This document shows, one piece after another, positions 1 through 64,000 of a stretch of DNA of 64,000 nt. The DNA is taken from IMG/VR virus record IMGVR_UViG_3300000917_000001. One strand, given 5' to 3'. Positions within the stretch are counted from its first letter, which is position 1, and every line of letters begins with the position of its first letter. The stretch comes from an uncultured virus (IMG/VR IMGVR_UViG_3300000917_000001). Lineage: Duplodnaviria > Heunggongvirae > Uroviricota > Caudoviricetes. The position numbers and the translations under genes are program-made. The notes under the pieces were generated by a model. The model was not told where the DNA came from and ran no database searches. It worked only from the letters and a program-made list of their open reading frames with translations.

Positions 1-66
1 AAATAGAAACCCATAATAAGTAAGTTTACCACGCATCAGGAGAAAACCAAAACCGAAAAGTTTAGA

Positions 67-99
67 AAATGAGAGCCGCAGTTTGACTCTCATTTTTTT
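67..99 (+). terminator. Intrinsic terminator (near-identical copy at 1263-1295)
   Basis: ATGAGAG..CTCTCAT stem followed by a T7 run. Confidence 0.75.
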
Positions 100-120
100 G
101 TTCAGATATGGTTCTATTTT

Positions 121-134
121 CTATATATATTAAT
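121..134 (+). promoter_or_regulatory. Conserved phage promoter-like motif CTATATATATTAAT
   Basis: One of 13 intergenic copies; lies upstream of an SD and ORF 166-321. Confidence 0.65.
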
Positions 135-165
135 TATTGTATTAAAATCTTATTCACGGGGGTAC

Positions 166-321
166 ATGCAAATGGACGAGTGGAGAAGATTTTGCCGGTT
201 GGTTGAGGAAGCCCGTAAAGACCTGTGGGCGGTCGTTAATCGCTTGTGGAATAGAGGTGAGCGCGACTTAGCGGAAGATGTATTTGAAGCAGCTACAGGT
301 AGCATTCCACTAAAGGTATAG
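166..321 (+). CDS. Small hypothetical protein (51 aa, MQMDEWRRFCRLVEEARK...)
   Basis: Translated by hand (below the ORF-track cutoff); GGGGT SD, motif upstream, hairpin at 328-362 downstream. Confidence 0.65.
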   Translation: MQMDEWRRFCRLVEEARKDLWAVVNRLWNRGERDLAEDVFEAATGSIPLKV

Positions 322-395
322 TGGAAGAATTAAACTGGGGAATAAAGGAACCCCAGTTTAATTTTTCTTTAATTTAAATAAAGGGGGAGAAGAAC

Positions 396-776
396 GTGTA
401 TGAGTTAGATCCTGTAGCAGAAGCAGAAAGATATGCATGGATTGAATATTGGAAAAAAAGAAAAAACAATTTTTTTAGGCGTCCAGAGATAAGATGGATT
501 GGAGAAAGAAATGATCTTCTGCCTATTGAATTGGATGCTACTTTCGATTCCTATGGAATAGATGTTAATAAGTATTTTCATATGGACAGAACTGATTTAA
601 TAGAAGATTTATTTGAAGATTATGAAAACGGAACTGATGCAAATTATATAATAGTATATAAACAAGTAATTAGGAAAGGTAAATGTTGTTGTGAAGCAGA
701 TGTTGAATCTTGTTTTCTTGAAGATAAGGATCCTGATTTATTATTATTTAAGTATCCTGACCCATTTCGATTCTGA
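396..776 (+). CDS. Hypothetical protein
   Basis: 126 aa ORF with AAGGGGGAG SD and GTG start. Confidence 0.7.
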   Translation: MYELDPVAEAERYAWIEYWKKRKNNFFRRPEIRWIGERNDLLPIELDATFDSYGIDVNKYFHMDRTDLIEDLFEDYENGTDANYIIVYKQVIRKGKCCCEADVESCFLEDKDPDLLLFKYPDPFRF

Positions 777-866
777 GTATAAAAAATTTGTACATATAAA
801 ATTCAATATATTGTAGAATTACTATATATATTTTGTATTAAAAACTATTTGTGAAAGGAGAAACCT

Positions 867-1025
867 ATGAAAAGTGGAAGAATTACAATTGACGAAGCAA
901 GAGAAGAAGCAGAAAAACTCAGGATCAAAGTTGAAAAGAAGAGGAAGAAAGAAAACAAGATTCTCATAGGAGTTTCAGCTGTAGCGGTAGCAGTATGTTG
1001 TATATTGTGGAAGGTATTTAAATAG
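867..1025 (+). CDS. Small Lys-rich protein with C-terminal membrane anchor (52 aa)
   Basis: Translated by hand: MKSGRITIDEAREEAEKLRIKVEKKRKKENKILIGVSAVAVAVCCILWKVFK; AAGGAG SD. Confidence 0.7.
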   Translation: MKSGRITIDEAREEAEKLRIKVEKKRKKENKILIGVSAVAVAVCCILWKVFK

Positions 1026-1073
1026 GATAATGTATATATATTAATATCTAATGATAAACAAGGAGGGACTATT

Positions 1074-1253
1074 ATGTTCGTATATGATGAGTTTGCAAGA
1101 AGTAAGTATCAGTTGCTCCAGATTGAGAAAGTGGATAAAGCCAATACAGTTGATTACAACACAGGGAGGATAAGCGAGCAAGAGTGGTCTGGTATTATGA
1201 ACATCTCCAGACTAGAGAAAGAGAAACTTGAACTGGATATCTTGAAGGGATAA
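1074..1253 (+). CDS. Small hypothetical protein (59 aa)
   Basis: AGGAGG SD, promoter motif at 1032-1045, terminator at 1263-1295. Confidence 0.7.
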   Translation: MFVYDEFARSKYQLLQIEKVDKANTVDYNTGRISEQEWSGIMNISRLEKEKLELDILKG

Positions 1254-1262
1254 CCTTCAAGG

Positions 1263-1295
1263 AAATGAGAGTTGTAGTTTGACTCTCATTTTTTT
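1263..1295 (+). terminator. Intrinsic terminator
   Basis: ATGAGAGT..ACTCTCAT stem plus T run; repeat of 67-99. Confidence 0.75.
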
Positions 1296-1347
1296 CTCAG
1301 TACGAAATTTTTGTACATATAAAATTCCGTATAGGAGGTAAATCGAG

Positions 1348-1551
1348 TTGCTTGATTTAGAAATGATTTATCAGATGCCTATTATTGCTATTATCTATAT
1401 TGTTTGTTTGCTTTTAGCAATGGTCATAGCTCTGATGTTTATTTGTAGAGCATTATTGAGGATTATTAGAGTAACTGAAATACATACCCGTTTTGTTTCT
1501 GGAACAAAAAAATTGTACAATCTATGTAGGCAGGTAAAACCACAAATCTGA
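1348..1551 (+). CDS. Small membrane protein
   Basis: AGGAGGT SD before TTG; long hydrophobic segment. Confidence 0.6.
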   Translation: MLDLEMIYQMPIIAIIYIVCLLLAMVIALMFICRALLRIIRVTEIHTRFVSGTKKLYNLCRQVKPQI

Positions 1552-1781
1552 GTACAGTGATCAGATATCAAAGCGCTGCGCACCGTCATAGATGGTATCG
1601 GATATTTCCTCACAGAAGTAACGGACCTCTCCATAGAACAGTATTTGGACACATTCCTACCAACATTCCTAATTACAACATTTTTACTATTTTATACGTC
1701 ATACTGCTATATATATAAATTACTATAATGAAGGTCAGTTGGTCTTCAAATTCGTAAACTCAAAACCTCGGAGGTGTTAAA

Positions 1782-1976
1782 ATGGAAGGTGACGAAGTAA
1801 AGGTTGTAAAGGGGCGGAAGTCGAAAGTCAAGACAGAGGACAAGAAGGTCAAAAAGACCAGTGCCCGGGCCAAGGTCAAAAAGAACAAGAAAGGCATCAT
1901 CGGCGCGGCAATCGGTGCAGCGCTCGGAATTGTGGGAACCTACTTCTACATGAAGAGTGGGGAACCCAAGGCTTAG
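1782..1976 (+). CDS. Lys-rich protein with C-terminal transmembrane anchor
   Basis: GGAGGT SD, motif variant at 1707-1720, terminator at about 2004-2048. Confidence 0.75.
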   Translation: MEGDEVKVVKGRKSKVKTEDKKVKKTSARAKVKKNKKGIIGAAIGAALGIVGTYFYMKSGEPKA

Positions 1977-2059
1977 GTAGTCGCTCGTGGTGGTCCTCCT
2001 GGCGGGAGAGAGAGTGGAGTAATCGGGAACTTCACTCTCTCTTTTTTTATTCCTAACAA

Positions 2060-2564
2060 GTTCTCAGTGCCTCCGAGAACGGTTGACCAATTGTCCGTTA
2101 ACAATTGGGTGCTCGTCCCTTGCCTGGAGTGGGTTGAAGCTCGTATTGATGATAATACGCATTACTGCTTCAACCCACTCAAACTTAAATTAACGTATTT
2201 TTCTTGCATCTTGTTTGCTGCTTTTATAAGAAAAGCAGATTTTCAAAGCTTGTGTACTCTGCCTACTAAATGATGAGTATGTAAGTGGAGAGGAAACTAA
2301 TATAATTGGATTAAATTAATTGTAAAGTAATGCCCAGTCGCCCTTATGGGTCTAGAAGAGGGTAGGGTGGTGCTCATGAGCTCTTTAAGACAACCTAGAT
2401 AGTCGTTCATGAGAAGTCAGTATCCGTGGGTGAAGGAGGGAAATAATAATGTTATATTATTGTACCTTTAGATCCTGCGTAAATCTTGGCCGAGATGCAA
2501 GTTAAATTGAATGCTAGTGGAAAGTATAAGAGTGGTAGATCTTAAAAATCACTAGCATTTTTTT
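2060..2564 (+). ncRNA. Candidate structured non-coding RNA region
   Basis: At least 6 hairpins including a perfect 14-bp stem (2127-2140/2167-2180); ends in a stem plus T run; no SD-led ORF. Confidence 0.4.
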
Positions 2565-2752
2565 GTATCTACAAACAGGGGTAAACAGATTTGACTCGGA
2601 TACGTTAATAAATCCAATAATATAGAACGAAATTGTTATTTATCTGATCTTATTAATCTTTTGTATAGGAAAATGTTCAAAGTCAGGATAGGCACTTGAC
2701 TTCAGTTGGTATATATATTAATACTTAAATAATAATAAGGGGGTATATTGTT

Positions 2753-2902
2753 ATGTTTAAGAAATTGTGGTCATGGATTGTTTGTCAGATAGTTCAGGGT
2801 TTCCCATATCCCGCCCCTTGCTGGGAATGTGACTTTACTGATTGTAGGTCATGTTCCAAACTTGGATGTATGCTTCCATCAGAAACAAACTGCAAGTTAT
2901 AA
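2753..2902 (+). CDS. Small Cys-rich protein (49 aa, PCWECDFTDCRSC)
   Basis: Translated by hand; promoter motif at 2709-2722, AAGGGGGT SD, bidirectional terminator at 2944-2982. Confidence 0.7.
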   Translation: MFKKLWSWIVCQIVQGFPYPAPCWECDFTDCRSCSKLGCMLPSETNCKL

Positions 2903-2973
2903 TTTATACGCTTTCCTATAGGTGGGAGCATGCAATAAATACAAAAAAATGAATGGGGGACAAACTGCCTCAT

Positions 2974-3189
2974 TCATTTTTTTCCATCCACCATAGTGAC
3001 ATGGGGATATATTTTTTGTATCCTACTCCAACCAGCTGAGTCATTATAATCAAACTTACATATCCATTTTGCTAATACATTACACTCTATAGTACTCTTA
3101 TCTATATACTTCACTTTACACATAGGATATACTAAGCAATAATAGCATGGGAGTCGCTTTAATAGTTTCTTTCTAGCTTTAAGTTTCAT
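2974..3189 (-). CDS. Cys-rich mini-protein family member (LPCYYCLVYPMC)
   Basis: PCxxC-x5-C motif. Confidence 0.75.
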   Translation of the reverse strand: MKLKARKKLLKRLPCYYCLVYPMCKVKYIDKSTIECNVLAKWICKFDYNDSAGWSRIQKIYPHVTMVDGKK

Positions 3190-3853
3190 AGTTTATCAAA
3201 CTCTTTAATTAGATTTTTCAAACAGTTTAATTCTTGACCAAATGATATTACTACTATTGTCATATACACAGTAATAAATAGAAATAATACTGCTACCCAG
3301 AATGAACTCATAACTTATTGATATCCTTATAGTTCATATAGTTCATATTTTATTCTATTATTGGCTTGATTTAGTATACAGTAAACATCATAACCAGCTT
3401 CCATTAATAAAAGAGCTATATAAGTTCCTATAAAGAATGGTAGTATTATTAAAGTCTTAATCATGTTTCTTCCCTCGTTTATTTTTTTGTATCTTTTCAA
3501 AAACAATATCTACTATAGCTAATATGATTCCCAATACTAAGCTAAATGCTAAAACGTTTTGCAAGAAAGATACTATAGTCATATATTATCAAACTCCTCT
3601 TTTAAATCAACTATAGAGTCATGAATTGCTTCTGAAATCATTTGAAGTATTTCTATAATATCTTGAAATATCAATAGGATTGGTATAGAGATAACTGCTC
3701 CTAAACATATCATTAAGATAGTAAAGTGTAGTGTTGTCATAACTTATCAAACTCCTTTTTAATATTTGTTATAGTATCATAGTGGGCACATACATAGACA
3801 CTTATGAAATACATAGTAAACAGTAAAGCTATAACTAAAGGTTCATTGTCCAT
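3186..3853 (-). other. Array of five closely packed 38-53 aa single-TM peptides (3186-3311, 3327-3464, 3457-3582, 3579-3740, 3737-3853)
   Basis: Translated by hand; hydrophobic N-halves; three end in (K/E)EFD(K/N)(L/I) with ATGA stop-start overlaps. Confidence 0.6.
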
Positions 3854-4185
3854 TAGACACTCCAAGATACATAGCTATACTCAAGTCAGAAACTTCACGA
3901 GAAAGAACTAGGATCGAGATCCAGACTACTTCCCCTTCTGCCCCCTCCGTCAACTTCCAGCTAGCCAATTTGCTAGTTCGATACTCCTAAATATCTAATT
4001 ATTTCACCATCCTAGATAGTATCTTCATATAATTCTGGCACGCCAACGCGCGCATACATTATACTAATCTAAACAATGTCTTTCTATCTATACCATGATA
4101 ATTAACCATACACTATCCTATACTAATATAAGGAATAAGAAACAAACTGAATAAGGATATAGATATAGATTCATCATAATCTTTA

Positions 4186-4353
4186 TTAACTCATATCTAT
4201 CTTTTCTAAAACTTCATTTCGTATATTACATGTTAAAAGTCTACACATAGATTTGACAATACACTCTGAACATGGGCAAATATAATCAATTTTATGCTTC
4301 TTAATTATACAAAAGATAGTTGTAAGGTGACAACCTTCACATCCTTTATTCAT
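4186..4353 (-). CDS. Cys-rich mini-protein family member (55 aa, CPCSECIVKSMC)
   Basis: Translated by hand; not in the ORF track. Confidence 0.75.
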   Translation of the reverse strand: MNKGCEGCHLTTIFCIIKKHKIDYICPCSECIVKSMCRLLTCNIRNEVLEKIDMS

Positions 4354-4381
4354 TTATCTCACCATTAACAACAAGGTATCT

Positions 4382-4615
4382 TCATACGCTTGAAACAGAT
4401 ATTATTGAAGGGAAAATAGTTTGTATTTTTCTCCATCCGATAGTTTTATCTCTAACTAATAATGTGTCACCAATATCAAATGAACAGATCCAGATATGGA
4501 GAATACTACAAATGATATTCATTTTTAAATGATATTTACAAATACATACAGCTTTACATATACATAAATCACAAGGAAACAAAGCTAATAACTTTTCTTT
4601 ATTGTCACAAACCAT
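4382..4615 (-). CDS. Cys-rich mini-protein family member (FPCDLCICKAVC)
   Basis: Family motif; close paralog of 2974-3189 (shared GW-x-(K/R)IQ-x-I(Y/F)P). Confidence 0.75.
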   Translation of the reverse strand: MVCDNKEKLLALFPCDLCICKAVCICKYHLKMNIICSILHIWICSFDIGDTLLVRDKTIGWRKIQTIFPSIISVSSV

Positions 4616-4628
4616 TTTAAGTATCCTC

Positions 4629-4847
4629 CTATATACTACACATAGCTCTTGATGATGGAAGAGGGTGAGATTCTTCTAATTTGTCTTTAAGTATCTCTAG
4701 AACAGCATCACGTCTGTCACACATTAAAATAATCCTGCACATAGGTTTAACAATACATAATGCACATGGACAAATATTATCCATTTTATTATAGTGAATT
4801 AAACAAGATTCAATTCTAAGCCAACACCCTTTGCAATTATTATTCAT
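4629..4847 (-). CDS. Cys-rich mini-protein family member (CPCALCIVKPMC)
   Basis: CxGC plus CPCxxC-x5-C motif. Confidence 0.8.
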   Translation of the reverse strand: MNNNCKGCWLRIESCLIHYNKMDNICPCALCIVKPMCRIILMCDRRDAVLEILKDKLEESHPLPSSRAMCSI

Positions 4848-4998
4848 CTTTTAGTATACCATCCTCAACATATTCTTCTTCAGGAAATGATAGACTATAT
4901 TTATATAAGCACATTCGTAAAGGCCTTAATAGTCTTGACCAATAGATAATACTAAAGAGAGAACGTTTCCTGAATTTAATAGTTAACATTAAATGCTC

Positions 4999-5184
4999 CT
5001 ACTTAAACAAATCATTTAAATACTTTAATAGTTTTTGTTTCTCTTCAATATATATTCTTTCAAATTCTTTTTTGTGTAACATTATAATTTGAGCATTTGC
5101 TATATCTCTAACATAGTCATCTTGTTCTTCAGTTAATACTATTTTTTCACCATCTAACCTAATGGTATTAAAGATATCTGACAT
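4999..5184 (-). CDS. Hypothetical protein, paralog of 9864-10076
   Basis: GGAGG SD; shared G(E/G)(K/E)IVL..VR..A..QI.M....E(F/Y) pattern. Confidence 0.7.
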   Translation of the reverse strand: MSDIFNTIRLDGEKIVLTEEQDDYVRDIANAQIIMLHKKEFERIYIEEKQKLLKYLNDLFK

Positions 5185-5275
5185 TTACTTTTAAACCTCC
5201 GTTTAAGAAACAAACTGAAATGAATTTTCTATATATATTAATACTTATAACAAACTTTTTAAAGGAGGAACAATT

Positions 5276-5464
5276 ATGGCATTTCAAGTTGAGATAAAGG
5301 AGAAGTTATTTCAACCAGGTGACCCAATGGCAAGGGATAGATTCTCTATGGGCCATCAGTTGGGAAACGACATCATGATTCTTCATCGGGAACATTCAGA
5401 CATAAAGGATTTTGAGATTGTTGACATGAACACGGGTGATACTATCCTGGTCAAAAGGAGGTGA
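5276..5464 (+). CDS. Hypothetical protein
   Basis: Promoter motif at 5229-5242, AGGAGG SD. Confidence 0.75.
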   Translation: MAFQVEIKEKLFQPGDPMARDRFSMGHQLGNDIMILHREHSDIKDFEIVDMNTGDTILVKRR

Positions 5465-5468
5465 TAAA

Positions 5469-5672
5469 GTGGACCACAAGATCATCGTTCCAGCTTGCAT
5501 TGGGTGCAAAATCATTAAGAAGTCAAGCAGCTTGGAGACCTGCCAGATTTGGGCAGCGCCTTATGCGAAACAGAGACTTCCCGGAGGTTGCCCTTCCCAG
5601 ACCAACAAGGTAAGGGAAGTAAAGAACACAAAGTTTCTTAATCCTCTCAAAGCAGCAAAAAGGGGAATATAG
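5469..5672 (+). CDS. PxxKW-family-like cysteine-rich protein
   Basis: IVxxCxGC...C..WxxPxAK....C..T....NPLKAAKR pattern recalled from Desulfobacterota proteins; GTG start after AGGAGGT. Confidence 0.65.
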   Translation: MDHKIIVPACIGCKIIKKSSSLETCQIWAAPYAKQRLPGGCPSQTNKVREVKNTKFLNPLKAAKRGI

Positions 5673-5675
5673 CTC

Positions 5676-5713
5676 CTAAAAATGAGGGTCAGAATAATCG
5701 ACCTTCATTTTTT
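5676..5713. terminator. Bidirectional terminator
   Basis: AAAATGAGGGTC..GACCTTCATTTT between convergent units. Confidence 0.7.
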
Positions 5714-5848
5714 CGAATATTTTTTTGTTTTCTAAATGTATTTTTTTGTTGTAAGTTTATAAGAAATCCTTTGGAATTATTTCTAGAATCTTCTATATAT
5801 AGTTTTATAAATGAACAATCAGATAGGTGACATCCCTTACAATCCTTT

Positions 5849-6070
5849 TCAATATTCATTATTTTCTTCAAATTCATCATCAATCTTTAATCCATAATAT
5901 TCTACAGATCCATAATATATGCTACAGAACTCTTTACATATAGGTTTAACTAAGCATGTAATACATGGGCAACTTAATATTTCATCAGCTTTTATAAAGT
6001 CACAAGGATCAAGATAACGATCTAATATTAGTTTGTGTTGAACACATCCAGAACAAACATGCATTGCCAT
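5849..6070 (-). CDS. Cys-rich mini-protein family member (CPCITCLVKPICKEFC)
   Basis: Family motif. Confidence 0.8.
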   Translation of the reverse strand: MAMHVCSGCVQHKLILDRYLDPCDFIKADEILSCPCITCLVKPICKEFCSIYYGSVEYYGLKIDDEFEENNEY

Positions 6071-6271
6071 TTAATTATTCCTTTCAGTAACTTTACAAAA
6101 TCCTCTTTTTTCATAAGATAAATTTTCAAGCATAATTTCTTCTTCACAAGGGTGTTTACACATAGGTTTAATTAAACAAGTTCTACATGGACATTTTTTT
6201 GCATTTCCAGCATATATTATTATACAATTTTGATTCTTCATTGGGCACCCGTCACATTTATTCATAACCAT
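6071..6271 (-). CDS. Cys-rich mini-protein family member (CPCRTCLIKPMCKHPC)
   Basis: Family motif. Confidence 0.8.
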   Translation of the reverse strand: MVMNKCDGCPMKNQNCIIIYAGNAKKCPCRTCLIKPMCKHPCEEEIMLENLSYEKRGFCKVTERNN

Positions 6272-6458
6272 TTAATTCCCTATCAACATAAAGATATAGT
6301 CTAAATTCATTTCTTAGTTTACATATATTTTGGCACATAACTTGAACTATACAGAAATTACATGGACATTTTTCTGCAACACCATCTTGTAATATAGTAC
6401 ATCTAACTGGAATATTATCTCGGAAAACTTTACATCCTTTGCATAGATTAGGTTCCAT
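6258..6458 (-). CDS. Cys-rich mini-protein family member (CPCNFCIVQVMCQNIC)
   Basis: Family motif. Confidence 0.8.
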   Translation of the reverse strand: MEPNLCKGCKVFRDNIPVRCTILQDGVAEKCPCNFCIVQVMCQNICKLRNEFRLYLYVDRELNGYE

Positions 6459-6465
6459 AATGTCC

Positions 6466-6696
6466 TCACTTAGCTAAAATAGCTAATCTATCATGTGTTC
6501 TTTTATCATTACAATCAATCTTACACATGGGTTTAACTAAACATATTGAGCATGGGCAATCTTTTGCTTTTTCACTAAAATTAGATCTATAAAAACAAAA
6601 TGATAAGGATGGGCAATAAGTACAGTCATCAAATATAGTTAACTCTTCTATGAGAGTTCCATTTTTGCTAACATTTGTTTTAACAAACTGTTTCAT
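6466..6696 (-). CDS. Cys-rich mini-protein family member (CPCSICLVKPMCKIDC)
   Basis: Family motif. Confidence 0.8.
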   Translation of the reverse strand: MKQFVKTNVSKNGTLIEELTIFDDCTYCPSLSFCFYRSNFSEKAKDCPCSICLVKPMCKIDCNDKRTHDRLAILAK

Positions 6697-6706
6697 TATT
6701 AAACTC

Positions 6707-6946
6707 TTATATTGATTCCCTAGTTACAACCTTTGAATCTAAAACATCTATATAAGCTCTCTGAAACTTTGTACAACTAAGTTTGCACATGGGTCTAACA
6801 ATACATCTAACACATGGGCATAAGTTAGCGTTTTTAGAAATAAAGCGAAAGTTACATTCATATTCCCGTTTTCCTTTTTGATTTCTACATCCTTGACAAT
6901 CGCTATTAATATAGCTTAACTTAGGGCCTGCATAATAAAGATCCAT
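6707..6946 (-). CDS. Cys-rich mini-protein family member (CPCVRCIVRPMCKLSC)
   Basis: Family motif. Confidence 0.8.
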   Translation of the reverse strand: MDLYYAGPKLSYINSDCQGCRNQKGKREYECNFRFISKNANLCPCVRCIVRPMCKLSCTKFQRAYIDVLDSKVVTRESI

Positions 6947-6949
6947 ATT

Positions 6950-7111
6950 TCATTTTCTTACATATAAAGGTCTAGTATTATTTCTTATAACACATCTTTG
7001 TTTACACATAGATTTGACAATGCATGTTATACATGGGCATAATAATTTGACTCTCAAAAGACTTATTATGCAATTATCAATATTAAAACATCCTCTACAT
7101 TCCTTTCTCAT
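6950..7111 (-). CDS. Cys-rich mini-protein family member (53 aa, CPCITCIVKSMCKQRC)
   Basis: Translated by hand; not in the ORF track. Confidence 0.75.
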   Translation of the reverse strand: MRKECRGCFNIDNCIISLLRVKLLCPCITCIVKSMCKQRCVIRNNTRPLYVRK

Positions 7112-7368
7112 TTTGCTACCTTAGGCCTTGATTTAGGTTTAGCTTTAGGCATGTATTGTAGATTACCAAAATCATCTTCTAGAATATTCCACTCAATGGT
7201 TTCTACGTATAGTTGTCTTTCTACATGATAGATGCTATTTTTTAATGGTCCAAGAAAAGTTCTAGAATATTTAATTTCTTTATGAGGAAATATTACAGAT
7301 CTTTTATATATTACAGGGATTCTACAAGGATTTTTGTTTATTAGTATTCCAAGCTTGTTCATGATCAC
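7108..7368 (-). CDS. Hypothetical protein
   Basis: ORF packed within the minus-strand array. Confidence 0.55.
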   Translation of the reverse strand: MIMNKLGILINKNPCRIPVIYKRSVIFPHKEIKYSRTFLGPLKNSIYHVERQLYVETIEWNILEDDFGNLQYMPKAKPKSRPKVAK

Positions 7369-7546
7369 TCTCGATTAATGTAAACTCAGCTTCAAGATTC
7401 AATAAAGCTATAGATAGTTTTCTTGAATCAAAATTATCAATAACTTCTTCACACCAATCAAATATATCATCAAAAAACATAGCTATGATAGCACATACAA
7501 CGATAATAAAAACACCAAGAGCTATAAATAACATTATATTATTCAT
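7322..7546 (-). CDS. Small membrane protein
   Basis: N-terminal hydrophobic helix, AAGGAG SD. Confidence 0.6.
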   Translation of the reverse strand: MNNIMLFIALGVFIIVVCAIIAMFFDDIFDWCEEVIDNFDSRKLSIALLNLEAEFTLIESDHEQAWNTNKQKSL

Positions 7547-7736
7547 CTTCTACTCCTTTATAAAGTGGAGTAAATGGGTATATTCTAGAGTTACATGCTC
7601 TAACACACATAGCTTTAACAACGCAACTTTTACAAGGGCGTTCCTCTAATATTTTACGAATACCATCTGTTAAATGTTCAGCATATGGAAAACATTGGCC
7701 AATATCTTTTTGTACACAACCAATACAATCATCCAT
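7539..7736 (-). CDS. Cys-rich mini-protein family member (RPCKSCVVKAMCVRAC)
   Basis: Family motif. Confidence 0.8.
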   Translation of the reverse strand: MDDCIGCVQKDIGQCFPYAEHLTDGIRKILEERPCKSCVVKAMCVRACNSRIYPFTPLYKGVEDE

Positions 7737-7738
7737 AA

Positions 7739-8080
7739 TTAAACCTTACTTGGAATAAGAATATGTTTTGCAACAACCATAAATTCTTTATTGTCATATC
7801 CGTAAGCAACTGGTTCTCTATAATAAACTTTTCTGCACATCTTATCGTCTATTGGTTGAAGATATACATGAAAACCTAGCTCATAAATATCTCCAGATTC
7901 AGAAAATATAAATCCTTTTCTTTTATCCGTAATCCATCTATCTGTTTTAACCCTAGTTCTTGGATCACTGGGCCATTCTAATCTTTTATTAAATTTATCT
8001 ATAACTTGATATCCTATGAAATATGTATGTTCTATAGTTTGATAATCTTTAACACTACTATCAACTTCTGTTAATTTCAT
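7739..8080 (-). CDS. Hypothetical protein of a GFH-motif family (paralog of 8289-8657 and 16239-16649)
   Basis: Shared G(Y/W)x...W...YxxGFH...KV...G...V pattern. Confidence 0.75.
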   Translation of the reverse strand: MKLTEVDSSVKDYQTIEHTYFIGYQVIDKFNKRLEWPSDPRTRVKTDRWITDKRKGFIFSESGDIYELGFHVYLQPIDDKMCRKVYYREPVAYGYDNKEFMVVAKHILIPSKV

Positions 8081-8094
8081 AACTATATCCTTTC

Positions 8095-8292
8095 CTAATA
8101 ATTTCTAAAGCTTTTTCTTAGATCACTTCGTTTTTCACATATCTCGTTACACATTGGTTTTACTAAACATATTAAACATTGACATTTTTCAATGAGATGA
8201 AAACAAGATTCGCTTCTTATAATCCAACAATAATCTTTTTTATTACAACCAATACACCCTTTGTATTTGAGTTGTCCAACTATTATGGTCAT
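8095..8292 (-). CDS. Cys-rich mini-protein family member (CQCLICLVKPMCNEIC)
   Basis: Family motif. Confidence 0.8.
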   Translation of the reverse strand: MTIIVGQLKYKGCIGCNKKDYCWIIRSESCFHLIEKCQCLICLVKPMCNEICEKRSDLRKSFRNY

Positions 8293-8657
8293 ACAATATA
8301 CATCTTCTTAGCAACTATAATTCTAGCTCTATCCCTTCCATATCCTTCTATTCCTGTAGAATTTATTCCTTGTAATAAAACTTTTTTAATAACATATGGA
8401 CCAACAGCATATCCTCTTGCATGTTTTTGAGCAATTTTCTCTGTTGTATAACAATGGAATCCTGATAGATAATTTCCATCTTGACTAAAAAGCCATTGAC
8501 CCCTAGAGTTGTACCATTTTCCTATTTCATATTTTCTTGTAAAAGCATAATACGGAGTGAAAAATCCCAATGGTGTTACTCTAAATATTTTATATCCATA
8601 ATAGTTACCTTCGCTATCTCTAGAAACTTTGAACTTTTCTAATCTATCTAAACACAT
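8289..8657 (-). CDS. Hypothetical protein, GFH-motif family
   Basis: MCL start, GYKIF, YLSGFH. Confidence 0.75.
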   Translation of the reverse strand: MCLDRLEKFKVSRDSEGNYYGYKIFRVTPLGFFTPYYAFTRKYEIGKWYNSRGQWLFSQDGNYLSGFHCYTTEKIAQKHARGYAVGPYVIKKVLLQGINSTGIEGYGRDRARIIVAKKMYIV

Positions 8658-8920
8658 TCTCTATTCCTCTTTTCTTCTAGGTATTGTCTATATTTAAACG
8701 ATGTTCTAATTTTTATTGTTAGGTCATCCGCTAATATGGTTGTAAATGACGGATAAGTAAATATCCTTATTATTTCATTCCACCGTTCATATAAAGCAGA
8801 AGAACTTCTGTTGGAAATAAGCCATAATCCTAAGTAACTACATTTTAATGTTGAAATTATTGTGTTCCTTGATTTACATATAGGGAATATTAAACAATCT
8901 TTACATGGGATTGGATACAT
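8648..8920 (-). CDS. Cys-rich mini-protein family member (IPCKDCLIFPIC)
   Basis: Family motif, short type. Confidence 0.75.
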   Translation of the reverse strand: MYPIPCKDCLIFPICKSRNTIISTLKCSYLGLWLISNRSSSALYERWNEIIRIFTYPSFTTILADDLTIKIRTSFKYRQYLEEKRNRECV

Positions 8921-9125
8921 TTTCTTTTTCTGATAATAACTTTGAATAGTTATCAGCTAGTTGTTGATTCCAAAGAAAATTATTAAATTCAGATACTCTT
9001 GAAGAATTTTCAGTTAATGGCTCTTGAAAATATTCTTGAATAATATTACAATGAACAGGTTTACAATGTGAATATTTAGATCTACATAAAGGAAGGGTTA
9101 AACAATCAATACATGGTAGGCTCAT
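8901..9125 (-). CDS. Cys-rich mini-protein family member (LPCIDCLTLPLC)
   Basis: Family motif, short type. Confidence 0.75.
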   Translation of the reverse strand: MSLPCIDCLTLPLCRSKYSHCKPVHCNIIQEYFQEPLTENSSRVSEFNNFLWNQQLADNYSKLLSEKENVSNPM

Positions 9126-9262
9126 CCACCATACTCTAAGAATCCATCTACCCAGTCATCATACTGTTCTGAACCAGATGGGTATGGGCAATCTATAATT
9201 TTTTTTCCATCTTCAGCAGCGTCAGCACCTTCTTCATATTCATCCGAACTATCATCGTACAT
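9122..9262 (-). CDS. Ribosome-modulation-factor (Rmf)-like peptide, acidic, 46 aa
   Basis: Translated by hand: MYDDSSDEYEEGADAAEDGKKIIDCPYPSGSEQYDDWVDGFLEYGG; has the GxxA..G....CPY......WxxG(W/F) pattern. Confidence 0.6.
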   Translation of the reverse strand: MYDDSSDEYEEGADAAEDGKKIIDCPYPSGSEQYDDWVDGFLEYGG

Positions 9263-9266
9263 TTTA

Positions 9267-9464
9267 TCATACCTCCATTAATGGGTTTTTTCTTATTATT
9301 TCAGTTCTATCGTTACAACTACTTCTACAAATTGGTTTAACTAAACAAGTTAAACACGGACAAAGTTCTTTTTGTTCAATAATATTAAATGCGCATGATG
9401 TTTCTGCTCCTAATCTTTCCATAAAGCAATTAATACAATCGATCTTCTTTTCTGAAGGATTCAT
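9267..9464 (-). CDS. Cys-rich mini-protein family member (CPCLTCLVKPICRSSC)
   Basis: Family motif. Confidence 0.8.
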   Translation of the reverse strand: MNPSEKKIDCINCFMERLGAETSCAFNIIEQKELCPCLTCLVKPICRSSCNDRTEIIRKNPLMEV

Positions 9465-9615
9465 AACCTTTCTTTAAATACCTTCTGTATGAATCGGCTA
9501 TAGCAGATTCACTATACCCTAAACGTTCAGCAATAGTAGCATAAGTAATCTTTTCAATTTCTACCAACTTTACAATTCGTTTAATTACCTCTTGTGTTAT
9601 TATGTGGTTAACCAT
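9430..9615 (-). CDS. Helix-turn-helix DNA-binding protein
   Basis: TYATIAERLGYSESAI HTH pattern; start at MVNH after AAGGAG. Confidence 0.7.
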   Translation of the reverse strand: MVNHIITQEVIKRIVKLVEIEKITYATIAERLGYSESAIADSYRRYLKKGYESFRKEDRLY

Positions 9616-9616
9616 T

Positions 9617-9889
9617 TCATCTCCTTTTCCAAGTTTCACCTTTTCTATAAGCCAACTTAATCATTAGAACTGATTTATTATTCCAGCTATCAACTACAAC
9701 ATTAAGAGTTGGATCTTTTAATATTTCTCTTGCTTTAAACCATGCTTGTATATGTTCTTCATCATTAAAAATTGATTCAAGCCATTCTTTTAATATTGGA
9801 CATTGAATAATTCCAGCTTCTTTCTTTATTCTTGATCTACACATTACTAATATCATACATTGTTCACAAGGAATCTGATCCGACCGCAT
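9617..9889 (-). CDS. Cys-rich mini-protein family member (IPCEQCMILVMC)
   Basis: Family motif. Confidence 0.75.
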   Translation of the reverse strand: MRSDQIPCEQCMILVMCRSRIKKEAGIIQCPILKEWLESIFNDEEHIQAWFKAREILKDPTLNVVVDSWNNKSVLMIKLAYRKGETWKRR

Positions 9890-10076
9890 TCATAAAGTCC
9901 TCAAAAGTATAAGTATGAAGTTCATGTTTTAATCTAGCTTGTTTTAAAGCTTCAAATAAAACAATATACTCTTGTTGATATTTCATTAGGATTTGATATA
10001 CAGCTTGTTGTCTTACTTCTTCTTCAACATAAGGGTCTAAAACTATTTCTCCACCACTCCAGAATAATAGTCCCAT
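9864..10076 (-). CDS. Hypothetical protein, paralog of 4999-5184
   Basis: AGGAGG SD; first gene of a minus-strand unit, like its paralog. Confidence 0.7.
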   Translation of the reverse strand: MGLLFWSGGEIVLDPYVEEEVRQQAVYQILMKYQQEYIVLFEALKQARLKHELHTYTFEDFMNAVGSDSL

Positions 10077-10158
10077 TCATTTCCTCCTAGTTTTATTGTT
10101 TGTTCTAAACTCTTTAGTTTAGTTTTGAAATTCTATATATATTAATTTCTAATCGAGA

Positions 10159-10453
10159 AAATATTTTCTCGGTTGGAAGCATACGTTATAGATAGTCTCC
10201 TTTCTCAACTGGTAAGGCCACCGTGATGGGGCAGACTCAAGGGAAAGAAAGGATCAAAGATTATTATATAACACGTTGATGATCTAGCGGTTTGGAAAAA
10301 CTGAAACGAACCTCCGTTCTTGCGCCACGAATAAAAAATCCAGTCACCTTGCCTGAATGAAGCTTAGGATAGATGATTGGGTGCCTTTTGGCGTAGCGAG
10401 TTTTTCCAGTAAGATCCTTTAGCTCAATGCTGCTTCCAACCGAGAGAATATTT
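10159..10453 (+). ncRNA. Large multi-stem structured RNA or 5' leader, about 295 nt
   Basis: 23-bp closing stem (one G-U) with at least 5 nested stems; directly after promoter motif 10133-10146 and directly before an SD. Confidence 0.65.
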
Positions 10454-10466
10454 AAAGGAGGTTTGT

Positions 10467-10631
10467 ATGGATACATGCCTTTTCTGCGATGAGTTGGAAT
10501 GCAAGTGTAAATCCTGCAAAAACCATTTCCTTTTTGAAGGAGAATGTGTCTGTAAGTTCTTCGAAGACAGATCATTCTGCTTCATTTATCAAGCAAGGAT
10601 CATTCTATTACCTTTGGAGGTGCACACATGA
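10467..10631 (+). CDS. Small Cys-rich protein (54 aa, MDTCLFCDELECKCKSC...)
   Basis: Translated by hand; AAAGGAGG SD. Confidence 0.7.
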   Translation: MDTCLFCDELECKCKSCKNHFLFEGECVCKFFEDRSFCFIYQARIILLPLEVHT

Positions 10632-10729
10632 TTACAGTTATAAAAGATATTTCTATTGGCCTCTCTATGTGCTTTGGGGCTACATCTCTTCTCTTGATAC
10701 TATTTATAATCGGTGTGTCAAGATTGTGA
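10628..10729 (+). CDS. 33 aa hydrophobic peptide
   Basis: ATGA coupling with the previous gene, GGAGGTG SD, followed by a terminator. Confidence 0.55.
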   Translation: MITVIKDISIGLSMCFGATSLLLILFIIGVSRL

Positions 10730-10732
10730 GAG

Positions 10733-10770
10733 AAAAATAAGCTGGTCAGAGAACCAACCAGCTTATTTTT
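10733..10770. terminator. Bidirectional terminator
   Basis: AAAAATAAGCTGGT..ACCAGCTTATTTTT inverted repeat. Confidence 0.8.
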
Positions 10771-10972
10771 ATACATACGTTTTCCAACATCCAAGATCTT
10801 CATCAATAAACCATCCTAAATCTTCTAATAATTTTTTTGCACCTTCAGTTATCTTTTCATTATAAATAGATGGTCCAAATATTTCATCATGTTCAGTGGA
10901 TGGAAATGAATCACCTAATCCACAATCTTCAAAAATTTGAAATGCTAGTTTGAGTTTGCTTATTGTCGACAT
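10769..10972 (-). CDS. Hypothetical phage protein
   Basis: EHDEI..L.DLGW motif, GAGGT SD. Confidence 0.65.
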   Translation of the reverse strand: MSTISKLKLAFQIFEDCGLGDSFPSTEHDEIFGPSIYNEKITEGAKKLLEDLGWFIDEDLGCWKTYV

Positions 10973-10982
10973 TTGACATACC

Positions 10983-11165
10983 TCATGAAAAAGTTTTAAG
11001 TTCTATTCGATCCTCTAATTCCAGAACATTATGGAAAAGACAACAATCTCGTATCTTTCCATAGTTTATATAACGAAATATTCTTCCTGTTGGTGTTCTA
11101 ATTTTACAAATTATAACTTCTGATATACATATAAGCAACGTTATACAATCTTCACAAAGAATCAT
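10983..11165 (-). CDS. Cys-rich mini-protein family member (LCEDCITLLIC)
   Basis: Family motif. Confidence 0.7.
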   Translation of the reverse strand: MILCEDCITLLICISEVIICKIRTPTGRIFRYINYGKIRDCCLFHNVLELEDRIELKTFS

Positions 11166-11368
11166 GACATTAATCCTTGCTTTTTTAGAAAGAATTCTTT
11201 TATCTCAATATATATAAAGTCATTCCCCCAATGAATAGAAAAATACTCACATTTTATTTTATCCCATGACATATAGAAACCATAAGGAAATAACCCCATA
11301 TCATCTTTCCTAAATTTTATTTTGTTTATACAAATAGGTAGTTTTAAACACGAAATACATTCAATCAT
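11162..11368 (-). CDS. Cys-rich mini-protein family member (ECISCLKLPIC)
   Basis: Family motif. Confidence 0.7.
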   Translation of the reverse strand: MIECISCLKLPICINKIKFRKDDMGLFPYGFYMSWDKIKCEYFSIHWGNDFIYIEIKEFFLKKQGLMS

Positions 11369-11577
11369 GTTAACTCTGAATAAGCGTGAAGGAGTCTTTC
11401 AATAAGATCTTTTAAAGTTAGTTTATCTAAACCAATCCATGTAACTGGTTCTTTTCCAAAATCAACTATTAATACATTCTTTTCTTTATCAATAATCATT
11501 CTCATAAATAGTTCACCTTCATCATCTTCGCATATCTTCCCATTTGGAAAGTTTCCTGTTGCCCCAGCTTGTTCCAT
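11365..11577 (-). CDS. Hypothetical phage protein
   Basis: AAGGAG SD, coupled ORF. Confidence 0.7.
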   Translation of the reverse strand: MEQAGATGNFPNGKICEDDEGELFMRMIIDKEKNVLIVDFGKEPVTWIGLDKLTLKDLIERLLHAYSELT

Positions 11578-11578
11578 A

Positions 11579-11794
11579 TTATCTCCTTTCTAGATAACCA
11601 GCTTCAACTAGAAATAAAAGTTTTGCTTCAGTCCATACTGTTGTACCTTTACTTTTTAAAGACAAAAGTTCACATTTGTCAACAATAGGAGGAGTACAAA
11701 CGAAATATCCGAATGTTGATGCTCTATCTTTATAGATTATACTATTTGAAATACAAGAAGCTAAACTTATACAAACTTTACATGGAACTGCCAT
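11579..11794 (-). CDS. Cys-rich mini-protein family member (VPCKVCISLASC)
   Basis: Family motif. Confidence 0.7.
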   Translation of the reverse strand: MAVPCKVCISLASCISNSIIYKDRASTFGYFVCTPPIVDKCELLSLKSKGTTVWTEAKLLFLVEAGYLERR

Positions 11795-11801
11795 AAGTTG
11801 T

Positions 11802-12038
11802 TTATCTCCGCTTTTTTGAAGGATCTTCTTTAACTAAAAAATTTTCTGTTGGTCTTCCTGTTATCATGTGCATCGCAAACGCTTTATCAAAATCAGAAGC
11901 CTCATCAAATCCACATCCTTTTACCCAATGGTCCTCTTCCCATGCCGCATAGCATTTAGTTGGAGGTTGACCTCGCTTGGAATTACAACAAACTGAATTG
12001 GTATCTCTTCTACATCCTTGACAAACAAAGACTGTCAT
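11802..12038 (-). CDS. Cys-rich hypothetical protein
   Basis: AAGGAG SD, coupled ORF. Confidence 0.65.
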   Translation of the reverse strand: MTVFVCQGCRRDTNSVCCNSKRGQPPTKCYAAWEEDHWVKGCGFDEASDFDKAFAMHMITGRPTENFLVKEDPSKKRR

Positions 12039-12334
12039 TTATTTCTCCTTGGTTGAAATCCTACGTTCATATATAAAATCTTTTTCCTTTCAACTTTTGA
12101 AAGCATGTTTATCATTGAAGTTTCTTCATAACGCTTTAAAATTAACTTTGCATATTCTTTAGCATACTTTTCTACATATCCCCATTTTTTTATATATGCT
12201 ATTGAGTCTTTAATGAGAATACATTGATTTACTTTACACATAGCTTGAACTAAGCATTCTTTACATCTGTTATATATACAGTATGACTCATCACATGTAG
12301 TTCTTACTTCACATTTTTTACATTTATTAGGCAT
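12035..12334 (-). CDS. Cys-rich mini-protein family member with tandem motifs (CKKCEVRTTC, CKECLVQAMC)
   Basis: Two CxxC-x5-C units. Confidence 0.7.
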   Translation of the reverse strand: MPNKCKKCEVRTTCDESYCIYNRCKECLVQAMCKVNQCILIKDSIAYIKKWGYVEKYAKEYAKLILKRYEETSMINMLSKVERKKILYMNVGFQPRRNK

Positions 12335-12561
12335 ACATTATCCTTATGTTTTTCTTTAACTGCTGATAATGGAACTTCAAAAAAAGGATTTTCATTTGGA
12401 ATAAAACTTACAGCTATACCTTCTGAACTTATACATCCATATGTATACCCATAAAATTTAAATACAATAGTTCCTTTAGGAATTGCTTTTTCTAACCAAA
12501 AGCATTCATCAATAGTTAAATCTCTTGTCACTTCGTAAACTATACATTCTTGATATTCCAT
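12304..12561 (-). CDS. Hypothetical protein
   Basis: ORF packed within the array. Confidence 0.65.
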   Translation of the reverse strand: MEYQECIVYEVTRDLTIDECFWLEKAIPKGTIVFKFYGYTYGCISSEGIAVSFIPNENPFFEVPLSAVKEKHKDNVCLINVKNVK

Positions 12562-12564
12562 GAT

Positions 12565-12981
12565 TTACTCCGGATTAAAAGGTAAAGGCGATTCATTTCT
12601 TTTAACATCTTTTTGAACATCAGTTTTAAAAATACTAATAGACTTCATATCAATAGATCCTTTTATAATAGTTGCTATATCTGAATTAAATCTACTATAT
12701 TGGAGAATGACTGAATATTTAAGTCTAATTTCACCTTGTTGTGGCATATCGTTTTCTGCTAATATTCCACAAAATATAAATGCTACTCCATCTTCTGACA
12801 TCATTATTTCTCTAACTTGGTCTATGGTAGTTTCTGTTTTAATAAAAAATATGGGGGTAATCTCAGTACACTCTTCGTTTCTTATGAAGTAGATACTTGG
12901 TACAATTACCCCCGTATTTCTAAACTTTCTTTTGACAAACTCATATATATCAAAAAGGAATTCCTCATGTTTTTGATTCAT
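12565..12981 (-). CDS. Hypothetical protein
   Basis: AAGGAG SD, 138 aa. Confidence 0.7.
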   Translation of the reverse strand: MNQKHEEFLFDIYEFVKRKFRNTGVIVPSIYFIRNEECTEITPIFFIKTETTIDQVREIMMSEDGVAFIFCGILAENDMPQQGEIRLKYSVILQYSRFNSDIATIIKGSIDMKSISIFKTDVQKDVKRNESPLPFNPE

Positions 12982-13131
12982 GTTATCTCCTTGATAGGTT
13001 CTTCTGGAAGAATTAAAGACTGTTCTAGTTCTTCATCAGTAAACATAATATCTTTTTGTTCATCTATTTGTCTTAGAATATCAAGTTCATCTGGCGTTAA
13101 ATATTGGGGATATTTCTTTTTTCTATATTCT

Positions 13132-13599
13132 TCAAGACTTGCTACTTTCATTTTCTGGTTCCTTAAAATATTCGATATCGCATGTATCTAGGAAATCAGA
13201 AAACCATCCTGTTATCTTCTTATCTTCATTTGGCCTTATAAACCAGTCTTTTCTATTACGATATTTTGAATCCCATTCCTGAAATCTTTTATAACATGGT
13301 GAGTCAAGTTTGGTAATGTCAAGATATTTTTTATAATAAACTGATTGTTTATTTTGTCCTGTTTTATTATGTATTCTAGTTATTATATTGAATACATCAG
13401 AAGTTCTTGAAGAAGCATCAACAACTATAATGAATTTAAAAAAGTTTTCTTCTGATTCTATAGCATAGTCAAGTAGCGATTTAACATCTTCGCAAGTTAC
13501 TTTTTTAGAATAAACTAATTCAGTAAGATCTACACATCTTTTTTTCATTTCATCCAATTCAGGATATATCGGTTGGTCCACTTTCTTTTCTCCCTTCAA
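13132..13599 (-). CDS. Hypothetical protein
   Basis: ORF packed within the array; start uncertain. Confidence 0.65.
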   Translation of the reverse strand: MKGEKKVDQPIYPELDEMKKRCVDLTELVYSKKVTCEDVKSLLDYAIESEENFFKFIIVVDASSRTSDVFNIITRIHNKTGQNKQSVYYKKYLDITKLDSPCYKRFQEWDSKYRNRKDWFIRPNEDKKITGWFSDFLDTCDIEYFKEPENESSKS

Positions 13600-14119
13600 T
13601 TGTTGGTTTGACTTTCATTCCTTTTTCTTCAAAATAACCACAAACAGTTTTAATTAAATCTTTCATATGTTGTTTCGTGTGTGTGATTTTAGGAATCCAT
13701 CTTTTTCCTGCAGAAACTATTTCTAAATAGTTTCCAATTTCATACATATCACCTATGGTTTTTCCAATCTCTATAGCATCCATAAGTTTTCTACATTGTT
13801 CTTTTGTAATAACTTCTTGCATTAATAATCTTTTAATAAACTTTGTAACATATTCAAAGTTTGATTCTCCAAACCCCCATTCCCATTTCCATTCAAGAGA
13901 ACCATCTTTAATATATAGTTCCCCAAATTTTTCATTTGATCCTAAATACCAAATACAAAGATCACCTGGTATAATATTTCCTACTTCATCATGCGCATAA
14001 GCACAATCTGAGAGAAGATGTTCTACTATTTGATCTCCTGTTGCTTCTTCTTCAAAATAAGGATAGTTTTCTGTTCCAATCTTACACCCTATGAATACTT
14101 CTACTTTTTTCTTTTCCAT
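13559..14119 (-). CDS. Hypothetical protein
   Basis: Probable start at MEKKK (14119), coupled to a small membrane ORF at 14101-14235. Confidence 0.65.
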   Translation of the reverse strand: MEKKKVEVFIGCKIGTENYPYFEEEATGDQIVEHLLSDCAYAHDEVGNIIPGDLCIWYLGSNEKFGELYIKDGSLEWKWEWGFGESNFEYVTKFIKRLLMQEVITKEQCRKLMDAIEIGKTIGDMYEIGNYLEIVSAGKRWIPKITHTKQHMKDLIKTVCGYFEEKGMKVKPTIEGRKESGPTDIS

Positions 14120-14403
14120 TTTAGATCCGAATACCTTAAGAAGGCGATACCGCCAACGATTAATATGAATGTTACAATTGTTAAACCGGATGAAGAAACT
14201 AAGTCCATCCACGCTTGCGGACTCATTGTGTTCATTTTTTAACCCCCATTTTCCTTAAGAAATTCAACCAGTTACAGACAATAAATTTTCTCGTATATTT
14301 TATCCACAACCAGTGAAAACTATAAATTTTGATCTTTCAAGATATTGAAATCATTATTCTTTTTTTATCGGATTTTATTAATTGAATTAGTTTGAGGAAA
14401 GAT

Positions 14404-14622
14404 TTAATACTTTTTACGTTTTTTCTTAGGTGGTTTCTTATGTAATAAGAAATACTTAATGATTTCTATTTTTGAGCGATTACCTTCCTTTTTAAATCTT
14501 GACTTTGATTTAATATATTTTTTACAAAGGTCACAATGTCTAATTGTATAACTGACTAATAGCTGTTTAGTTCTCTCTCTGCATATAGGAATTAGTAAAC
14601 AGTTTCTACATGGACATCTCAT
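14404..14622 (-). CDS. Cys-rich mini-protein family member (CPCRNCLLIPIC)
   Basis: Family motif. Confidence 0.75.
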   Translation of the reverse strand: MRCPCRNCLLIPICRERTKQLLVSYTIRHCDLCKKYIKSKSRFKKEGNRSKIEIIKYFLLHKKPPKKKRKKY

Positions 14623-14966
14623 TAGTGTAGCTGCTCTTTTTTTATTTTATCTATTTCACTTACTAATAAATGAATAGACTCTTTAATACTTTCACATGCA
14701 GCTTTAGAATTTTCTGTGCTCGTAAAACCTATTGGTATTGTAGCATCCACAATTTCATCGAGTTGTTTTATATCAACTCCTTTCTCTTTAAGTTCATAAG
14801 CAAACTTTGTTGTTAAAAGCATATGGGTTGCCAGAACATTTGAAAATACTTCCATTACTTTTTCTGGCTGAATTCCTTTATTTAGCATTATTCTGAAAAA
14901 AGTCATAACTCTCTGAAATGATGTTTGTTTAAATTGCTTTAGCTCATCCTCTACTGTTCTTCCCAA
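14622..14966 (-). CDS. Hypothetical protein
   Basis: AAGGGG SD, TTG start. Confidence 0.65.
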   Translation of the reverse strand: MGRTVEDELKQFKQTSFQRVMTFFRIMLNKGIQPEKVMEVFSNVLATHMLLTTKFAYELKEKGVDIKQLDEIVDATIPIGFTSTENSKAACESIKESIHLLVSEIDKIKKEQLH

Positions 14967-15187
14967 GTACTGTCCCCCTTTGTTTCTAGAAGTTCCGAAA
15001 TCTTAACAAACATTTTTTCCCTTTCATCACCATCTCGTGGTAATTCTTCAAAAAAGTCAAATAGAAGTTCGCAATATAAAATATAATATGTTGTATTTCT
15101 ACCTTCGCTTCTAAATGATCCTTTGATTTTACATGAAGCCAGTAAAATACAAGTTTCACAAGGAATCTTTTTCATATTGATCCTCAA
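14951..15187 (-). CDS. Cys-rich mini-protein family member (IPCETCILLASC)
   Basis: Family motif. Confidence 0.75.
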   Translation of the reverse strand: MRINMKKIPCETCILLASCKIKGSFRSEGRNTTYYILYCELLFDFFEELPRDGDEREKMFVKISELLETKGDSTWEEQ

Positions 15188-15431
15188 AGAATTTTATAGC
15201 TTGATCTGTTGATGTTTTTCCAAAGTTAACTAAAAATGGGCCGCTAGCGAACCATGCATGAAATAACTCGCAAGTTCTTATAAGAGGTGATAAGAATGGA
15301 GGAATTTTTATTTCTCCTGGTTTTGATGGAGGCTTTGTTCTTTGAATACATATCGGTAGGATTAAACAATCAATACAAGGAATTGATTTAGTATTTATAT
15401 TTTTATCTTTTGAGAATTCTTCTTCTTTCAT
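15156..15431 (-). CDS. Cys-rich mini-protein family member (IPCIDCLILPIC)
   Basis: Family motif. Confidence 0.75.
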   Translation of the reverse strand: MKEEEFSKDKNINTKSIPCIDCLILPICIQRTKPPSKPGEIKIPPFLSPLIRTCELFHAWFASGPFLVNFGKTSTDQAIKFFEDQYEKDSL

Positions 15432-15687
15432 TCCAAATTGTCTCTCTTCGTAGGTTAAGAATAATTGTTCTGTTTTTAATTCTTATAGGGCATGAAGTAA
15501 ATGGCTCTTCAACATTGAATGCCTTTATAATTTTCAACCATCTATATCTTCCTGTTGTTGAATTAGATACTGTTACATAATCGCAAATATCTGAACATTT
15601 TTCACATATCTCAATAGAACTTAAATGATTACAAATTGGTAAGCATATACAATTTATACATGGGCATTTTCTATCCTTACGCGGCAT
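15403..15687 (-). CDS. Cys-rich mini-protein family member (CPCINCICLPIC)
   Basis: Family motif. Confidence 0.75.
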   Translation of the reverse strand: MPRKDRKCPCINCICLPICNHLSSIEICEKCSDICDYVTVSNSTTGRYRWLKIIKAFNVEEPFTSCPIRIKNRTIILNLRRETIWNERRRILKR

Positions 15688-15871
15688 TTGCTTTCCTTTG
15701 TTCGAAAAACATACTTTTAAAATAAGAAAGGATAATGATCTCTTGAATACTTTTTATATTTGGGCATGAGTCTTTTAATTGCAAGATTTTCTTCTTACCT
15801 CCAAACAGAAGTAAATTGTTCTTACAAATAGCAAATGAAATACAAGTATCACAAGGGATCTTACTCTTCAT
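15677..15871 (-). CDS. Cys-rich mini-protein family member (IPCDTCISFAIC)
   Basis: Family motif. Confidence 0.75.
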   Translation of the reverse strand: MKSKIPCDTCISFAICKNNLLLFGGKKKILQLKDSCPNIKSIQEIIILSYFKSMFFEQRKANAA

Positions 15872-15926
15872 GATTTTTTCCTCAACTAAGGAGTGAGACT
15901 AGCTATCTCCCACTCCTTAGTTCTAG

Positions 15927-16238
15927 TTATGCAGTTTCTTTTGTTCTTTTCTTTGCAATTTCAGCTTCCTGTTCTGCGATAACTTTATTAAGTCTCTCAC
16001 TATAGTCTTTTATATCAAATGTTAAAAGACCATAAAGTTCTGGAAGTGAAATTTTCTCTGTCATATTTCTTCTGCTCTGTTTGTTTCTATCCAGAAATTT
16101 TTCAACAGCGTCTCTGAAATCATTTAATGAACTTAATGTCGCTCTTATTCTAACAATTTCAGATTCATAATCTCTATAGCATCTAGCTTCACTTTCTGGT
16201 GAACCACCATATTCATCAACTAATGCTGTCATAACCAT
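15927..16238 (-). CDS. Coiled-coil hypothetical protein
   Basis: Helical heptads; downstream hairpin at 15884-15922. Confidence 0.7.
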   Translation of the reverse strand: MVMTALVDEYGGSPESEARCYRDYESEIVRIRATLSSLNDFRDAVEKFLDRNKQSRRNMTEKISLPELYGLLTFDIKDYSERLNKVIAEQEAEIAKKRTKETA

Positions 16239-16649
16239 TTACCTTTCTCCTGTTATAAACATTTTTCCCACTACAACTGTTGGAATAAAGAACATATCTT
16301 CACCAACTACTTTTATCTCTTTGAAATAAACCTTTTTAAGTAGTTTATTTTCTGACTTTGGATCCATCATATCTATCCAATATCTAGCTTGCATATTATC
16401 AAGAAACACATGAAATCCAGCAGGATATTTTCCATCTCCATGTGTAAAATGAATATAGTCATAACCCTGAGGTCGGTAACCTTTTTCATCCAACCATTCT
16501 TTTTCTTTATAGCTCTTTGTTTTAATAAATAGAGATATTAATTGATTTCCTTTTTGTCTAAACCATTTCCATCCAACATAGTAATCTTTTTCTTTTTGAA
16601 TTGAAATAAATTGTTGCCGCTCTTCAGGAACCAATTTAGATAGGCACAT
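16239..16649 (-). CDS. Hypothetical protein, GFH-motif family
   Basis: MCL start, GWKWF, YPAGFH. Confidence 0.75.
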   Translation of the reverse strand: MCLSKLVPEERQQFISIQKEKDYYVGWKWFRQKGNQLISLFIKTKSYKEKEWLDEKGYRPQGYDYIHFTHGDGKYPAGFHVFLDNMQARYWIDMMDPKSENKLLKKVYFKEIKVVGEDMFFIPTVVVGKMFITGER

Positions 16650-16706
16650 TTCATCCCCTTTCTATATATATTAACTAAGAAATCATTTATGATTTCTTTT
16701 CAGCAA

Positions 16707-17252
16707 TTAGCTATGGACTGTTACCACATCTTTGAGACTAATTGACTTATTGTTATACTTGGCTATAAATCCATCAAGAGCTTGTTGGCATTCAATCTTT
16801 TCTTTTTCTGCTCTTTGAACACATAGTTTCAATTCAGCGTTTTCTTTATCTAAATCTTCAATCTTGGTTTTTAAATCTATTAACTCTTCTTTTGATTTCT
16901 TTAATTCTTCCTTAATCTTTGTGAAAGAGTCAATGAATAAAGCTCCTAGATCTGCAGCATTTATAGTTTTATCAAATGGGATAGCAGCAGGAATAGTTTT
17001 CTTTTGCATTTTTCTTCCAGGATCTTCTTTTACTTTAGTATATTTCATTTGGAATACTTCGTTACCAAATTTTCCAGTTTCAAATAATTTTTCGACACAA
17101 CCAATTTTGATTTGCCTTCCTAGAAAATTTCTAATTGCCGTGTCAACTAATAGCGATTTATCAAATCCATAAGAAGATCTCAATTCTGGGATTGAGAACG
17201 TTTTCCCAACAGGTATCTCGGACCATAATCTATTTGTCTTTCTTTTTGGCAT
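16707..17252 (-). CDS. Putative DNA-binding protein with C-terminal coiled coil (architecture like 54296-54820)
   Basis: GKxF..L...IGCV N-domain plus coiled coil. Confidence 0.6.
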   Translation of the reverse strand: MPKRKTNRLWSEIPVGKTFSIPELRSSYGFDKSLLVDTAIRNFLGRQIKIGCVEKLFETGKFGNEVFQMKYTKVKEDPGRKMQKKTIPAAIPFDKTINAADLGALFIDSFTKIKEELKKSKEELIDLKTKIEDLDKENAELKLCVQRAEKEKIECQQALDGFIAKYNNKSISLKDVVTVHS

Positions 17253-17421
17253 ACTTTCCCCTTCCAGCTAAAATCATTGAAATTATTGGCGCAAGCCAAC
17301 CCATAAACCCAGTGAAAAACCAGAGCAGTCTATCATCTCCTTTTAAGTGTGCAATCCATCCTGCCGCAAGACCTGACATAAATATGTAAAGATTATTCCA
17401 ATTCAATATTGCTTCTAACAT
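17230..17421 (-). CDS. Small membrane protein
   Basis: Two hydrophobic helices, GGAGG SD. Confidence 0.65.
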   Translation of the reverse strand: MLEAILNWNNLYIFMSGLAAGWIAHLKGDDRLLWFFTGFMGWLAPIISMILAGRGKYAKKKDK

Positions 17422-17935
17422 TATTTCCTCCTAATTCTTTTAGAATAATATCTTTATCTAATTGTAGTAATTTCATTTTATCTTTTAAATTTATCACTTC
17501 ATATAATCCTGTTCCTTTACAATGTCTACATGGTTCCTTTTTATCTTTGATATATGGTCGTGCTAAAATCCATTTAATATCCACATCAACGTCATATAAT
17601 AGAACTTCTTCCTCTCCAAATTGATAAAATAATGAATCTCTTACAAAGGAAAATATTGGTTTTTTCATAGCATTTTGAATCCAATCAGTTAATCCCATAA
17701 CACAATATTGACATTGAAGTTCTGTATGCTTATATATTATTTCTTGTTCAATTGTTTTTCCACATAAACAATCAAGAAATTTATCTATTGATATATCAAT
17801 AGAGAATGTTCTATATTCTGAGGTAACTGAAGAAATTTTATTTCCAAAAGTTTCAAGTCTTTGAAATCCTTTAAGATCTACTTTTGGTAAGATAATTTTA
17901 GCGTGTTTACCACTATTCTTTATTATTCCTGCCAC
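17393..17935 (-). CDS. Hypothetical protein with zinc-finger-like CxxC and CxxCxGxG motifs
   Basis: CQYC and CRHCKGTG. Confidence 0.65.
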   Translation of the reverse strand: MAGIIKNSGKHAKIILPKVDLKGFQRLETFGNKISSVTSEYRTFSIDISIDKFLDCLCGKTIEQEIIYKHTELQCQYCVMGLTDWIQNAMKKPIFSFVRDSLFYQFGEEEVLLYDVDVDIKWILARPYIKDKKEPCRHCKGTGLYEVINLKDKMKLLQLDKDIILKELGGNNVRSNIELE

Positions 17936-17937
17936 AA

Positions 17938-18312
17938 CTATTTCCTTGGTAGAATATATTGTTCATAAAATGTTCTTCCAAACTCAGTCATAAAGATTGA
18001 ATAACCTACTTGTTTTATAAACTTATGCTTCATAAGATCATCCAAGATCATGAAGATTACTCCTGGTGATTCTGGAGTTTCTTTATTATCTAAAGATGTT
18101 TTTAACAAATAGTCGTAAAAGTCAAATCTATTAATTCCATCAAATCTTGTTTGTTTGCATCTTTTATAAATTTCATCTAAAATAGCTGTTTCATAGATAG
18201 TTAAAGTTTTTGATAGAGATTCTTTTCGTTTGTTTTCTTTTGATTTTGCAAACGCTGTAAAAATCAAAAGCGAAACCAAAACACAAACTACAAATAATAA
18301 AAGTGCTGCCAT
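17938..18312 (-). CDS. Membrane-anchored protein with possible winged-helix C-terminus
   Basis: N-terminal TM helix; L...FI......MTEFGR. Confidence 0.6.
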   Translation of the reverse strand: MAALLLFVVCVLVSLLIFTAFAKSKENKRKESLSKTLTIYETAILDEIYKRCKQTRFDGINRFDFYDYLLKTSLDNKETPESPGVIFMILDDLMKHKFIKQVGYSIFMTEFGRTFYEQYILPRK

Positions 18313-18328
18313 TTATTTTCCCCTTTCT

Positions 18329-18514
18329 TTATTCAAGCAGGACTACTTCACCAGATGAGAGTATTTGATGACCATTGCTTTCAATAAGACAATTTGGACA
18401 CGTATGTGTAGTTGCCTTTACTCTTGTTCCTTTAATTACTAAATCCGTAAATATCTTTCCACAATTTTCACATCTTAACTTTACTGAATATTTTTTATCA
18501 TCTTGATTTTCCAT
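18329..18514 (-). CDS. Zinc-ribbon protein
   Basis: CENCG...CPNC. Confidence 0.7.
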   Translation of the reverse strand: MENQDDKKYSVKLRCENCGKIFTDLVIKGTRVKATTHTCPNCLIESNGHQILSSGEVVLLE

Positions 18515-18527
18515 AATATTGCTCCTT

Positions 18528-18734
18528 TTATTTGTTTATTTTATCTGACTCTTCTTGGGATACGCCACCAACTCCCTGAGAATCTCCGGTGTTGGTAACA
18601 TATGATGGAACTCCACCACATCCGCATACATTTGGGATTCCAAGACTATCAGTAGGGATTTTTCCTCCACCACCATTGCATGCAGATAATAAAATAAAAA
18701 AACTCATAACAAACAGTAACTTTTTCATAAACAA
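18528..18734 (-). CDS. Small lipoprotein
   Basis: MKK + hydrophobic stretch + LSAC lipobox; reverse promoter motif at 18755-18768. Confidence 0.7.
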   Translation of the reverse strand: MFMKKLLFVMSFFILLSACNGGGGKIPTDSLGIPNVCGCGGVPSYVTNTGDSQGVGGVSQEESDKINK

Positions 18735-18824
18735 TACCTCCTATGTATTTAGATATTAATATATATAGAAATAAAAAGACAAAAAAAGACTGTGGTTAGC
18801 TTGCCCCACAGTCCCCAATTGGAA

Positions 18825-18998
18825 CTACTTGATCAGAAGCCCCTTGCATTTGTTGCATCTTGGGAACTGCTTCTGCCGTTCGTCCCAATCCTCAACTTCT
18901 TTCCCGCAATTGTAGCACTTGGCCATCCTTTTTAAGGTTGCGGTTGAGTAGTTGGATTTATTTTTCTTGGCTATATTCAGAAGTTCTTGTGATAGCAT
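18825..18998 (-). CDS. Zinc-ribbon protein (57 aa, CYNC...CNKC)
   Basis: Translated by hand; reverse promoter motif at 19019-19032, GGGGGTG SD, terminator at 18781-18813. Confidence 0.75.
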   Translation of the reverse strand: MLSQELLNIAKKNKSNYSTATLKRMAKCYNCGKEVEDWDERQKQFPRCNKCKGLLIK

Positions 18999-19036
18999 AC
19001 AATCACCCCCTTCTAATAATTAATATATATAGAAAA

Positions 19037-19354
19037 CTAAACCATATCTGAAGGTGGTAATTTCTGTCTATGGTATGTTGAAATTATTTCATTTCTCCAA
19101 AATTTATATGGTTTATATTCAAATTTGTTACAAAAGTCGTCTGGTTTTGATAATTTTGTTAAAAAGAAGTTCATACAAGAAACGTAATTATCTTCGCTTA
19201 TTACAATAAATTCTCGGTATTCTTTACATGTTATTACAAGAACAGAGTCGCTTATATGGAGTTTTCTTCCTTCACCTATTACATTGTACATTTTGATAAT
19301 TATCTTCTTTGAACACAGTTTTACTTTTTCGCATTGTTCACATGGAATAATCAT
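19037..19354 (-). CDS. Cys-rich mini-protein family member (IPCEQCEKVKLC), last gene of the radical SAM block
   Basis: Family motif. Confidence 0.65.
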   Translation of the reverse strand: MIIPCEQCEKVKLCSKKIIIKMYNVIGEGRKLHISDSVLVITCKEYREFIVISEDNYVSCMNFFLTKLSKPDDFCNKFEYKPYKFWRNEIISTYHRQKLPPSDMV

Positions 19355-20383
19355 TTAATATTCCTTCGAAACAAAAGACGTTACATATTGGTTTGTTTTT
19401 GACTTTATTCTTTTACAAATCTTTTCTTTTGGAACTTCAAAGTCACAACAAAAACCAAGAAGTGGGCATACTATTTCTTTTTCTAAAATAGGAAGAAAAT
19501 TTTCTTTCGAATCTTCAACATCAAATACCACTTTATTAGTAGTAAATTTACAATAGGAAACCTTTCCATAAGGATTTATATAAATTCCGTTTTTTCCTAC
19601 GAAACATTTATAATAGTTATTCTCATCATGTAGTGTATATAGAACTTCATTGTATGGTAAAACTTCTTCGCGAATAATTCCATCGTCTACATATTTGTAT
19701 TTTAACTCTATATCTTTTACTTTTTGTTGCGTTAATAAATATTGTGATAACTCTTCTGGTTTCCAATTAGATCCATGATCGTTTTTCATGTTTCTACTTA
19801 TTAAGTTTAAGTATACTTCACAGTTATTATATCCATTATATTTTTTATCAAAATAGTTAAATATATCAAAACATTCTTCTTTTTTTCTAGAGTCTGCCAT
19901 AACTTTTATTTTAAGAAGATCAATATTTGTTTTAATAATTTCTTCTGTATTTTTATCAAACTTTTCAAAATTTGCTTTTAGTGGATGAAATGATGACGTT
20001 ATACAAAGTTTACCATTTTTATTTGTGATGATTTCTTTATACAAATCAGAACTAGAACTTAGATTTGTATATAGCCTTATATATGGAACAATCTTATTAA
20101 CTATTTTAAAGATGTCTGGATCTATAGTTGGTTCTCCGCCATACAACTGAACTAAAACATTCTTTTTTGTTCCTAAAAAGTTTATAAAATTTATAATGCT
20201 TTCCTTTTTCTCCCAGCTTACAAATTTACTATCAGAATAAAAATCACAGTAGTCACATCTATAATTGCAAGAAAAAGTTGGTGGATAGAGAATGTAAAAC
20301 AAATTTGGATCTTTACTAAATTTGATATGTCCAACTTTTAAAATCTCAATTGGTTGAGTTATCACTTCTTTTTTATTCTCCAT
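19355..20383 (-). CDS. Radical SAM protein with twitch/SPASM-like C-terminus
   Basis: CNYRCDYC, GGEP, C-x-G...INPYGKVSYC. Confidence 0.9.
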   Translation of the reverse strand: MENKKEVITQPIEILKVGHIKFSKDPNLFYILYPPTFSCNYRCDYCDFYSDSKFVSWEKKESIINFINFLGTKKNVLVQLYGGEPTIDPDIFKIVNKIVPYIRLYTNLSSSSDLYKEIITNKNGKLCITSSFHPLKANFEKFDKNTEEIIKTNIDLLKIKVMADSRKKEECFDIFNYFDKKYNGYNNCEVYLNLISRNMKNDHGSNWKPEELSQYLLTQQKVKDIELKYKYVDDGIIREEVLPYNEVLYTLHDENNYYKCFVGKNGIYINPYGKVSYCKFTTNKVVFDVEDSKENFLPILEKEIVCPLLGFCCDFEVPKEKICKRIKSKTNQYVTSFVSKEY

Positions 20384-20919
20384 ATTCTAGTTGGAAATTT
20401 TTCAACAATATATCCAAATTCTTCAGCAAAACTATCAACAGCATGTATAACTCCTGGAAATGTAAGATCATAATCATGACCACAAATTATAGCATTTTCA
20501 CTACAATAATGAATATAAAAATTTAGTTCACTTAGAACTACTTCAAATATATGACGCCCATCTAAAAAAAGCATATCTATTTTCTTTCTATTCCATTTTT
20601 TTAATGGGGAAAAATTTGGAACTTGGATAATGTTATCTAAGTTATACTTTCTTTTTATTTCTAAAAAAACTCTTTTACTATCATCAACGTTAGGTTGATA
20701 CTTGCTTTTTCTAAGTATCCATGGATCTATTGTTAATAATATTGTTCCTGGAATTGAATTCTTTGACAAAACGTAAGAAGACCTTCCACAAAAAGTTCCA
20801 ACTTCAACTATTAAATTTCCTTGATCTTTAAGTTCTTTTAAAAAGTTACATAATGTTGTTAAATCATCATAAGTAGTTAAACCAGGTATATCCATATTTA
20901 TATTATTTGTTGTAATCAT
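20362..20919 (-). CDS. Class I SAM-dependent methyltransferase (Methyltransf_24-like)
   Basis: VEVGTFCGRS, IDPW, LFLDGRH, CGHDY. Confidence 0.88.
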   Translation of the reverse strand: MITTNNINMDIPGLTTYDDLTTLCNFLKELKDQGNLIVEVGTFCGRSSYVLSKNSIPGTILLTIDPWILRKSKYQPNVDDSKRVFLEIKRKYNLDNIIQVPNFSPLKKWNRKKIDMLFLDGRHIFEVVLSELNFYIHYCSENAIICGHDYDLTFPGVIHAVDSFAEEFGYIVEKFPTRIWRIKKK

Positions 20920-22748
20920 TTGTCTTTTCCTTTTAAGTCTAAAAAATAGTCTGTTGCTTCATAACATTTACTACATACAGCATCTGGTTTAGTATTAAAA
21001 TGTAAAACGTTCTTTTCTAACTTATAGAAATTTTTTTCATTAAGTTCAACATAGTTAGTAAAAAGAGCACTTTGTTTACAAAATAATATTTTATTTTCTG
21101 TAAAGTCAAACATAGGAAAGAAATAGTTGTCTCTACATATTTTTCTATACTGTTCTAGTTTTGTAGTTTTATCAAAATCTTGAATTCTTTTTACTATTCT
21201 TTGATATTCAAACTTATAATTAGAATAACTTAATAAATCGTTTAACATAATTCCATAATCGTTTTTTGTTAGTTGAAATCTATCGTTTTCATCTAAAGGA
21301 TTTTTTGGTTGATAATTTTGAAGCATCCACTGTTTCTTTGGTTCATTATTTCTTTCTATAAATTCTTTTATCTTTCCAATATTTTCATGATTTACTACAA
21401 AGAGATAGATTAATTTTGGATCATCAATATTTATTTCCATTCCTCTTTGTATACGAACATGTAGAATAACTTGTTCGATTTTATCATAAAATTCTTTAAA
21501 ATAACCCTTAGTAATAAACAATCCATTCGTACAAATTCTTAACTTTTTGTCAAAGCTAAAAATATATTTTAAAAGATCATGATTTAGTAATCCTAGTTCA
21601 CCACCATTAATATATAATGGAATATCTTTATATTTTTCTATGATTCTAGGAAAGAATTTTCTAAAAGATTCTTCATCAATATCTTTCATTTCTTTTAAAA
21701 GTGGTCTGTCACAATATTCACAAATCCAATTACATTTTTGAGTTACTATCATACATACAATATAAGGTTTAGTACAACTCTCACTAGTTCGTTCTTTAGG
21801 AACACTTACTTCAGCTCGACAATTATAAGAGTAGCATATTTTTTTATCTTTAACTACTTTATCGTAGTTAATATCTTCTTCAAATAAATTACATAGTTTA
21901 TTGTTTTCCCATTCTTCATAAGTACAACGAAAAATATCTCCATTTTCATTTATTATTATATGTCTATTTCCAGCTTCACATTCATAACCATAGAAATTAC
22001 ATTGTCCAAGGAAATCTGTTTTAACATCTAGTAATCTAATATGGTTAAATGTTAGACTTTTAGTTGAAACATTTCCTTCTTCATCAACATATTCAACAAT
22101 ATGATCTTTTACTTTATCATTATTATGTTCTTTTTTATAGAAGTCAAGATCTTCATCTGTAAATTTAGAATCTTTATTTATTATTAGATCTAGAGAGCAG
22201 TTAAATAATTCATGCTTTTCTAACCTTTTAAACTCATTATAAACTTGTAGTATTTCTTTCTTGTATAAAGGATCCCACATAACTTTTGTAGTGATAGGAA
22301 TATTATTCTTTAGGATTAGCTCAACTTTGTTAACAAAGGTATTGAAGTCTGCTTTCTGATAATGAAATGATGTTAAAAACTTCACGAATTTTCTTCTAGA
22401 AATCAATTCTTTTAATTTATCTTCTTCTATAGATAAGTTTGTAAAATAATGTAATGGATATTTACTTTGTTTAAGATTTTCAATAATATAAAATAGGTCT
22501 GGATGAACAAGAGGCTCACCACCATATAATGTTAATCTTAAGTTATACTTATCTGATAAATAATTACAAAAATTTATTATCTTTTGTAAGTGTTCTTTAT
22601 TCTTATATTGTTGTTCTTTCCAAGTATCACAGTAAGAGCATTTATAGTTGCATTGTTTAGATATCGACCACGTACATGAAAAAAACAATGGGTCTTCATA
22701 ACATTTCTGGTATGTTTTTATTATGGGATTACGATTTTGATAATACAT
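20916..22748 (-). CDS. Two-domain radical SAM fusion protein
   Basis: CNYKCSYC/GGEP and a second CNWICEYC/GGEL. Confidence 0.9.
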   Translation of the reverse strand: MYYQNRNPIIKTYQKCYEDPLFFSCTWSISKQCNYKCSYCDTWKEQQYKNKEHLQKIINFCNYLSDKYNLRLTLYGGEPLVHPDLFYIIENLKQSKYPLHYFTNLSIEEDKLKELISRRKFVKFLTSFHYQKADFNTFVNKVELILKNNIPITTKVMWDPLYKKEILQVYNEFKRLEKHELFNCSLDLIINKDSKFTDEDLDFYKKEHNNDKVKDHIVEYVDEEGNVSTKSLTFNHIRLLDVKTDFLGQCNFYGYECEAGNRHIIINENGDIFRCTYEEWENNKLCNLFEEDINYDKVVKDKKICYSYNCRAEVSVPKERTSESCTKPYIVCMIVTQKCNWICEYCDRPLLKEMKDIDEESFRKFFPRIIEKYKDIPLYINGGELGLLNHDLLKYIFSFDKKLRICTNGLFITKGYFKEFYDKIEQVILHVRIQRGMEINIDDPKLIYLFVVNHENIGKIKEFIERNNEPKKQWMLQNYQPKNPLDENDRFQLTKNDYGIMLNDLLSYSNYKFEYQRIVKRIQDFDKTTKLEQYRKICRDNYFFPMFDFTENKILFCKQSALFTNYVELNEKNFYKLEKNVLHFNTKPDAVCSKCYEATDYFLDLKGKDK

Positions 22749-23706
22749 TATCCCTCCGAATTTGGGAAATTATTCTTTTTCTTGGTAATAAGTGTTCACA
22801 ACAAAAGGCATTTAACTTACAGATAACAGGAACACTAAATACTTGATCGTATTTATTGTAGTCATCTTCTATAACGTTGAAGATCGGTTTAACTCCTTCA
22901 AAATATGAAGACATACAAATTAGAACGTCACCATTAGGAGATATAAAGATCCCTCGTTTTCCTGTGTCACATCTATACATATAATATTTTGGAAATCCAG
23001 AAAAAATTCTTCGTATTTCATTATATGATAATTCTTTTGTTTTAGGTTCTTCTCCTTCATTTTCAATATATACTATTTTAAATTCTTTATTATCTTGAAC
23101 AGAATCAAATTTTTCTAAATCATCGCTAGTCCATGGAAAATTATCATGATAAACTAGATCTAGAAAAGCTACATAATTTGAATGAGTGCTCTCAAGTTGT
23201 TTCATTGACTGAAATATCTTAAAAATTTCTTCTTTATGCCTAGGATCCCAAAGAACTTTTACTTTAACTAATTTAACATTATCAATCAAAAAGTTTATTT
23301 TTTCTTTAAACTCTTCAAAGTTTGATCTTTCATAATGGTATGTACTACAGATTGTAATATCAGGTTTTGTTTGCGCTAAGTCTTTAAAGAATTTTAGACT
23401 ATGACTAAGATTAGTCATAGCTATAAGGTCAGTAGTTTTTATTTGTTTAACAATATTTAAAATATCTGGATGTAGAAGAGGTTCCCCTCCAAATAAAGCA
23501 GCCCAAACTTGATATCCTAAAGATTCAATATGGTTTATATAGTTTATTATCTTTGTAGTTTTTTCTTCATTTAAATAAGGTTCAAATTTTTGATGAACAC
23601 CACAATAGTCGCAGTTATAATTACAGTTGTTAGATACACTCCAATGTAGACTGAATAACTTCTGATTTTCAAAAAAGTCTTTTCTTCCTACTTCTAAAAT
23701 TTCCAT
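22729..23706 (-). CDS. Radical SAM protein with twitch-like C-terminus
   Basis: CNYNCDYC, GGEP, ISPNGDVLIC. Confidence 0.9.
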   Translation of the reverse strand: MEILEVGRKDFFENQKLFSLHWSVSNNCNYNCDYCGVHQKFEPYLNEEKTTKIINYINHIESLGYQVWAALFGGEPLLHPDILNIVKQIKTTDLIAMTNLSHSLKFFKDLAQTKPDITICSTYHYERSNFEEFKEKINFLIDNVKLVKVKVLWDPRHKEEIFKIFQSMKQLESTHSNYVAFLDLVYHDNFPWTSDDLEKFDSVQDNKEFKIVYIENEGEEPKTKELSYNEIRRIFSGFPKYYMYRCDTGKRGIFISPNGDVLICMSSYFEGVKPIFNVIEDDYNKYDQVFSVPVICKLNAFCCEHLLPRKRIISQIRRDNVLSKS

Positions 23707-24626
23707 TATTGTTTCCTTTTTGAAATAGTTAAATCATAACAAAAAGATTCTATTGGGCATTCACCTTCTTCATTTTCACTAAATAAAGGTTCCTTAAATA
23801 TATTAAACATTGGTGATTTTATATAAAATAACTCATTACATCTAAATACGTCTCCGTTTGAATCTATCGTTAAAGAATCTTTACTAGAATTACATATAAA
23901 TCCTTTATAGTTTTCTATATTTTCTCTACACATTTTAATTGCTTCTGGGTAAGAGACTTCTTGTTGTTTTTGTTTACCATCTTCTTCATAGAAAATTAAA
24001 AAATCTTTTGATATAGTTAATGATTCTATAAAGTCCAGATCTTCTTTATCCCAAGCAAAAAATGGATGTCTAGGAATATCTAAGTATACTTTCAAATTTG
24101 AATATTTTTCTTCTAATTTTTTAGCTTCTTTATATACATCTAAAGTATAGTCTTTATTTCGTATATCCCAAAATACTTTAGAAGAAACAAAATGAATCCT
24201 AGGAGTTATATACTCCAAAGTTTCTAAATAATCTTTTGGCCAAATAAAGGGATAATGATATTCTGCATCTATATGTATTTCTGGTTGAACTGAATCCATA
24301 AAATTACTAAAGATATCATATCCATGGCTGCTATTTGTTTTTATTCGTAACCTTGTTGTTTTAATTCTTTTAACTATATCAATAATATTTGGGTGAAGAA
24401 GAGATTCTCCACCAGTTAAAGTAAGTATAACTTTTCTTCCAGATTCTTCTATACTATTAATATAATCTATTATTTTGTTACATTTTTCTAATTTCAAAAA
24501 GTCTTCATCTTTCTTAATTCCACAATATATACACTTATAGTTACATTTTTTTGTAACAAACCATGAAATATTAAATAGATCTTGATCTTCAATAAAATCT
24601 TTTCTTCCAACTTTCAGTATATTCAT
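23706..24626 (-). CDS. Radical SAM protein with twitch-like C-terminus
   Basis: CNYKCIYC, GGES, IDSNGDVFRC. Confidence 0.9.
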   Translation of the reverse strand: MNILKVGRKDFIEDQDLFNISWFVTKKCNYKCIYCGIKKDEDFLKLEKCNKIIDYINSIEESGRKVILTLTGGESLLHPNIIDIVKRIKTTRLRIKTNSSHGYDIFSNFMDSVQPEIHIDAEYHYPFIWPKDYLETLEYITPRIHFVSSKVFWDIRNKDYTLDVYKEAKKLEEKYSNLKVYLDIPRHPFFAWDKEDLDFIESLTISKDFLIFYEEDGKQKQQEVSYPEAIKMCRENIENYKGFICNSSKDSLTIDSNGDVFRCNELFYIKSPMFNIFKEPLFSENEEGECPIESFCYDLTISKRKQ

Positions 24627-24627
24627 T

Positions 24628-25677
24628 TTATCTCCTAAAATATAAGATATCTTTTATTACTTCACCTTCGATTGGTTTATAAGCTTCAGACCCAAATATT
24701 CTATTATTATTCTTCCATATTCCTTCACATATTGGAAAGCAACTACATTTTAAACATGAAAATTTATAACCAGAAACATCTTTAATAGTTTCATATATTG
24801 CTTCCATTTCTAAATCAACTTTATCTTTCCATGTTTTTGGAGGTGGAATAGGAATATCCCTTCTAATACAATCTAAGATTCTAATAGCATATTCGGTCCA
24901 ATCAAATGGATCAAATGCTCTTTGAATATACATGGAAACATATTTTTCATACTTATGCATTAAACAAAAGGGAATATATCTAACATTTATAACAATATCT
25001 TTGTCTAACATATCTATTGCTTCTTTTATATAAACTACTGACTCTGTCAAATTAATAACATTACCTTCTGGTTTTGCAGAATTTTCAACTCTAAATGGTA
25101 AAAAATTAAAAGAATGTGGTTTTATATTGTTAACTAGTTCAGCAATCATTGGCAATTCTTTATAATTGTCTTTTGTTACAACAGTATTTATTCTTATTAG
25201 GATTCCTAATTCCAATGCCTTATCAATAGCCCTCATTATCTTTCTAAATGAACCTTTAACTCCTGTCATCGCATCATGAATTTCATTTGTTGGTCCATGC
25301 AGAGAAAATAGAACCTCATTCAATCCATGTTCAATACTTTTTTGAAAGAATTGTTTAGAGGATAGTTTATATCCGTTACTTATAACAGAAATTTTTCTAA
25401 ATCTATATTTAACTAAGTTATCCAAAAGATCAAACCAATACGGAAGAATAGTTGGTTCTCCACCACTAATATCCCAGTCAGTTATCCCAAGCTTCTTTCC
25501 TATATCAATTTGTTTATAGATTTCTGGTTGAATATCTTTTGCTTCTAACCCTCTATAGAAGCAAAATTTACAATCAATATTACATAGATAACCAGTAAAC
25601 AATCTTGCTCTTGCTGTTATTGGATCATCTATTCTTTTTACAACTTTTCTAAAATCAAAGTTATATAGCTTTTCCAT
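24628..25677 (-). CDS. Radical SAM protein (PqqE/HxsC-like architecture)
   Basis: CNIDCKFC, SGGEPT, SLHG..HD..TG..GSF, YIPFC, CxxC-x5-CEG. Confidence 0.9.
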   Translation of the reverse strand: MEKLYNFDFRKVVKRIDDPITARARLFTGYLCNIDCKFCFYRGLEAKDIQPEIYKQIDIGKKLGITDWDISGGEPTILPYWFDLLDNLVKYRFRKISVISNGYKLSSKQFFQKSIEHGLNEVLFSLHGPTNEIHDAMTGVKGSFRKIMRAIDKALELGILIRINTVVTKDNYKELPMIAELVNNIKPHSFNFLPFRVENSAKPEGNVINLTESVVYIKEAIDMLDKDIVINVRYIPFCLMHKYEKYVSMYIQRAFDPFDWTEYAIRILDCIRRDIPIPPPKTWKDKVDLEMEAIYETIKDVSGYKFSCLKCSCFPICEGIWKNNNRIFGSEAYKPIEGEVIKDILYFRR

Positions 25678-25678
25678 T

Positions 25679-26611
25679 TCACAACCTATAAATGAAATCT
25701 TTGAAGTTCACAAATAGCTTCTTTTCAATTTCTTGTTTAGATATTTTTAAAGGAACATGATCTTTTAATCCATCTATACCAAATAGTTTCAAATAGTAGA
25801 ATAAACCATCCTCCATAAATAAACCATCTGCATAATAGTTTACCGTTTTTCCATGGTATAAATGTTCAAAGATTGTTTTCCCCATGTTTTCAGCATATTT
25901 TTCTTCGTAGATTTCTCCTTTCTGTTTATTTGTTCTTCTATAATCTAATACATTAGATAATCCTCTTTGAGTTTGAGATAACAGATCCATTCTTTTCTTA
26001 CTAAACTTAATATAATGAATAACTTGATTAAAGTTACTTTTTCTTATATTTGCTGGATTAACTAAAAAAGTACAATTATCAGTTGGAACAGCTTTATCAA
26101 GATCTGGATAAACTCCTAACTTACTTCTAAAAATATCTAATGAATCCATCACGTACATTTTCTTACATTTTAGTTTTAGATCAACATCTTCTTGGAGCAT
26201 TTCAAACAAGATTCTACCTGTACATATTATAGTATCAGCTTCAAAGTCAACTGGGAGGTACACTAATTTATTATGTAGAGATATATCTCCAAAGTTTTTA
26301 TTCAGTTGCATAAAGGGAATTGCGCTAGTAAACATTTCACTATTTGTATCTTCAATCTTAAAAACAGGTGTGTTATCTATATCTAAACTATTATTTAAGT
26401 ATTTATAATACTTGATTCTTTTTAAATCAATAAAAGGATAAAGAATAGATTTTTCAGGTTCTTTTTCGTTTAGTAGAAACAATTCTGGACATATTATTTT
26501 GAAATCAATTTCTAAATCTGGCCTTATTAGTTTGATATTATTATACAAGTCAATCATTGAGGTCATAACACCATCAACAACGCTTTTATAATAATGTAGA
26601 ATCAAAATCAT
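25679..26611 (-). CDS. Putative GT-B-like glycosyltransferase
   Basis: DGVMTS N-terminal loop; ENMGKTIFEHLYHGK resembles the GT-B E-x7-E motif; start after GGAGG. Confidence 0.45.
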   Translation of the reverse strand: MILILHYYKSVVDGVMTSMIDLYNNIKLIRPDLEIDFKIICPELFLLNEKEPEKSILYPFIDLKRIKYYKYLNNSLDIDNTPVFKIEDTNSEMFTSAIPFMQLNKNFGDISLHNKLVYLPVDFEADTIICTGRILFEMLQEDVDLKLKCKKMYVMDSLDIFRSKLGVYPDLDKAVPTDNCTFLVNPANIRKSNFNQVIHYIKFSKKRMDLLSQTQRGLSNVLDYRRTNKQKGEIYEEKYAENMGKTIFEHLYHGKTVNYYADGLFMEDGLFYYLKLFGIDGLKDHVPLKISKQEIEKKLFVNFKDFIYRL

Positions 26612-27545
26612 ATTTTTCCTCCAGAATTTGTTCAACAATTTTAATTACTTCATCATTCTCATTAAGAAATAAACCTTTAAAATCTTCCATTGTATCTTTA
26701 TATCTATAGTATCCTCCAGATTTTGTTTCCATCATTTCATCGAAATACATTATTTCTTTCCCATAAAATTTACATTCTGGAATCAGTCTTGGTGTTGCAT
26801 CAAAACCATCATTATAAGGAAGATAAACAAAGGTTTTAAATAATCCCATAAATTCTTCAACAGGAGGAACTATAAGTGCTGCTCGGCCTTCTTCTTGAAC
26901 CCAAGCATAATAATCTTTATTTTTTTGCCCAGTATATAAAGCAACAGACCCACCTAACTCATCAAAAAGAGATAGAATATATTCTCTTGAGTATCTTCTT
27001 GTTACTAAAGATACATTAAGCATATAGTCATATTTAGCAGAATATTCTTTCTTTTTGAACTTATCAAACAAAATCTTTTTTCTATACGGTTTCCAATTTA
27101 TCCCTTTATAATTAAAAACTCTTTCATCAGCTAAAGTTAAACTATTTTTATATAATTTAGTTTGTTTTGGATGAATGTCTTTATAATCAGCTAATCCAAG
27201 ATAGAACTTGGTAGATAACATATTCCCATTTTGCAAAATCCAATATATAGCTGAGTTGGTTGCGCAAAATAAAATATCTGAGCAAGCAACTGGTTCTCTT
27301 AGAAGTTTCCCGCAAAAATATGGACCAATTAATATATGTTCAAATACTTCTTCTTCTATATTTTCATATTTGTCTGTAAGAATCTTAACAACATCTTCTT
27401 TAGGATGATCTGTTAATAATCTAAAGATTACATTGCAATCTGTAAAATGTTTCTTTATCAAATAGTAGTATTCAAAATTGTCGAAAAACCCTCCATTAAC
27501 TATACATTGGTCATAAAAAAGAAACATTATTGTTTTTTTAGACAA
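26586..27545 (-). CDS. Putative GT-B-like glycosyltransferase
   Basis: NGGFFD loop; FDATPRLIPECKFYGKEI; paralog of 30977-31786. Confidence 0.45.
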   Translation of the reverse strand: MSKKTIMFLFYDQCIVNGGFFDNFEYYYLIKKHFTDCNVIFRLLTDHPKEDVVKILTDKYENIEEEVFEHILIGPYFCGKLLREPVACSDILFCATNSAIYWILQNGNMLSTKFYLGLADYKDIHPKQTKLYKNSLTLADERVFNYKGINWKPYRKKILFDKFKKKEYSAKYDYMLNVSLVTRRYSREYILSLFDELGGSVALYTGQKNKDYYAWVQEEGRAALIVPPVEEFMGLFKTFVYLPYNDGFDATPRLIPECKFYGKEIMYFDEMMETKSGGYYRYKDTMEDFKGLFLNENDEVIKIVEQILEEKYDFDSTLL

Positions 27546-27554
27546 TGGCCTCTC

Positions 27555-28895
27555 CTAAGATCTTTTTATAAAACGATTCTTAAAATTACTTTTATGATGA
27601 GCTATTGGTTTTTCTGGAATTTCTTTTCGTATTCTTTCAAGTCTTTTATCTACAATTTCTCTACTAAGATCATCAATAAAAAATTCAGATTGGATATCTG
27701 TACCTGGGAAATAAGAGAATGTAATACCAAACTCTTCTGGATGATTATACATATAAGAACCAGGAAATACCCTAAATGAAGTTGGCCAAATTGTTAATTT
27801 ATCTCCATATTTTTTACGAAGCCCAATCATAATCTTTAAATCTTTTTCAAATACTTCATCTGTATCTCCTGGTAATCCACAAATTCTTGAACAATAAGCT
27901 TCAACATCATTTTTCATATAAATATCAAGACTCTTTAATGTTTGTTCAACTGTTTGCTTTTTGTTTATTAACTTTAAAACATCATCATTAAAAGAGTCTG
28001 AACCAAATAAAACTCTTTTCAAATTTGAATCTTTTGGTATATCTTCTATCATATGTACTGGGTTAACAAAACTCATCCAATCTTCTACTTTACATCTTTT
28101 CATTATATTAGCTACTTTAGAAAATCTATCTGAAGTAATATTAACATTATCATCATTTAATTCTACATATTTAACTCCTCTTGAAATCATAAGGTCTAAA
28201 TATTCTTCAAATTTTTTTAAGTTGCAATCAACAAACTTTCTATCACTAGCGCAAAAATAACAGTTGTTATTGCATCCATATGAAGTAAGAGTTGATAAAG
28301 TATTATTAGATAATGTTATATCAATCCTATCATGCATTGGCCAAAAATCCGTTACAAATGGTCCTACTATATATCTCTCTGTAGCTTTGTTATGATAAAT
28401 ATTATAAAGTGGTAAACATCCGTCATATTTTACAACAAAATCTGCTATATTTTTTTCAAGAAGAAATTTAGAATATTTATCTCCTAAAGATATATGATAT
28501 CCTCCAAATACGGTTTTTACTTTTGGGTTTCGTTTCTTGACTATCAACGCAAATAAAACAAAGAAGTAATGACTTATTACAGTTGTTGAAAACCCAAAAA
28601 TATCATTATCATTTACTTCTATTGTATTTGCTAGATTTACTATTACATTTGATAGGTCTGACTTGTCTCCTTCTAAATCCCCATTTAAAGATCTCATAAT
28701 AGAGTTATATCTTGGCATATCTTGACATATACCAAATTTTCTAAAACTATTTGGTTCTATATCAGAGTCATTAAACCAAAAATCATATGTAGTAGTTTCT
28801 ATATCTCTATTTTTTAAATATCCTTGTAAAATTCTAATTGGGGAACATCTAGATGATGAAGACATTGTATTATTAATAGCTACTAGATTAATCAT
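27555..28895 (-). CDS. B12-binding-domain radical SAM protein (class B methylase-like)
   Basis: IFGFST, FGGYH, TSYGCNNNCYFC, DDN, GLPGDT. Confidence 0.85.
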   Translation of the reverse strand: MINLVAINNTMSSSSRCSPIRILQGYLKNRDIETTTYDFWFNDSDIEPNSFRKFGICQDMPRYNSIMRSLNGDLEGDKSDLSNVIVNLANTIEVNDNDIFGFSTTVISHYFFVLFALIVKKRNPKVKTVFGGYHISLGDKYSKFLLEKNIADFVVKYDGCLPLYNIYHNKATERYIVGPFVTDFWPMHDRIDITLSNNTLSTLTSYGCNNNCYFCASDRKFVDCNLKKFEEYLDLMISRGVKYVELNDDNVNITSDRFSKVANIMKRCKVEDWMSFVNPVHMIEDIPKDSNLKRVLFGSDSFNDDVLKLINKKQTVEQTLKSLDIYMKNDVEAYCSRICGLPGDTDEVFEKDLKIMIGLRKKYGDKLTIWPTSFRVFPGSYMYNHPEEFGITFSYFPGTDIQSEFFIDDLSREIVDKRLERIRKEIPEKPIAHHKSNFKNRFIKRS

Positions 28896-28898
28896 TTT

Positions 28899-29507
28899 TT
28901 ATCCTTCATATTTAAATGTTAATTTTTCATCTTCAAATTGTTTTCTTTTTCCAATCAAAGTGCTAATTCCAAATTTTTTAATAACGGATTCTAAAACTTC
29001 ATCATATTCATAATGAGGATATGCATAACAACTTGGAAAAATATTAAGATTTTTTGCGAACCATTCTAACATCAACTCTGTGTCTTCAGTCATTTTTTTC
29101 TCTTTTTCTATTTCACCATAATCAGAAATATAATAATGTTTATGACCGTGACCACCAATTTCAATATTCTGCGTTATTAATGTTTCACAAATTACCTTTA
29201 ATTCTTCTATTCTCATATAGTTACTTTTAATTCCATTTGTTTTATATAATTTCATAGATTCAAACGTATCAGGAAAATTAAGATATTCTGGTTTCCTAAT
29301 CTTAAATTGTTCTCTTATTGGCCCAGCGTCTATAAGATCTGTTGATATAAATAGTATTTTTCTTGTTTTTATTGTTCTTAATATTGGCCAATAGTAATAT
29401 TGACTAAATAAACCATCATCAAAAGTTAATGTATAGTTTTCTAGAGGAAAATTAAAAAGCTGTTTCGGAAAATTTATGTCATGAATTGCTAAAGCTTCTT
29501 TTTCCAT
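28899..29507 (-). CDS. Polysaccharide deacetylase family protein
   Basis: LTFDDG, IGGHGHKH, YAYP. Confidence 0.8.
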   Translation of the reverse strand: MEKEALAIHDINFPKQLFNFPLENYTLTFDDGLFSQYYYWPILRTIKTRKILFISTDLIDAGPIREQFKIRKPEYLNFPDTFESMKLYKTNGIKSNYMRIEELKVICETLITQNIEIGGHGHKHYYISDYGEIEKEKKMTEDTELMLEWFAKNLNIFPSCYAYPHYEYDEVLESVIKKFGISTLIGKRKQFEDEKLTFKYEG

Positions 29508-30249
29508 TTAATCTCTTTGCTCCTATAACTTTATATTTACTATGCAAGATCATATTACTTTTTTTTATTACTTTATCCAACTTATCAGAATTATTAAAAA
29601 CAAACTCTTTTACCTTACACATCATATCAAAATGATCTCTACTAACAAAATGATTCTTTGTCGAATTTAAACAACATCTTTCAATAGAAACATTATTATC
29701 AACTCCAAAAAAAGAAAGAATTGTTTTCTGGTTTTCAAAGAAACTATGTAAAGCAACAATAAGAATATTATTTTTTCCAAGAATTTTTTCTACATTCTCT
29801 ATATGAGTATGTTGATTAACAGTTTCCAAAATATGAAAATATAAGTTATCAAAATTTATACTATAATCTTCATTTAAGAATTCTGGTCTTGGAATAAAAT
29901 TATTAAAAAAAGCAGCTGTGTATGACGATATTTGAGATAAAATCATTTGTTTAAGATCTCTAATTCTAAAAACACAACAAATTCTGTTAATGTCTTTTAC
30001 TGTCATTAAAAACTTAATATAATCAGTAGTAGGAGTAATACTACCATCTAAAAGAACTTTTGTTTTTTCTGTTATTTTATAATAATGTGAAATATAATTG
30101 TCACTTGTTGGGACAAAAATTCTATATGAAAAAAGAGTTGCTGGTTCTTTTTCAGAAGATCTTTCTATTTCTGGATGAAAACCAAATGCATGCCAAAAAG
30201 AAAAACTACCTGTTCCTGGTAAACCAGATAAAACAAGAGTATAACTCAT
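29479..30249 (-). CDS. Sulfotransferase-family protein (degenerate PAPS-binding loop)
   Basis: GLPGTGSFS, KEP, IRDL; paralog of the neighbouring gene. Confidence 0.65.
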   Translation of the reverse strand: MSYTLVLSGLPGTGSFSFWHAFGFHPEIERSSEKEPATLFSYRIFVPTSDNYISHYYKITEKTKVLLDGSITPTTDYIKFLMTVKDINRICCVFRIRDLKQMILSQISSYTAAFFNNFIPRPEFLNEDYSINFDNLYFHILETVNQHTHIENVEKILGKNNILIVALHSFFENQKTILSFFGVDNNVSIERCCLNSTKNHFVSRDHFDMMCKVKEFVFNNSDKLDKVIKKSNMILHSKYKVIGAKRLNGKRSFSNS

Positions 30250-30980
30250 TAATAAGCTCCTTCTAGGTAATTTTCTTGAATAAAATTTCTAGATTTTTTT
30301 GAGATTTCTTCTAATTCTATTTTGTTTTCTTTAACCCATTCTTTTATTTTAAGAAAAATTTGTAGTTGTTTTAAACTAGGAATTAGGTCAACTGTTTTAT
30401 TTAATTTTCTTTCTTCAACCTTTAGATTATTTTTAATACCCAACGAAGAAAAAATTCTTTGTTGATCTATAAAAATTTTATTTACAGAGACGAAAAAAAT
30501 ATTTTCTAAACCAATAATTTCTTCTAAATTTTTGATAATTTTTGGTTCATCTAACATATAACAAAAAAATACATTTAAATGATATTCGTTTATTGTTAGA
30601 TCGTTGTTTAAAAAAATTGGTCTTGGTAAGTTACCCCTAAAGTAATTTCTTAAAAAGTTGTTTACTTGGGATAAAGTTCTTTCAATCGGGTCTCTAACTG
30701 TATAAATACAACAAAATCTTTCAATATCAGGAAGTTGTTTAACTTTTTTAATAAGTTCTTTTTTGAAAGTTATTATATTTGTTGATCCATCAAGAAGAAC
30801 TTTTGTATTATCTTTTATAATATAGTTGTAATAAATATACTTATCTAGAATGTTTTCATTCCATGTTTGTAATGGTTCTTTTCTTCTTGACCTTGTAATT
30901 TGCGGATGTTCGCCATATGTTCTCCACAAACTTGTAGTTCCTGTTCGTGGTAATCCAGTAATAACGAAAGTATATTTCAT
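30249..30980 (-). CDS. Sulfotransferase-family protein
   Basis: GLPRTGTTSL (5'-PSB loop), KEP, VRDPIERTLS (3'-PB). Confidence 0.8.
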   Translation of the reverse strand: MKYTFVITGLPRTGTTSLWRTYGEHPQITRSRRKEPLQTWNENILDKYIYYNYIIKDNTKVLLDGSTNIITFKKELIKKVKQLPDIERFCCIYTVRDPIERTLSQVNNFLRNYFRGNLPRPIFLNNDLTINEYHLNVFFCYMLDEPKIIKNLEEIIGLENIFFVSVNKIFIDQQRIFSSLGIKNNLKVEERKLNKTVDLIPSLKQLQIFLKIKEWVKENKIELEEISKKSRNFIQENYLEGAY

Positions 30981-31786
30981 ATAAATAGTTTAACTACCTC
31001 ATCATCTTTCGATAGTGTTCTCTTATCTAATCCTGTTTCTAATAAGTCATTATATCTATAATAACTTCCATCTTTTATTCCGTAATTATTAAAATACATA
31101 ATTTCTTTGTTATAGAAAAAACATTCATGAAATAAACGTGGGTGAGGATCAAACCATTTATTTGCATGATAGTATAAGTATACATCAAATTGTTCAAACA
31201 TATTACTCATGTGTAATCTTTCTTTATACACAATTGGTTTGTTTGGAAGTTTTATTTTTTCTAAAAATGAATAGTCCATATTGAATGGAGAATTAACATA
31301 AATTCCTTCTTTAACATTTTTTATTGGTTTAAATCTATTAAAGAGAAATTTCATTCTATATTCTTTATCTTTATATTCAAATGGCATTTCAGAATAGTAA
31401 GTAACTTTATAAAGGTTTTTACTATAAGTATGATCTCTTTCGTTTGTAAAGCTTTCTGAAATGACTATCACCTCATCTGCTTTTAGAATTCCTCTGGTTT
31501 TATTAACAGTTACAAAATCAACAACAAGAACTTTTCCTAATCGAAATCTAAGAAAGTCTCCTAAAGGAATTCTAATTATATTTTGTTCAAAATTCTCAAT
31601 ATTTGTTAAATCGTAACGATCATTTATTATGTATATAAATCTATCGTATGTTTTTTGGTCACAATTTAATAGAAAAAATTTAAACTCTTTATTTAACTCA
31701 TATATTTGAAGGAAATATTCAAATGTATCTATTAAAGCTCCTGTAATTATTTCTCTTCCCAAACAGTAAGAGAGAATACCATCCAT
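30977..31786 (-). CDS. Putative GT-B-like glycosyltransferase
   Basis: TGALIDTFEY, FDPHPRLFHECFFYNKEI, DGSYYRY shared with 26586-27545. Confidence 0.45.
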   Translation of the reverse strand: MDGILSYCLGREIITGALIDTFEYFLQIYELNKEFKFFLLNCDQKTYDRFIYIINDRYDLTNIENFEQNIIRIPLGDFLRFRLGKVLVVDFVTVNKTRGILKADEVIVISESFTNERDHTYSKNLYKVTYYSEMPFEYKDKEYRMKFLFNRFKPIKNVKEGIYVNSPFNMDYSFLEKIKLPNKPIVYKERLHMSNMFEQFDVYLYYHANKWFDPHPRLFHECFFYNKEIMYFNNYGIKDGSYYRYNDLLETGLDKRTLSKDDEVVKLFI

Positions 31787-32427
31787 TATGATTCTCCATC
31801 AACTATCTCTGTTACTCTTGGTGGTCTATTTGGATTTATTGTTTTTAAAGCAGCATTAAGTTCATCGTCATTTCTTGCTTGAGAAATTGTATCTTTAGAT
31901 TGAGTTAATTCTTTATATCTAGTGTACACTTTATCTGTTTTATCTTTGATTTCTAAATATTTTTCTAACAGTGTTATAAGTTTTTCGTCTGTTGAACTAA
32001 CAATTTCTAAATATTTTTCTTCTCTATTGGTATCGTTAATTATTATTCCTTTCTCTGCAAAAGATGTAATAATTACAAAATATTCAAACAATTCTATAGC
32101 AGATATTACGGTTAGCTCATAACTAATTCTTGCACTTACGTCTGTTAAACACCTTAATTTTCGTAATTCAAATGTCGAATCCTTTTTTGAAGTAAACATA
32201 TCTAACGTAACTTCTGGAAATGGAGTATGAGGATCTTTCGGAATTATATCTTTAGGAATTAAAAGAATCTCTTTATTTATTAGTCTTTTTATTTGAATTG
32301 CGTCGCTTGCCGATACTGCAACGAAAAACTTTCCAGGTAGTCTTCCAACATCTTCATAGAAAAACACATTCACAGCTTGTAAACTTTCGGCGTTAAAGGT
32401 TCTAAGTTCAATAATAAATTCTCTCAT
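31786..32427 (-). CDS. Hypothetical protein (possible accessory/chaperone of the Cys-rich target)
   Basis: Lies directly after the Cys-rich gene; helical. Confidence 0.6.
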   Translation of the reverse strand: MREFIIELRTFNAESLQAVNVFFYEDVGRLPGKFFVAVSASDAIQIKRLINKEILLIPKDIIPKDPHTPFPEVTLDMFTSKKDSTFELRKLRCLTDVSARISYELTVISAIELFEYFVIITSFAEKGIIINDTNREEKYLEIVSSTDEKLITLLEKYLEIKDKTDKVYTRYKELTQSKDTISQARNDDELNAALKTINPNRPPRVTEIVDGES

Positions 32428-32444
32428 TTCAATCTCCTTTAGTA

Positions 32445-32975
32445 TTAATAGTAGTAATAACTATAAGCTGGGCATTCACCATTACAACCACAGTTAAAAT
32501 TGCAAGTACATTGCATATCACAGATACAGTTATATTCTGTTTGGTTTATAGCGTCTCTTATTTCATCAATATCTACTTTGTAAATAACTTTTCCAATATA
32601 AATGTCTGCCGTAGAATCACTTCCAAATGGAGTAGTATCGTTTGCATCTTGAACATTTGTAAAATGAACAGCTCTAATAAGATTACCAACTCCTCTAGAT
32701 CCACTAAATGTATATGAATCTGAACAGTTATTTGGACAAGCAGGAGAACCATCCATTGGACACATAATTGGATTAAATACATCTCTTCTAACTGGATGAG
32801 TTCTTTCAGAATTAATTGTGGTTTCTAATTCAGCTAAATGACTAGCTTTTACTAACGTTACAAATGCTATAAGAGTTTCTATCCATGAGCTAATATTTGC
32901 TGGACAAACAGGTCTATAACCGTCACAGTCTTGATTCGCTGGGCACATATTGTCAAGAGGACATACAAAAGGCAT
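32445..32975 (-). CDS. Cys-rich virion-like protein, candidate radical SAM substrate
   Basis: VKASHLAEL..IN and IRAVH / EIRDAIN repeats; C-terminus CICDMQCTCNFNCGCNGECPAYSYYYY. Confidence 0.75.
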   Translation of the reverse strand: MPFVCPLDNMCPANQDCDGYRPVCPANISSWIETLIAFVTLVKASHLAELETTINSERTHPVRRDVFNPIMCPMDGSPACPNNCSDSYTFSGSRGVGNLIRAVHFTNVQDANDTTPFGSDSTADIYIGKVIYKVDIDEIRDAINQTEYNCICDMQCTCNFNCGCNGECPAYSYYYY

Positions 32976-34104
32976 TATTTTTTTCCTCCTTAATTAGTTC
33001 AATAAGAGCCCTTCCAATTCGCCCAGATAGTTTATAATATTTACATAGCTCTTTTTGATCTGTATAATCATTCCATCTATCTAAAAATATCTTCTTATTA
33101 CTTAATTCATATTTCTTTACATTGCACCTTAAACAAAGCATAGCAACACAGTTTTCACAATCTTCAATAAAAAATGTATTTACTTCTTTAAACTTTTCTT
33201 TTAAATCGTCCAGAAATTCAGGTCTAAAAATAGACGAATAAGCAAATTCTGGTTTATTACTTGAATATAAACATCCATGACAAAGATAAATTAAACCATC
33301 AATATCTATAGTCATTGATTGTTTTCCTGCTGAACAAAAAGCTTTTTTCATTTCAAAAATACTTGAAAGAAATGTTTTATTCTCTTTATAAAATTCTTTT
33401 TCTTTTTTTGCAACTTCCAATAAAGCTTTTTCTAAATCATCATAATATTTTTCAATTTCAATATTATGATAGTCAATGGTTAAAGCATATTTAATACTTT
33501 TACCATAAGTTTTGTATAAATTATAAAAATCATCCCAAATTTCTGGTAAATATTTAAAATTTTTATGTTCAAGAGTTGCCTTTAAAGAAAAATCAAGTTC
33601 ATTTCCTTTTAATATTTCTAAAGCTTCTCTTACAATTTGTGATGCGACTCTTCCATTTTTAGGAATTCTTGTTACATCATTAACTGGGTTTCCATCATAT
33701 GAAACTTGAGTTATAAATTTTGGTTCACCACCAACTTTTTTTCCTTTACACTTAAGTAAACTTGGTAACATTTCTTTTATCATAGTCCCATTTGTATAAA
33801 TATAAAATGAAACCCTCTCATTTTTTTCAAATTCACCAACAACATCATGAAACATATTTATATTTAATGAAGGTTCTCCACCCCAGAAAGCAATTTGAAA
33901 ATTCTCAAATTTATTATTAAACCATTCGTCATTAAATATTCTATTTATTTGGTTTTTAACAAAGTCTAAATTCTTGTAAACTAAGTTTTCTTCTGGAGTT
34001 ATTTTATCATTTTCAAAACAATATTTACATCTAAAATTACAAGCTTGTGTGGTTGTAAGTTCAACAATATATCTAGGTAATTTAACCTTTGAGCTGTTGC
34101 TCAT
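32953..34104 (-). CDS. Radical SAM/SPASM peptide-maturase-like protein (anSME/CteB-like)
   Basis: TTQACNFRCKYCFE, FWGGEPSLN, SYDG, CSAG..IDIDG.IYLCH, CENC..LC..C..C. Confidence 0.9.
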   Translation of the reverse strand: MSNSSKVKLPRYIVELTTTQACNFRCKYCFENDKITPEENLVYKNLDFVKNQINRIFNDEWFNNKFENFQIAFWGGEPSLNINMFHDVVGEFEKNERVSFYIYTNGTMIKEMLPSLLKCKGKKVGGEPKFITQVSYDGNPVNDVTRIPKNGRVASQIVREALEILKGNELDFSLKATLEHKNFKYLPEIWDDFYNLYKTYGKSIKYALTIDYHNIEIEKYYDDLEKALLEVAKKEKEFYKENKTFLSSIFEMKKAFCSAGKQSMTIDIDGLIYLCHGCLYSSNKPEFAYSSIFRPEFLDDLKEKFKEVNTFFIEDCENCVAMLCLRCNVKKYELSNKKIFLDRWNDYTDQKELCKYYKLSGRIGRALIELIKEEKNNAFCMSS

Positions 34105-34270
34105 ATTTTTCTATTTCTCCAATTTCTTTTTCGTCAACAACTATTCTCTGAGTTATTAACGTTGCAATATCTAGAATCTGTTCTTTTATATCGGTATCAA
34201 AAGGAAGTAAAATTCTTCCAGCGTCAACCAATCTTTTAGCACATTCATATAACCTAGCATTTCTTTCCAT
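34082..34270 (-). CDS. Small hypothetical protein
   Basis: Coupled between the tail-like gene and the rSAM. Confidence 0.65.
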   Translation of the reverse strand: MERNARLYECAKRLVDAGRILLPFDTDIKEQILDIATLITQRIVVDEKEIGEIEKYEQQLKG

Positions 34271-34458
34271 TACGAATATACCGCTGGTCCTGGATTATCT
34301 GCGTCAGATATTGCTACCCAATGAGAATCATCTGCATAATAAACTATTTTATTTACGTTATCGTAATATAATCTACCTTCATCAGAAGCTCCCCACCCTG
34401 GTAGTGCTCCTCTATTCATATAAAATTTTCCTTGCACATCTACTTTATAAAACTTCAT
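34270..34458 (-). CDS. Small virion-like protein (DEGRLYY...W module)
   Basis: Module shared with 41098-41970; GGAGG SD before ATG 34458. Confidence 0.6.
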   Translation of the reverse strand: MKFYKVDVQGKFYMNRGALPGWGASDEGRLYYDNVNKIVYYADDSHWVAISDADNPGPAVYS

Positions 34459-34972
34459 CTTGTTTTTCCTCCGGTTTGACAATAATAAGGTTATCAAATA
34501 TCTTATGATGTTTCATATTTAGAATAGTTTTTAATTCTTCAAATTTTTCAAATTGTTTTTTCAAAAGCACAGTATAATCTTTATTTTTTCCGACTACTTT
34601 TTGCGCCCTTTCTAAACAAACTTCATATGGAGTATCTAAAAGAACTCCTTCAAGAAAATATTTATATTCACTTGCTAATTTTCTCCATATCATCAAAGAT
34701 TCTATATCCAAATTTTGCTCGTCAGTAACTATACTTAATTCATTTAACATGAAAGATCTACACATAACCGACATTATAAAATAAGACATATCGTGAGGTA
34801 ATGATTTATCTTCTTCTAATAGTGCTCGTTTAACATAATATTCTGAAATTAGTTGTAACTTTCCTAAATATCTATTAACATATGTTGTTTTTCCAGACAT
34901 TGTTGGCCCAATCATTAAGACCAAATTTCTATGTGTTCCATACTCTTCACATACTGGCAGTTTAGTTTTCAT
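34445..34972 (-). CDS. P-loop kinase (AAA_33 / polynucleotide-kinase-like)
   Basis: LMIGPTMSGKTT, DTPYEVCLERA. Confidence 0.8.
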   Translation of the reverse strand: MKTKLPVCEEYGTHRNLVLMIGPTMSGKTTYVNRYLGKLQLISEYYVKRALLEEDKSLPHDMSYFIMSVMCRSFMLNELSIVTDEQNLDIESLMIWRKLASEYKYFLEGVLLDTPYEVCLERAQKVVGKNKDYTVLLKKQFEKFEELKTILNMKHHKIFDNLIIVKPEEKQDEVL

Positions 34973-35048
34973 TTTTCTTTCCTTTCTTATACTGTAAATA
35001 ACCTTGAGATTGGTTATCGGTAATAGAGTATCCCGTCAGTTAAAAGAA

Positions 35049-35615
35049 TTAGTGAACTGATCTTTTTACTGGTTCCTGTACATCATCATATAGAATAAGT
35101 AGTGCTCTATGTAATAATGGAGGAATACCATCTTGTTCATGCTTTGAACTAATCTTATAAATAGTAACTGATATTTTCTCTTCACTATCAAGAAACTCTT
35201 GAATTTCTTTATTTCTTTTTTCTCTTTTTTCTAAAGTTTCTTTATATTTTTCCTCTAAAATTTTATATTGTTTATTCCATTCTTCTAAATTTGTAACAGG
35301 AATAGAATATGTAATTTGACCATTAACCATTTGTGTTACAGGATTTCCTTTATCATCCTTATTTGCTAATTCTCTAAGAATTTTTTGTCTTTCCTGTTCA
35401 AATTCATCAAATTGCTTATCAGGTTCAAATTGAATAAACTTTTGTAGTAATTTTACATCATCTGATAATAACTTTTCGTTTTTTGCTAAAGCAATTGAAT
35501 ACGAGGCATTAATTTTATACTTCTCTTGAAATTCTTTACTATCCATTATAGCCATAGCAGAATTTATACTCTGATATAAGGATAGAACTTCTACTCTCTT
35601 TAATTCTTGCTGCAT
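35049..35615 (-). CDS. Hypothetical phage protein
   Basis: 188 aa; KDDKGNP motif. Confidence 0.75.
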   Translation of the reverse strand: MQQELKRVEVLSLYQSINSAMAIMDSKEFQEKYKINASYSIALAKNEKLLSDDVKLLQKFIQFEPDKQFDEFEQERQKILRELANKDDKGNPVTQMVNGQITYSIPVTNLEEWNKQYKILEEKYKETLEKREKRNKEIQEFLDSEEKISVTIYKISSKHEQDGIPPLLHRALLILYDDVQEPVKRSVH

Positions 35616-35645
35616 ACACTTTTCCTTTCACATTTTATATTTGTT

Positions 35646-36278
35646 CTAAACAAATTTTCTTTTTACTTTTACCAGTTCATAAATTTTTTTATATAAATCT
35701 TCTGGTTCTTCAATATTTAACTTATGTTCTCCATTATTATGCTTTCTCCAATAGTACCCAACTTCAGGAATTATTTTCCAATTTCCATATTGGGATAGAA
35801 GAAGTTCTCGTTGATGATCACTATATCTTATAGGAGATATTAAGTCATTATTTTCTGAACAAACTTTCTGGATAAATTCAGTTCGTACGACAGTTAATTG
35901 ATGAATAAGAAATATCTGTTTAAAATGTTTATCAAAAGACCAGTTAATATCTGTAGTAATAATTCTTGTCATATTACTTGATTCTGGTCTAATGAGATAA
36001 CTCCTAGTAGAAACTCCACATATACTAGGATCCATTTCTAAATGATTAACACATATATCAAAAATAGGAATATCTATGACGACGTAATCATCAATATCAA
36101 CAAAAGATACGTATCTGGATGTTGCTTTCTCAAAGCTTAACTTTCTAGATAGTCTAGTGTTACCAGATATAGCGTCAGAATGTATAATATTGATATTATG
36201 TTTTGATAGAGTTTCAAAACATTGTTTTTCCCAAACTTTATTATCATTTTTTCCGTGTAGAACAATCACATCAATCAT
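35646..36278 (-). CDS. Glycosyltransferase family 2
   Basis: R....E.A...YVSFVDIDD, YYWRKH. Confidence 0.8.
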   Translation of the reverse strand: MIDVIVLHGKNDNKVWEKQCFETLSKHNINIIHSDAISGNTRLSRKLSFEKATSRYVSFVDIDDYVVIDIPIFDICVNHLEMDPSICGVSTRSYLIRPESSNMTRIITTDINWSFDKHFKQIFLIHQLTVVRTEFIQKVCSENNDLISPIRYSDHQRELLLSQYGNWKIIPEVGYYWRKHNNGEHKLNIEEPEDLYKKIYELVKVKRKFV

Positions 36279-36325
36279 ACAGTTGTAATTCCAAATTCGC
36301 CAAACTTGGCTCGTAGTTTAGATGG

Positions 36326-36604
36326 TCAAGGTTTTTCTTCTATTTTCCCATAATAAGCTTCTTTTAATTCTTTTTTTCTTAATTCTCGTTCTTCTTTAGT
36401 TGTTTTTTTTGCTCCCTTTGGTTTTTTTCTTGATATTCTATTTCCACTAATAACAAATTTTTTTAGAAATAATTGTAAATCTGTTATAGTTTTTTTATTT
36501 AGTTTTAGGTGTTTTTCAATATTAGAACATGTTTGTAGATCTTTAAAAGTAAAAGTTGAAATTAGTGATAGCATTCTAAATTCGTCTTCTGTTAATTCTG
36601 CCAT
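36326..36604 (-). CDS. Basic hypothetical protein
   Basis: AAGGA SD before MAELTEDE. Confidence 0.65.
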   Translation of the reverse strand: MAELTEDEFRMLSLISTFTFKDLQTCSNIEKHLKLNKKTITDLQLFLKKFVISGNRISRKKPKGAKKTTKEERELRKKELKEAYYGKIEEKP

Positions 36605-36617
36605 TCTATTTTCCTTT

Positions 36618-37331
36618 CTATGGGCATGCCCATAATTCATAACCTAAAGAGACAGGAATACAAGTGTTTCCCCCATGTGTGCATGAAGATCCTGGGCATG
36701 CACAATCATATATTGTTGGGCATTGTGGTGGTATTGGAGCTCCCATTCCTACACATGAGCCAAAAGTTCCCCAAAAACATCCTGTTGATGTTCTGCATTG
36801 ATATCCAAAAGCTTTCCATCGTCTATTGTCATATCCAACTGCACCATAATAATATTGCTGTACTTGACCACAATCTATGCAAGTAGGATTATCATCGTAA
36901 CCACATCCATCTGTACCATAGGTACATTGCTCACTCCAAACTCCTCCTGTATTTCTGAAAACTTTTGTAAGCGAACTGGAAAGATTATCTGTAACAGTAA
37001 TAGTTACTGTTGCTGAATACTGAAACCCACAAGTACCAGCAACTGAATTTAAGCCATTAGTTAACCCCAAAGTTACTGCATTATCTAACGTATAACCAGT
37101 ACCAGAATCAATAGACCAAGAATATGGTTCTTCACCACCTTGAACTTCTATTGTTATATCTCCACCAGGAGCTATAGTATCTGGAGTTGTTCCTATATTC
37201 CATTCAAAAGGTGGGGGAGGACCGTGAGGAAATGTTACGTAAGATATTTTATCAATATTGTCTACAAGAATAAAATTTATTGAAGCAATATCGTCAATTT
37301 CAATATTACTAATTTTATCTATTTCTGACAT
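36618..37331 (-). CDS. Putative tail/virion protein: Ig-like domain plus Cys-rich C-terminus
   Basis: GGEEPYSWS...TITVTD Ig-like pattern; about 12 Cys in the last 105 aa. Confidence 0.7.
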   Translation of the reverse strand: MSEIDKISNIEIDDIASINFILVDNIDKISYVTFPHGPPPPFEWNIGTTPDTIAPGGDITIEVQGGEEPYSWSIDSGTGYTLDNAVTLGLTNGLNSVAGTCGFQYSATVTITVTDNLSSSLTKVFRNTGGVWSEQCTYGTDGCGYDDNPTCIDCGQVQQYYYGAVGYDNRRWKAFGYQCRTSTGCFWGTFGSCVGMGAPIPPQCPTIYDCACPGSSCTHGGNTCIPVSLGYELWACP

Positions 37332-40300
37332 TAAGACACCTCAATCAATGTCATATTTGGGTTGAAATATATTATATTTGGAGAAAATGCCCATCCAACA
37401 ACTTGAACTATTTCTCCACTAATACTTGGTTTCGCTGCTGTAATTTCTCCACTTGTAGCACTCATATAAAGCAAGCATCCAGGAATCCAGTTCCATGAGT
37501 CATCTCTAATAAATCCTAAAGTAATAAATTTGTGTTCACTGGTTGAGTCGCCAACATAAATAGCGGTAGATATTGCATCTTCTGCTGTGGAATCGGATGC
37601 GCTTGAAGCATACCAAACTTGATCAGATTTCTTATGAACAAGAGTACCCCAGTTAAATGCTTGGTCAACAGTTCCTGAAAAACTACTACCAGAAAATTCA
37701 AGATTATTAATAGATGGAGTAATTCCAAATCTTTGCCATTCTCCACCACTATTTTTATATTCCATTGCTCCAGCATTATCTCTGAAACCATAACCTGTTG
37801 TTCCTAAAGTTGTTCCAAAGTTTAAATATCTACTAGATCCGTATATTAAAACATCAGCGTTAAGTTTAAGATCTTCAGTAGAAAAATCACCCAAAATCAA
37901 AGGGGTAGCTGTATTTGAGTTAGAGATATAAAGTTTATTACTTCCTGTTTCATTATATCCTGCTTGATAACCAATAAATATATTAGAACCACCAGTTTGA
38001 TTAGAATAACCAGCTTGACAACCTATAGATACATTAGAAGCACCTATTTGAAGTCTATAAGCTGATCTATAGCCAAGAATAGTATTACTAGAATAACTTT
38101 GATTAGCAGAACCATATCCTGCTTGATATCCAATAACTACATTATTAGCACCAGTTACATTCTGTTGTCCAGAACCTGCTCCAATAAAAATATTATCTGT
38201 ACCTGATGTTAGAGATGCTCCAGCATAAGCTCCTATTGCAATTTGTGAAGCAACACCATTTAAAGTTTGAAAAGATTGTCTTCCAATAGCAATTGTATTA
38301 TCTGCCCCTGCTGTTGCAGTATATAAAGCATCAAATCCCATTGCTATAGTATAATAAGATTGTGTTAAACTCTTTCCTGCCCAATATCCAATTAATACAT
38401 TATAATCGTATGTTTGAATAGCATTACCAGCTTCATAACCAATAATAATATTTGAGGCACCAGAAGTTAAAGAATAACCAGAGCCTTTACCAATACATAC
38501 ATTATTATCTCCAATAGTTAAAGAATAACCAGTTTGATAACCAAGAAGAGTATTATATGAAGATCCACCAGAAGCTACACCATTCATTGTGTAACCAGAT
38601 TGATATCCAACAGCTACATTATAAGTACCAATTCCTATTGTATAACCAGCTTGATAACCTATAAAAACATTTCCACTTTGACTATAAGTAGTTTGTCCAT
38701 AACCAGCTTGATATCCAACTGCTAAGTTACCAGTTCCTGTTAGATTATAAAAACTTGATTGTGTTCCAATTGCTACATTAGTTCCACCTACAGTTGTTGA
38801 AAATCCAGATCTATATCCAATAAAAATATTATCAGAATAACTGTTTCCTGTTACTCCATAACCACTTTCTTGCCCAATTAATATATTTTGTGCACCAGTT
38901 TCATTATAGTAACCAGCTTGATAACCAACCGCTGTATTAGCAGCACCACTACTAAGATTATATAGAGTTTGAAATCCTACAGAAACAGTATTATCTGCAG
39001 TTGTAATTTTATATAAAGACCATAATCCAATTGCGACAATATTAGAATAACTATTTGAAGATACTCCATATGCAGCAAAGTTTCCTAAAATTGTATTATA
39101 TTGACCAGTTTCGTTATAGTAAGAAGCACTGGTTCCAATTATAACGCTATGAAGCGTTGAAGTCATAAAATGGCCAGCTTCACTTCCAATAGCTATAAAT
39201 GAACTAAAACCAGAACCAATACCGCCTGAATAAAGAGCATTATAACCAATAACGACATTATTGCTACCACCTACTGAAGTATAGCAAGCTAAAGAACCTA
39301 TAACTACATTTCTACCACTAGTTGAACCAATTACTTGATAAGCAGCACTTCTCCCTATAAAAACATTATCATCAGCCCCGGATATAGAATATCCAGCTTG
39401 ATAACCAATTAAAACGTTATAATCAGCAGTATAACTTCCTGTTCCATTTAAAGTATAACCAGCTTGATAACCAATAGCAACGTTATAATCTCCAGAAGCA
39501 ATTTGATATCCAGCTTGATAACCAATAAATACATTTCCTTCACCACTATAAGTGTTAGTTCCATATCCTGCTTGTCTACCAATTGCAATATTCTGTGATC
39601 CAGTTACATTATAATATCCTGCTTCATTACCAAGATAAACGTTATCAGTTCCTGTAGTAATTGAAAATCCCGCATTTCCTCCTATAAATAGTTTGTTAGG
39701 AGTAGAAGCAATAGGAGTTACTACTACTATATTATTTCCTTTAAGATTTATCTTCCAATCATCCCCTATAAATGTTGTGGAATAATCTTTAACAATACCT
39801 AAACTATATCCAGTTTCAACAAATTGATCTCCAAAAGGAGTTACTGGAGTAGATTGTAATCCCATTGACGTTACTATAATACCACCAGCTGGTTTTAATC
39901 CATAAGCCACTTTATCTGAATCAATATCTCCACATGCTAAAACACTTATAGTCCCCCAGTTGCTTTGAATACCAATAGTATTTAGGTTTCCATCATCCCC
40001 AAAATTACAAGAATCAACATACCCTCCAATACCTGTATTAGTTATACATGGTTGCCCATCATCAAATACTCTTATAGAAAATTGAAGAAGATAAAATGAA
40101 GCAGCTTCCATATTAAGACTTATTGACGGTTGGCCAGAAGGAATATTAATAGTTACTAAGGTAGGATCGGAATTTGTTGAAATTATAGAAATACTTCCTC
40201 TTGTAAATCTATTAGAAAGAGTAATATTACCTTCGTTATAAACTCCATCGTTTAGAGAAATAGTAATTTCATGCTTATTTAAATCTGATGGAAGTATACT

Positions 40301-40732
40301 TAAAGCATGCTTTATTGTAGCGAATGGATTTACTATTGAACCATCACCAAAAACATCACTACCAGTAGAATCTACATAATAAGTTATATCAGCAGTAGCC
40401 TCATCTCTTAATATTGCATAATTTACATATGTATCTACATAAGTTTTTACTGCTTGTTCAGTAGGAAGAACTGTGTCTGAATCGCCACTTAAAGTACCAT
40501 CTGTTGAAAATTCAACAACAGAAGAACCAGCTGGTAATTGTAAACTTGAAAATTGTCCACTTGCAGGAGTTATAGTTCCAATCGGACCAGGAGCACCCAT
40601 TAGATCACTTATTTCTATTTTTTTAGTCTTCTTAGTGATATCTCCTTCTGAGGTATCAACTATAGCAAGTAAATCATTTGAAGCCGCTTCGGTTAGTTGA
40701 TCTAACTGTGATATTCTTTTATCAGTCGCCAT
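37331..40732 (-). CDS. Long tail fibre / adhesin with NxxIGYQAG repeats
   Basis: KRISQL N-terminus, PTEQAVKTYVD, YVDSTGSD..GDGS..NPFATI, tens of 14-18 aa Gly/Asn repeats. Confidence 0.85.
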   Translation of the reverse strand: MATDKRISQLDQLTEAASNDLLAIVDTSEGDITKKTKKIEISDLMGAPGPIGTITPASGQFSSLQLPAGSSVVEFSTDGTLSGDSDTVLPTEQAVKTYVDTYVNYAILRDEATADITYYVDSTGSDVFGDGSIVNPFATIKHALSILPSDLNKHEITISLNDGVYNEGNITLSNRFTRGSISIISTNSDPTLVTINIPSGQPSISLNMEAASFYLLQFSIRVFDDGQPCITNTGIGGYVDSCNFGDDGNLNTIGIQSNWGTISVLACGDIDSDKVAYGLKPAGGIIVTSMGLQSTPVTPFGDQFVETGYSLGIVKDYSTTFIGDDWKINLKGNNIVVVTPIASTPNKLFIGGNAGFSITTGTDNVYLGNEAGYYNVTGSQNIAIGRQAGYGTNTYSGEGNVFIGYQAGYQIASGDYNVAIGYQAGYTLNGTGSYTADYNVLIGYQAGYSISGADDNVFIGRSAAYQVIGSTSGRNVVIGSLACYTSVGGSNNVVIGYNALYSGGIGSGFSSFIAIGSEAGHFMTSTLHSVIIGTSASYYNETGQYNTILGNFAAYGVSSNSYSNIVAIGLWSLYKITTADNTVSVGFQTLYNLSSGAANTAVGYQAGYYNETGAQNILIGQESGYGVTGNSYSDNIFIGYRSGFSTTVGGTNVAIGTQSSFYNLTGTGNLAVGYQAGYGQTTYSQSGNVFIGYQAGYTIGIGTYNVAVGYQSGYTMNGVASGGSSYNTLLGYQTGYSLTIGDNNVCIGKGSGYSLTSGASNIIIGYEAGNAIQTYDYNVLIGYWAGKSLTQSYYTIAMGFDALYTATAGADNTIAIGRQSFQTLNGVASQIAIGAYAGASLTSGTDNIFIGAGSGQQNVTGANNVVIGYQAGYGSANQSYSSNTILGYRSAYRLQIGASNVSIGCQAGYSNQTGGSNIFIGYQAGYNETGSNKLYISNSNTATPLILGDFSTEDLKLNADVLIYGSSRYLNFGTTLGTTGYGFRDNAGAMEYKNSGGEWQRFGITPSINNLEFSGSSFSGTVDQAFNWGTLVHKKSDQVWYASSASDSTAEDAISTAIYVGDSTSEHKFITLGFIRDDSWNWIPGCLLYMSATSGEITAAKPSISGEIVQVVGWAFSPNIIYFNPNMTLIEVS

Positions 40733-40746
40733 TGTTTGATATCCTT

Positions 40747-41034
40747 TTAATCGAATAATGTAAAAGTTTCTTCCGCTCTGTCATATAACTCTTGTAATCT
40801 TGTTCCTGGAAAGTCTGGAATTTTTCCGACCTTTTTCCTTAATAACTCGTCTAAATATTTGAGTTTTTCAAGTGTTTGATAAGTTAATTCAACAATCTTT
40901 AATTCCGTCGGATCGGGGTCTTCCTTGTTTTCCAGATGATCTAAGAGCACAGTTAGAGTTTCAAAAGTTTCTTGAATTTCTTTTGAATGGAGTTCTTGTA
41001 AGAAACGGACAATTGTATTATTTATGTTTGACAT
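40747..41034 (-). CDS. Hypothetical protein
   Basis: GAGGAG SD. Confidence 0.65.
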   Translation of the reverse strand: MSNINNTIVRFLQELHSKEIQETFETLTVLLDHLENKEDPDPTELKIVELTYQTLEKLKYLDELLRKKVGKIPDFPGTRLQELYDRAEETFTLFD

Positions 41035-41097
41035 GATGCTCCTCTGGAATTTTTTTCTCTATAAAAATATGAGATTTCAATTTAATAAATATCCTTA

Positions 41098-41970
41098 CTA
41101 TCCTATGACTGTTGCTCTAAGATTTACTGTATTTACTGGCATCCAGATTCTAATGTTGGTTGTGCTTGTAAAATCTATTTCTTCAGGTATTGTAATAGTA
41201 CCATCAGAAGAATCTTGAAGTGTTACTGAAGCATAGTTTGAATTTATAGGGGCAATATTAATATCAGCATAATAACTACCACCAGAGATGGTCCATGAAT
41301 TTAAGAGTGCTGTTATTTTCAAAGCGCCAAATTGAACCCATTGAGTATCAGTTCCTAACCACATTGTCTGGTCTGTAGTAACATAAACTAGTCTTCCTTC
41401 ATCTCTATCTCTATCAAAAGTTGGAAGGAAAACTTCACCACTTAAATACCACTTTGTAAATTCTCGTTTTACTGTTACGTCATCTGGGTCATAATCATAA
41501 AGAGTACTTACTTCAAATGTAAGACCATTGAATATTACATCAACACATTTAATAAATACTAAGGAAGAAGAAGGTTGGAAGGTTGTCACTCTTTGACTTG
41601 GTTTTATAATCTTTATTTCAGCTTCAGGAGCGGGTCTTGATTTTACGAAAGTATACTCTACACAAATATAATAGTAACCAGCTTCATTAAATCCACCACC
41701 AAACGATACATAATTATCAGAATCTTCAAAGTCAACGGTATGCTCTTGTGTAATGTGAATAAGCATATCATCTTTGAAAACGATTCCAGGTTGGACTTCT
41801 ACTTTGGTGGTTGATGTGGCATCTGCATAAACTTGAAGGTCATTAGGACTATTTAAAACTCCGCTTCCATCTGTCAATCTTGTTACCATTCTCGTTAAAC
41901 GATTAACTATATCACTATTATAAGATGCAAATGGATCTACGGTTCTTATTTGTGTAGGAACGCTGCTCAT
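41098..41970 (-). CDS. Putative virion structural (tail/baseplate) protein
   Basis: Beta-rich composition; heads the tail-fibre unit. Confidence 0.6.
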   Translation of the reverse strand: MSSVPTQIRTVDPFASYNSDIVNRLTRMVTRLTDGSGVLNSPNDLQVYADATSTTKVEVQPGIVFKDDMLIHITQEHTVDFEDSDNYVSFGGGFNEAGYYYICVEYTFVKSRPAPEAEIKIIKPSQRVTTFQPSSSLVFIKCVDVIFNGLTFEVSTLYDYDPDDVTVKREFTKWYLSGEVFLPTFDRDRDEGRLVYVTTDQTMWLGTDTQWVQFGALKITALLNSWTISGGSYYADINIAPINSNYASVTLQDSSDGTITIPEEIDFTSTTNIRIWMPVNTVNLRATVIG

Positions 41971-42147
41971 TAATAATGTCTCCCTTAAAGATTGTATTCA
42001 CTAGAATCTTGCTGCACTCTTTGATTTTTGTTCTTAAATCTAATCTTAATTAGTTTATTACGAACAAGACACAATTTATTTTGTTTAGTTTTTTCTATAT
42101 ATATTAATACTTGAATGAACGAGATCTTGTATTTTTTTCTTGGGAGA

Positions 42148-42187
42148 CAAAAAAGGATGGCGCTACCCACTTTCGAGTAGCGCCACT
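42148..42187 (-). terminator. Intrinsic terminator
   Basis: TGGCGCTAC..GTAGCGCCA stem with a T run on the minus strand. Confidence 0.7.
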
Positions 42188-42267
42188 TAACATTATCATT
42201 AACTAATAAGATTAATTACGTTAGTAATTTATTAGTATTTTGTTCTATAGAAAAATGAAGATTAGTT

Positions 42268-42897
42268 TTAACGTTTTATCACTCGATCAATTTCTTCATT
42301 ATTCGTATGTTTACTATTAATCTCAAAAATAGTCCATCCATCTTTCTTTAATTTATGATTTCTCAATGGATCAAGAACTCCCTGATTATGCCAAAAAGCT
42401 TTTGGAAATTCAACATCAACCTTAGATACTGGATCAGCAAAGTCTGTAATATGCTCATACATAAGACGACCCTGAATATCAAATTTCTGAATTAAATAGT
42501 TTTGTTTCATATCTGGATATAATATCCTTAAATGTTCAAGAATTCGTAATTTTGACTTCTCTATTGCATTTAATGGAGGGGTTTCCTTAGTAAATTCTTT
42601 TATTGCTAGTTCTTCAATGGCTGGGGTTTGCTCTTCAGTAAAGGCAAGATCTGTTTCTATTTTTGGTTCTTTTTCTGCTTCTTGCATTTTGAATAGTTTT
42701 TCTTTTCCAAATTTAGACCTAGCAGAAAACTCATCATTAAAGGTAGGAGCATTAGGAAATTGCTTTTTATAGTCAGCAACTGTCATTTTATTATGTTTAT
42801 AATAAAGATGAGGAGGTGAAATAGTCATCATTGATTTTCCACATAACTGACAAATAACTAATCCTTTTTCGTCTAGATATTTAGGTTCTTCGCTCAT
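42268..42897 (-). CDS. Zinc-finger plus Vsr/DUF559-like endonuclease-domain protein
   Basis: CQLCG...HL..KH...Y...FP N-domain; DF....VDVEF...FWH...GW C-domain. Confidence 0.6.
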   Translation of the reverse strand: MSEEPKYLDEKGLVICQLCGKSMMTISPPHLYYKHNKMTVADYKKQFPNAPTFNDEFSARSKFGKEKLFKMQEAEKEPKIETDLAFTEEQTPAIEELAIKEFTKETPPLNAIEKSKLRILEHLRILYPDMKQNYLIQKFDIQGRLMYEHITDFADPVSKVDVEFPKAFWHNQGVLDPLRNHKLKKDGWTIFEINSKHTNNEEIDRVIKR

Positions 42898-42952
42898 TAC
42901 TTTTCTCCCTTCGTTTTGGATAATTTAATTTTTGTTCTCAAAAGGAGGTAAG

Positions 42953-43402
42953 ATGGAAATTGAACAGGAGGAATTGTATCAATTATTTGGATTAAAAGTA
43001 GAGCCTTTACGAAATCATCATTACATTATCAGCATAGGGATTCATCCAGCAACAGCAAGTATGGAACAAGCTGGAAAATTTTATTTAAAATATAGACCTA
43101 TACATTTTACAAATGATGATATTCTAAATGTTGCAAAAGCAAGAACTACTATAGAAGATAGAGTATTTAAAACAAAACCAGATGAAGCAATGAAAATGTT
43201 TAATTGTCAAGAATTAATTCATAATTTAACTATGATTTCTCAAGGATCTGCTGCAAATAATTGTACTTTACATCATTTCTCAGCAGATTTTGAAATTGAA
43301 GAAGATTATTTTGAAATGTTAGCTGATCTAGCTAATAAATTTCCGTATGAAAGAGAATTAATTGCAAGATCAAGAATAGGTGGTGGAGTGAGTTTTGTTT
43401 AA
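42953..43402 (+). CDS. Hypothetical protein
   Basis: AGGAGGT SD before ATG 42953. Confidence 0.75.
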   Translation: MEIEQEELYQLFGLKVEPLRNHHYIISIGIHPATASMEQAGKFYLKYRPIHFTNDDILNVAKARTTIEDRVFKTKPDEAMKMFNCQELIHNLTMISQGSAANNCTLHHFSADFEIEEDYFEMLADLANKFPYERELIARSRIGGGVSFV

Positions 43403-43429
43403 CTTTTAAAAATGAAAGGAGTTTTTACA

Positions 43430-45187
43430 ATGATTTGGGTTATTCTTACTTTGATTTTTGTTTTTCTTGCTATTTTCATTAAACAAATTTTAGGATTTTT
43501 TAGTGAAACTTCCGGTACAAGTTTCAAGGCTTATGTCGGAAGAGGAGTTTGTATTATTCTTGCTTTTCTTTGTTTTGCTCATACGAGTATCGTTTTCGTA
43601 AGAGATGAGCACTTTTTAGCAGTAACGAAGATTTATATGGGATCTGATATGGCACCTGGCCAGATTGTTGCTGCACCTTGGCAAAAAGGTCCACAGGCAT
43701 GGATTATTCCTCCAGGATTTCATTTTATCCCATTTTTTACAGTAGTTTATGATGATTATACTATTCCTGAAGTCAATGTTCCAAGTGGTCATTATGTTAT
43801 TCTAACAGCTAAAGATGGAAAAGTTTTACCACAAGGAGAGTTTGTTGCTCCAGAATGGGAAGACACAAAAATGCTTGATGCTATGCATTTTCTTGGATTT
43901 GATGGTGGAGAAAAGAATTATAAAGAAGCAAGGGGGACGAAAGGACCACAATTAACAGTTCTTACTCCAGGAAACTTCAGAGTCAATCCATATCTATTTC
44001 AGGTTTCACAACCACTCAAAGCGAAGACAATTAATGCAGGATTTGTTGGGGTTGTTAAATCAAATGTAGGCCCAGAATATACTGGCCCAACAATTCTTCC
44101 TCCTGACTCTACAGCAGTTTATCTTTCGTCTCCAGTGGTTCCAAAAGGATATAGAGGAATATGGAAAGAAGTATTAATTCCTGGTGCATACTATATGAAT
44201 GAAGTAGCATATACTATAACAGATATTGATACAAGAATGCAAACATGGGAATATATTGGCGGGTTCAAGCAAAGATGGATTGACTTAAAAGTAGATGATG
44301 CAGGAAATATTGTTCAAAGCGAAAGAGCAATTGATGTTCCAATTCCTCAAGGTTCAGCTGATATGGCAATCCTTCTAAGAGTTGAGAACTGGGATATTTT
44401 CCTTGACTCTAGAATCCAGGTTCAAGTTGCCCCAACCAATGCACCCTTTATTGTTGCCTCTGTAGGTGGGATAAAAGAGGTAGAAGATAAAGTTATTACG
44501 CCAATGTATCGTGCTATTTTAAGAAATATTATTGCAAGAAACACTACAGAAGTTGTAGAAGAAAAAGGTGTTAAAAAAGAGATTATACGACAAAGAAAAG
44601 CCCTTGATCTTCTATATCAAAGATCTGAGTTGGAGTCTGAAGTTGAGAAAGAACTAATTCCTCAAGGAATGAAAGTTGGAATTACAATTTCTCAAGTTCT
44701 ATTTGGTGACCCAGCGGTTCCACCAGAACTATTGATTCCTGGAAAAAGACAGCAATTAGCTAGTCAATTAATGGATACATATAGACAAGAAAAGATTGCT
44801 CAATCTGAAAGAGTTAACTCAGAGAATGAGAAAGCAAAAGCAAATCAACAAAGCGGATTGGTTCAATCACAAATTGGAATCCAAATTGCTGATAATAATG
44901 CTGCAGCAAGGAAAAAATCAGGGGAAGGTGAAGAAGCATATATGAAAGCTGTAGCTAGAGGTCAAGAAGCCCAAGCTAATATTCTTGGTAAAGATAAAGC
45001 TTATGAACTAGCTTATATCAAAGTTATCATGGATACAATTAAAGAGCATCCAGATATTATAAAGATGCCCAACACCTTAGTTATGGGTGAAAACAGTGGG
45101 TTTACTGGCGCAGCAGCAATTTTAGGTGGATCTAATATTGGTCTTGGAATAAAACCAGAACCAGGAATCCAACCAAAAACAAAATAA
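43430..45187 (+). CDS. SPFH / band-7 (flotillin-like) membrane protein
   Basis: N-terminal TM helices, repeated KGPQ...L.PG..NPY units, C-terminal Ala/Glu coiled coil. Confidence 0.8.
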   Translation: MIWVILTLIFVFLAIFIKQILGFFSETSGTSFKAYVGRGVCIILAFLCFAHTSIVFVRDEHFLAVTKIYMGSDMAPGQIVAAPWQKGPQAWIIPPGFHFIPFFTVVYDDYTIPEVNVPSGHYVILTAKDGKVLPQGEFVAPEWEDTKMLDAMHFLGFDGGEKNYKEARGTKGPQLTVLTPGNFRVNPYLFQVSQPLKAKTINAGFVGVVKSNVGPEYTGPTILPPDSTAVYLSSPVVPKGYRGIWKEVLIPGAYYMNEVAYTITDIDTRMQTWEYIGGFKQRWIDLKVDDAGNIVQSERAIDVPIPQGSADMAILLRVENWDIFLDSRIQVQVAPTNAPFIVASVGGIKEVEDKVITPMYRAILRNIIARNTTEVVEEKGVKKEIIRQRKALDLLYQRSELESEVEKELIPQGMKVGITISQVLFGDPAVPPELLIPGKRQQLASQLMDTYRQEKIAQSERVNSENEKAKANQQSGLVQSQIGIQIADNNAAARKKSGEGEEAYMKAVARGQEAQANILGKDKAYELAYIKVIMDTIKEHPDIIKMPNTLVMGENSGFTGAAAILGGSNIGLGIKPEPGIQPKTK

Positions 45188-45238
45188 CTTTCGAAAGAGT
45201 GGAGTTACTAACACTAACTCCACTCAGAAAGGATTTAA

Positions 45239-45721
45239 ATGGCTGAATGTGTAGGGTGTGGTTATTGTTGTCTTAAAAGCCCATGTGAAGCATGTAGAAG
45301 AATATATCCAGGTGCAACCTTATGCCCAGCACTATATTGGAATAAAGAGAAAAAGATGCATAGATGCAAACTTATGGAACTACCAGGAGATGTTGGATTA
45401 GCGTATAGAAATGAATTATATGCAGGAACAGAATGCTCAAGTTCATTATTTAATGATTGGAGAATAGATATTAGATGCAGATTAGAAACAATTGAGAAAG
45501 GAAATAAAAATCCTCTAAGTTCAGATCTTCAAGCGTTTGCTAAAGCATTAGCTAGCGAACCTTTTATAAGTTCAGACACATTAAAGATTGCAGTATATGG
45601 TTTTATAAATGAACTGCAGAAAAAAGGATATGAAAAGAAAGAAAGTGAATATCTTGGGAGCTGGTTACAGCATGTTTTATTTGAGAATAGGAATTCTTTT
45701 GCAAAAGACTTCATGGGATGA
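45239..45721 (+). CDS. Cys-cluster (CxxCGxCC) metal-binding protein
   Basis: CVGCGYCCLKSPC..C...CPAL.W. Confidence 0.7.
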   Translation: MAECVGCGYCCLKSPCEACRRIYPGATLCPALYWNKEKKMHRCKLMELPGDVGLAYRNELYAGTECSSSLFNDWRIDIRCRLETIEKGNKNPLSSDLQAFAKALASEPFISSDTLKIAVYGFINELQKKGYEKKESEYLGSWLQHVLFENRNSFAKDFMG

Positions 45722-45733
45722 AAGGAGTAGTTA

Positions 45734-46546
45734 ATGGGAGACAGAATTGAGTTGTTGATTATTGACCCTCAGAATGATTTCTGCGATCCTAAGGGTGCTT
45801 TATTTGTTACAAATGCAGATAAGGATATGGAAAGATTATCAACAATGATAAAGAAATTTAAAGGATCTCTATACGATATCCATGTTACATTGGATAGTCA
45901 CCATTTTGTGGATATTGCTCATCCAGTATTCTGGATTGATTCAAAAGGGAATCATCCTGGTCCATTCACAATTATTACAAAGGATGATGTAAAATCTGGA
46001 AAGTGGACAACCACAAACCCAACTTATAGAAAAAGAGGTTTGGAATATGTAACCAAACTAGAAGGAAATGCAAGGTATCCTCTTTGCATTTGGCCACCTC
46101 ATTGTCTTATTGGAAGCTGGGGTTATACAGTATTCAAACCTCTATTTGAATCTTTATTGGAATGGGAAACAGAATTTGCTGTTGTTGATTTTGTGACCAA
46201 AGGTTCAAACCCTTGGACAGAGCATTATTCAGCAGTTCAGGCAGATGTTCCTGATCCAAATGATCCAGATACACAATTGAATCAAAGACTTATATCAACT
46301 CTTCAAAATGCAGATACAATTCTCTTGTCAGGTGAAGCAAGATCTCATTGTCTTGCTAATACTGTCAGAGATATTGCAAATAATTTTGGCGAAGAGAATA
46401 TCAAAAAGATGGTTCTATTAACTGATGCCACATCTGATGTTGGTGATATGCCGGGGTCAACTATGTTCAAAGACATGGGAGAAGGATTTGTCAAAGAGAT
46501 GACCAAACGTGGTATGAAACTATCAACAACCAAGGACTTCTTTTAG
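45734..46546 (+). CDS. Nicotinamidase / isochorismatase-family cysteine hydrolase
   Basis: LLIIDPQNDF, TLDSH, WPPHC, TKG, GEARSHC. Confidence 0.9.
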   Translation: MGDRIELLIIDPQNDFCDPKGALFVTNADKDMERLSTMIKKFKGSLYDIHVTLDSHHFVDIAHPVFWIDSKGNHPGPFTIITKDDVKSGKWTTTNPTYRKRGLEYVTKLEGNARYPLCIWPPHCLIGSWGYTVFKPLFESLLEWETEFAVVDFVTKGSNPWTEHYSAVQADVPDPNDPDTQLNQRLISTLQNADTILLSGEARSHCLANTVRDIANNFGEENIKKMVLLTDATSDVGDMPGSTMFKDMGEGFVKEMTKRGMKLSTTKDFF

Positions 46547-46556
46547 GGGTAAAGTC

Positions 46557-47312
46557 ATGCCTAAATTAATGCCAACTGAGTCGAATGAACTATTCTCCGT
46601 TGCCGGACCTGGAAACTTTCAATTTTCAGCTATCAGAATTGACCACCTTGGAGCATCCGAATACACTCTAGTCACAGTAGTTTGTGATATAACTGGAAGT
46701 GTAGCTGGATTTTCAACCGACCTGCTAAAGATGATAAAAGCAGTAGCGGCAGCTTGTAAAAAGAATCCAAGAGCAGAAAATCTATTATTAAGAGTAACAT
46801 TATTTAATCATGATGTTGGAATTCAAGAAGTTCATGGATTTAAACTATTAGCAGAAATTGATCCTGATAAAGATTATACACAACTTCATCCAGATAGTTC
46901 AACACCATTATATGACGCAACCTACGATGCAATAGGAGCTACATTAACATATGCAAAGCAACTAAGAACACAAGATTTTGATGTAAATGGTTGCGTATAT
47001 ATTATAACAGATGGTGATGATAACGCCTCAAGAATGAAAACTAAACATATCAAAGAGCAAATTGACAATGCAAAACAAAAGGAAACTATTGAATCACTAA
47101 TTACTATTCTCGTTGGAATCAATGTTAACGATCCAGGAATGAAAGCACGATTAGATACATTCCATAAAGAAGCAGATTTAACACAATATGTAGATGCTGG
47201 GAGTGCAACTCCTCAAAGATTAGCAAAATTGGCAAATTTTGTGAGTCAAAGTATTAGTAGTCAAAGTCAAGCACTTGGTACAGGAATGCCAAGTCAAAAG
47301 TTGGTCTTCTAA
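46557..47312 (+). CDS. vWA-domain protein (TerY-like)
   Basis: MIDAS DITGSV, TPLYDA, IITDGDDNAS. Confidence 0.88.
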   Translation: MPKLMPTESNELFSVAGPGNFQFSAIRIDHLGASEYTLVTVVCDITGSVAGFSTDLLKMIKAVAAACKKNPRAENLLLRVTLFNHDVGIQEVHGFKLLAEIDPDKDYTQLHPDSSTPLYDATYDAIGATLTYAKQLRTQDFDVNGCVYIITDGDDNASRMKTKHIKEQIDNAKQKETIESLITILVGINVNDPGMKARLDTFHKEADLTQYVDAGSATPQRLAKLANFVSQSISSQSQALGTGMPSQKLVF

Positions 47313-47321
47313 GGAGAAATT

Positions 47322-48440
47322 ATGACCCAACCGAAAAAAGTTGCAAAGACTCTAACTACATTATTAGAAAATCCCGTTGTCAAAAGTATTTTAGATCTAT
47401 CAGACGATTTAGAGAAGGTAATCCCAGAAGTTCAATCGTGGTGGGGATATGACCTTCTATCAAGAAAACCAGGTTCCGCTTATGATGAAGATGGAACGTT
47501 TGTTGGGACAGATCTTGATCTAGCTTGCTTTCTCTATGCTTTAAAAGATAGAGGAGCAGTAATCAATCTCCCATCATACAAACCTATCAGAGTTACAAAA
47601 TTGAAAGAAAATGAAAAAGTTATATCAAAATACGATCGTCATGGAAAGGTAACTGGTGTTACAGCCAACAAAGAATTCTTCACTTTCTCAGTAAAGATTA
47701 TTGATGAAAACGTCGTTGGAGAAGATAAAGTTGGTATGCCAAGAAACTTTTCATTGACGGATTTCTCAGGACAATGGTATCCTGGTTGGAGACTTATTGA
47801 ATTTGTCCCAACTCTAAATGAAAATAAGTTTATAACAGAGAATAAGCTATGGACAGGACACAAAATCATTTTCAAGAATTTTGTTCATCCAAACAGATGG
47901 ACCAGCTTCTTCGGCCAATATTACATTATGACCAAGATATTAATTGAAAGACTTGAAGATGAGGCTCAGAACCTTTTTGAGCAGCAAAAATTCTTGTTTA
48001 ATAGCGGTTTCAGATTTCCAGAAGGACAAGGACCATCTTCTGTTCAAAGCATTGAAGTTGGAAAGAAGAAAAGTCTGAAATTTCCATCATTTGAAGCAAA
48101 GGTTTATATTCCTGAAATCGAATACAAAGGAGATTATAAAGTATTTGACAAAAGCCAGAAAGGTCTGGTTGACGTTTATCATAGGAGAAATTATTTCCTT
48201 TTCAAAGTTATTCCAGAACTTCGTTTTATGACCAGAGCAACAGAAATGGCTCATTTCCTTCAACCGACAAGCATTCCAGCTTGGTTGGAGAATATAAACT
48301 GGGAGCCAGATTTTGTTGAACCTGGGAAAAGAACCAAGTGGGATCGTTTGAAACTGTTCCAACCAAAAGTTGGAGAGTTCTCGGTATCTCTTCTAAAAAG
48401 GGTGACTGAGAAATCAGTTCAGGTAGATTCCAGCTATTAG
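47322..48440 (+). CDS. Hypothetical protein
   Basis: 372 aa, AAGGAG SD. Confidence 0.8.
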   Translation: MTQPKKVAKTLTTLLENPVVKSILDLSDDLEKVIPEVQSWWGYDLLSRKPGSAYDEDGTFVGTDLDLACFLYALKDRGAVINLPSYKPIRVTKLKENEKVISKYDRHGKVTGVTANKEFFTFSVKIIDENVVGEDKVGMPRNFSLTDFSGQWYPGWRLIEFVPTLNENKFITENKLWTGHKIIFKNFVHPNRWTSFFGQYYIMTKILIERLEDEAQNLFEQQKFLFNSGFRFPEGQGPSSVQSIEVGKKKSLKFPSFEAKVYIPEIEYKGDYKVFDKSQKGLVDVYHRRNYFLFKVIPELRFMTRATEMAHFLQPTSIPAWLENINWEPDFVEPGKRTKWDRLKLFQPKVGEFSVSLLKRVTEKSVQVDSSY

Positions 48441-48493
48441 TAGTAATGGGAGGGGACTAGTTCCCCTCCCAAAAAACTTTTAGGAGGTTAGAA

Positions 48494-48802
48494 TTGAAAA
48501 AACGTCTTCCAAGAGAAGAAAGGTTTCCTACAAAAACAGATATTAAAGGTATAAAAAGATGGCTTAATAAATCTAACGAAATAAAAAAGACGGATTGCCC
48601 ATTTGAAAGGTACGAACCTTCAAGTCACTGGCCTCATTGGAAATGTACTTTGATTTTTCATACTCTTATTAGAAAAAGAAATAAAGATATGAAAAAAAGA
48701 GGATGGTGTNGAATGTGTCCTTGTGATTACTATACTCTCAATCATATTGAAAAAACCGCAAAGAACCTTATTAAAAGGTATGAACATGGTAAAAATAGAT
48801 GA
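48494..48802 (+). CDS. Small Cys-containing hypothetical protein
   Basis: AGGAGGT SD; contains an ambiguous base at 48710. Confidence 0.6.
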   Translation: MKKRLPREERFPTKTDIKGIKRWLNKSNEIKKTDCPFERYEPSSHWPHWKCTLIFHTLIRKRNKDMKKRGWCXMCPCDYYTLNHIEKTAKNLIKRYEHGKNR

Positions 48803-49607
48803 TTTTCTAAAAACAGGAAAGAACCATAGAGTATGTGAAGACTATATTCTTTCAGGAAATAAACCATTTCCTTATATTATTTTATCAGATGGATGCTCAA
48901 GCTCTAAAAATACTGAAATGGGATCCAAACTTTTATGTTATGAAGCGAGACAATTAATTACTACTCGAACCGAAGATGAAATCAAAATTGATAAATGTGT
49001 TGATACAGGGTCATGGGTAATTCATAATGCTGAAGTTATTGCAAGACTTTTAGGATTAGAGAAAACATCTCTCGATGCAACTTTAATAACAGCATATAAA
49101 ATAGGAAAAGCAATTTGTATAAGCATGTATGGAGATGGAATAGTTCTTACTCAAGGAAAAGATGACATCATTACAATTTTTGATATTAACTTTTCAAGTA
49201 ATGCTCCATATTATTTATCTTATACTATAGATCCTAAAAGAGATCAAGAATACTATAAGATGAAGAATATTCAAACAATAACAGGAACTATTATTAGACC
49301 AAATGGTCATTTTACTATTTCAGAAGATCAAAGAGCATATGACCATAGAGAAACATACTCTTTTCTTTGCTCTTCTTATAAAGCTATTATGATATCTTCA
49401 GACGGATTAAAATCATTTATAAAAACAACTCTAGCTCAACAAATTATTCTTCCAGATGTAGTTAAAGAACTTTTTTCTTTTAAAACAACAACTGGTGAAT
49501 TTTTGAAAAGGCGTCTTGGAAGGATGATTCAAGATTATGAAAAAGATAACATCTTTCATTATGATGACCTATCAGTTGGTTGTTTTATTCTTGAGGACGA
49601 ACAATGA
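48786..49607 (+). CDS. PP2C-family protein phosphatase
   Basis: GKNH..CED, LSDGCSS, ATL, GDG, SSDG, DDLS. Confidence 0.88.
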   Translation: MVKIDDFLKTGKNHRVCEDYILSGNKPFPYIILSDGCSSSKNTEMGSKLLCYEARQLITTRTEDEIKIDKCVDTGSWVIHNAEVIARLLGLEKTSLDATLITAYKIGKAICISMYGDGIVLTQGKDDIITIFDINFSSNAPYYLSYTIDPKRDQEYYKMKNIQTITGTIIRPNGHFTISEDQRAYDHRETYSFLCSSYKAIMISSDGLKSFIKTTLAQQIILPDVVKELFSFKTTTGEFLKRRLGRMIQDYEKDNIFHYDDLSVGCFILEDEQ

Positions 49608-51295
49608 TTTGTTATGTCAATGGAAAAAAGGTTGATTTATTAGCTAAAGAGTTTGTATCTAAAGGCGGTGAAGGAAGTATTTATCATAAAGATGATTTAG
49701 CTTACAAAATATATGAAGATCTAAGTAAGATGATACCAGAAGCGAAAATCAAAGAATTAGAAACATTAGATAAACCAAATATTGTTAGACCTCTTGATAT
49801 TATATTTGATTCCACAAAAGCAATTGTTGGATTCACTATGGACTGGTTGGGTGACGAAACAAATGCTCTTTGTAAGTTATTTACTAATTCTTTTAGAGAT
49901 GCAAATGGAATTACAATTGACCAAACAACAGAGTTGGTTGAAAATATCAAAGATACAATCTTTTTCATTCACAATAAGAATTGTTTAATGGTTGATGGAA
50001 ATGAATTTAACTATCTAGTTGGAAAGGATTTCATTACTCCTTATTTCATTGACGTCAATTCATATCAAACTCCAAACTTTAATGCTACAGCAATCATGCC
50101 ATCAATAAGAGACTGGTCGACACAAAAATTTACTACATTATCTGACTGGTTCTCTTTCGCCATAGTATCTTTTCAATTGTTTGTTGGTATTCATCCTTTT
50201 AAGGGAAACCATCCAAAATATTCAAGAAATGACTTTGAAAAAAGAGTCATTGAGAATGTTTCAGTTTTTCATAAAGGAGTTTCTCTTCCACCAACAGTAA
50301 GAGATTTCAATCTAATTCCTTCTTCATACAAAGATTGGTATTATAAATTGTTTGAAAAAGGAGAAAGAAAAGAACCTCCCACACTTCCTGGAAAGTCTCA
50401 AGTTATTCAGATTATTGCTTCTGTTGTTCAAAGTAGCAATAACTTTGAAATAACTATGCTAAAAGAGTTCAAGGATGAGTTATTGTTCTATGGCGTTATT
50501 TATGGAATTCCGGTGGCTAAAACTATAAAAGAAATCTTTATCAGCAAAACAAATTATAAAACATCTTTAGGTACAGAGTTATTGTTTGCTATGCCAGGTT
50601 TAATTCCAATTTTGATAAAGATTGAGAATAATAAACTAAAATATCATGCATTAAAAGAAGGATATAAACTAAAAGAACTTGACTTAGAATGTTCAGATAA
50701 AATGATAGTTAATAATGTTCTTTATATAAAGAATAATGAGAAGTTAATTGAAATTGAGTTCAATGAAATGAATGGTAATATCGTTCCAGCAATAAAAACA
50801 GTTTGGACTATAGAACCAAATTCAAGTAAATTGTTCAGTAATATTATAGTCCAAAGTGTTCTAGGAAAAACATATGTCGCAATTCCTTTACCAAAGCTTG
50901 GGCAAAGAAGTTCCTTTGTTATCAAAGCTATTCCTGAACTTGATAAATATAGGATAGTAGATGCAAAGTATGACAATAAAGTTTCAATGTTTATTGGTTA
51001 TCAAAATGGTGACTACTTTAAAATTGTAGTTATTTTTGATGATGACTATAACAAATATAAAATAAGAGTCATTCCAACTGATTATATTCCATTAAACTTC
51101 ATTACTTTAGACAATGGTGTTGTTGTGTCTATAAATGATGATAGTAGTATTGAAATCTTTACTAATCGAATTGATAAAGATGATGTAAAGAAAATAAAAG
51201 ATCCTGAAATCAATACTTCAATGCGTCTTTTCAAAGACGGTATGACTGTAATGTTTGTTAGTGGAAACAAAGTTTACAAAATAAGGATGAAATAA
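49604..51295 (+). CDS. Ser/Thr protein kinase (TerY-P/YegI-like)
   Basis: GGEGSIY, AYKIY, DGNEFN, FIDVNSYQ, DWFSFA..G.HPFKG. Confidence 0.85.
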   Translation: MICYVNGKKVDLLAKEFVSKGGEGSIYHKDDLAYKIYEDLSKMIPEAKIKELETLDKPNIVRPLDIIFDSTKAIVGFTMDWLGDETNALCKLFTNSFRDANGITIDQTTELVENIKDTIFFIHNKNCLMVDGNEFNYLVGKDFITPYFIDVNSYQTPNFNATAIMPSIRDWSTQKFTTLSDWFSFAIVSFQLFVGIHPFKGNHPKYSRNDFEKRVIENVSVFHKGVSLPPTVRDFNLIPSSYKDWYYKLFEKGERKEPPTLPGKSQVIQIIASVVQSSNNFEITMLKEFKDELLFYGVIYGIPVAKTIKEIFISKTNYKTSLGTELLFAMPGLIPILIKIENNKLKYHALKEGYKLKELDLECSDKMIVNNVLYIKNNEKLIEIEFNEMNGNIVPAIKTVWTIEPNSSKLFSNIIVQSVLGKTYVAIPLPKLGQRSSFVIKAIPELDKYRIVDAKYDNKVSMFIGYQNGDYFKIVVIFDDDYNKYKIRVIPTDYIPLNFITLDNGVVVSINDDSSIEIFTNRIDKDDVKKIKDPEINTSMRLFKDGMTVMFVSGNKVYKIRMK

Positions 51296-51825
51296 TGGGT
51301 GAACTAGCTGAACTTAAAAAAATAAGATTAGGAAGTGTTGAAACTATATTAAAACCTCGTGGTTCTATGGAAAAAGAATCAATTGGACTAACTATTTTTG
51401 AACGTCTGGAAGCAGCTATTGATTGGTGGACAAGAAGAGATTATGAAGAAACTCCAAGCTTATTTGAAGTATTAGCTACAGCAAAAAAGAATTTAGATTT
51501 AGAAGTAGAAGGAGCATGGAATAAAATATTATCACAATTTGAAAAAGAAGCAAAAACTGATTTGGTTACCTTTCTAACTCTAATTATTATTAAAAAAAGA
51601 TGTATATTACAAAAGGTATACGATCGAATAACAAAAAGCTATGATGAATTTTTAATATGGATAAATTTTTGTGATAACCTTCGTCAAAATGAACGACTTA
51701 ATAAACATTTTATGTACGTTACTGAGATACATTTAGATTTTTCAGTTCGTAATCCAAAAGGTTATCCAAAGTATATAGAACTTTATAATGAAGTAGTTGA
51801 AAAGAAAGGAGGTAAAAAAGAGTAA
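51295..51825 (+). CDS. Hypothetical protein
   Basis: Coupled ORF. Confidence 0.7.
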   Translation: MGELAELKKIRLGSVETILKPRGSMEKESIGLTIFERLEAAIDWWTRRDYEETPSLFEVLATAKKNLDLEVEGAWNKILSQFEKEAKTDLVTFLTLIIIKKRCILQKVYDRITKSYDEFLIWINFCDNLRQNERLNKHFMYVTEIHLDFSVRNPKGYPKYIELYNEVVEKKGGKKE

Positions 51826-52292
51826 TGGTAGAAGAATTTGTAAATTTCGACAATCCTATGATTGAGTTTGTCAAAAGGACAAACAAAAATCAAAAAAGAG
51901 AGAAAGGAGAAAAGAAAGATTTAGTAAAAGCTGGAGTATTAGTAGCTGGAGTTGATCCAAGAACATCTACGGTATGTGTTGGATTTTCTCTTTGCCATCG
52001 TCAAATGGATGAATTTGATGTGGTTAAAACTCAAGAGAAGAAAATTAAAGTTCCTGGTTTTGGAGTTGATGTTGCTTTTAAAAGAGCTTTAAAATGGCAA
52101 CATCATCAACAAGCAATGTTTATTTCAACTCCAAAAGCAGAACTCAAACAAATGCCTGGTGTTGTATTTATTCCAGCATCATTAGAAAAACCAGCAAAAG
52201 ACTTTATCAAAAGATGCGTACGATTTTATCAAAATGCAAAGTATCCTGACAAGAATAAGAAACTTCCAGAATGGACAAAAGGTTTGCAATAG
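51825..52292 (+). CDS. Hypothetical phage protein
   Basis: GFSLC...D.F...G..VA..RA motif; GGAGG SD. Confidence 0.7.
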   Translation: MVEEFVNFDNPMIEFVKRTNKNQKREKGEKKDLVKAGVLVAGVDPRTSTVCVGFSLCHRQMDEFDVVKTQEKKIKVPGFGVDVAFKRALKWQHHQQAMFISTPKAELKQMPGVVFIPASLEKPAKDFIKRCVRFYQNAKYPDKNKKLPEWTKGLQ

Positions 52293-52349
52293 ACCGTCAA
52301 GGAATGGGGGTATTAAGTTACCCCCATTTCAAATAATGAAGGGGGAAAA

Positions 52350-52634
52350 ATGAATATTCTTTTTGTTAAACAAACACTAGATGAATTATCAATCTTTAAA
52401 GCTCAATATGATCTTAGAAAGAAAAAAATCCTTCGATTTTTGAAAGATAATATTGATAAAGTTGAAAATAAAAGCGACATCTTATTAAAACTTGAAGGTT
52501 ATCTTCAAAAGAAAAGACAGATAAAAAATGATGCGCTTCTAGCTTTTGGAGTTGAAGAAATAATTGACAAAGTTTACGAGGGTTACGATGGTTCAAAAAA
52601 AGAAACAGAAACAGTTCAAACCAAAGTTCATTAA
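52350..52634 (+). CDS. Hypothetical protein
   Basis: AGGGGG SD. Confidence 0.6.
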   Translation: MNILFVKQTLDELSIFKAQYDLRKKKILRFLKDNIDKVENKSDILLKLEGYLQKKRQIKNDALLAFGVEEIIDKVYEGYDGSKKETETVQTKVH

Positions 52635-52866
52635 AAGTATGACCTTTAATGAAGTTATGGAAGATGTCAAAAAGAAACACGAACAGAACCTAAGACTTTA
52701 TCAAGAAAATAATGGAATATGTATTAATTGTAAGAAAAATTCAGGAGACAAACTGTCATTTATTTGCAGTGAATGTCAGGCAAAGATTGATAAGATTGTA
52801 GCTGAACTACGTGGGCAAGGATTTGTTGAAATGACAATTCCTATTAAGAGACAATTAAATGAATAG
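52588..52866 (+). CDS. Zinc-finger hypothetical protein
   Basis: CINC...CSEC; probable start MVQKK. Confidence 0.6.
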   Translation: MVQKKKQKQFKPKFIKSMTFNEVMEDVKKKHEQNLRLYQENNGICINCKKNSGDKLSFICSECQAKIDKIVAELRGQGFVEMTIPIKRQLNE

Positions 52867-53260
52867 AAAAGATATTCCCAATAGGATCACTGGTCAATTT
52901 CTTGCTTCACACCCAGACTGTATCTTTGTATTTGGAGATAATCTAAAACGAAGAGGTTATGGTGGTGGAGCAACTCTTCGAGATTATAAAAATACATATG
53001 GATTTATAACAAAAAAATATCCAACTAATGAACCAAAATCATTCTATACACCTGAGGAATATACAGAAGTTTTCTTGCAAGAGATAAAAAAATTTCTAAA
53101 GTTTGCAAAAGAAAACATGGATAAAACATTTCTTGTTTCTAAGCTTGGTGCTGGATTAGCAAATAGGCATCAAATCTTTGAGAAAATTATACACCCTTAT
53201 TTCAAGAGGTTGGAATTTACTAAACAATTTTTGAATATTATTCTTCTTGATTGGGATTAA
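52859..53260 (+). CDS. Macrodomain-like phage protein
   Basis: FVFGDNL..RG.GGGA, YG..TK, LGAGLA. Confidence 0.6.
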   Translation: MNRKDIPNRITGQFLASHPDCIFVFGDNLKRRGYGGGATLRDYKNTYGFITKKYPTNEPKSFYTPEEYTEVFLQEIKKFLKFAKENMDKTFLVSKLGAGLANRHQIFEKIIHPYFKRLEFTKQFLNIILLDWD

Positions 53261-53292
53261 TAATTAATTAGTATATATATTAATTACTGTAA

Positions 53293-53518
53293 GTAGCTCT
53301 TGGTTATTTTGTGCCCCCGTGGAATTTCTAGGAGCTACAAAAACACACTCAAAAAACGGTATAACGGGGGATTTACTAAGGACACACCGAGAATCCTGAT
53401 ATTTGTTGCCCCGTGGATATCTCGGTTCTCGTTGTGGAGAAATCCGGTTCCGGTAACGGGGCTCAGAAGTTCCTCCTTCTGCAAGGGTGGGGATGTTTCC
53501 TCATCAGCATCCCCACCC
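53293..53518 (+). ncRNA. Structured RNA with two tandem pseudoknot units
   Basis: Two stem-loops whose CCCCGU loops pair with downstream ACGGGG; final 11-bp hairpin; follows promoter motif 53271-53284. Confidence 0.6.
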
Positions 53519-53541
53519 AATATTAAACTTAGGAGGTTAGA

Positions 53542-53877
53542 ATGAAAAAAGTTTTTTTCTTAGTATTTTTATTATCTTTATTTCTAGTATTTGATGTATT
53601 CGCAAAAAGTGGGGGCGGAAGTGGTGGAAGGGGAAGTGGTGGAAGAGGTAGTTATGGAGGAAGATCAACTACAGGTCCAGCTAACCCATCAAAAAGTTTC
53701 AATCCATATCATCAAGAATTTAATCCAACAATACCACCAGCAGAAAATAGGCACATAAATCGGAGTCCTTATTTTAGTCCAAACTACATTCCTTTCAATC
53801 CAACTGGAAGAAATGATAGTCCAAAAAGGGATCCGTTATATGAATATAATCAAAATTTTGAAGGACGACAACATTAA
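53542..53877 (+). CDS. Secreted Gly/Arg/Pro-rich low-complexity protein
   Basis: MKK + hydrophobic stretch + VFA signal peptide; GGRGS repeats; AGGAGG SD. Confidence 0.7.
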   Translation: MKKVFFLVFLLSLFLVFDVFAKSGGGSGGRGSGGRGSYGGRSTTGPANPSKSFNPYHQEFNPTIPPAENRHINRSPYFSPNYIPFNPTGRNDSPKRDPLYEYNQNFEGRQH

Positions 53878-53903
53878 TTAATAAGAAGGAGAGAAAAAAC
53901 ATT

Positions 53904-54161
53904 ATGACGTTATGCGCGTATGGATGTGGTCAAGAATCAAAATATACATTGAAGAATGGAAAGGCATGTTGCAGTGCTCATGCTAACTCATGCCCCGTTA
54001 TTAAAGCGAAACTAAAAGCATCTTTGAATAAACCTGAAACAAAGGAAAAGATGAAGATTGGAATCAAGGCTGCTATGAACAACCCTGATACAAAGATGAA
54101 ATTGAGCAACAGTCAGAAAGCGTCTTGGCAAAGACGAAAAGAAGCTAAAGCAACAACATAG
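53904..54161 (+). CDS. Cys-rich plus NUMOD3-like DNA-binding protein
   Basis: CAYGCG, PETKEKM / PDTKMKLS repeats; terminator at 54188-54230. Confidence 0.65.
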   Translation: MTLCAYGCGQESKYTLKNGKACCSAHANSCPVIKAKLKASLNKPETKEKMKIGIKAAMNNPDTKMKLSNSQKASWQRRKEAKATT

Positions 54162-54295
54162 TTTATTTAGTTGTCGTCCGGATAAGATTGGGTGGAGATT
54201 TCTTAATTGAGATCTCCACCCAATTTTTTTGTTAATTTTTTCTATATATATTAATTATTAGAAACAATAGATTATTTTTTTAGAAAGGAGGTAGG

Positions 54296-54820
54296 ATGAA
54301 TAGCAAAAGGTTTCATAGAATTGTTGATATTTTTAATCATTTAGATATCGGAAAAGAATTTACCAAAAAACAACTATTGACTTTATTACAAGGATTTTAT
54401 CCATCAGCTAACATAGATCATTTAGGATATTTCTTTACTGTAATGAGAATTGTAGGTTGCGTAACTATTACTAGGAATGGAAGAGGAAATAAAAATGGTA
54501 GTTTATATAGAAAAGACAGAAATATTGATGAAGATGATCTGAAAATTGCTCATATGACTTATTCTCAGAAACAACAAGAAAAGAACTCAAATATTAACGT
54601 AGAAAAAATCACCGGACAAAAATTAGAGATATGTACTAAAATAGTAGAAGCTAAAGATATACAAAAAGTTGTTGAGAACGTCCTTATTCTAACCGACCAA
54701 AATGTCAAACTCAAAAAGGAACTAGAAGAATTAAAGGATAAACTAAAACAACTAGAGCAGCAGAACCTATGGAACATGTTGATAAAGAAAGCTGAAGAAG
54801 CTACTGGTATTTCATTGTGA
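54296..54820 (+). CDS. Putative DNA-binding protein with coiled coil
   Basis: Promoter motif at 54242-54255, AGGAGGT SD; resembles 16707-17252. Confidence 0.7.
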   Translation: MNSKRFHRIVDIFNHLDIGKEFTKKQLLTLLQGFYPSANIDHLGYFFTVMRIVGCVTITRNGRGNKNGSLYRKDRNIDEDDLKIAHMTYSQKQQEKNSNINVEKITGQKLEICTKIVEAKDIQKVVENVLILTDQNVKLKKELEELKDKLKQLEQQNLWNMLIKKAEEATGISL

Positions 54821-54913
54821 AAAATAAGGGTCATCTATAAAGTGGATGACCCTTATTTTTTTGTATCCATACCGACGGAAAAAAGACCCAAGAAGATTTC
54901 TCCTCTTGGGTCT
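54821..54913. terminator. Two terminators between convergent units
   Basis: AAAATAAGGGTCATC..GATGACCCTTATTTT and GACCCAAGA..TCTTGGGTC with T runs. Confidence 0.75.
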
Positions 54914-54937
54914 CTTGAAACTAAGACCTAAGTCTTA

Positions 54938-56389
54938 TTAAGCACCAATTGTTAGTGTAGCAATACCTGCGCTTCTGATAAGAGCAGTTGCATATCTTGA
55001 CAAGATTGTCAAGCTTGGTGTGTAGGTCAATGGATATGGGTGAAGGACCGCGGGCACATAAGGTGCGTAAATATAAATAGCCTTTAGTTCTTCTACTGGT
55101 TTGTAAACCATAATCATTGTGCCTTGAGTTACTACTGCGGAAGTTAAAACTTTCCACTTTCCACCAGCAACTACTGCAGATCTGTAACCTAGATCACCGT
55201 CAACTGAGCTGGTTCCTGTGTAATTAAATGTTTGCAAGTCTTCTAGAATTGCTGCGTCTAGTGGGTTGCAAAGTATTGTGTTTCCAGCTTCAATATTGGT
55301 GTCTGTATAGATTTGACCAGATAGTCTGTTCATTTCTACAACAATATTTTCATGCCAGTATTTTGTTCCCCAGGTATAAGTTGGATCTGGGGTTCTTGTA
55401 AAGCTACCGGTATGGGTGACAGCATTCAATCTAGTATTGGCAGTCACAAGAGCATTGATGATTTCTCTGTCGATATCTAGTGCAACTTGTTGTCCTAATA
55501 GGTTGACAATTTCTGCTTGCATTGAGATATCAAATAGAGCTCTCATGTCTTGCTCCATATTGATTGTCCAATTTGCTTGGATCTGTCTGTCTCTAGCATA
55601 TAGTCTGATCTTATCTACTTGTAACTTAACTGTTGGGTTGATTCTGTTTTCTTCTAGTGAAGTTGTTACTTGGTATCTAGCAAAGTTAGCAACACCAGTT
55701 GTATGTGAAATTGCTACAGTACCATTCAAATAATCAACTTTACCAGAAACTACGTCAGCAGAACCACCAATTGTAACACTTTGTGAAAAATGACCTTCTA
55801 CTGCTGGAATAATAGAAACATCTGTAAAGCTTGTACCGTCTGTTGAAACACCGGTAATTTCAAAGTCTCTTTCTAGATGAGCTAAAGTTGGAGTTAAACC
55901 AACATGATTTAGAACATCATACGCTGAACTTGGAATTGGGAAGATAGCTGTAACTGGAGTACCAACAGCAACACCTCTTGAAATATCTGTTCCTGTTACA
56001 GGAGCTAGATATTCAGTTGCTGCGTTTGAAGCTGTGAAACTTGCTTTAATAAAAGCTTTCACTGTTTCTGGCTTGTCCATTGGGGAAACTGTTACTGCTT
56101 CTTTTGCAACTAGTTTTGGGTAGAACACTCTTAGAATAGGCAGAGTCAATGTTTCATATGGGTTGATTGCAAACATTGAATTTTCAAGAAGATTTACTCT
56201 TGTGTTTTCTGCTAATAGTCTAAAAGCTGCTCTATCTTTTTTATTTTCAATTGATTCAGCTAGTGCTGTAACATATGTGTCAAAAGCTGCGTCATCTACA
56301 AGAATCGCTTTTAGATTACCAGGTTTTGATGGATCTACACCACTTACTTTCTTTGTGGCTTTGTAGACTTCCATTAAAAGTTCTTTCAT
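54938..56389 (-). CDS. gp23: Major capsid protein (T4 gp23-like)
   Basis: V(S)PM..P, R.I.A.WT....QD.RA...I...AEI..LL...VALDIDREII, IYAPYVP, SRYA. Confidence 0.92.
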   Translation of the reverse strand: MKELLMEVYKATKKVSGVDPSKPGNLKAILVDDAAFDTYVTALAESIENKKDRAAFRLLAENTRVNLLENSMFAINPYETLTLPILRVFYPKLVAKEAVTVSPMDKPETVKAFIKASFTASNAATEYLAPVTGTDISRGVAVGTPVTAIFPIPSSAYDVLNHVGLTPTLAHLERDFEITGVSTDGTSFTDVSIIPAVEGHFSQSVTIGGSADVVSGKVDYLNGTVAISHTTGVANFARYQVTTSLEENRINPTVKLQVDKIRLYARDRQIQANWTINMEQDMRALFDISMQAEIVNLLGQQVALDIDREIINALVTANTRLNAVTHTGSFTRTPDPTYTWGTKYWHENIVVEMNRLSGQIYTDTNIEAGNTILCNPLDAAILEDLQTFNYTGTSSVDGDLGYRSAVVAGGKWKVLTSAVVTQGTMIMVYKPVEELKAIYIYAPYVPAVLHPYPLTYTPSLTILSRYATALIRSAGIATLTIGA

Positions 56390-56527
56390 TTATTTATCCT
56401 CCTTGTAATTGGTAAGTTTACCAAAACCTTGGTTAATTTGGATTATGTTCTAATATTTTTTTAGAATTAGATAGTTTAGGATATTTTAGATAGGAGTCAG
56501 TTTGTTTCTAAAGGTATGAGAAACAAA

Positions 56528-56953
56528 CTAGAACTTACTTATTTTTGAAAATCTCTTCTCAAGGAGGGTTGAAGTTTTTGCTAAATGCTCATCAAGTTTC
56601 TTTTCTGGTAGTTTATCTAATATTTTCAACATGATAACCATTTCATTTTTTGATACCGAATCATATGTCAATCCATATGATATTAACTTCTGGATTCTTT
56701 CCAGAAGTTTGGAAATTTTTTGCTTCTTTTTATAATCTTCAAAGATTTTTTCTATAACGATTTTTTCCTCGTCTAGTTTAATTCCAATAGCTTTCAGTTT
56801 GTTTCCTAACGTATTTTCTTCTTTTTCTCTAATTTTAAATGTTTCATCAAATAAAGGTTTAATAGTTGAAATTATGCTGTTAGCTATTCTTAATTTTGTT
56901 TCAGATATGTTTAGTTCGTTTACATCAGGAATGCTAGTATATGTAATGTTCAT
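56528..56953 (-). CDS. Hypothetical protein
   Basis: Coupled ORF in the head cluster. Confidence 0.7.
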   Translation of the reverse strand: MNITYTSIPDVNELNISETKLRIANSIISTIKPLFDETFKIREKEENTLGNKLKAIGIKLDEEKIVIEKIFEDYKKKQKISKLLERIQKLISYGLTYDSVSKNEMVIMLKILDKLPEKKLDEHLAKTSTLLEKRFSKISKF

Positions 56954-57237
56954 AATTCACTCCCTAGTTTATTCAGTAATCTAGATTTCAAACTAATGTT
57001 TTTTTGATCTAGTTCTTCAATTTTCTCTTGGAGATCTTTTTTATATTCTTGAACCTTAATTAATATTGACTCTTTTTTTGCTAGTTTTGACTCCAATGAA
57101 CCTACTTTCTTATCTAAGTCAACATAACTAGTAGTTTGAAAGGTAGGTTCTGTTTTACAAACTAAAAAAATTCTTCTAAGTAGCTCTTTTATATCTTTAT
57201 CGACAAATGAATCTTTCTCTAGTTCTAAAATTTCCAA
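56950..57237 (-). CDS. Coiled-coil hypothetical protein
   Basis: AAGGAG SD. Confidence 0.65.
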   Translation of the reverse strand: MEILELEKDSFVDKDIKELLRRIFLVCKTEPTFQTTSYVDLDKKVGSLESKLAKKESILIKVQEYKKDLQEKIEELDQKNISLKSRLLNKLGSEL

Positions 57238-57255
57238 GGAAGTTCTCCTTTCTTT

Positions 57256-57918
57256 TTAAACCCATCTATCAAAGAATGTAATCATCTTTGTTTCAATTAA
57301 TTTATCAAAATAATCAGGAAGGAAACAATGACCGCCAACACATACTAAGCCAGATGGAGATTCAAATAACATTGTTTGCTCAAATTTCATTTCATTAAAG
57401 TCTACAACTGCTGACTTATGGGAAGGAAATGATACAGCATCAAAAGCTATAATTGTTAATGGAGATTTAACAGTTGCATGATTTGGGCCATGATCTAGTT
57501 CTGCCAAACCTCTCATACTAAAACCAACGCCAGTTTTATCTTTTAAAAGTCCAAAAAGGATTCCACCATTTGGAGTGCTTGTAGTTTCCATTTCACCAAT
57601 TAAATGTTTGTTTCTAAATTCATAATCTCTTATTATATGGGATACTTTTTCTAATGATACTGTTGTTTGTCTAATCCCATCAACTTGGTCATTTCCTGTT
57701 GGAATTGGGTGATCTAATTCAGAATAAAAAGCTCTTCGTTTCATTCTTGATTCACAATTTCCCATACCTTCTTGTAATACTGCGCTTGGATATAATCTTT
57801 TATTTTGATTTACTTCATCAACGCTTTGTATTGGGCATCTAAAAATAGCTTTTGTAGGTGAAGATTTTATTATTTCAGCTTCAGAAAAAATGCTACTCTC
57901 AAATATTAACTTACTCAT
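57256..57918 (-). CDS. gp21: Prohead core protease (T4 gp21-like)
   Basis: NQNKRLYP, ELDHP, VSH.I, TPNG, GFSMRG, FDAVSFPS. Confidence 0.92.
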   Translation of the reverse strand: MSKLIFESSIFSEAEIIKSSPTKAIFRCPIQSVDEVNQNKRLYPSAVLQEGMGNCESRMKRRAFYSELDHPIPTGNDQVDGIRQTTVSLEKVSHIIRDYEFRNKHLIGEMETTSTPNGGILFGLLKDKTGVGFSMRGLAELDHGPNHATVKSPLTIIAFDAVSFPSHKSAVVDFNEMKFEQTMLFESPSGLVCVGGHCFLPDYFDKLIETKMITFFDRWV

Positions 57919-58597
57919 TTTTAGACTCCTCTTTTGCTTCATGCGCATAATAATCACGCAATAAAGCATAAGTAATATCAACGAATTTATAAAACATTAC
58001 TATTATTTCATCAATTTGTTCTTTATATTGAGTGAAGTTTATTATTACAAGATCAAATAAATCAATTGCTCTTGATACAATCGTTCGTAGATGAAGCAGT
58101 GCTTCATCAGTAGAGCTTGATAAATATGATTCAATTGAAGTAAGTCTGGAGTAAATCTTTTTCAACTCATATACTCTTCCAATTTCACTAGATGTTAATG
58201 TTTGTTGCCCCATCGTATCCATACCAGGCATAGCACCAAGACCACCTGCCATCGAATTTGGGTCTGTACCTGGTGGCATAGCATTTGGATCTGTACCTGG
58301 AATATTAGGATCTCCAGTTAAATCTCCTCCACCCATTACGTCAACACCTCCAACTTTAGGAACAGCTGTATCTGCTTTTGCTGGATTCTGTTCTTCGATC
58401 TTTTCAGATTCTAAAGTTTTATGTGTAATATATGGCACTGGATCATCAATATTTGGAAAGTCTTGATATGTGTCGTAGGAACTATCTTGTCTTGTTCTAC
58501 CTCCACGAACATCTACATCTTTATCAACGGGAGTATAAAACATGGTTTGCTGGTCAAACAATCTATTAATTTCATGTTTTAACTTTTTATTTTCCAT
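57911..58597 (-). CDS. Hypothetical head-associated protein
   Basis: Between portal and protease; Gly/Met/Pro-rich linker. Confidence 0.7.
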   Translation of the reverse strand: MENKKLKHEINRLFDQQTMFYTPVDKDVDVRGGRTRQDSSYDTYQDFPNIDDPVPYITHKTLESEKIEEQNPAKADTAVPKVGGVDVMGGGDLTGDPNIPGTDPNAMPPGTDPNSMAGGLGAMPGMDTMGQQTLTSSEIGRVYELKKIYSRLTSIESYLSSSTDEALLHLRTIVSRAIDLFDLVIINFTQYKEQIDEIIVMFYKFVDITYALLRDYYAHEAKEESKNE

Positions 58598-58606
58598 ACT
58601 TACTCC

Positions 58607-60574
58607 TTATACTGTAATTCCTCCACCGCCTAAACCACCACCCATTCCACCCAAACCACCTATTCCACCCATTCCCGTTGTTTGTGCTTTTTCTTCAGGA
58701 TCTAATGTTTCATCAATCTTTTGATCTATCTTATACTTTTCTACTTCATTCCAATCAATACTACTTAGATATCTTCGTTTTGCATACTCTCTTGGAATTC
58801 CAATTGATTCAAGAGATTGAATTAATGAAGTAATTTCGCTCATATATCTTGATTCTCTTTCAAATTGTAATGATTTTGGTATTGGAAGAGTAATTAAAAC
58901 GTTATCAAGAATAGTCAAAGCTTCTTCTGGATTGATTATATTAAAAATCTTTTGAAATAACTCATTTAGTTGTCTTGTTAAATATTTTTGATGGCCAATT
59001 ACAGTTCTAGCAAATAAGATATTTTCTTCACTTAAAGCTGCTTTATTTGAAAGGTTTTCTTCAATCCCAATAAAGCTTGGCGGAATACCTAAGCTAGATA
59101 CCAATTGATCTCTAAGAAACTTTAACTCATCTGTTTTACTTCTTAGATCAACTCTACCTTCATCAAACGTACTAATATCAACAAATGGTTTTCCATCCTT
59201 TTGAGGAATATAAACATCTTCAAAAGTTGTTATCATACTTGGAATTGTATCGACAGTTCCAAAACTATCAAGACTAATTTTTCTCTTTCTAAACTCTTCT
59301 TTCATAGCTTCAATAGCTTTTCTTGCATCTCTTGGTAAACCAATTTCAATTGCTACTTTTCGTTTTTCTGTAGATCTTGATAATCTTTGAATTGCAAGTG
59401 CTGTCTCTAAAGCTACTAATACTTTAGCTGTATATTGTGTACTATCAAAAACTGACTCTCCATATGGATAATATTTAGCAGAAGGAACATGAAAATGAAC
59501 CATCTTTTCTGGTGGAACATATCTAATAGCTACAGCTCTATTAAAGTTTGTATTTGATAACATGGATTTAATTATATCTTGCAAATCTCTGTCATTTTTA
59601 AATTCTTTCATCTGAGGTAATTTATTTTCTAAGCTCTTTAATATTGCCATACAAATATTATTAACAGGCTCATCAGCTAATGCTGCTCCAGGAAACAAAA
59701 GAACAGCTGGAAATACTAAGAATCCAAAACAAACTGGGAATAAAGCACTTTGAAGTTTAACTACAAATTGTGGATGATGAAAAATCAACTTTGTATTAGA
59801 AAGTATTTTATTTCCTTTTTTTATTGAGCCACCTTTTTCTTTTTTACTTTTTNGTTCTTGGGTTGTCTCACCAACTTCCATAAGAGAAGAATAGTCAACA
59901 GTAACACTAAATGGATTACCGTCAATATTTTCAGTTATAACATCTCTATATCCTTGCTCTCGTTGATTATCAATAATTACTTCGTATTCTCTTGCTTCTG
60001 TTAACAAACTTCTGCTAGTTAAAACTTCTTTTGGGCCACCAATTTCACAAAATAAATCACCAAATAACAATGTATTCTTAACTAGAACATCTAGTTTATC
60101 ATCTACAGCTAAACTTGATGAAACCTCTTGAACATATCTTGTTTTTGAAGCAGTTGGAGTTTCATCTTCTAAATAAGCTTTTGGTTTAATTTCTAAAGCT
60201 GTTTTAGTAATATCATCAGGAGACAAAATATTATCAACAAGGACATTTAATGCTCTAAATGCCCAGTTTATTTGCGAAATTATTGCTTGATATGTTCTAT
60301 ATCTAAGCATTCTACTACCTTGTCCAAATGCTGCTGGACTAATTCCTTGAGTAAATAAACTACCACCAACTCCAGCTATTTTTACATCTGCTGTTTTTGA
60401 AATAAGACTTCTTACTAGATCAATATATCCATTTCGTCCAGAATTTGCTCGATATGAAATTATATCTTTAACAGCGCTATCTAAACGTGTATCAATATCA
60501 CTAGTTTGTGTTTTTATAATTGTAGATTTTAAACTTTGAAGCGTATCTTTTACACTTTTCAAAGGATCTGCCAT
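58607..60574 (-). CDS. gp20: Portal vertex protein (T4 gp20-like)
   Basis: YGES, LETALAIQRLSRSTEKR, EDVYIP, L.IPPSF, FAR.V...Q; ambiguous base at 59853. Confidence 0.9.
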   Translation of the reverse strand: MADPLKSVKDTLQSLKSTIIKTQTSDIDTRLDSAVKDIISYRANSGRNGYIDLVRSLISKTADVKIAGVGGSLFTQGISPAAFGQGSRMLRYRTYQAIISQINWAFRALNVLVDNILSPDDITKTALEIKPKAYLEDETPTASKTRYVQEVSSSLAVDDKLDVLVKNTLLFGDLFCEIGGPKEVLTSRSLLTEAREYEVIIDNQREQGYRDVITENIDGNPFSVTVDYSSLMEVGETTQEXKSKKEKGGSIKKGNKILSNTKLIFHHPQFVVKLQSALFPVCFGFLVFPAVLLFPGAALADEPVNNICMAILKSLENKLPQMKEFKNDRDLQDIIKSMLSNTNFNRAVAIRYVPPEKMVHFHVPSAKYYPYGESVFDSTQYTAKVLVALETALAIQRLSRSTEKRKVAIEIGLPRDARKAIEAMKEEFRKRKISLDSFGTVDTIPSMITTFEDVYIPQKDGKPFVDISTFDEGRVDLRSKTDELKFLRDQLVSSLGIPPSFIGIEENLSNKAALSEENILFARTVIGHQKYLTRQLNELFQKIFNIINPEEALTILDNVLITLPIPKSLQFERESRYMSEITSLIQSLESIGIPREYAKRRYLSSIDWNEVEKYKIDQKIDETLDPEEKAQTTGMGGIGGLGGMGGGLGGGGITV

Positions 60575-60576
60575 AT

Positions 60577-60816
60577 TTACCTCATAGCTCTGCTTCGAAC
60601 TCTTGGAGTATATTTTCTATGAATTTGGTCTCTATATTTAAAATATTGATCTCTAAAATAAACCATTCGTTTATATAATGGATCATTTTGTTTTCTAGCT
60701 GTTGAACTGGCAAGCTGGCCTGTTGCCTTTTTTATTTTTGTTGCTCTAGTAATTCTAGTTGCCGTAGTTCTTTTTGGAGTTTCTTGTAATTGATCTAAAT
60801 AATCTTGAAGGATCAT
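60577..60816 (-). CDS. Small basic protein (possible internal head protein)
   Basis: YLDQLQE N-terminus, Arg-rich, A..NDPLY. Confidence 0.65.
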   Translation of the reverse strand: MILQDYLDQLQETPKRTTATRITRATKIKKATGQLASSTARKQNDPLYKRMVYFRDQYFKYRDQIHRKYTPRVRSRAMR

Positions 60817-61241
60817 TGTGATTTTTCCTCAATATCTGCTTCTTTTATATTTTCCATAGAAGTTTTTCTTATTTCATCAGACTCATATTTTGTATTAAAA
60901 TAATCTACAAGCTGAAGAAAAAATGTATCTTCACTACCATAAAAATATGAAAACTCTTCTACCAATCTTGTACCTAGAAGTTTAAGAACCAATTTAGTGA
61001 ATTTTGTTGCAACTTTATTAATATCTTCTTCTTTCATTCCATAAGCTTCAACAGAGTAAATCATTATGTCTTCTTTATAAATCATATCATAAGCTTTTTC
61101 CATAAAGTACTTTAGAACTGACTCATAAGCGACAAAATTTTGAATCATACGTTCAATCTTCACTGAATCTTTTTTTCTATATACAATTACTATAGAAGCA
61201 ATAAAAAAAATAAGCCCTAAAGATAAAAAAATAATTTCCAT
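60813..61241 (-). CDS. Membrane-anchored hypothetical protein
   Basis: N-terminal TM helix. Confidence 0.7.
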   Translation of the reverse strand: MEIIFLSLGLIFFIASIVIVYRKKDSVKIERMIQNFVAYESVLKYFMEKAYDMIYKEDIMIYSVEAYGMKEEDINKVATKFTKLVLKLLGTRLVEEFSYFYGSEDTFFLQLVDYFNTKYESDEIRKTSMENIKEADIEEKSQ

Positions 61242-61242
61242 T

Positions 61243-61515
61243 TTATACTATCTCTGTTATAATATCTTCTGGTTCTTCTTTTTCAGATTTATCAAGTTCA
61301 ATTTTCATTTCTTCATTACCAATCTCTTTAACCACAATAGTCTGAATTAAACTTGGTCTAGTAATAGCAACTTCATTTGTAGTTTTTATTATAGTAACGT
61401 TTCCTGATTTCAATAATGTTGCTAAATTATTACAATATTCTTCTAAATCTGTTTCAGAATTATCAGTTAAAGTAAAGTTATTTCGATCTTTCTGTAATAT
61501 TAATATTTTCTTCAT
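61243..61515 (-). CDS. Hypothetical protein
   Basis: GGAG SD, coupled ORF. Confidence 0.65.
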   Translation of the reverse strand: MKKILILQKDRNNFTLTDNSETDLEEYCNNLATLLKSGNVTIIKTTNEVAITRPSLIQTIVVKEIGNEEMKIELDKSEKEEPEDIITEIV

Positions 61516-61819
61516 TGATTTCACTCTCCATATCTATTTCTTCATTTAGAATTTTCTCAAGGAATGTTTTTTCAGAAGTTTTTTCTAATTCAACAATTGT
61601 AGGTTTATTAAAATCAATATAGACGGGTTCTTCAATCTTTTCAGAAGAATTTTCTGAGATTATTTCGATATTAATATTATGTCGCTTTGCTTGTGATTTT
61701 AAAGAATTAAGTTCAGATTCTGTAACTTTTTTAAAGTGAGCAGGAGTTCGTATTGTTCTTCCTCTAAATAGAATCATAAAACTTGGTTCGCGAATGATTG
61801 CCATGTATCTATCTTGCAT
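61478..61819 (-). CDS. Hypothetical protein
   Basis: RTP motif; AAGGGAAG SD. Confidence 0.65.
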   Translation of the reverse strand: MQDRYMAIIREPSFMILFRGRTIRTPAHFKKVTESELNSLKSQAKRHNINIEIISENSSEKIEEPVYIDFNKPTIVELEKTSEKTFLEKILNEEIDMESEINEENINITERSK

Positions 61820-61891
61820 ATTATTCTCTTCCCTTCGTAAGAAAAGGGTTAAGTTGGATTTACTCCAACCTAACCCTTTCTCTTATTTTAG

Positions 61892-63010
61892 TTAGACCCT
61901 AATTCTGCGAGGATCTATTTTTTCTACTTTTACTTTGTCTTCTTTTTCTTCTGGTTCTTCTTCATCCTCAACTTCTTCTCTAAAAAGCTTAAAAGCTTCT
62001 TCTAGATCCCAATCTTCTCCTTTTTTATGAGGTGAAGGACCACCTGGAACAGAACTTGGAACTGCTGCTTCTTTCTTAACTTCTTTGTCAACATCTAACT
62101 CTTTTTCTTCTGGTTCTTCAGCTGGTTCTTCTGCAGCTTCTTGCTCAAAGATGCTAGCAATTAGGTCTCTTGCTTCTTTTAGATCTGGCGGTTCAACTAC
62201 TTTATCATGAATATCTTCTCTATCAGGAATCAATGTATCAGCATCGCCAGTTCCTGCTTGTTCTTCACCACCAGGACCTTCTGTATGCTTCATTGATGCA
62301 CTGTCAAAATCTTTTGAACCACCTTCTTCTTCCATAGAATCTTCAAAATCACCACCATAGAAGTCGTCACCATCAGATTCCATCTCAGAAATTAGTTTTT
62401 CAATGATGGCATTTTCCATTTCAACATCTTCTTTTACTTCTTCCTTTTTTTCTTCTTTATCTTCAGCCTTTTCTTCTTTTTCTGCTGACTCATCCTGTTC
62501 TTTTACTTCTTCTTTTTCGTCTTCTTTTTCGTCTTCTACTTTTTCTGGTTCTTCATCTTGTTCTGTTAAAACGTCTAGAAGATGTCTTAAAACAGCAGCC
62601 TCTCCTACTTCTTCTTCTTTTTCATCTTCTTTTTCATCTTCTACTTTTTCTTCTTCTTCTTTTACAATATCCTTTTCTTTTTCGTCTTTTGCACCCTCGA
62701 TAGTTTTTGAGTCAGCTGTTCCTGCTTGTTCTTCACCACCAGGACCCTCTGTATGTTTCATAGCTGCGCTATCACCAACTTTTCCGGTATCGATCTCATA
62801 ATCAGCTTCTTCGATACCTTGTTCTCTTCCCTCATCAAAGTAGTATCTTTCAAGAATGCTTGCTGCATCCTTGTTAGTTGGTAGTTCACCATCTCCTTTA
62901 TATGAGAGAATTGGATCAAGCATTGGACCTTTTACATCGACCGTTTTGCTTGTATCCCACTCGCTTATAGCTTCTTTCAACATCTTTACATATGACACTT
63001 TTTTAGACAT
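61892..63010 (-). CDS. Highly acidic prohead core / scaffolding-like protein
   Basis: Glu-rich; duplicated MKHTEGPGGEEQAGT; many (L/I)xE sites. Confidence 0.7.
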   Translation of the reverse strand: MSKKVSYVKMLKEAISEWDTSKTVDVKGPMLDPILSYKGDGELPTNKDAASILERYYFDEGREQGIEEADYEIDTGKVGDSAAMKHTEGPGGEEQAGTADSKTIEGAKDEKEKDIVKEEEEKVEDEKEDEKEEEVGEAAVLRHLLDVLTEQDEEPEKVEDEKEDEKEEVKEQDESAEKEEKAEDKEEKKEEVKEDVEMENAIIEKLISEMESDGDDFYGGDFEDSMEEEGGSKDFDSASMKHTEGPGGEEQAGTGDADTLIPDREDIHDKVVEPPDLKEARDLIASIFEQEAAEEPAEEPEEKELDVDKEVKKEAAVPSSVPGGPSPHKKGEDWDLEEAFKLFREEVEDEEEPEEKEDKVKVEKIDPRRIRV

Positions 63011-63104
63011 ATATTATTCCTCCTAAATTAATAAGAATAACAATTCAATTTTTAAATTTTGTATTTGTTCTGGGTTTTTTTCTAATTATGAGACAGTTTG
63101 TTTC

Positions 63105-64000
63105 TTATAAAACATCAACTCCCTCAAATGATAGAGACGATTTTTGAGTTGCATCTGGTTTCTTTGCATTGGCTCTTGCTTGAATACTAATAAATTTAAA
63201 TCTAGAGAAATCAACTGTAAAACTTAAAGAAACATTATTTTTACCACTTCTATTCTTTCCAATTTTTCCATGAACAACTCCAGCTTCATTTTTATCTGCA
63301 GCAAGAAGCATTACAAAATCAGCATGTTCAATTTTCTTAATTGATTCACTCATCATATCAACACCAATTTCGTCAGGACTAGTTACTCTATAAGCTCCAC
63401 GACCTAGTTGAGATGCTGTTATAACTGGAATATTATATTGAACAGCTAAAGTTTTTAATGAAAGAGTAATATGACCTAGTTCTAATCTATACATATCATA
63501 TTTAATATCCGTTTTAAGCAAATCTAAGTAATCAATATAAAGACCAGCAATTGAATCTTTGCCATATTGTTCAATCATATCATCAACAACACCTGCCAAA
63601 TCTAAAACACTAATACTCATCGGAGCAAAATATTTCATTACAATTGTTGATCCATTCTTTACTAATTCATCGTATAATCTTTTCTTAATATCAATTCCAT
63701 GAGTAATATCATCTAACATCATAGTTGTTGACTTATCAAACATCGGTTGATATGTTCTCATTAAAGCTTCTTCAATAGTATTTTCCAACGTTACATAAAT
63801 ATATACTCTATTTATCTCACCTTGTTTTGGCGCTTTCTTATCAAATAAATTTGGAGGTAAAATTGAAGATCTTGATATTACATTATTAATGATTGTAGAT
63901 TTTCCAGCCCCAGACCCACCACCAAAAATATATAATCTTGACGGTTCGAATCCACCATGCATAATTTCGTTATCTAATAAACTAAAACCAGTTGGAGTTG
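63105..64000 (-). CDS. gp41: Replicative DnaB/T4 gp41-like helicase (5' part lies outside the window)
   Basis: PTGF..LD...GG, GSGAGKS, TLE, IDYLDLL, TASQLGR, ESI...ADF, KNRSG; frame open to the window end. Confidence 0.9.
   Translation of the reverse strand, partial: TPTGFSLLDNEIMHGGFEPSRLYIFGGGSGAGKSTIINNVISRSSILPPNLFDKKAPKQGEINRVYIYVTLENTIEEALMRTYQPMFDKSTTMMLDDITHGIDIKKRLYDELVKNGSTIVMKYFAPMSISVLDLAGVVDDMIEQYGKDSIAGLYIDYLDLLKTDIKYDMYRLELGHITLSLKTLAVQYNIPVITASQLGRGAYRVTSPDEIGVDMMSESIKKIEHADFVMLLAADKNEAGVVHGKIGKNRSGKNNVSLSFTVDFSRFKFISIQARANAKKPDATQKSSLSFEGVDVL

Follow-up and report, generated by a model that had tools for sequence, protein, structure and literature searches.

The window analysed here, a 64-kb stretch of the roughly 250-kb genome of an uncultured giant soil/wetland phage, carries on its plus strand a structured RNA of ~295 nt (10159–10453). 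A promoter-like motif precedes the RNA, a Shine–Dalgarno (SD) site and two small ORFs follow it, and a terminator-like hairpin closes the unit (Table 1).

Table 1. Features of the RNA-headed cassette, in window coordinates
Feature	Position	Strand	Description
Promoter-like motif CTATATATATTAAT	10133–10146	+	Recurrent phage motif
Palindrome	10154–10171	.	18 nt, perfect; overlaps the start of P1; wider imperfect arms 10147–10162/10163–10178 (88%)
P1, 5' arm	10159–10181	+	Pairs with 10431–10453
P2 arm	10185–10272	+	13-bp basal helix and further helix, with the invariant apex as cap
Invariant apical block AACTGGYAAGGCCACCGTGATGGGGCAGACTCAAGGGAAAG	10207–10247	+	41 nt, tip of P2
P3 arm	10275–10423	+	MFE helices; length varies between copies
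P1, 3' arm	10431–10453	+	Carries CCGAGAG at 10440–10446
SD GGAGG and ORF1	10457–10461; 10467–10631 with stop	+	54 aa, 9 Cys; GGAGG 5 nt before the ATG
ORF2	10628–10729	+	Hydrophobic, 33 aa; has a separate GGAGG; start codon and ORF1 stop overlap as ATGA
Terminator-like hairpin, bidirectional	10733–10770	.	Perfect 14-bp stem, A-run before, T-run after

The motif CTATATATATTAAT occurs in the 64 kb as seven exact copies, and 17 copies with at most two mismatches were counted against 4.8 expected. Twelve copies have no more than one mismatch, and in at least six of these an SD site and an ATG follow within about 40 nt. We infer that the motif acts as a promoter, the role proposed for it in an earlier, sequence-only reading of this DNA. 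The genes and signals which that reading placed after the RNA, namely an SD site, a Cys-rich ORF, a hydrophobic peptide and a bidirectional terminator (stem 10733–10746/10757–10770), were all confirmed.

ORF1 is a real gene, because one relative keeps the Cys pattern. This relative (P0001) is a 69-aa protein encoded on a 1134-nt contig, with 60% identity to ORF1 over 45 residues (E 8.8e-9). Neither ORF1 nor ORF2 matched Pfam or PHROG, no relatives of ORF1 were found in viral_contigs or by word-index search, and the Atlas gave no usable match. A second candidate relative, a repetitive 459-aa protein (P0002), was set aside. The ORF1 alignment also gave a weak match in G014 (E 0.009), inside a 221-aa frame. 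The predicted membrane character of ORF2 is read directly from its residues. We dismiss a 103-aa minus-strand ORF (10264–10575) as an artefact, since ORF1, a gene with a real relative, overlaps it and conservation within the RNA does not track this frame. The terminator-like hairpin ends both the plus-strand cassette and a convergent minus-strand gene (10769–10972). The setting is hypervariable, with neighbouring genes that have no or almost no relatives in 28 related giant-phage records gathered via the major capsid protein.

The predicted fold of 10147–10466 (+) has an energy of −110 kcal/mol, compared with an average of −78 kcal/mol for shuffled sequences (z −6.36), and none of 100 shuffles was as stable. 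The GC content is 0.445 at 10200–10399 versus 0.26–0.32 in the flanks. Within this region, 10159–10453 folds as a three-way junction, in which a closing helix (P1) joins two arms (P2 and P3). The 23-bp closing stem described in the sequence-only reading is present as P1, an uninterrupted duplex of 22 Watson–Crick pairs and one G–U pair. P2 is built from the helices 10185–10197/10259–10272 and 10198–10204/10247–10253, and the inner stems of P3 in the minimum free energy (MFE) fold are 10293–10302/10399–10408, 10320–10327/10389–10396, 10338–10346/10374–10382, and 10352–10356/10364–10368.

The inner stems proposed earlier held in part. The pairings 10293–10302/10399–10408, 10322–10327/10389–10394, 10340–10346/10374–10380, and 10352–10356/10364–10368 all lie within MFE helices. 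Three others (10248–10255/10413–10420, 10258–10266/10277–10285, and 10194–10198/10233–10237) are complementary but absent from the MFE fold; they clash with the two P2 helices, which are backed by compensatory change in the homolog described below, and they have no equivalents there.

A 20-mer of the apex led to one diverged homolog (L058), a small metagenome contig from a different, unrelated phage that differs greatly from the window phage in GC content. The apical block is identical to L058 114–154 at 40 of 41 positions, and outside it 95 of 211 aligned columns are identical (45%), with 45 gap columns. The known family has two members, so that all conservation counts given here come from one pairwise comparison. 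Among the 23 aligned pairs of P1, 11 are the same in both copies, 2 carry a change on one side and 8 on both, and the remaining 2 do not pair in L058, whose P1 comprises 24 pairs with two mismatches. In P2, 9 of 18 counted pairs have changed on both sides, against 0–2 in slid controls, and all 35 cells are paired in both sequences; the count excludes three window pairs that are unpaired in L058 (alignment columns 19–70, 20–69, and 24–65). Covariation among homologs, suggested earlier as a check, was thus seen as compensatory changes in P1 and P2 against this single homolog.

P3 is shorter in L058 (179–290); in our alignment register its base helix is the same and its second helix is different but complementary. 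The alignment also revealed conserved words in P3, UUGAUG at the base (10276–10281) and CCUGAAU near the tip (10352–10358). The CCGAGAG word of the P1 3' arm is kept in L058 (302–308) although partner bases have changed and two pairs have broken, which points to constraint on that sequence itself. The organisation is common to both copies: the RNA is followed by an SD site within 3–6 nt (P1-to-GGAGG spacing of 3 nt in the window and 6 nt in L058), two small ORFs, and a strong terminator (at 760–797 in L058). No terminator lies between the RNA and the ORFs in the window or L058, and no similarity was found between the ORFs of the two cassettes, none of which could be assigned to a family; those of L058 look soluble and include no hydrophobic peptide. 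A second metagenome match (L059) falls within a 482-aa ORF of a GC-rich organism and was taken as chance.

Both copies fold better on the plus strand than on the minus strand (−109.8 versus −92.6 kcal/mol in the window; −84.8 versus −61.7 kcal/mol in L058), and G–U pairs make up 14 of 107 pairs in the window RNA and 19 of 91 in the L058 RNA. These data bear on a possible DNA-level element, such as a MITE-like inverted repeat, an attP core, an operator array, or a replication origin. Such an element would account for the 23-bp inverted repeat, a third copy of whose 20-mer lies at 10147–10166, and for a short block that is near-identical between otherwise diverged phages, as attP cores can be. 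We nevertheless regard it as highly unlikely. The P1 arms differ between the copies at eight pairs on both sides yet remain complementary, their G–U pairs would be A–C mismatches on the other strand, and the internal helices covary. The element occurs once in the 64 kb, its plus strand folds 17–23 kcal/mol better than its minus strand, and neither the 79 ORFs of the window nor the 5 ORFs of L058 include an integrase or transposase. A 23-mer of the block had no exact match in genome_contigs (185,579 prokaryote species, one genome each).

The sequence-only reading had named a known Rfam family or a MITE-like element as findings that would speak against a new RNA; both were looked for, with no trace of a multi-copy MITE-like element and no Rfam family. 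Searching the whole 64-kb window against Rfam 15, whose models include Y RNA, GOLLD, ROOL, HEARO, group I/II introns, riboswitches, and ribozymes, gave no matches at the gathering score. At E values up to 10, the best hit in 9900–11000 reached 19.7 bits against a threshold of 107.3 and is noise, as are the two matches obtained with L058 1–420. ARAGORN found no tRNA or tmRNA gene. The earlier failure to match the RNA to tmRNA, RNase P, SRP, 6S, or an intron agrees with these results.

Further copies were sought in several collections. Blastn of 10100–10780 against GenBank phages and of the RNA against plasmids gave no match, and blastn of the apex against phages (E up to 10) returned only chance matches of 18–24 nt. 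Exact scans of viral_contigs with five different 17–23-mers gave zero matches for each. Against the 28 related giant-phage records, blastn of the RNA produced only matches of at most 37 nt, the recurrent ones in coding sequence. Covariance models were built on the single arms P3 (R1) and P2 (R2). R1 matched none of the 28 records, R2 matched 5 of 33 records at E 0.07–0.33, none with the block, and neither model found a second copy in the window; in one record (L066) the R2 match falls within an ORF of 242 aa. No such RNA was found within 3 kb of five phage loci that are related to an ATPase-like ORF of L058. A 17-mer matched at least 120 stretches of genome_contigs; among the 119 scored, the best was identical at 30 of 49 positions, including the 17 fixed letters, and by this measure these 119 appear to be chance matches. 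In the literature, the sequence of the 41-nt block was not found in papers, and keyword searches gave nothing relevant. We read the RNA at 10159–10453 as a member of a previously uncatalogued family of three-way-junction RNAs.

Contigs from RNA libraries of two studies match the RNA at 99–100% identity; contigs of this kind carry no information on strand, ends, or level, and such libraries may contain DNA. One contig of 269 nt (X9) covers 10194–10462 with one letter different from the window, and another of 152 nt (X10) covers 10179–10330 with none. X9 crosses the whole 3' arm of P1 to 10462 unbroken. No joints were seen in the contigs, nor any sign of circularisation. In the two RNA runs, no contig lay on the flanking genes or on ORF1 and ORF2 across 9400–11400, a lack of cover that counts as no evidence. 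The sole variant seen in the population, 10384 C>T, maps to an unpaired loop position and is uninformative on the fold. Together with the homolog, the compensatory changes, and the strand bias, these contigs support the earlier proposal of a new phage ncRNA or regulatory leader. The evidence favours such an RNA, be it a leader acting in cis or a free ncRNA.

Our preferred explanation, held tentatively and at somewhat less than an even chance, is a modular 5' leader in which the invariant apex docks a conserved factor and P1 stabilises the transcript as a clamp. A short plus-strand phage transcript would run from the motif at 10133 to the terminator at 10733–10770, with 10159–10453 as its 5' part. 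P1 would clamp the transcript's 5' end to the stretch immediately before the first SD site, shielding the end and blocking 3'-to-5' decay; we propose that the leader could thereby outlive the message. The apex might serve as the docking site for a trans factor, which may be a protein, the ribosome, or a small ligand, and the docked factor would set the stability or translation of the ORFs downstream. The RNA would thus form the head of a promoter–leader–small-ORFs–terminator cassette able to carry different cargo genes. Against the leader explanation, a ~295-nt three-way junction with a 41-nt invariant module exceeds what a stabiliser needs, and would suit a free ncRNA equally well. Nor did the two copies reveal a conserved switch, or the window a complementary target of 10 nt or more, except for one A/T-rich 10-mer.

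Were such a leader a riboswitch that senses a metabolite or an ion, its aptamer would consist of the invariant block and the junctions, and ligand binding would alter access to the SD site. The RNA resembles T-box and cobalamin leaders in its size class, its 5' UTR position directly before an SD site, and its conserved core flanked by covarying stems (from two sequences). In our reading, each RNA also contains SD-complementary pyrimidine tracts, at 10197–10203 and 10311–10315 in the window and as UCUCCAUU in P3 of L058. However, no conserved SD switch was found between the two copies. In the MFE fold of the window, the SD site pairs with ORF1 codons (10478–10482) rather than with leader sequence. 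The SD site of L058 is open (P(unpaired) >0.9), and forced pairing there costs 4.4 kcal/mol. Neither copy shows a conserved SD-sequestering alternative or an intrinsic terminator after the RNA. Switchable riboswitch P1 helices are far shorter than the 23–26 bp seen here, the downstream genes are functionally unrelated small ORFs with no metabolic family among them, and there is no match to a riboswitch or other leader in Rfam. A riboswitch is accordingly improbable. Kink-turn or C/D-box (GUGAUGG + CUGA), tRNA anticodon mimicry, and T-box readings were dropped because the partner sequences they need are absent.

The conservation of the block might also be attributed to translation. As a leader-peptide (uORF) device, it would comprise a ribosome-binding site, a start (GUG-AUG, 10223–10228), and the first seven codons of a mini-ORF (17 codons long in the window, 19 codons in L058). 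Ribosomes translating this mini-ORF would open P2 along its 3' strand and thereby change the structure of the leader. By our own reading, an open frame does run from the conserved AUG in both copies, encoding MGQTQGK and then a different tail, with AAGG 8 nt upstream of the AUG and a stop near the P2/P3 junction (UGA at 10277–10279 in the window and at 189–191 in L058). Yet no change is seen at any of the seven third-codon positions or in the 19 nt preceding the AUG, whereas identity elsewhere in the RNA is 45%; for this reason the constraint appears to lie on the RNA rather than on the peptide. Beyond the shared residues the two tails show no relationship, chance alone often yields open frames of ~18 codons, and the conserved UUGAUG falls in different frames in the two copies. 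We consider this device quite improbable.

The cargo of the window cassette recalls type I toxin–antitoxin messages, in which a folded 5' UTR with 5'–3' pairing, as in hok mRNA, would restrain translation of ORF2. Like hok-type mRNAs, the predicted transcript pairs its 5' end back with a downstream segment through a long fold-back helix, contains a gene for a small hydrophobic peptide, and ends in a bidirectional terminator. The L058 RNA, by contrast, precedes no such peptide, no antisense RNA gene was seen, a weak scan detected no minus-strand promoter-like site inside the cassette, and the translational coupling of ORF2 is with ORF1 rather than with the leader. This interpretation is very unlikely. 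Still harder to sustain is a retron-like or other reverse-transcriptase template RNA, for which the inverted repeat and two hairpin domains would represent msr–msd. The architecture is analogous to that of msr–msd RNAs, which are closed by a1/a2 repeats, but no reverse transcriptase adjoins either copy (such a domain was detected in none of the 79 ORFs of the window and none of the 5 downstream ORFs of L058), and the window cassette comprises two small ORFs and then ends in a terminator. We judge it extremely unlikely.

A stand-alone, trans-acting stable ncRNA is a more serious competitor of the modular leader, although we consider it on balance unlikely. In this case the RNA would be the product, the invariant apex would act on a conserved host or phage factor, and the ORFs would be passengers; release could occur, for example, by RNase III-type cleavage in P1 or by decay of the 3' part. 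The large, complex fold, the RNA-library contigs that sit on the RNA, and a 41-nt module common to two unrelated phages with unrelated downstream ORFs are all consistent with such a product, as is P1 of the window, since RNase III substrates include duplexes of its ~23-bp length class. On the other hand, P1 gives way within 3–6 nt to the SD site in both copies, with no terminator or further mark of a 3' end behind it; the X9 contig reads through the 3' arm without joints; and P1 of L058 contains two mismatches. A bolder version is more doubtful: the RNA would represent a hitherto undescribed class of phage RNAs that move horizontally and act in trans, with the apex as a decoy or ligand for a universally conserved host machine (for instance the ribosome, RNA polymerase, or an RNase), P1 as a processing and stability signal, and the ORFs as interchangeable passengers. 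Few phage RNAs are known to target host machinery, and if it acts in trans this RNA would join them.

RNase III processing stalks include the leader–trailer helices around bacterial rRNAs and, among phages, hairpins of the T7 early mRNA and of the lambda N leader. As in these stalks, the sequences on either side of the structured RNA are brought together by a long and almost perfect duplex, directly beside a translation start region; taking about 20 bp or more as the length of a stalk, the window has 23 uninterrupted pairs and L058 has 24 with two mismatches. Unlike in known stalks, an RNA-library contig passes unbroken through the 3' arm, and cleavage here would be hypothetical. The T7 and lambda stalks are simple hairpins, whereas the window RNA encloses a 250-nt two-armed insert with an invariant module. 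GOLLD and ROOL, ornate phage-associated ncRNAs with Rfam families, are likewise phage-borne, strongly structured, and detectable in environmental RNA. The window RNA differs in being two to three times smaller, in giving no score against any Rfam model, in lacking adjacent tRNA genes, and in being fused directly to an SD site and ORFs.

Phage genomes, those of giant phages especially, contain much non-coding sequence of unknown use, and to our knowledge few phage RNA families have a defined fold. The RNA described here is a compact, testable object of ~295 nt with a comparatively supported three-way junction and a presence in environmental RNA libraries. Its 41-nt module, which has stayed frozen in two phages that are unrelated, is a natural bait with which to seek a binding partner. 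That one type of RNA head precedes different small genes in the two phages suggests a portable device for expression or stability, which would be of interest to phage biology and RNA engineering.

Cargo exchange of this kind has a precedent in the PeSL (promoter-early stem-loop) cassettes of T4-type phages, described as small units of a promoter and a terminator stem-loop that flank small non-essential ORFs in hyperplastic regions and whose cargo is shuffled between phages (PMC2839356, Arbiol et al. 2010). The window cassette resembles PeSLs in its recurrent promoter-like motif, terminator hairpin, unrelated cargo ORFs, and hypervariable neighbourhood. It differs in that PeSLs have no large structured RNA between promoter and gene (PMC2839356), and what the window and L058 have kept in common is the RNA rather than promoter or terminator.

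The 18-nt palindrome at the start of P1, noted before and present as described, has no equivalent in L058 and is for this reason probably not essential to the RNA family; in the window it could act as an operator or as a 5' kinetic trap.

The plus strand of 10147-10466 folds with a minimum free energy (MFE) of about -110 kcal/mol, where shuffled sequences average -78 (z -6.36); the minus strand reaches -92.9 kcal/mol (z -4.5). The GC content is 0.445 at 10200-10399, against a background of 0.26-0.32. The MFE shape is a three-way junction, containing both the 23-bp closing helix (P1) and the four stems of arm P3 that a sequence-only reading had proposed. The 18-nt palindrome noted at 10154-10171 was also found. 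P1 resembles RNase III processing stalks.

Coordinates of the RNA arms, the L058 hairpin, and the promoter-like motif copies
Feature	Sequence	Coordinates	Strand	Remark
P1, closing helix, 23 bp	window	10159-10181/10431-10453	+	MFE
P2	window	10185-10272	+	MFE
P3	window	10275-10423	+	MFE
Terminator-like hairpin, 17 pairs	L058	760-797		
Motif copies (12 sites; examples)	window	121, 1032, 2709, 5229, 18768-, 19032-, 42095, 54242		

The claim that this RNA is new agrees with a search of the whole window against Rfam 15, which gave no match at the gathering score; around the element, E-values up to 10 yielded only noise. ARAGORN found nothing, and no reverse transcriptase, integrase, or transposase domains occurred among the 79 window ORFs. 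Readings as a type I toxin, MITE, attP, or retron each failed a defining test.

Most searches for homologues came up empty. Metagenome contigs scanned with a 20-mer of the P2 apex gave two loci, one of which (L059) was rejected as a chance match within a 482-aa ORF. The other, L058, is a 2.5-kb contig from a different, GC-richer phage, and holds a true homologue of the RNA, spanning about 65-316, that likewise has no Rfam match. The apical module is frozen between the two copies: a 41-nt block is identical at 40 of 41 positions (window 10207-10247, L058 114-154), and outside it 95 of 211 aligned columns are identical, with 45 gap columns. A mini-ORF begins at a conserved AUG in both copies. 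However, third-codon positions are all identical, as is the sequence 5' of the AUG, which points to constraint at the RNA level.

The plus-strand fold is maintained through compensatory change. All 18 proposed P2 pairs, a count that omits three window pairs failing in L058, are paired in both sequences, and nine are changed on both sides; shifting the partner by 1-3 columns as a control gave 0-2 such changes. For P1, anchored on the common CCGAGAG, the 23 aligned pairs comprise 11 that are the same, two changed on one side, eight changed on both sides, and two unpaired in L058. P3 is shorter in L058; in a register of our own choosing, its base helix after UUGAUG is kept, and its second helix differs in sequence and is still complementary. 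The CCUGAAU hairpin of P3 is also kept. In both copies the plus strand folds far better than the minus strand (-109.8 versus -92.6 kcal/mol in the window, -84.8 versus -61.7 kcal/mol in L058), and the RNAs contain 14 (window) and 19 (L058) G-U pairs, which together argue for an RNA helix over a DNA inverted repeat. Three further pairings from the sequence-only reading (10248-10255/10413-10420, 10258-10266/10277-10285, and 10194-10198/10233-10237) are genuine complementarities absent from the MFE shape; they compete with P2 and P3 helices backed by this comparison. The RNA is a real, uncatalogued phage RNA family of two members with a well-supported fold.

The ATPase-like ORF of L058, an open-ended 236-aa frame at 1431-2138 (+), has a GTGKS that resembles Walker A and a run of acidic residues (DEESDE). 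Its relatives lie on viral contigs of 30-50 kb, and those on five such contigs are 53-59% identical. Named by neither Pfam nor PHROGs, it is taken by us as probably terminase-like.

The RNA keeps a fixed place: it opens a short unit running from promoter to terminator and lies directly 5' of a Shine-Dalgarno sequence (SD). The window order is RNA, 3 nt, SD, 54-aa ORF, 33-aa ORF, and terminator. Each part read earlier was recovered: the SD (GGAGG, 10457-10461), the 54-aa ORF with nine Cys, the hydrophobic 33-aa ORF, whose start overlaps the preceding stop (ATGA), and a 14-bp bidirectional terminator hairpin (10733-10770). In L058, P1 is followed by 6 nt, GGAGG and ATG, a 60-aa ORF, a 51-aa ORF, and the hairpin. 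The cassette ORFs of the two copies are unrelated to each other; the cargo behind the RNA is interchangeable. An exhaustive HMMER search gave one relative of the 54-aa ORF (P0001, 60% identity, E 8.8e-9), which keeps its cysteine pattern; this ORF is a real gene.

We tentatively propose that this RNA serves as a modular 5' leader, in which P1 would lock the start of the transcript within a long helix and bar 3' exonucleases, so that the leader would persist, and the invariant apex would dock a conserved factor that sets cargo stability or translation. The size of the fold and a frozen module common to unrelated phages favour the main rival, in which the RNA would itself be the product, freed by RNase III-type cleavage or left by decay and acting in trans via the apex, with the ORFs as passengers. 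This is somewhat less likely than the leader: a 3'-end signal is missing, a terminator between RNA and first ORF is absent from both copies, and the SD is fused to P1, which favours the leader. A classical riboswitch is weakened, since no conserved switch hiding the SD was found in the window or L058.

Soil and wetland metagenomes contain the phage DNA according to a run search, which also picked out two metatranscriptome runs from different studies. When their contigs were placed on 9400-11400, one run (X9) gave a single 269-nt contig at 10194-10462 with one difference (10384 C>T, in an unpaired loop and also seen in DNA runs), and the other (X10) a single 152-nt contig at 10179-10330 with none; such contigs report presence but not level, strand, or ends, and RNA libraries may also contain DNA. 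The contigs on this interval showed no joints.

Seven exact copies of the motif CTATATATATTAAT occur in the window, the one at 10133 among them, and allowing up to two mismatches gives 17 copies versus 4.8 expected. Its extended form, approximately tttCTATATATATTAATwyTtaa, usually lies 20-40 nt upstream of an SD and ATG; among the 12 copies that have one mismatch at most, at least six are followed by these within about 40 nt. The copy at 10133 differs in having a leader of about 320 nt instead. The motif probably represents an early or middle promoter class belonging to the phage itself. One DNA run contains a 201-nt contig on which a diverged copy stands in another context. PeSL promoter-terminator cassettes shuffle small genes in T4-type phages by a similar logic (PMC2839356) and, unlike the window cassette, have no large RNA.

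A second long structured leader (53285-53545, +; MFE -90.2 kcal/mol, z -3.6) directly follows the motif copy at 53271. Within it are two GCCCCGUGGA repeats, and it closes with a 13-bp GC hairpin just 5' of the SD and ATG (53542) of a 111-aa ORF whose start resembles a signal peptide. Rfam gave no match for this leader, which is unrelated to the RNA at 10159-10453. About 500 nt at 2045-2560 (+), with no convincing ORF and a GC content of about 0.40 in a 0.30 genome (MFE -153 kcal/mol, z -5.3), lie between a terminator (about 2007-2047) and the motif copy at 2709 and may be another non-coding RNA.

The window belongs to a large tailed phage and encodes major head, portal, and tail spike-like proteins. 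Its major capsid protein is common to 28 IMG/VR records (62-83% identity) on contigs up to 277 kb. Genes around the cassette are small, on the minus strand, and without family. The immediate neighbours (70 and 67 aa) have no relatives among the 28 records and two larger nearby genes have them in only three and one, which places the cassette in a hypervariable region. Many Cys-rich ORFs of 53-99 aa lie at 6950-12334 (-), in at least two motif families (C..C.....C near the N-terminus; CPC..C[LIV]VK..C), with no Pfam or PHROG match. At least eight radical SAM ORFs run through 19358-34104 (-), two with weak SPASM hints and one with a hint of B12 binding. Interspersed with these, or immediately past them, are methyltransferase, polysaccharide deacetylase, sulfotransferase-like, and glycosyltransferase-like ORFs. 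This is a modification or biosynthesis cluster, unusually large for a phage, and given its proximity the Cys-rich ORFs could be candidate peptide substrates or small zinc proteins. Adjoining ORFs at 47322-51292 (+) gave a weak Cas6 N-terminal domain match (E 6e-4, below cut-off), a weak PP2C phosphatase match, and a protein kinase domain match below cut-off.
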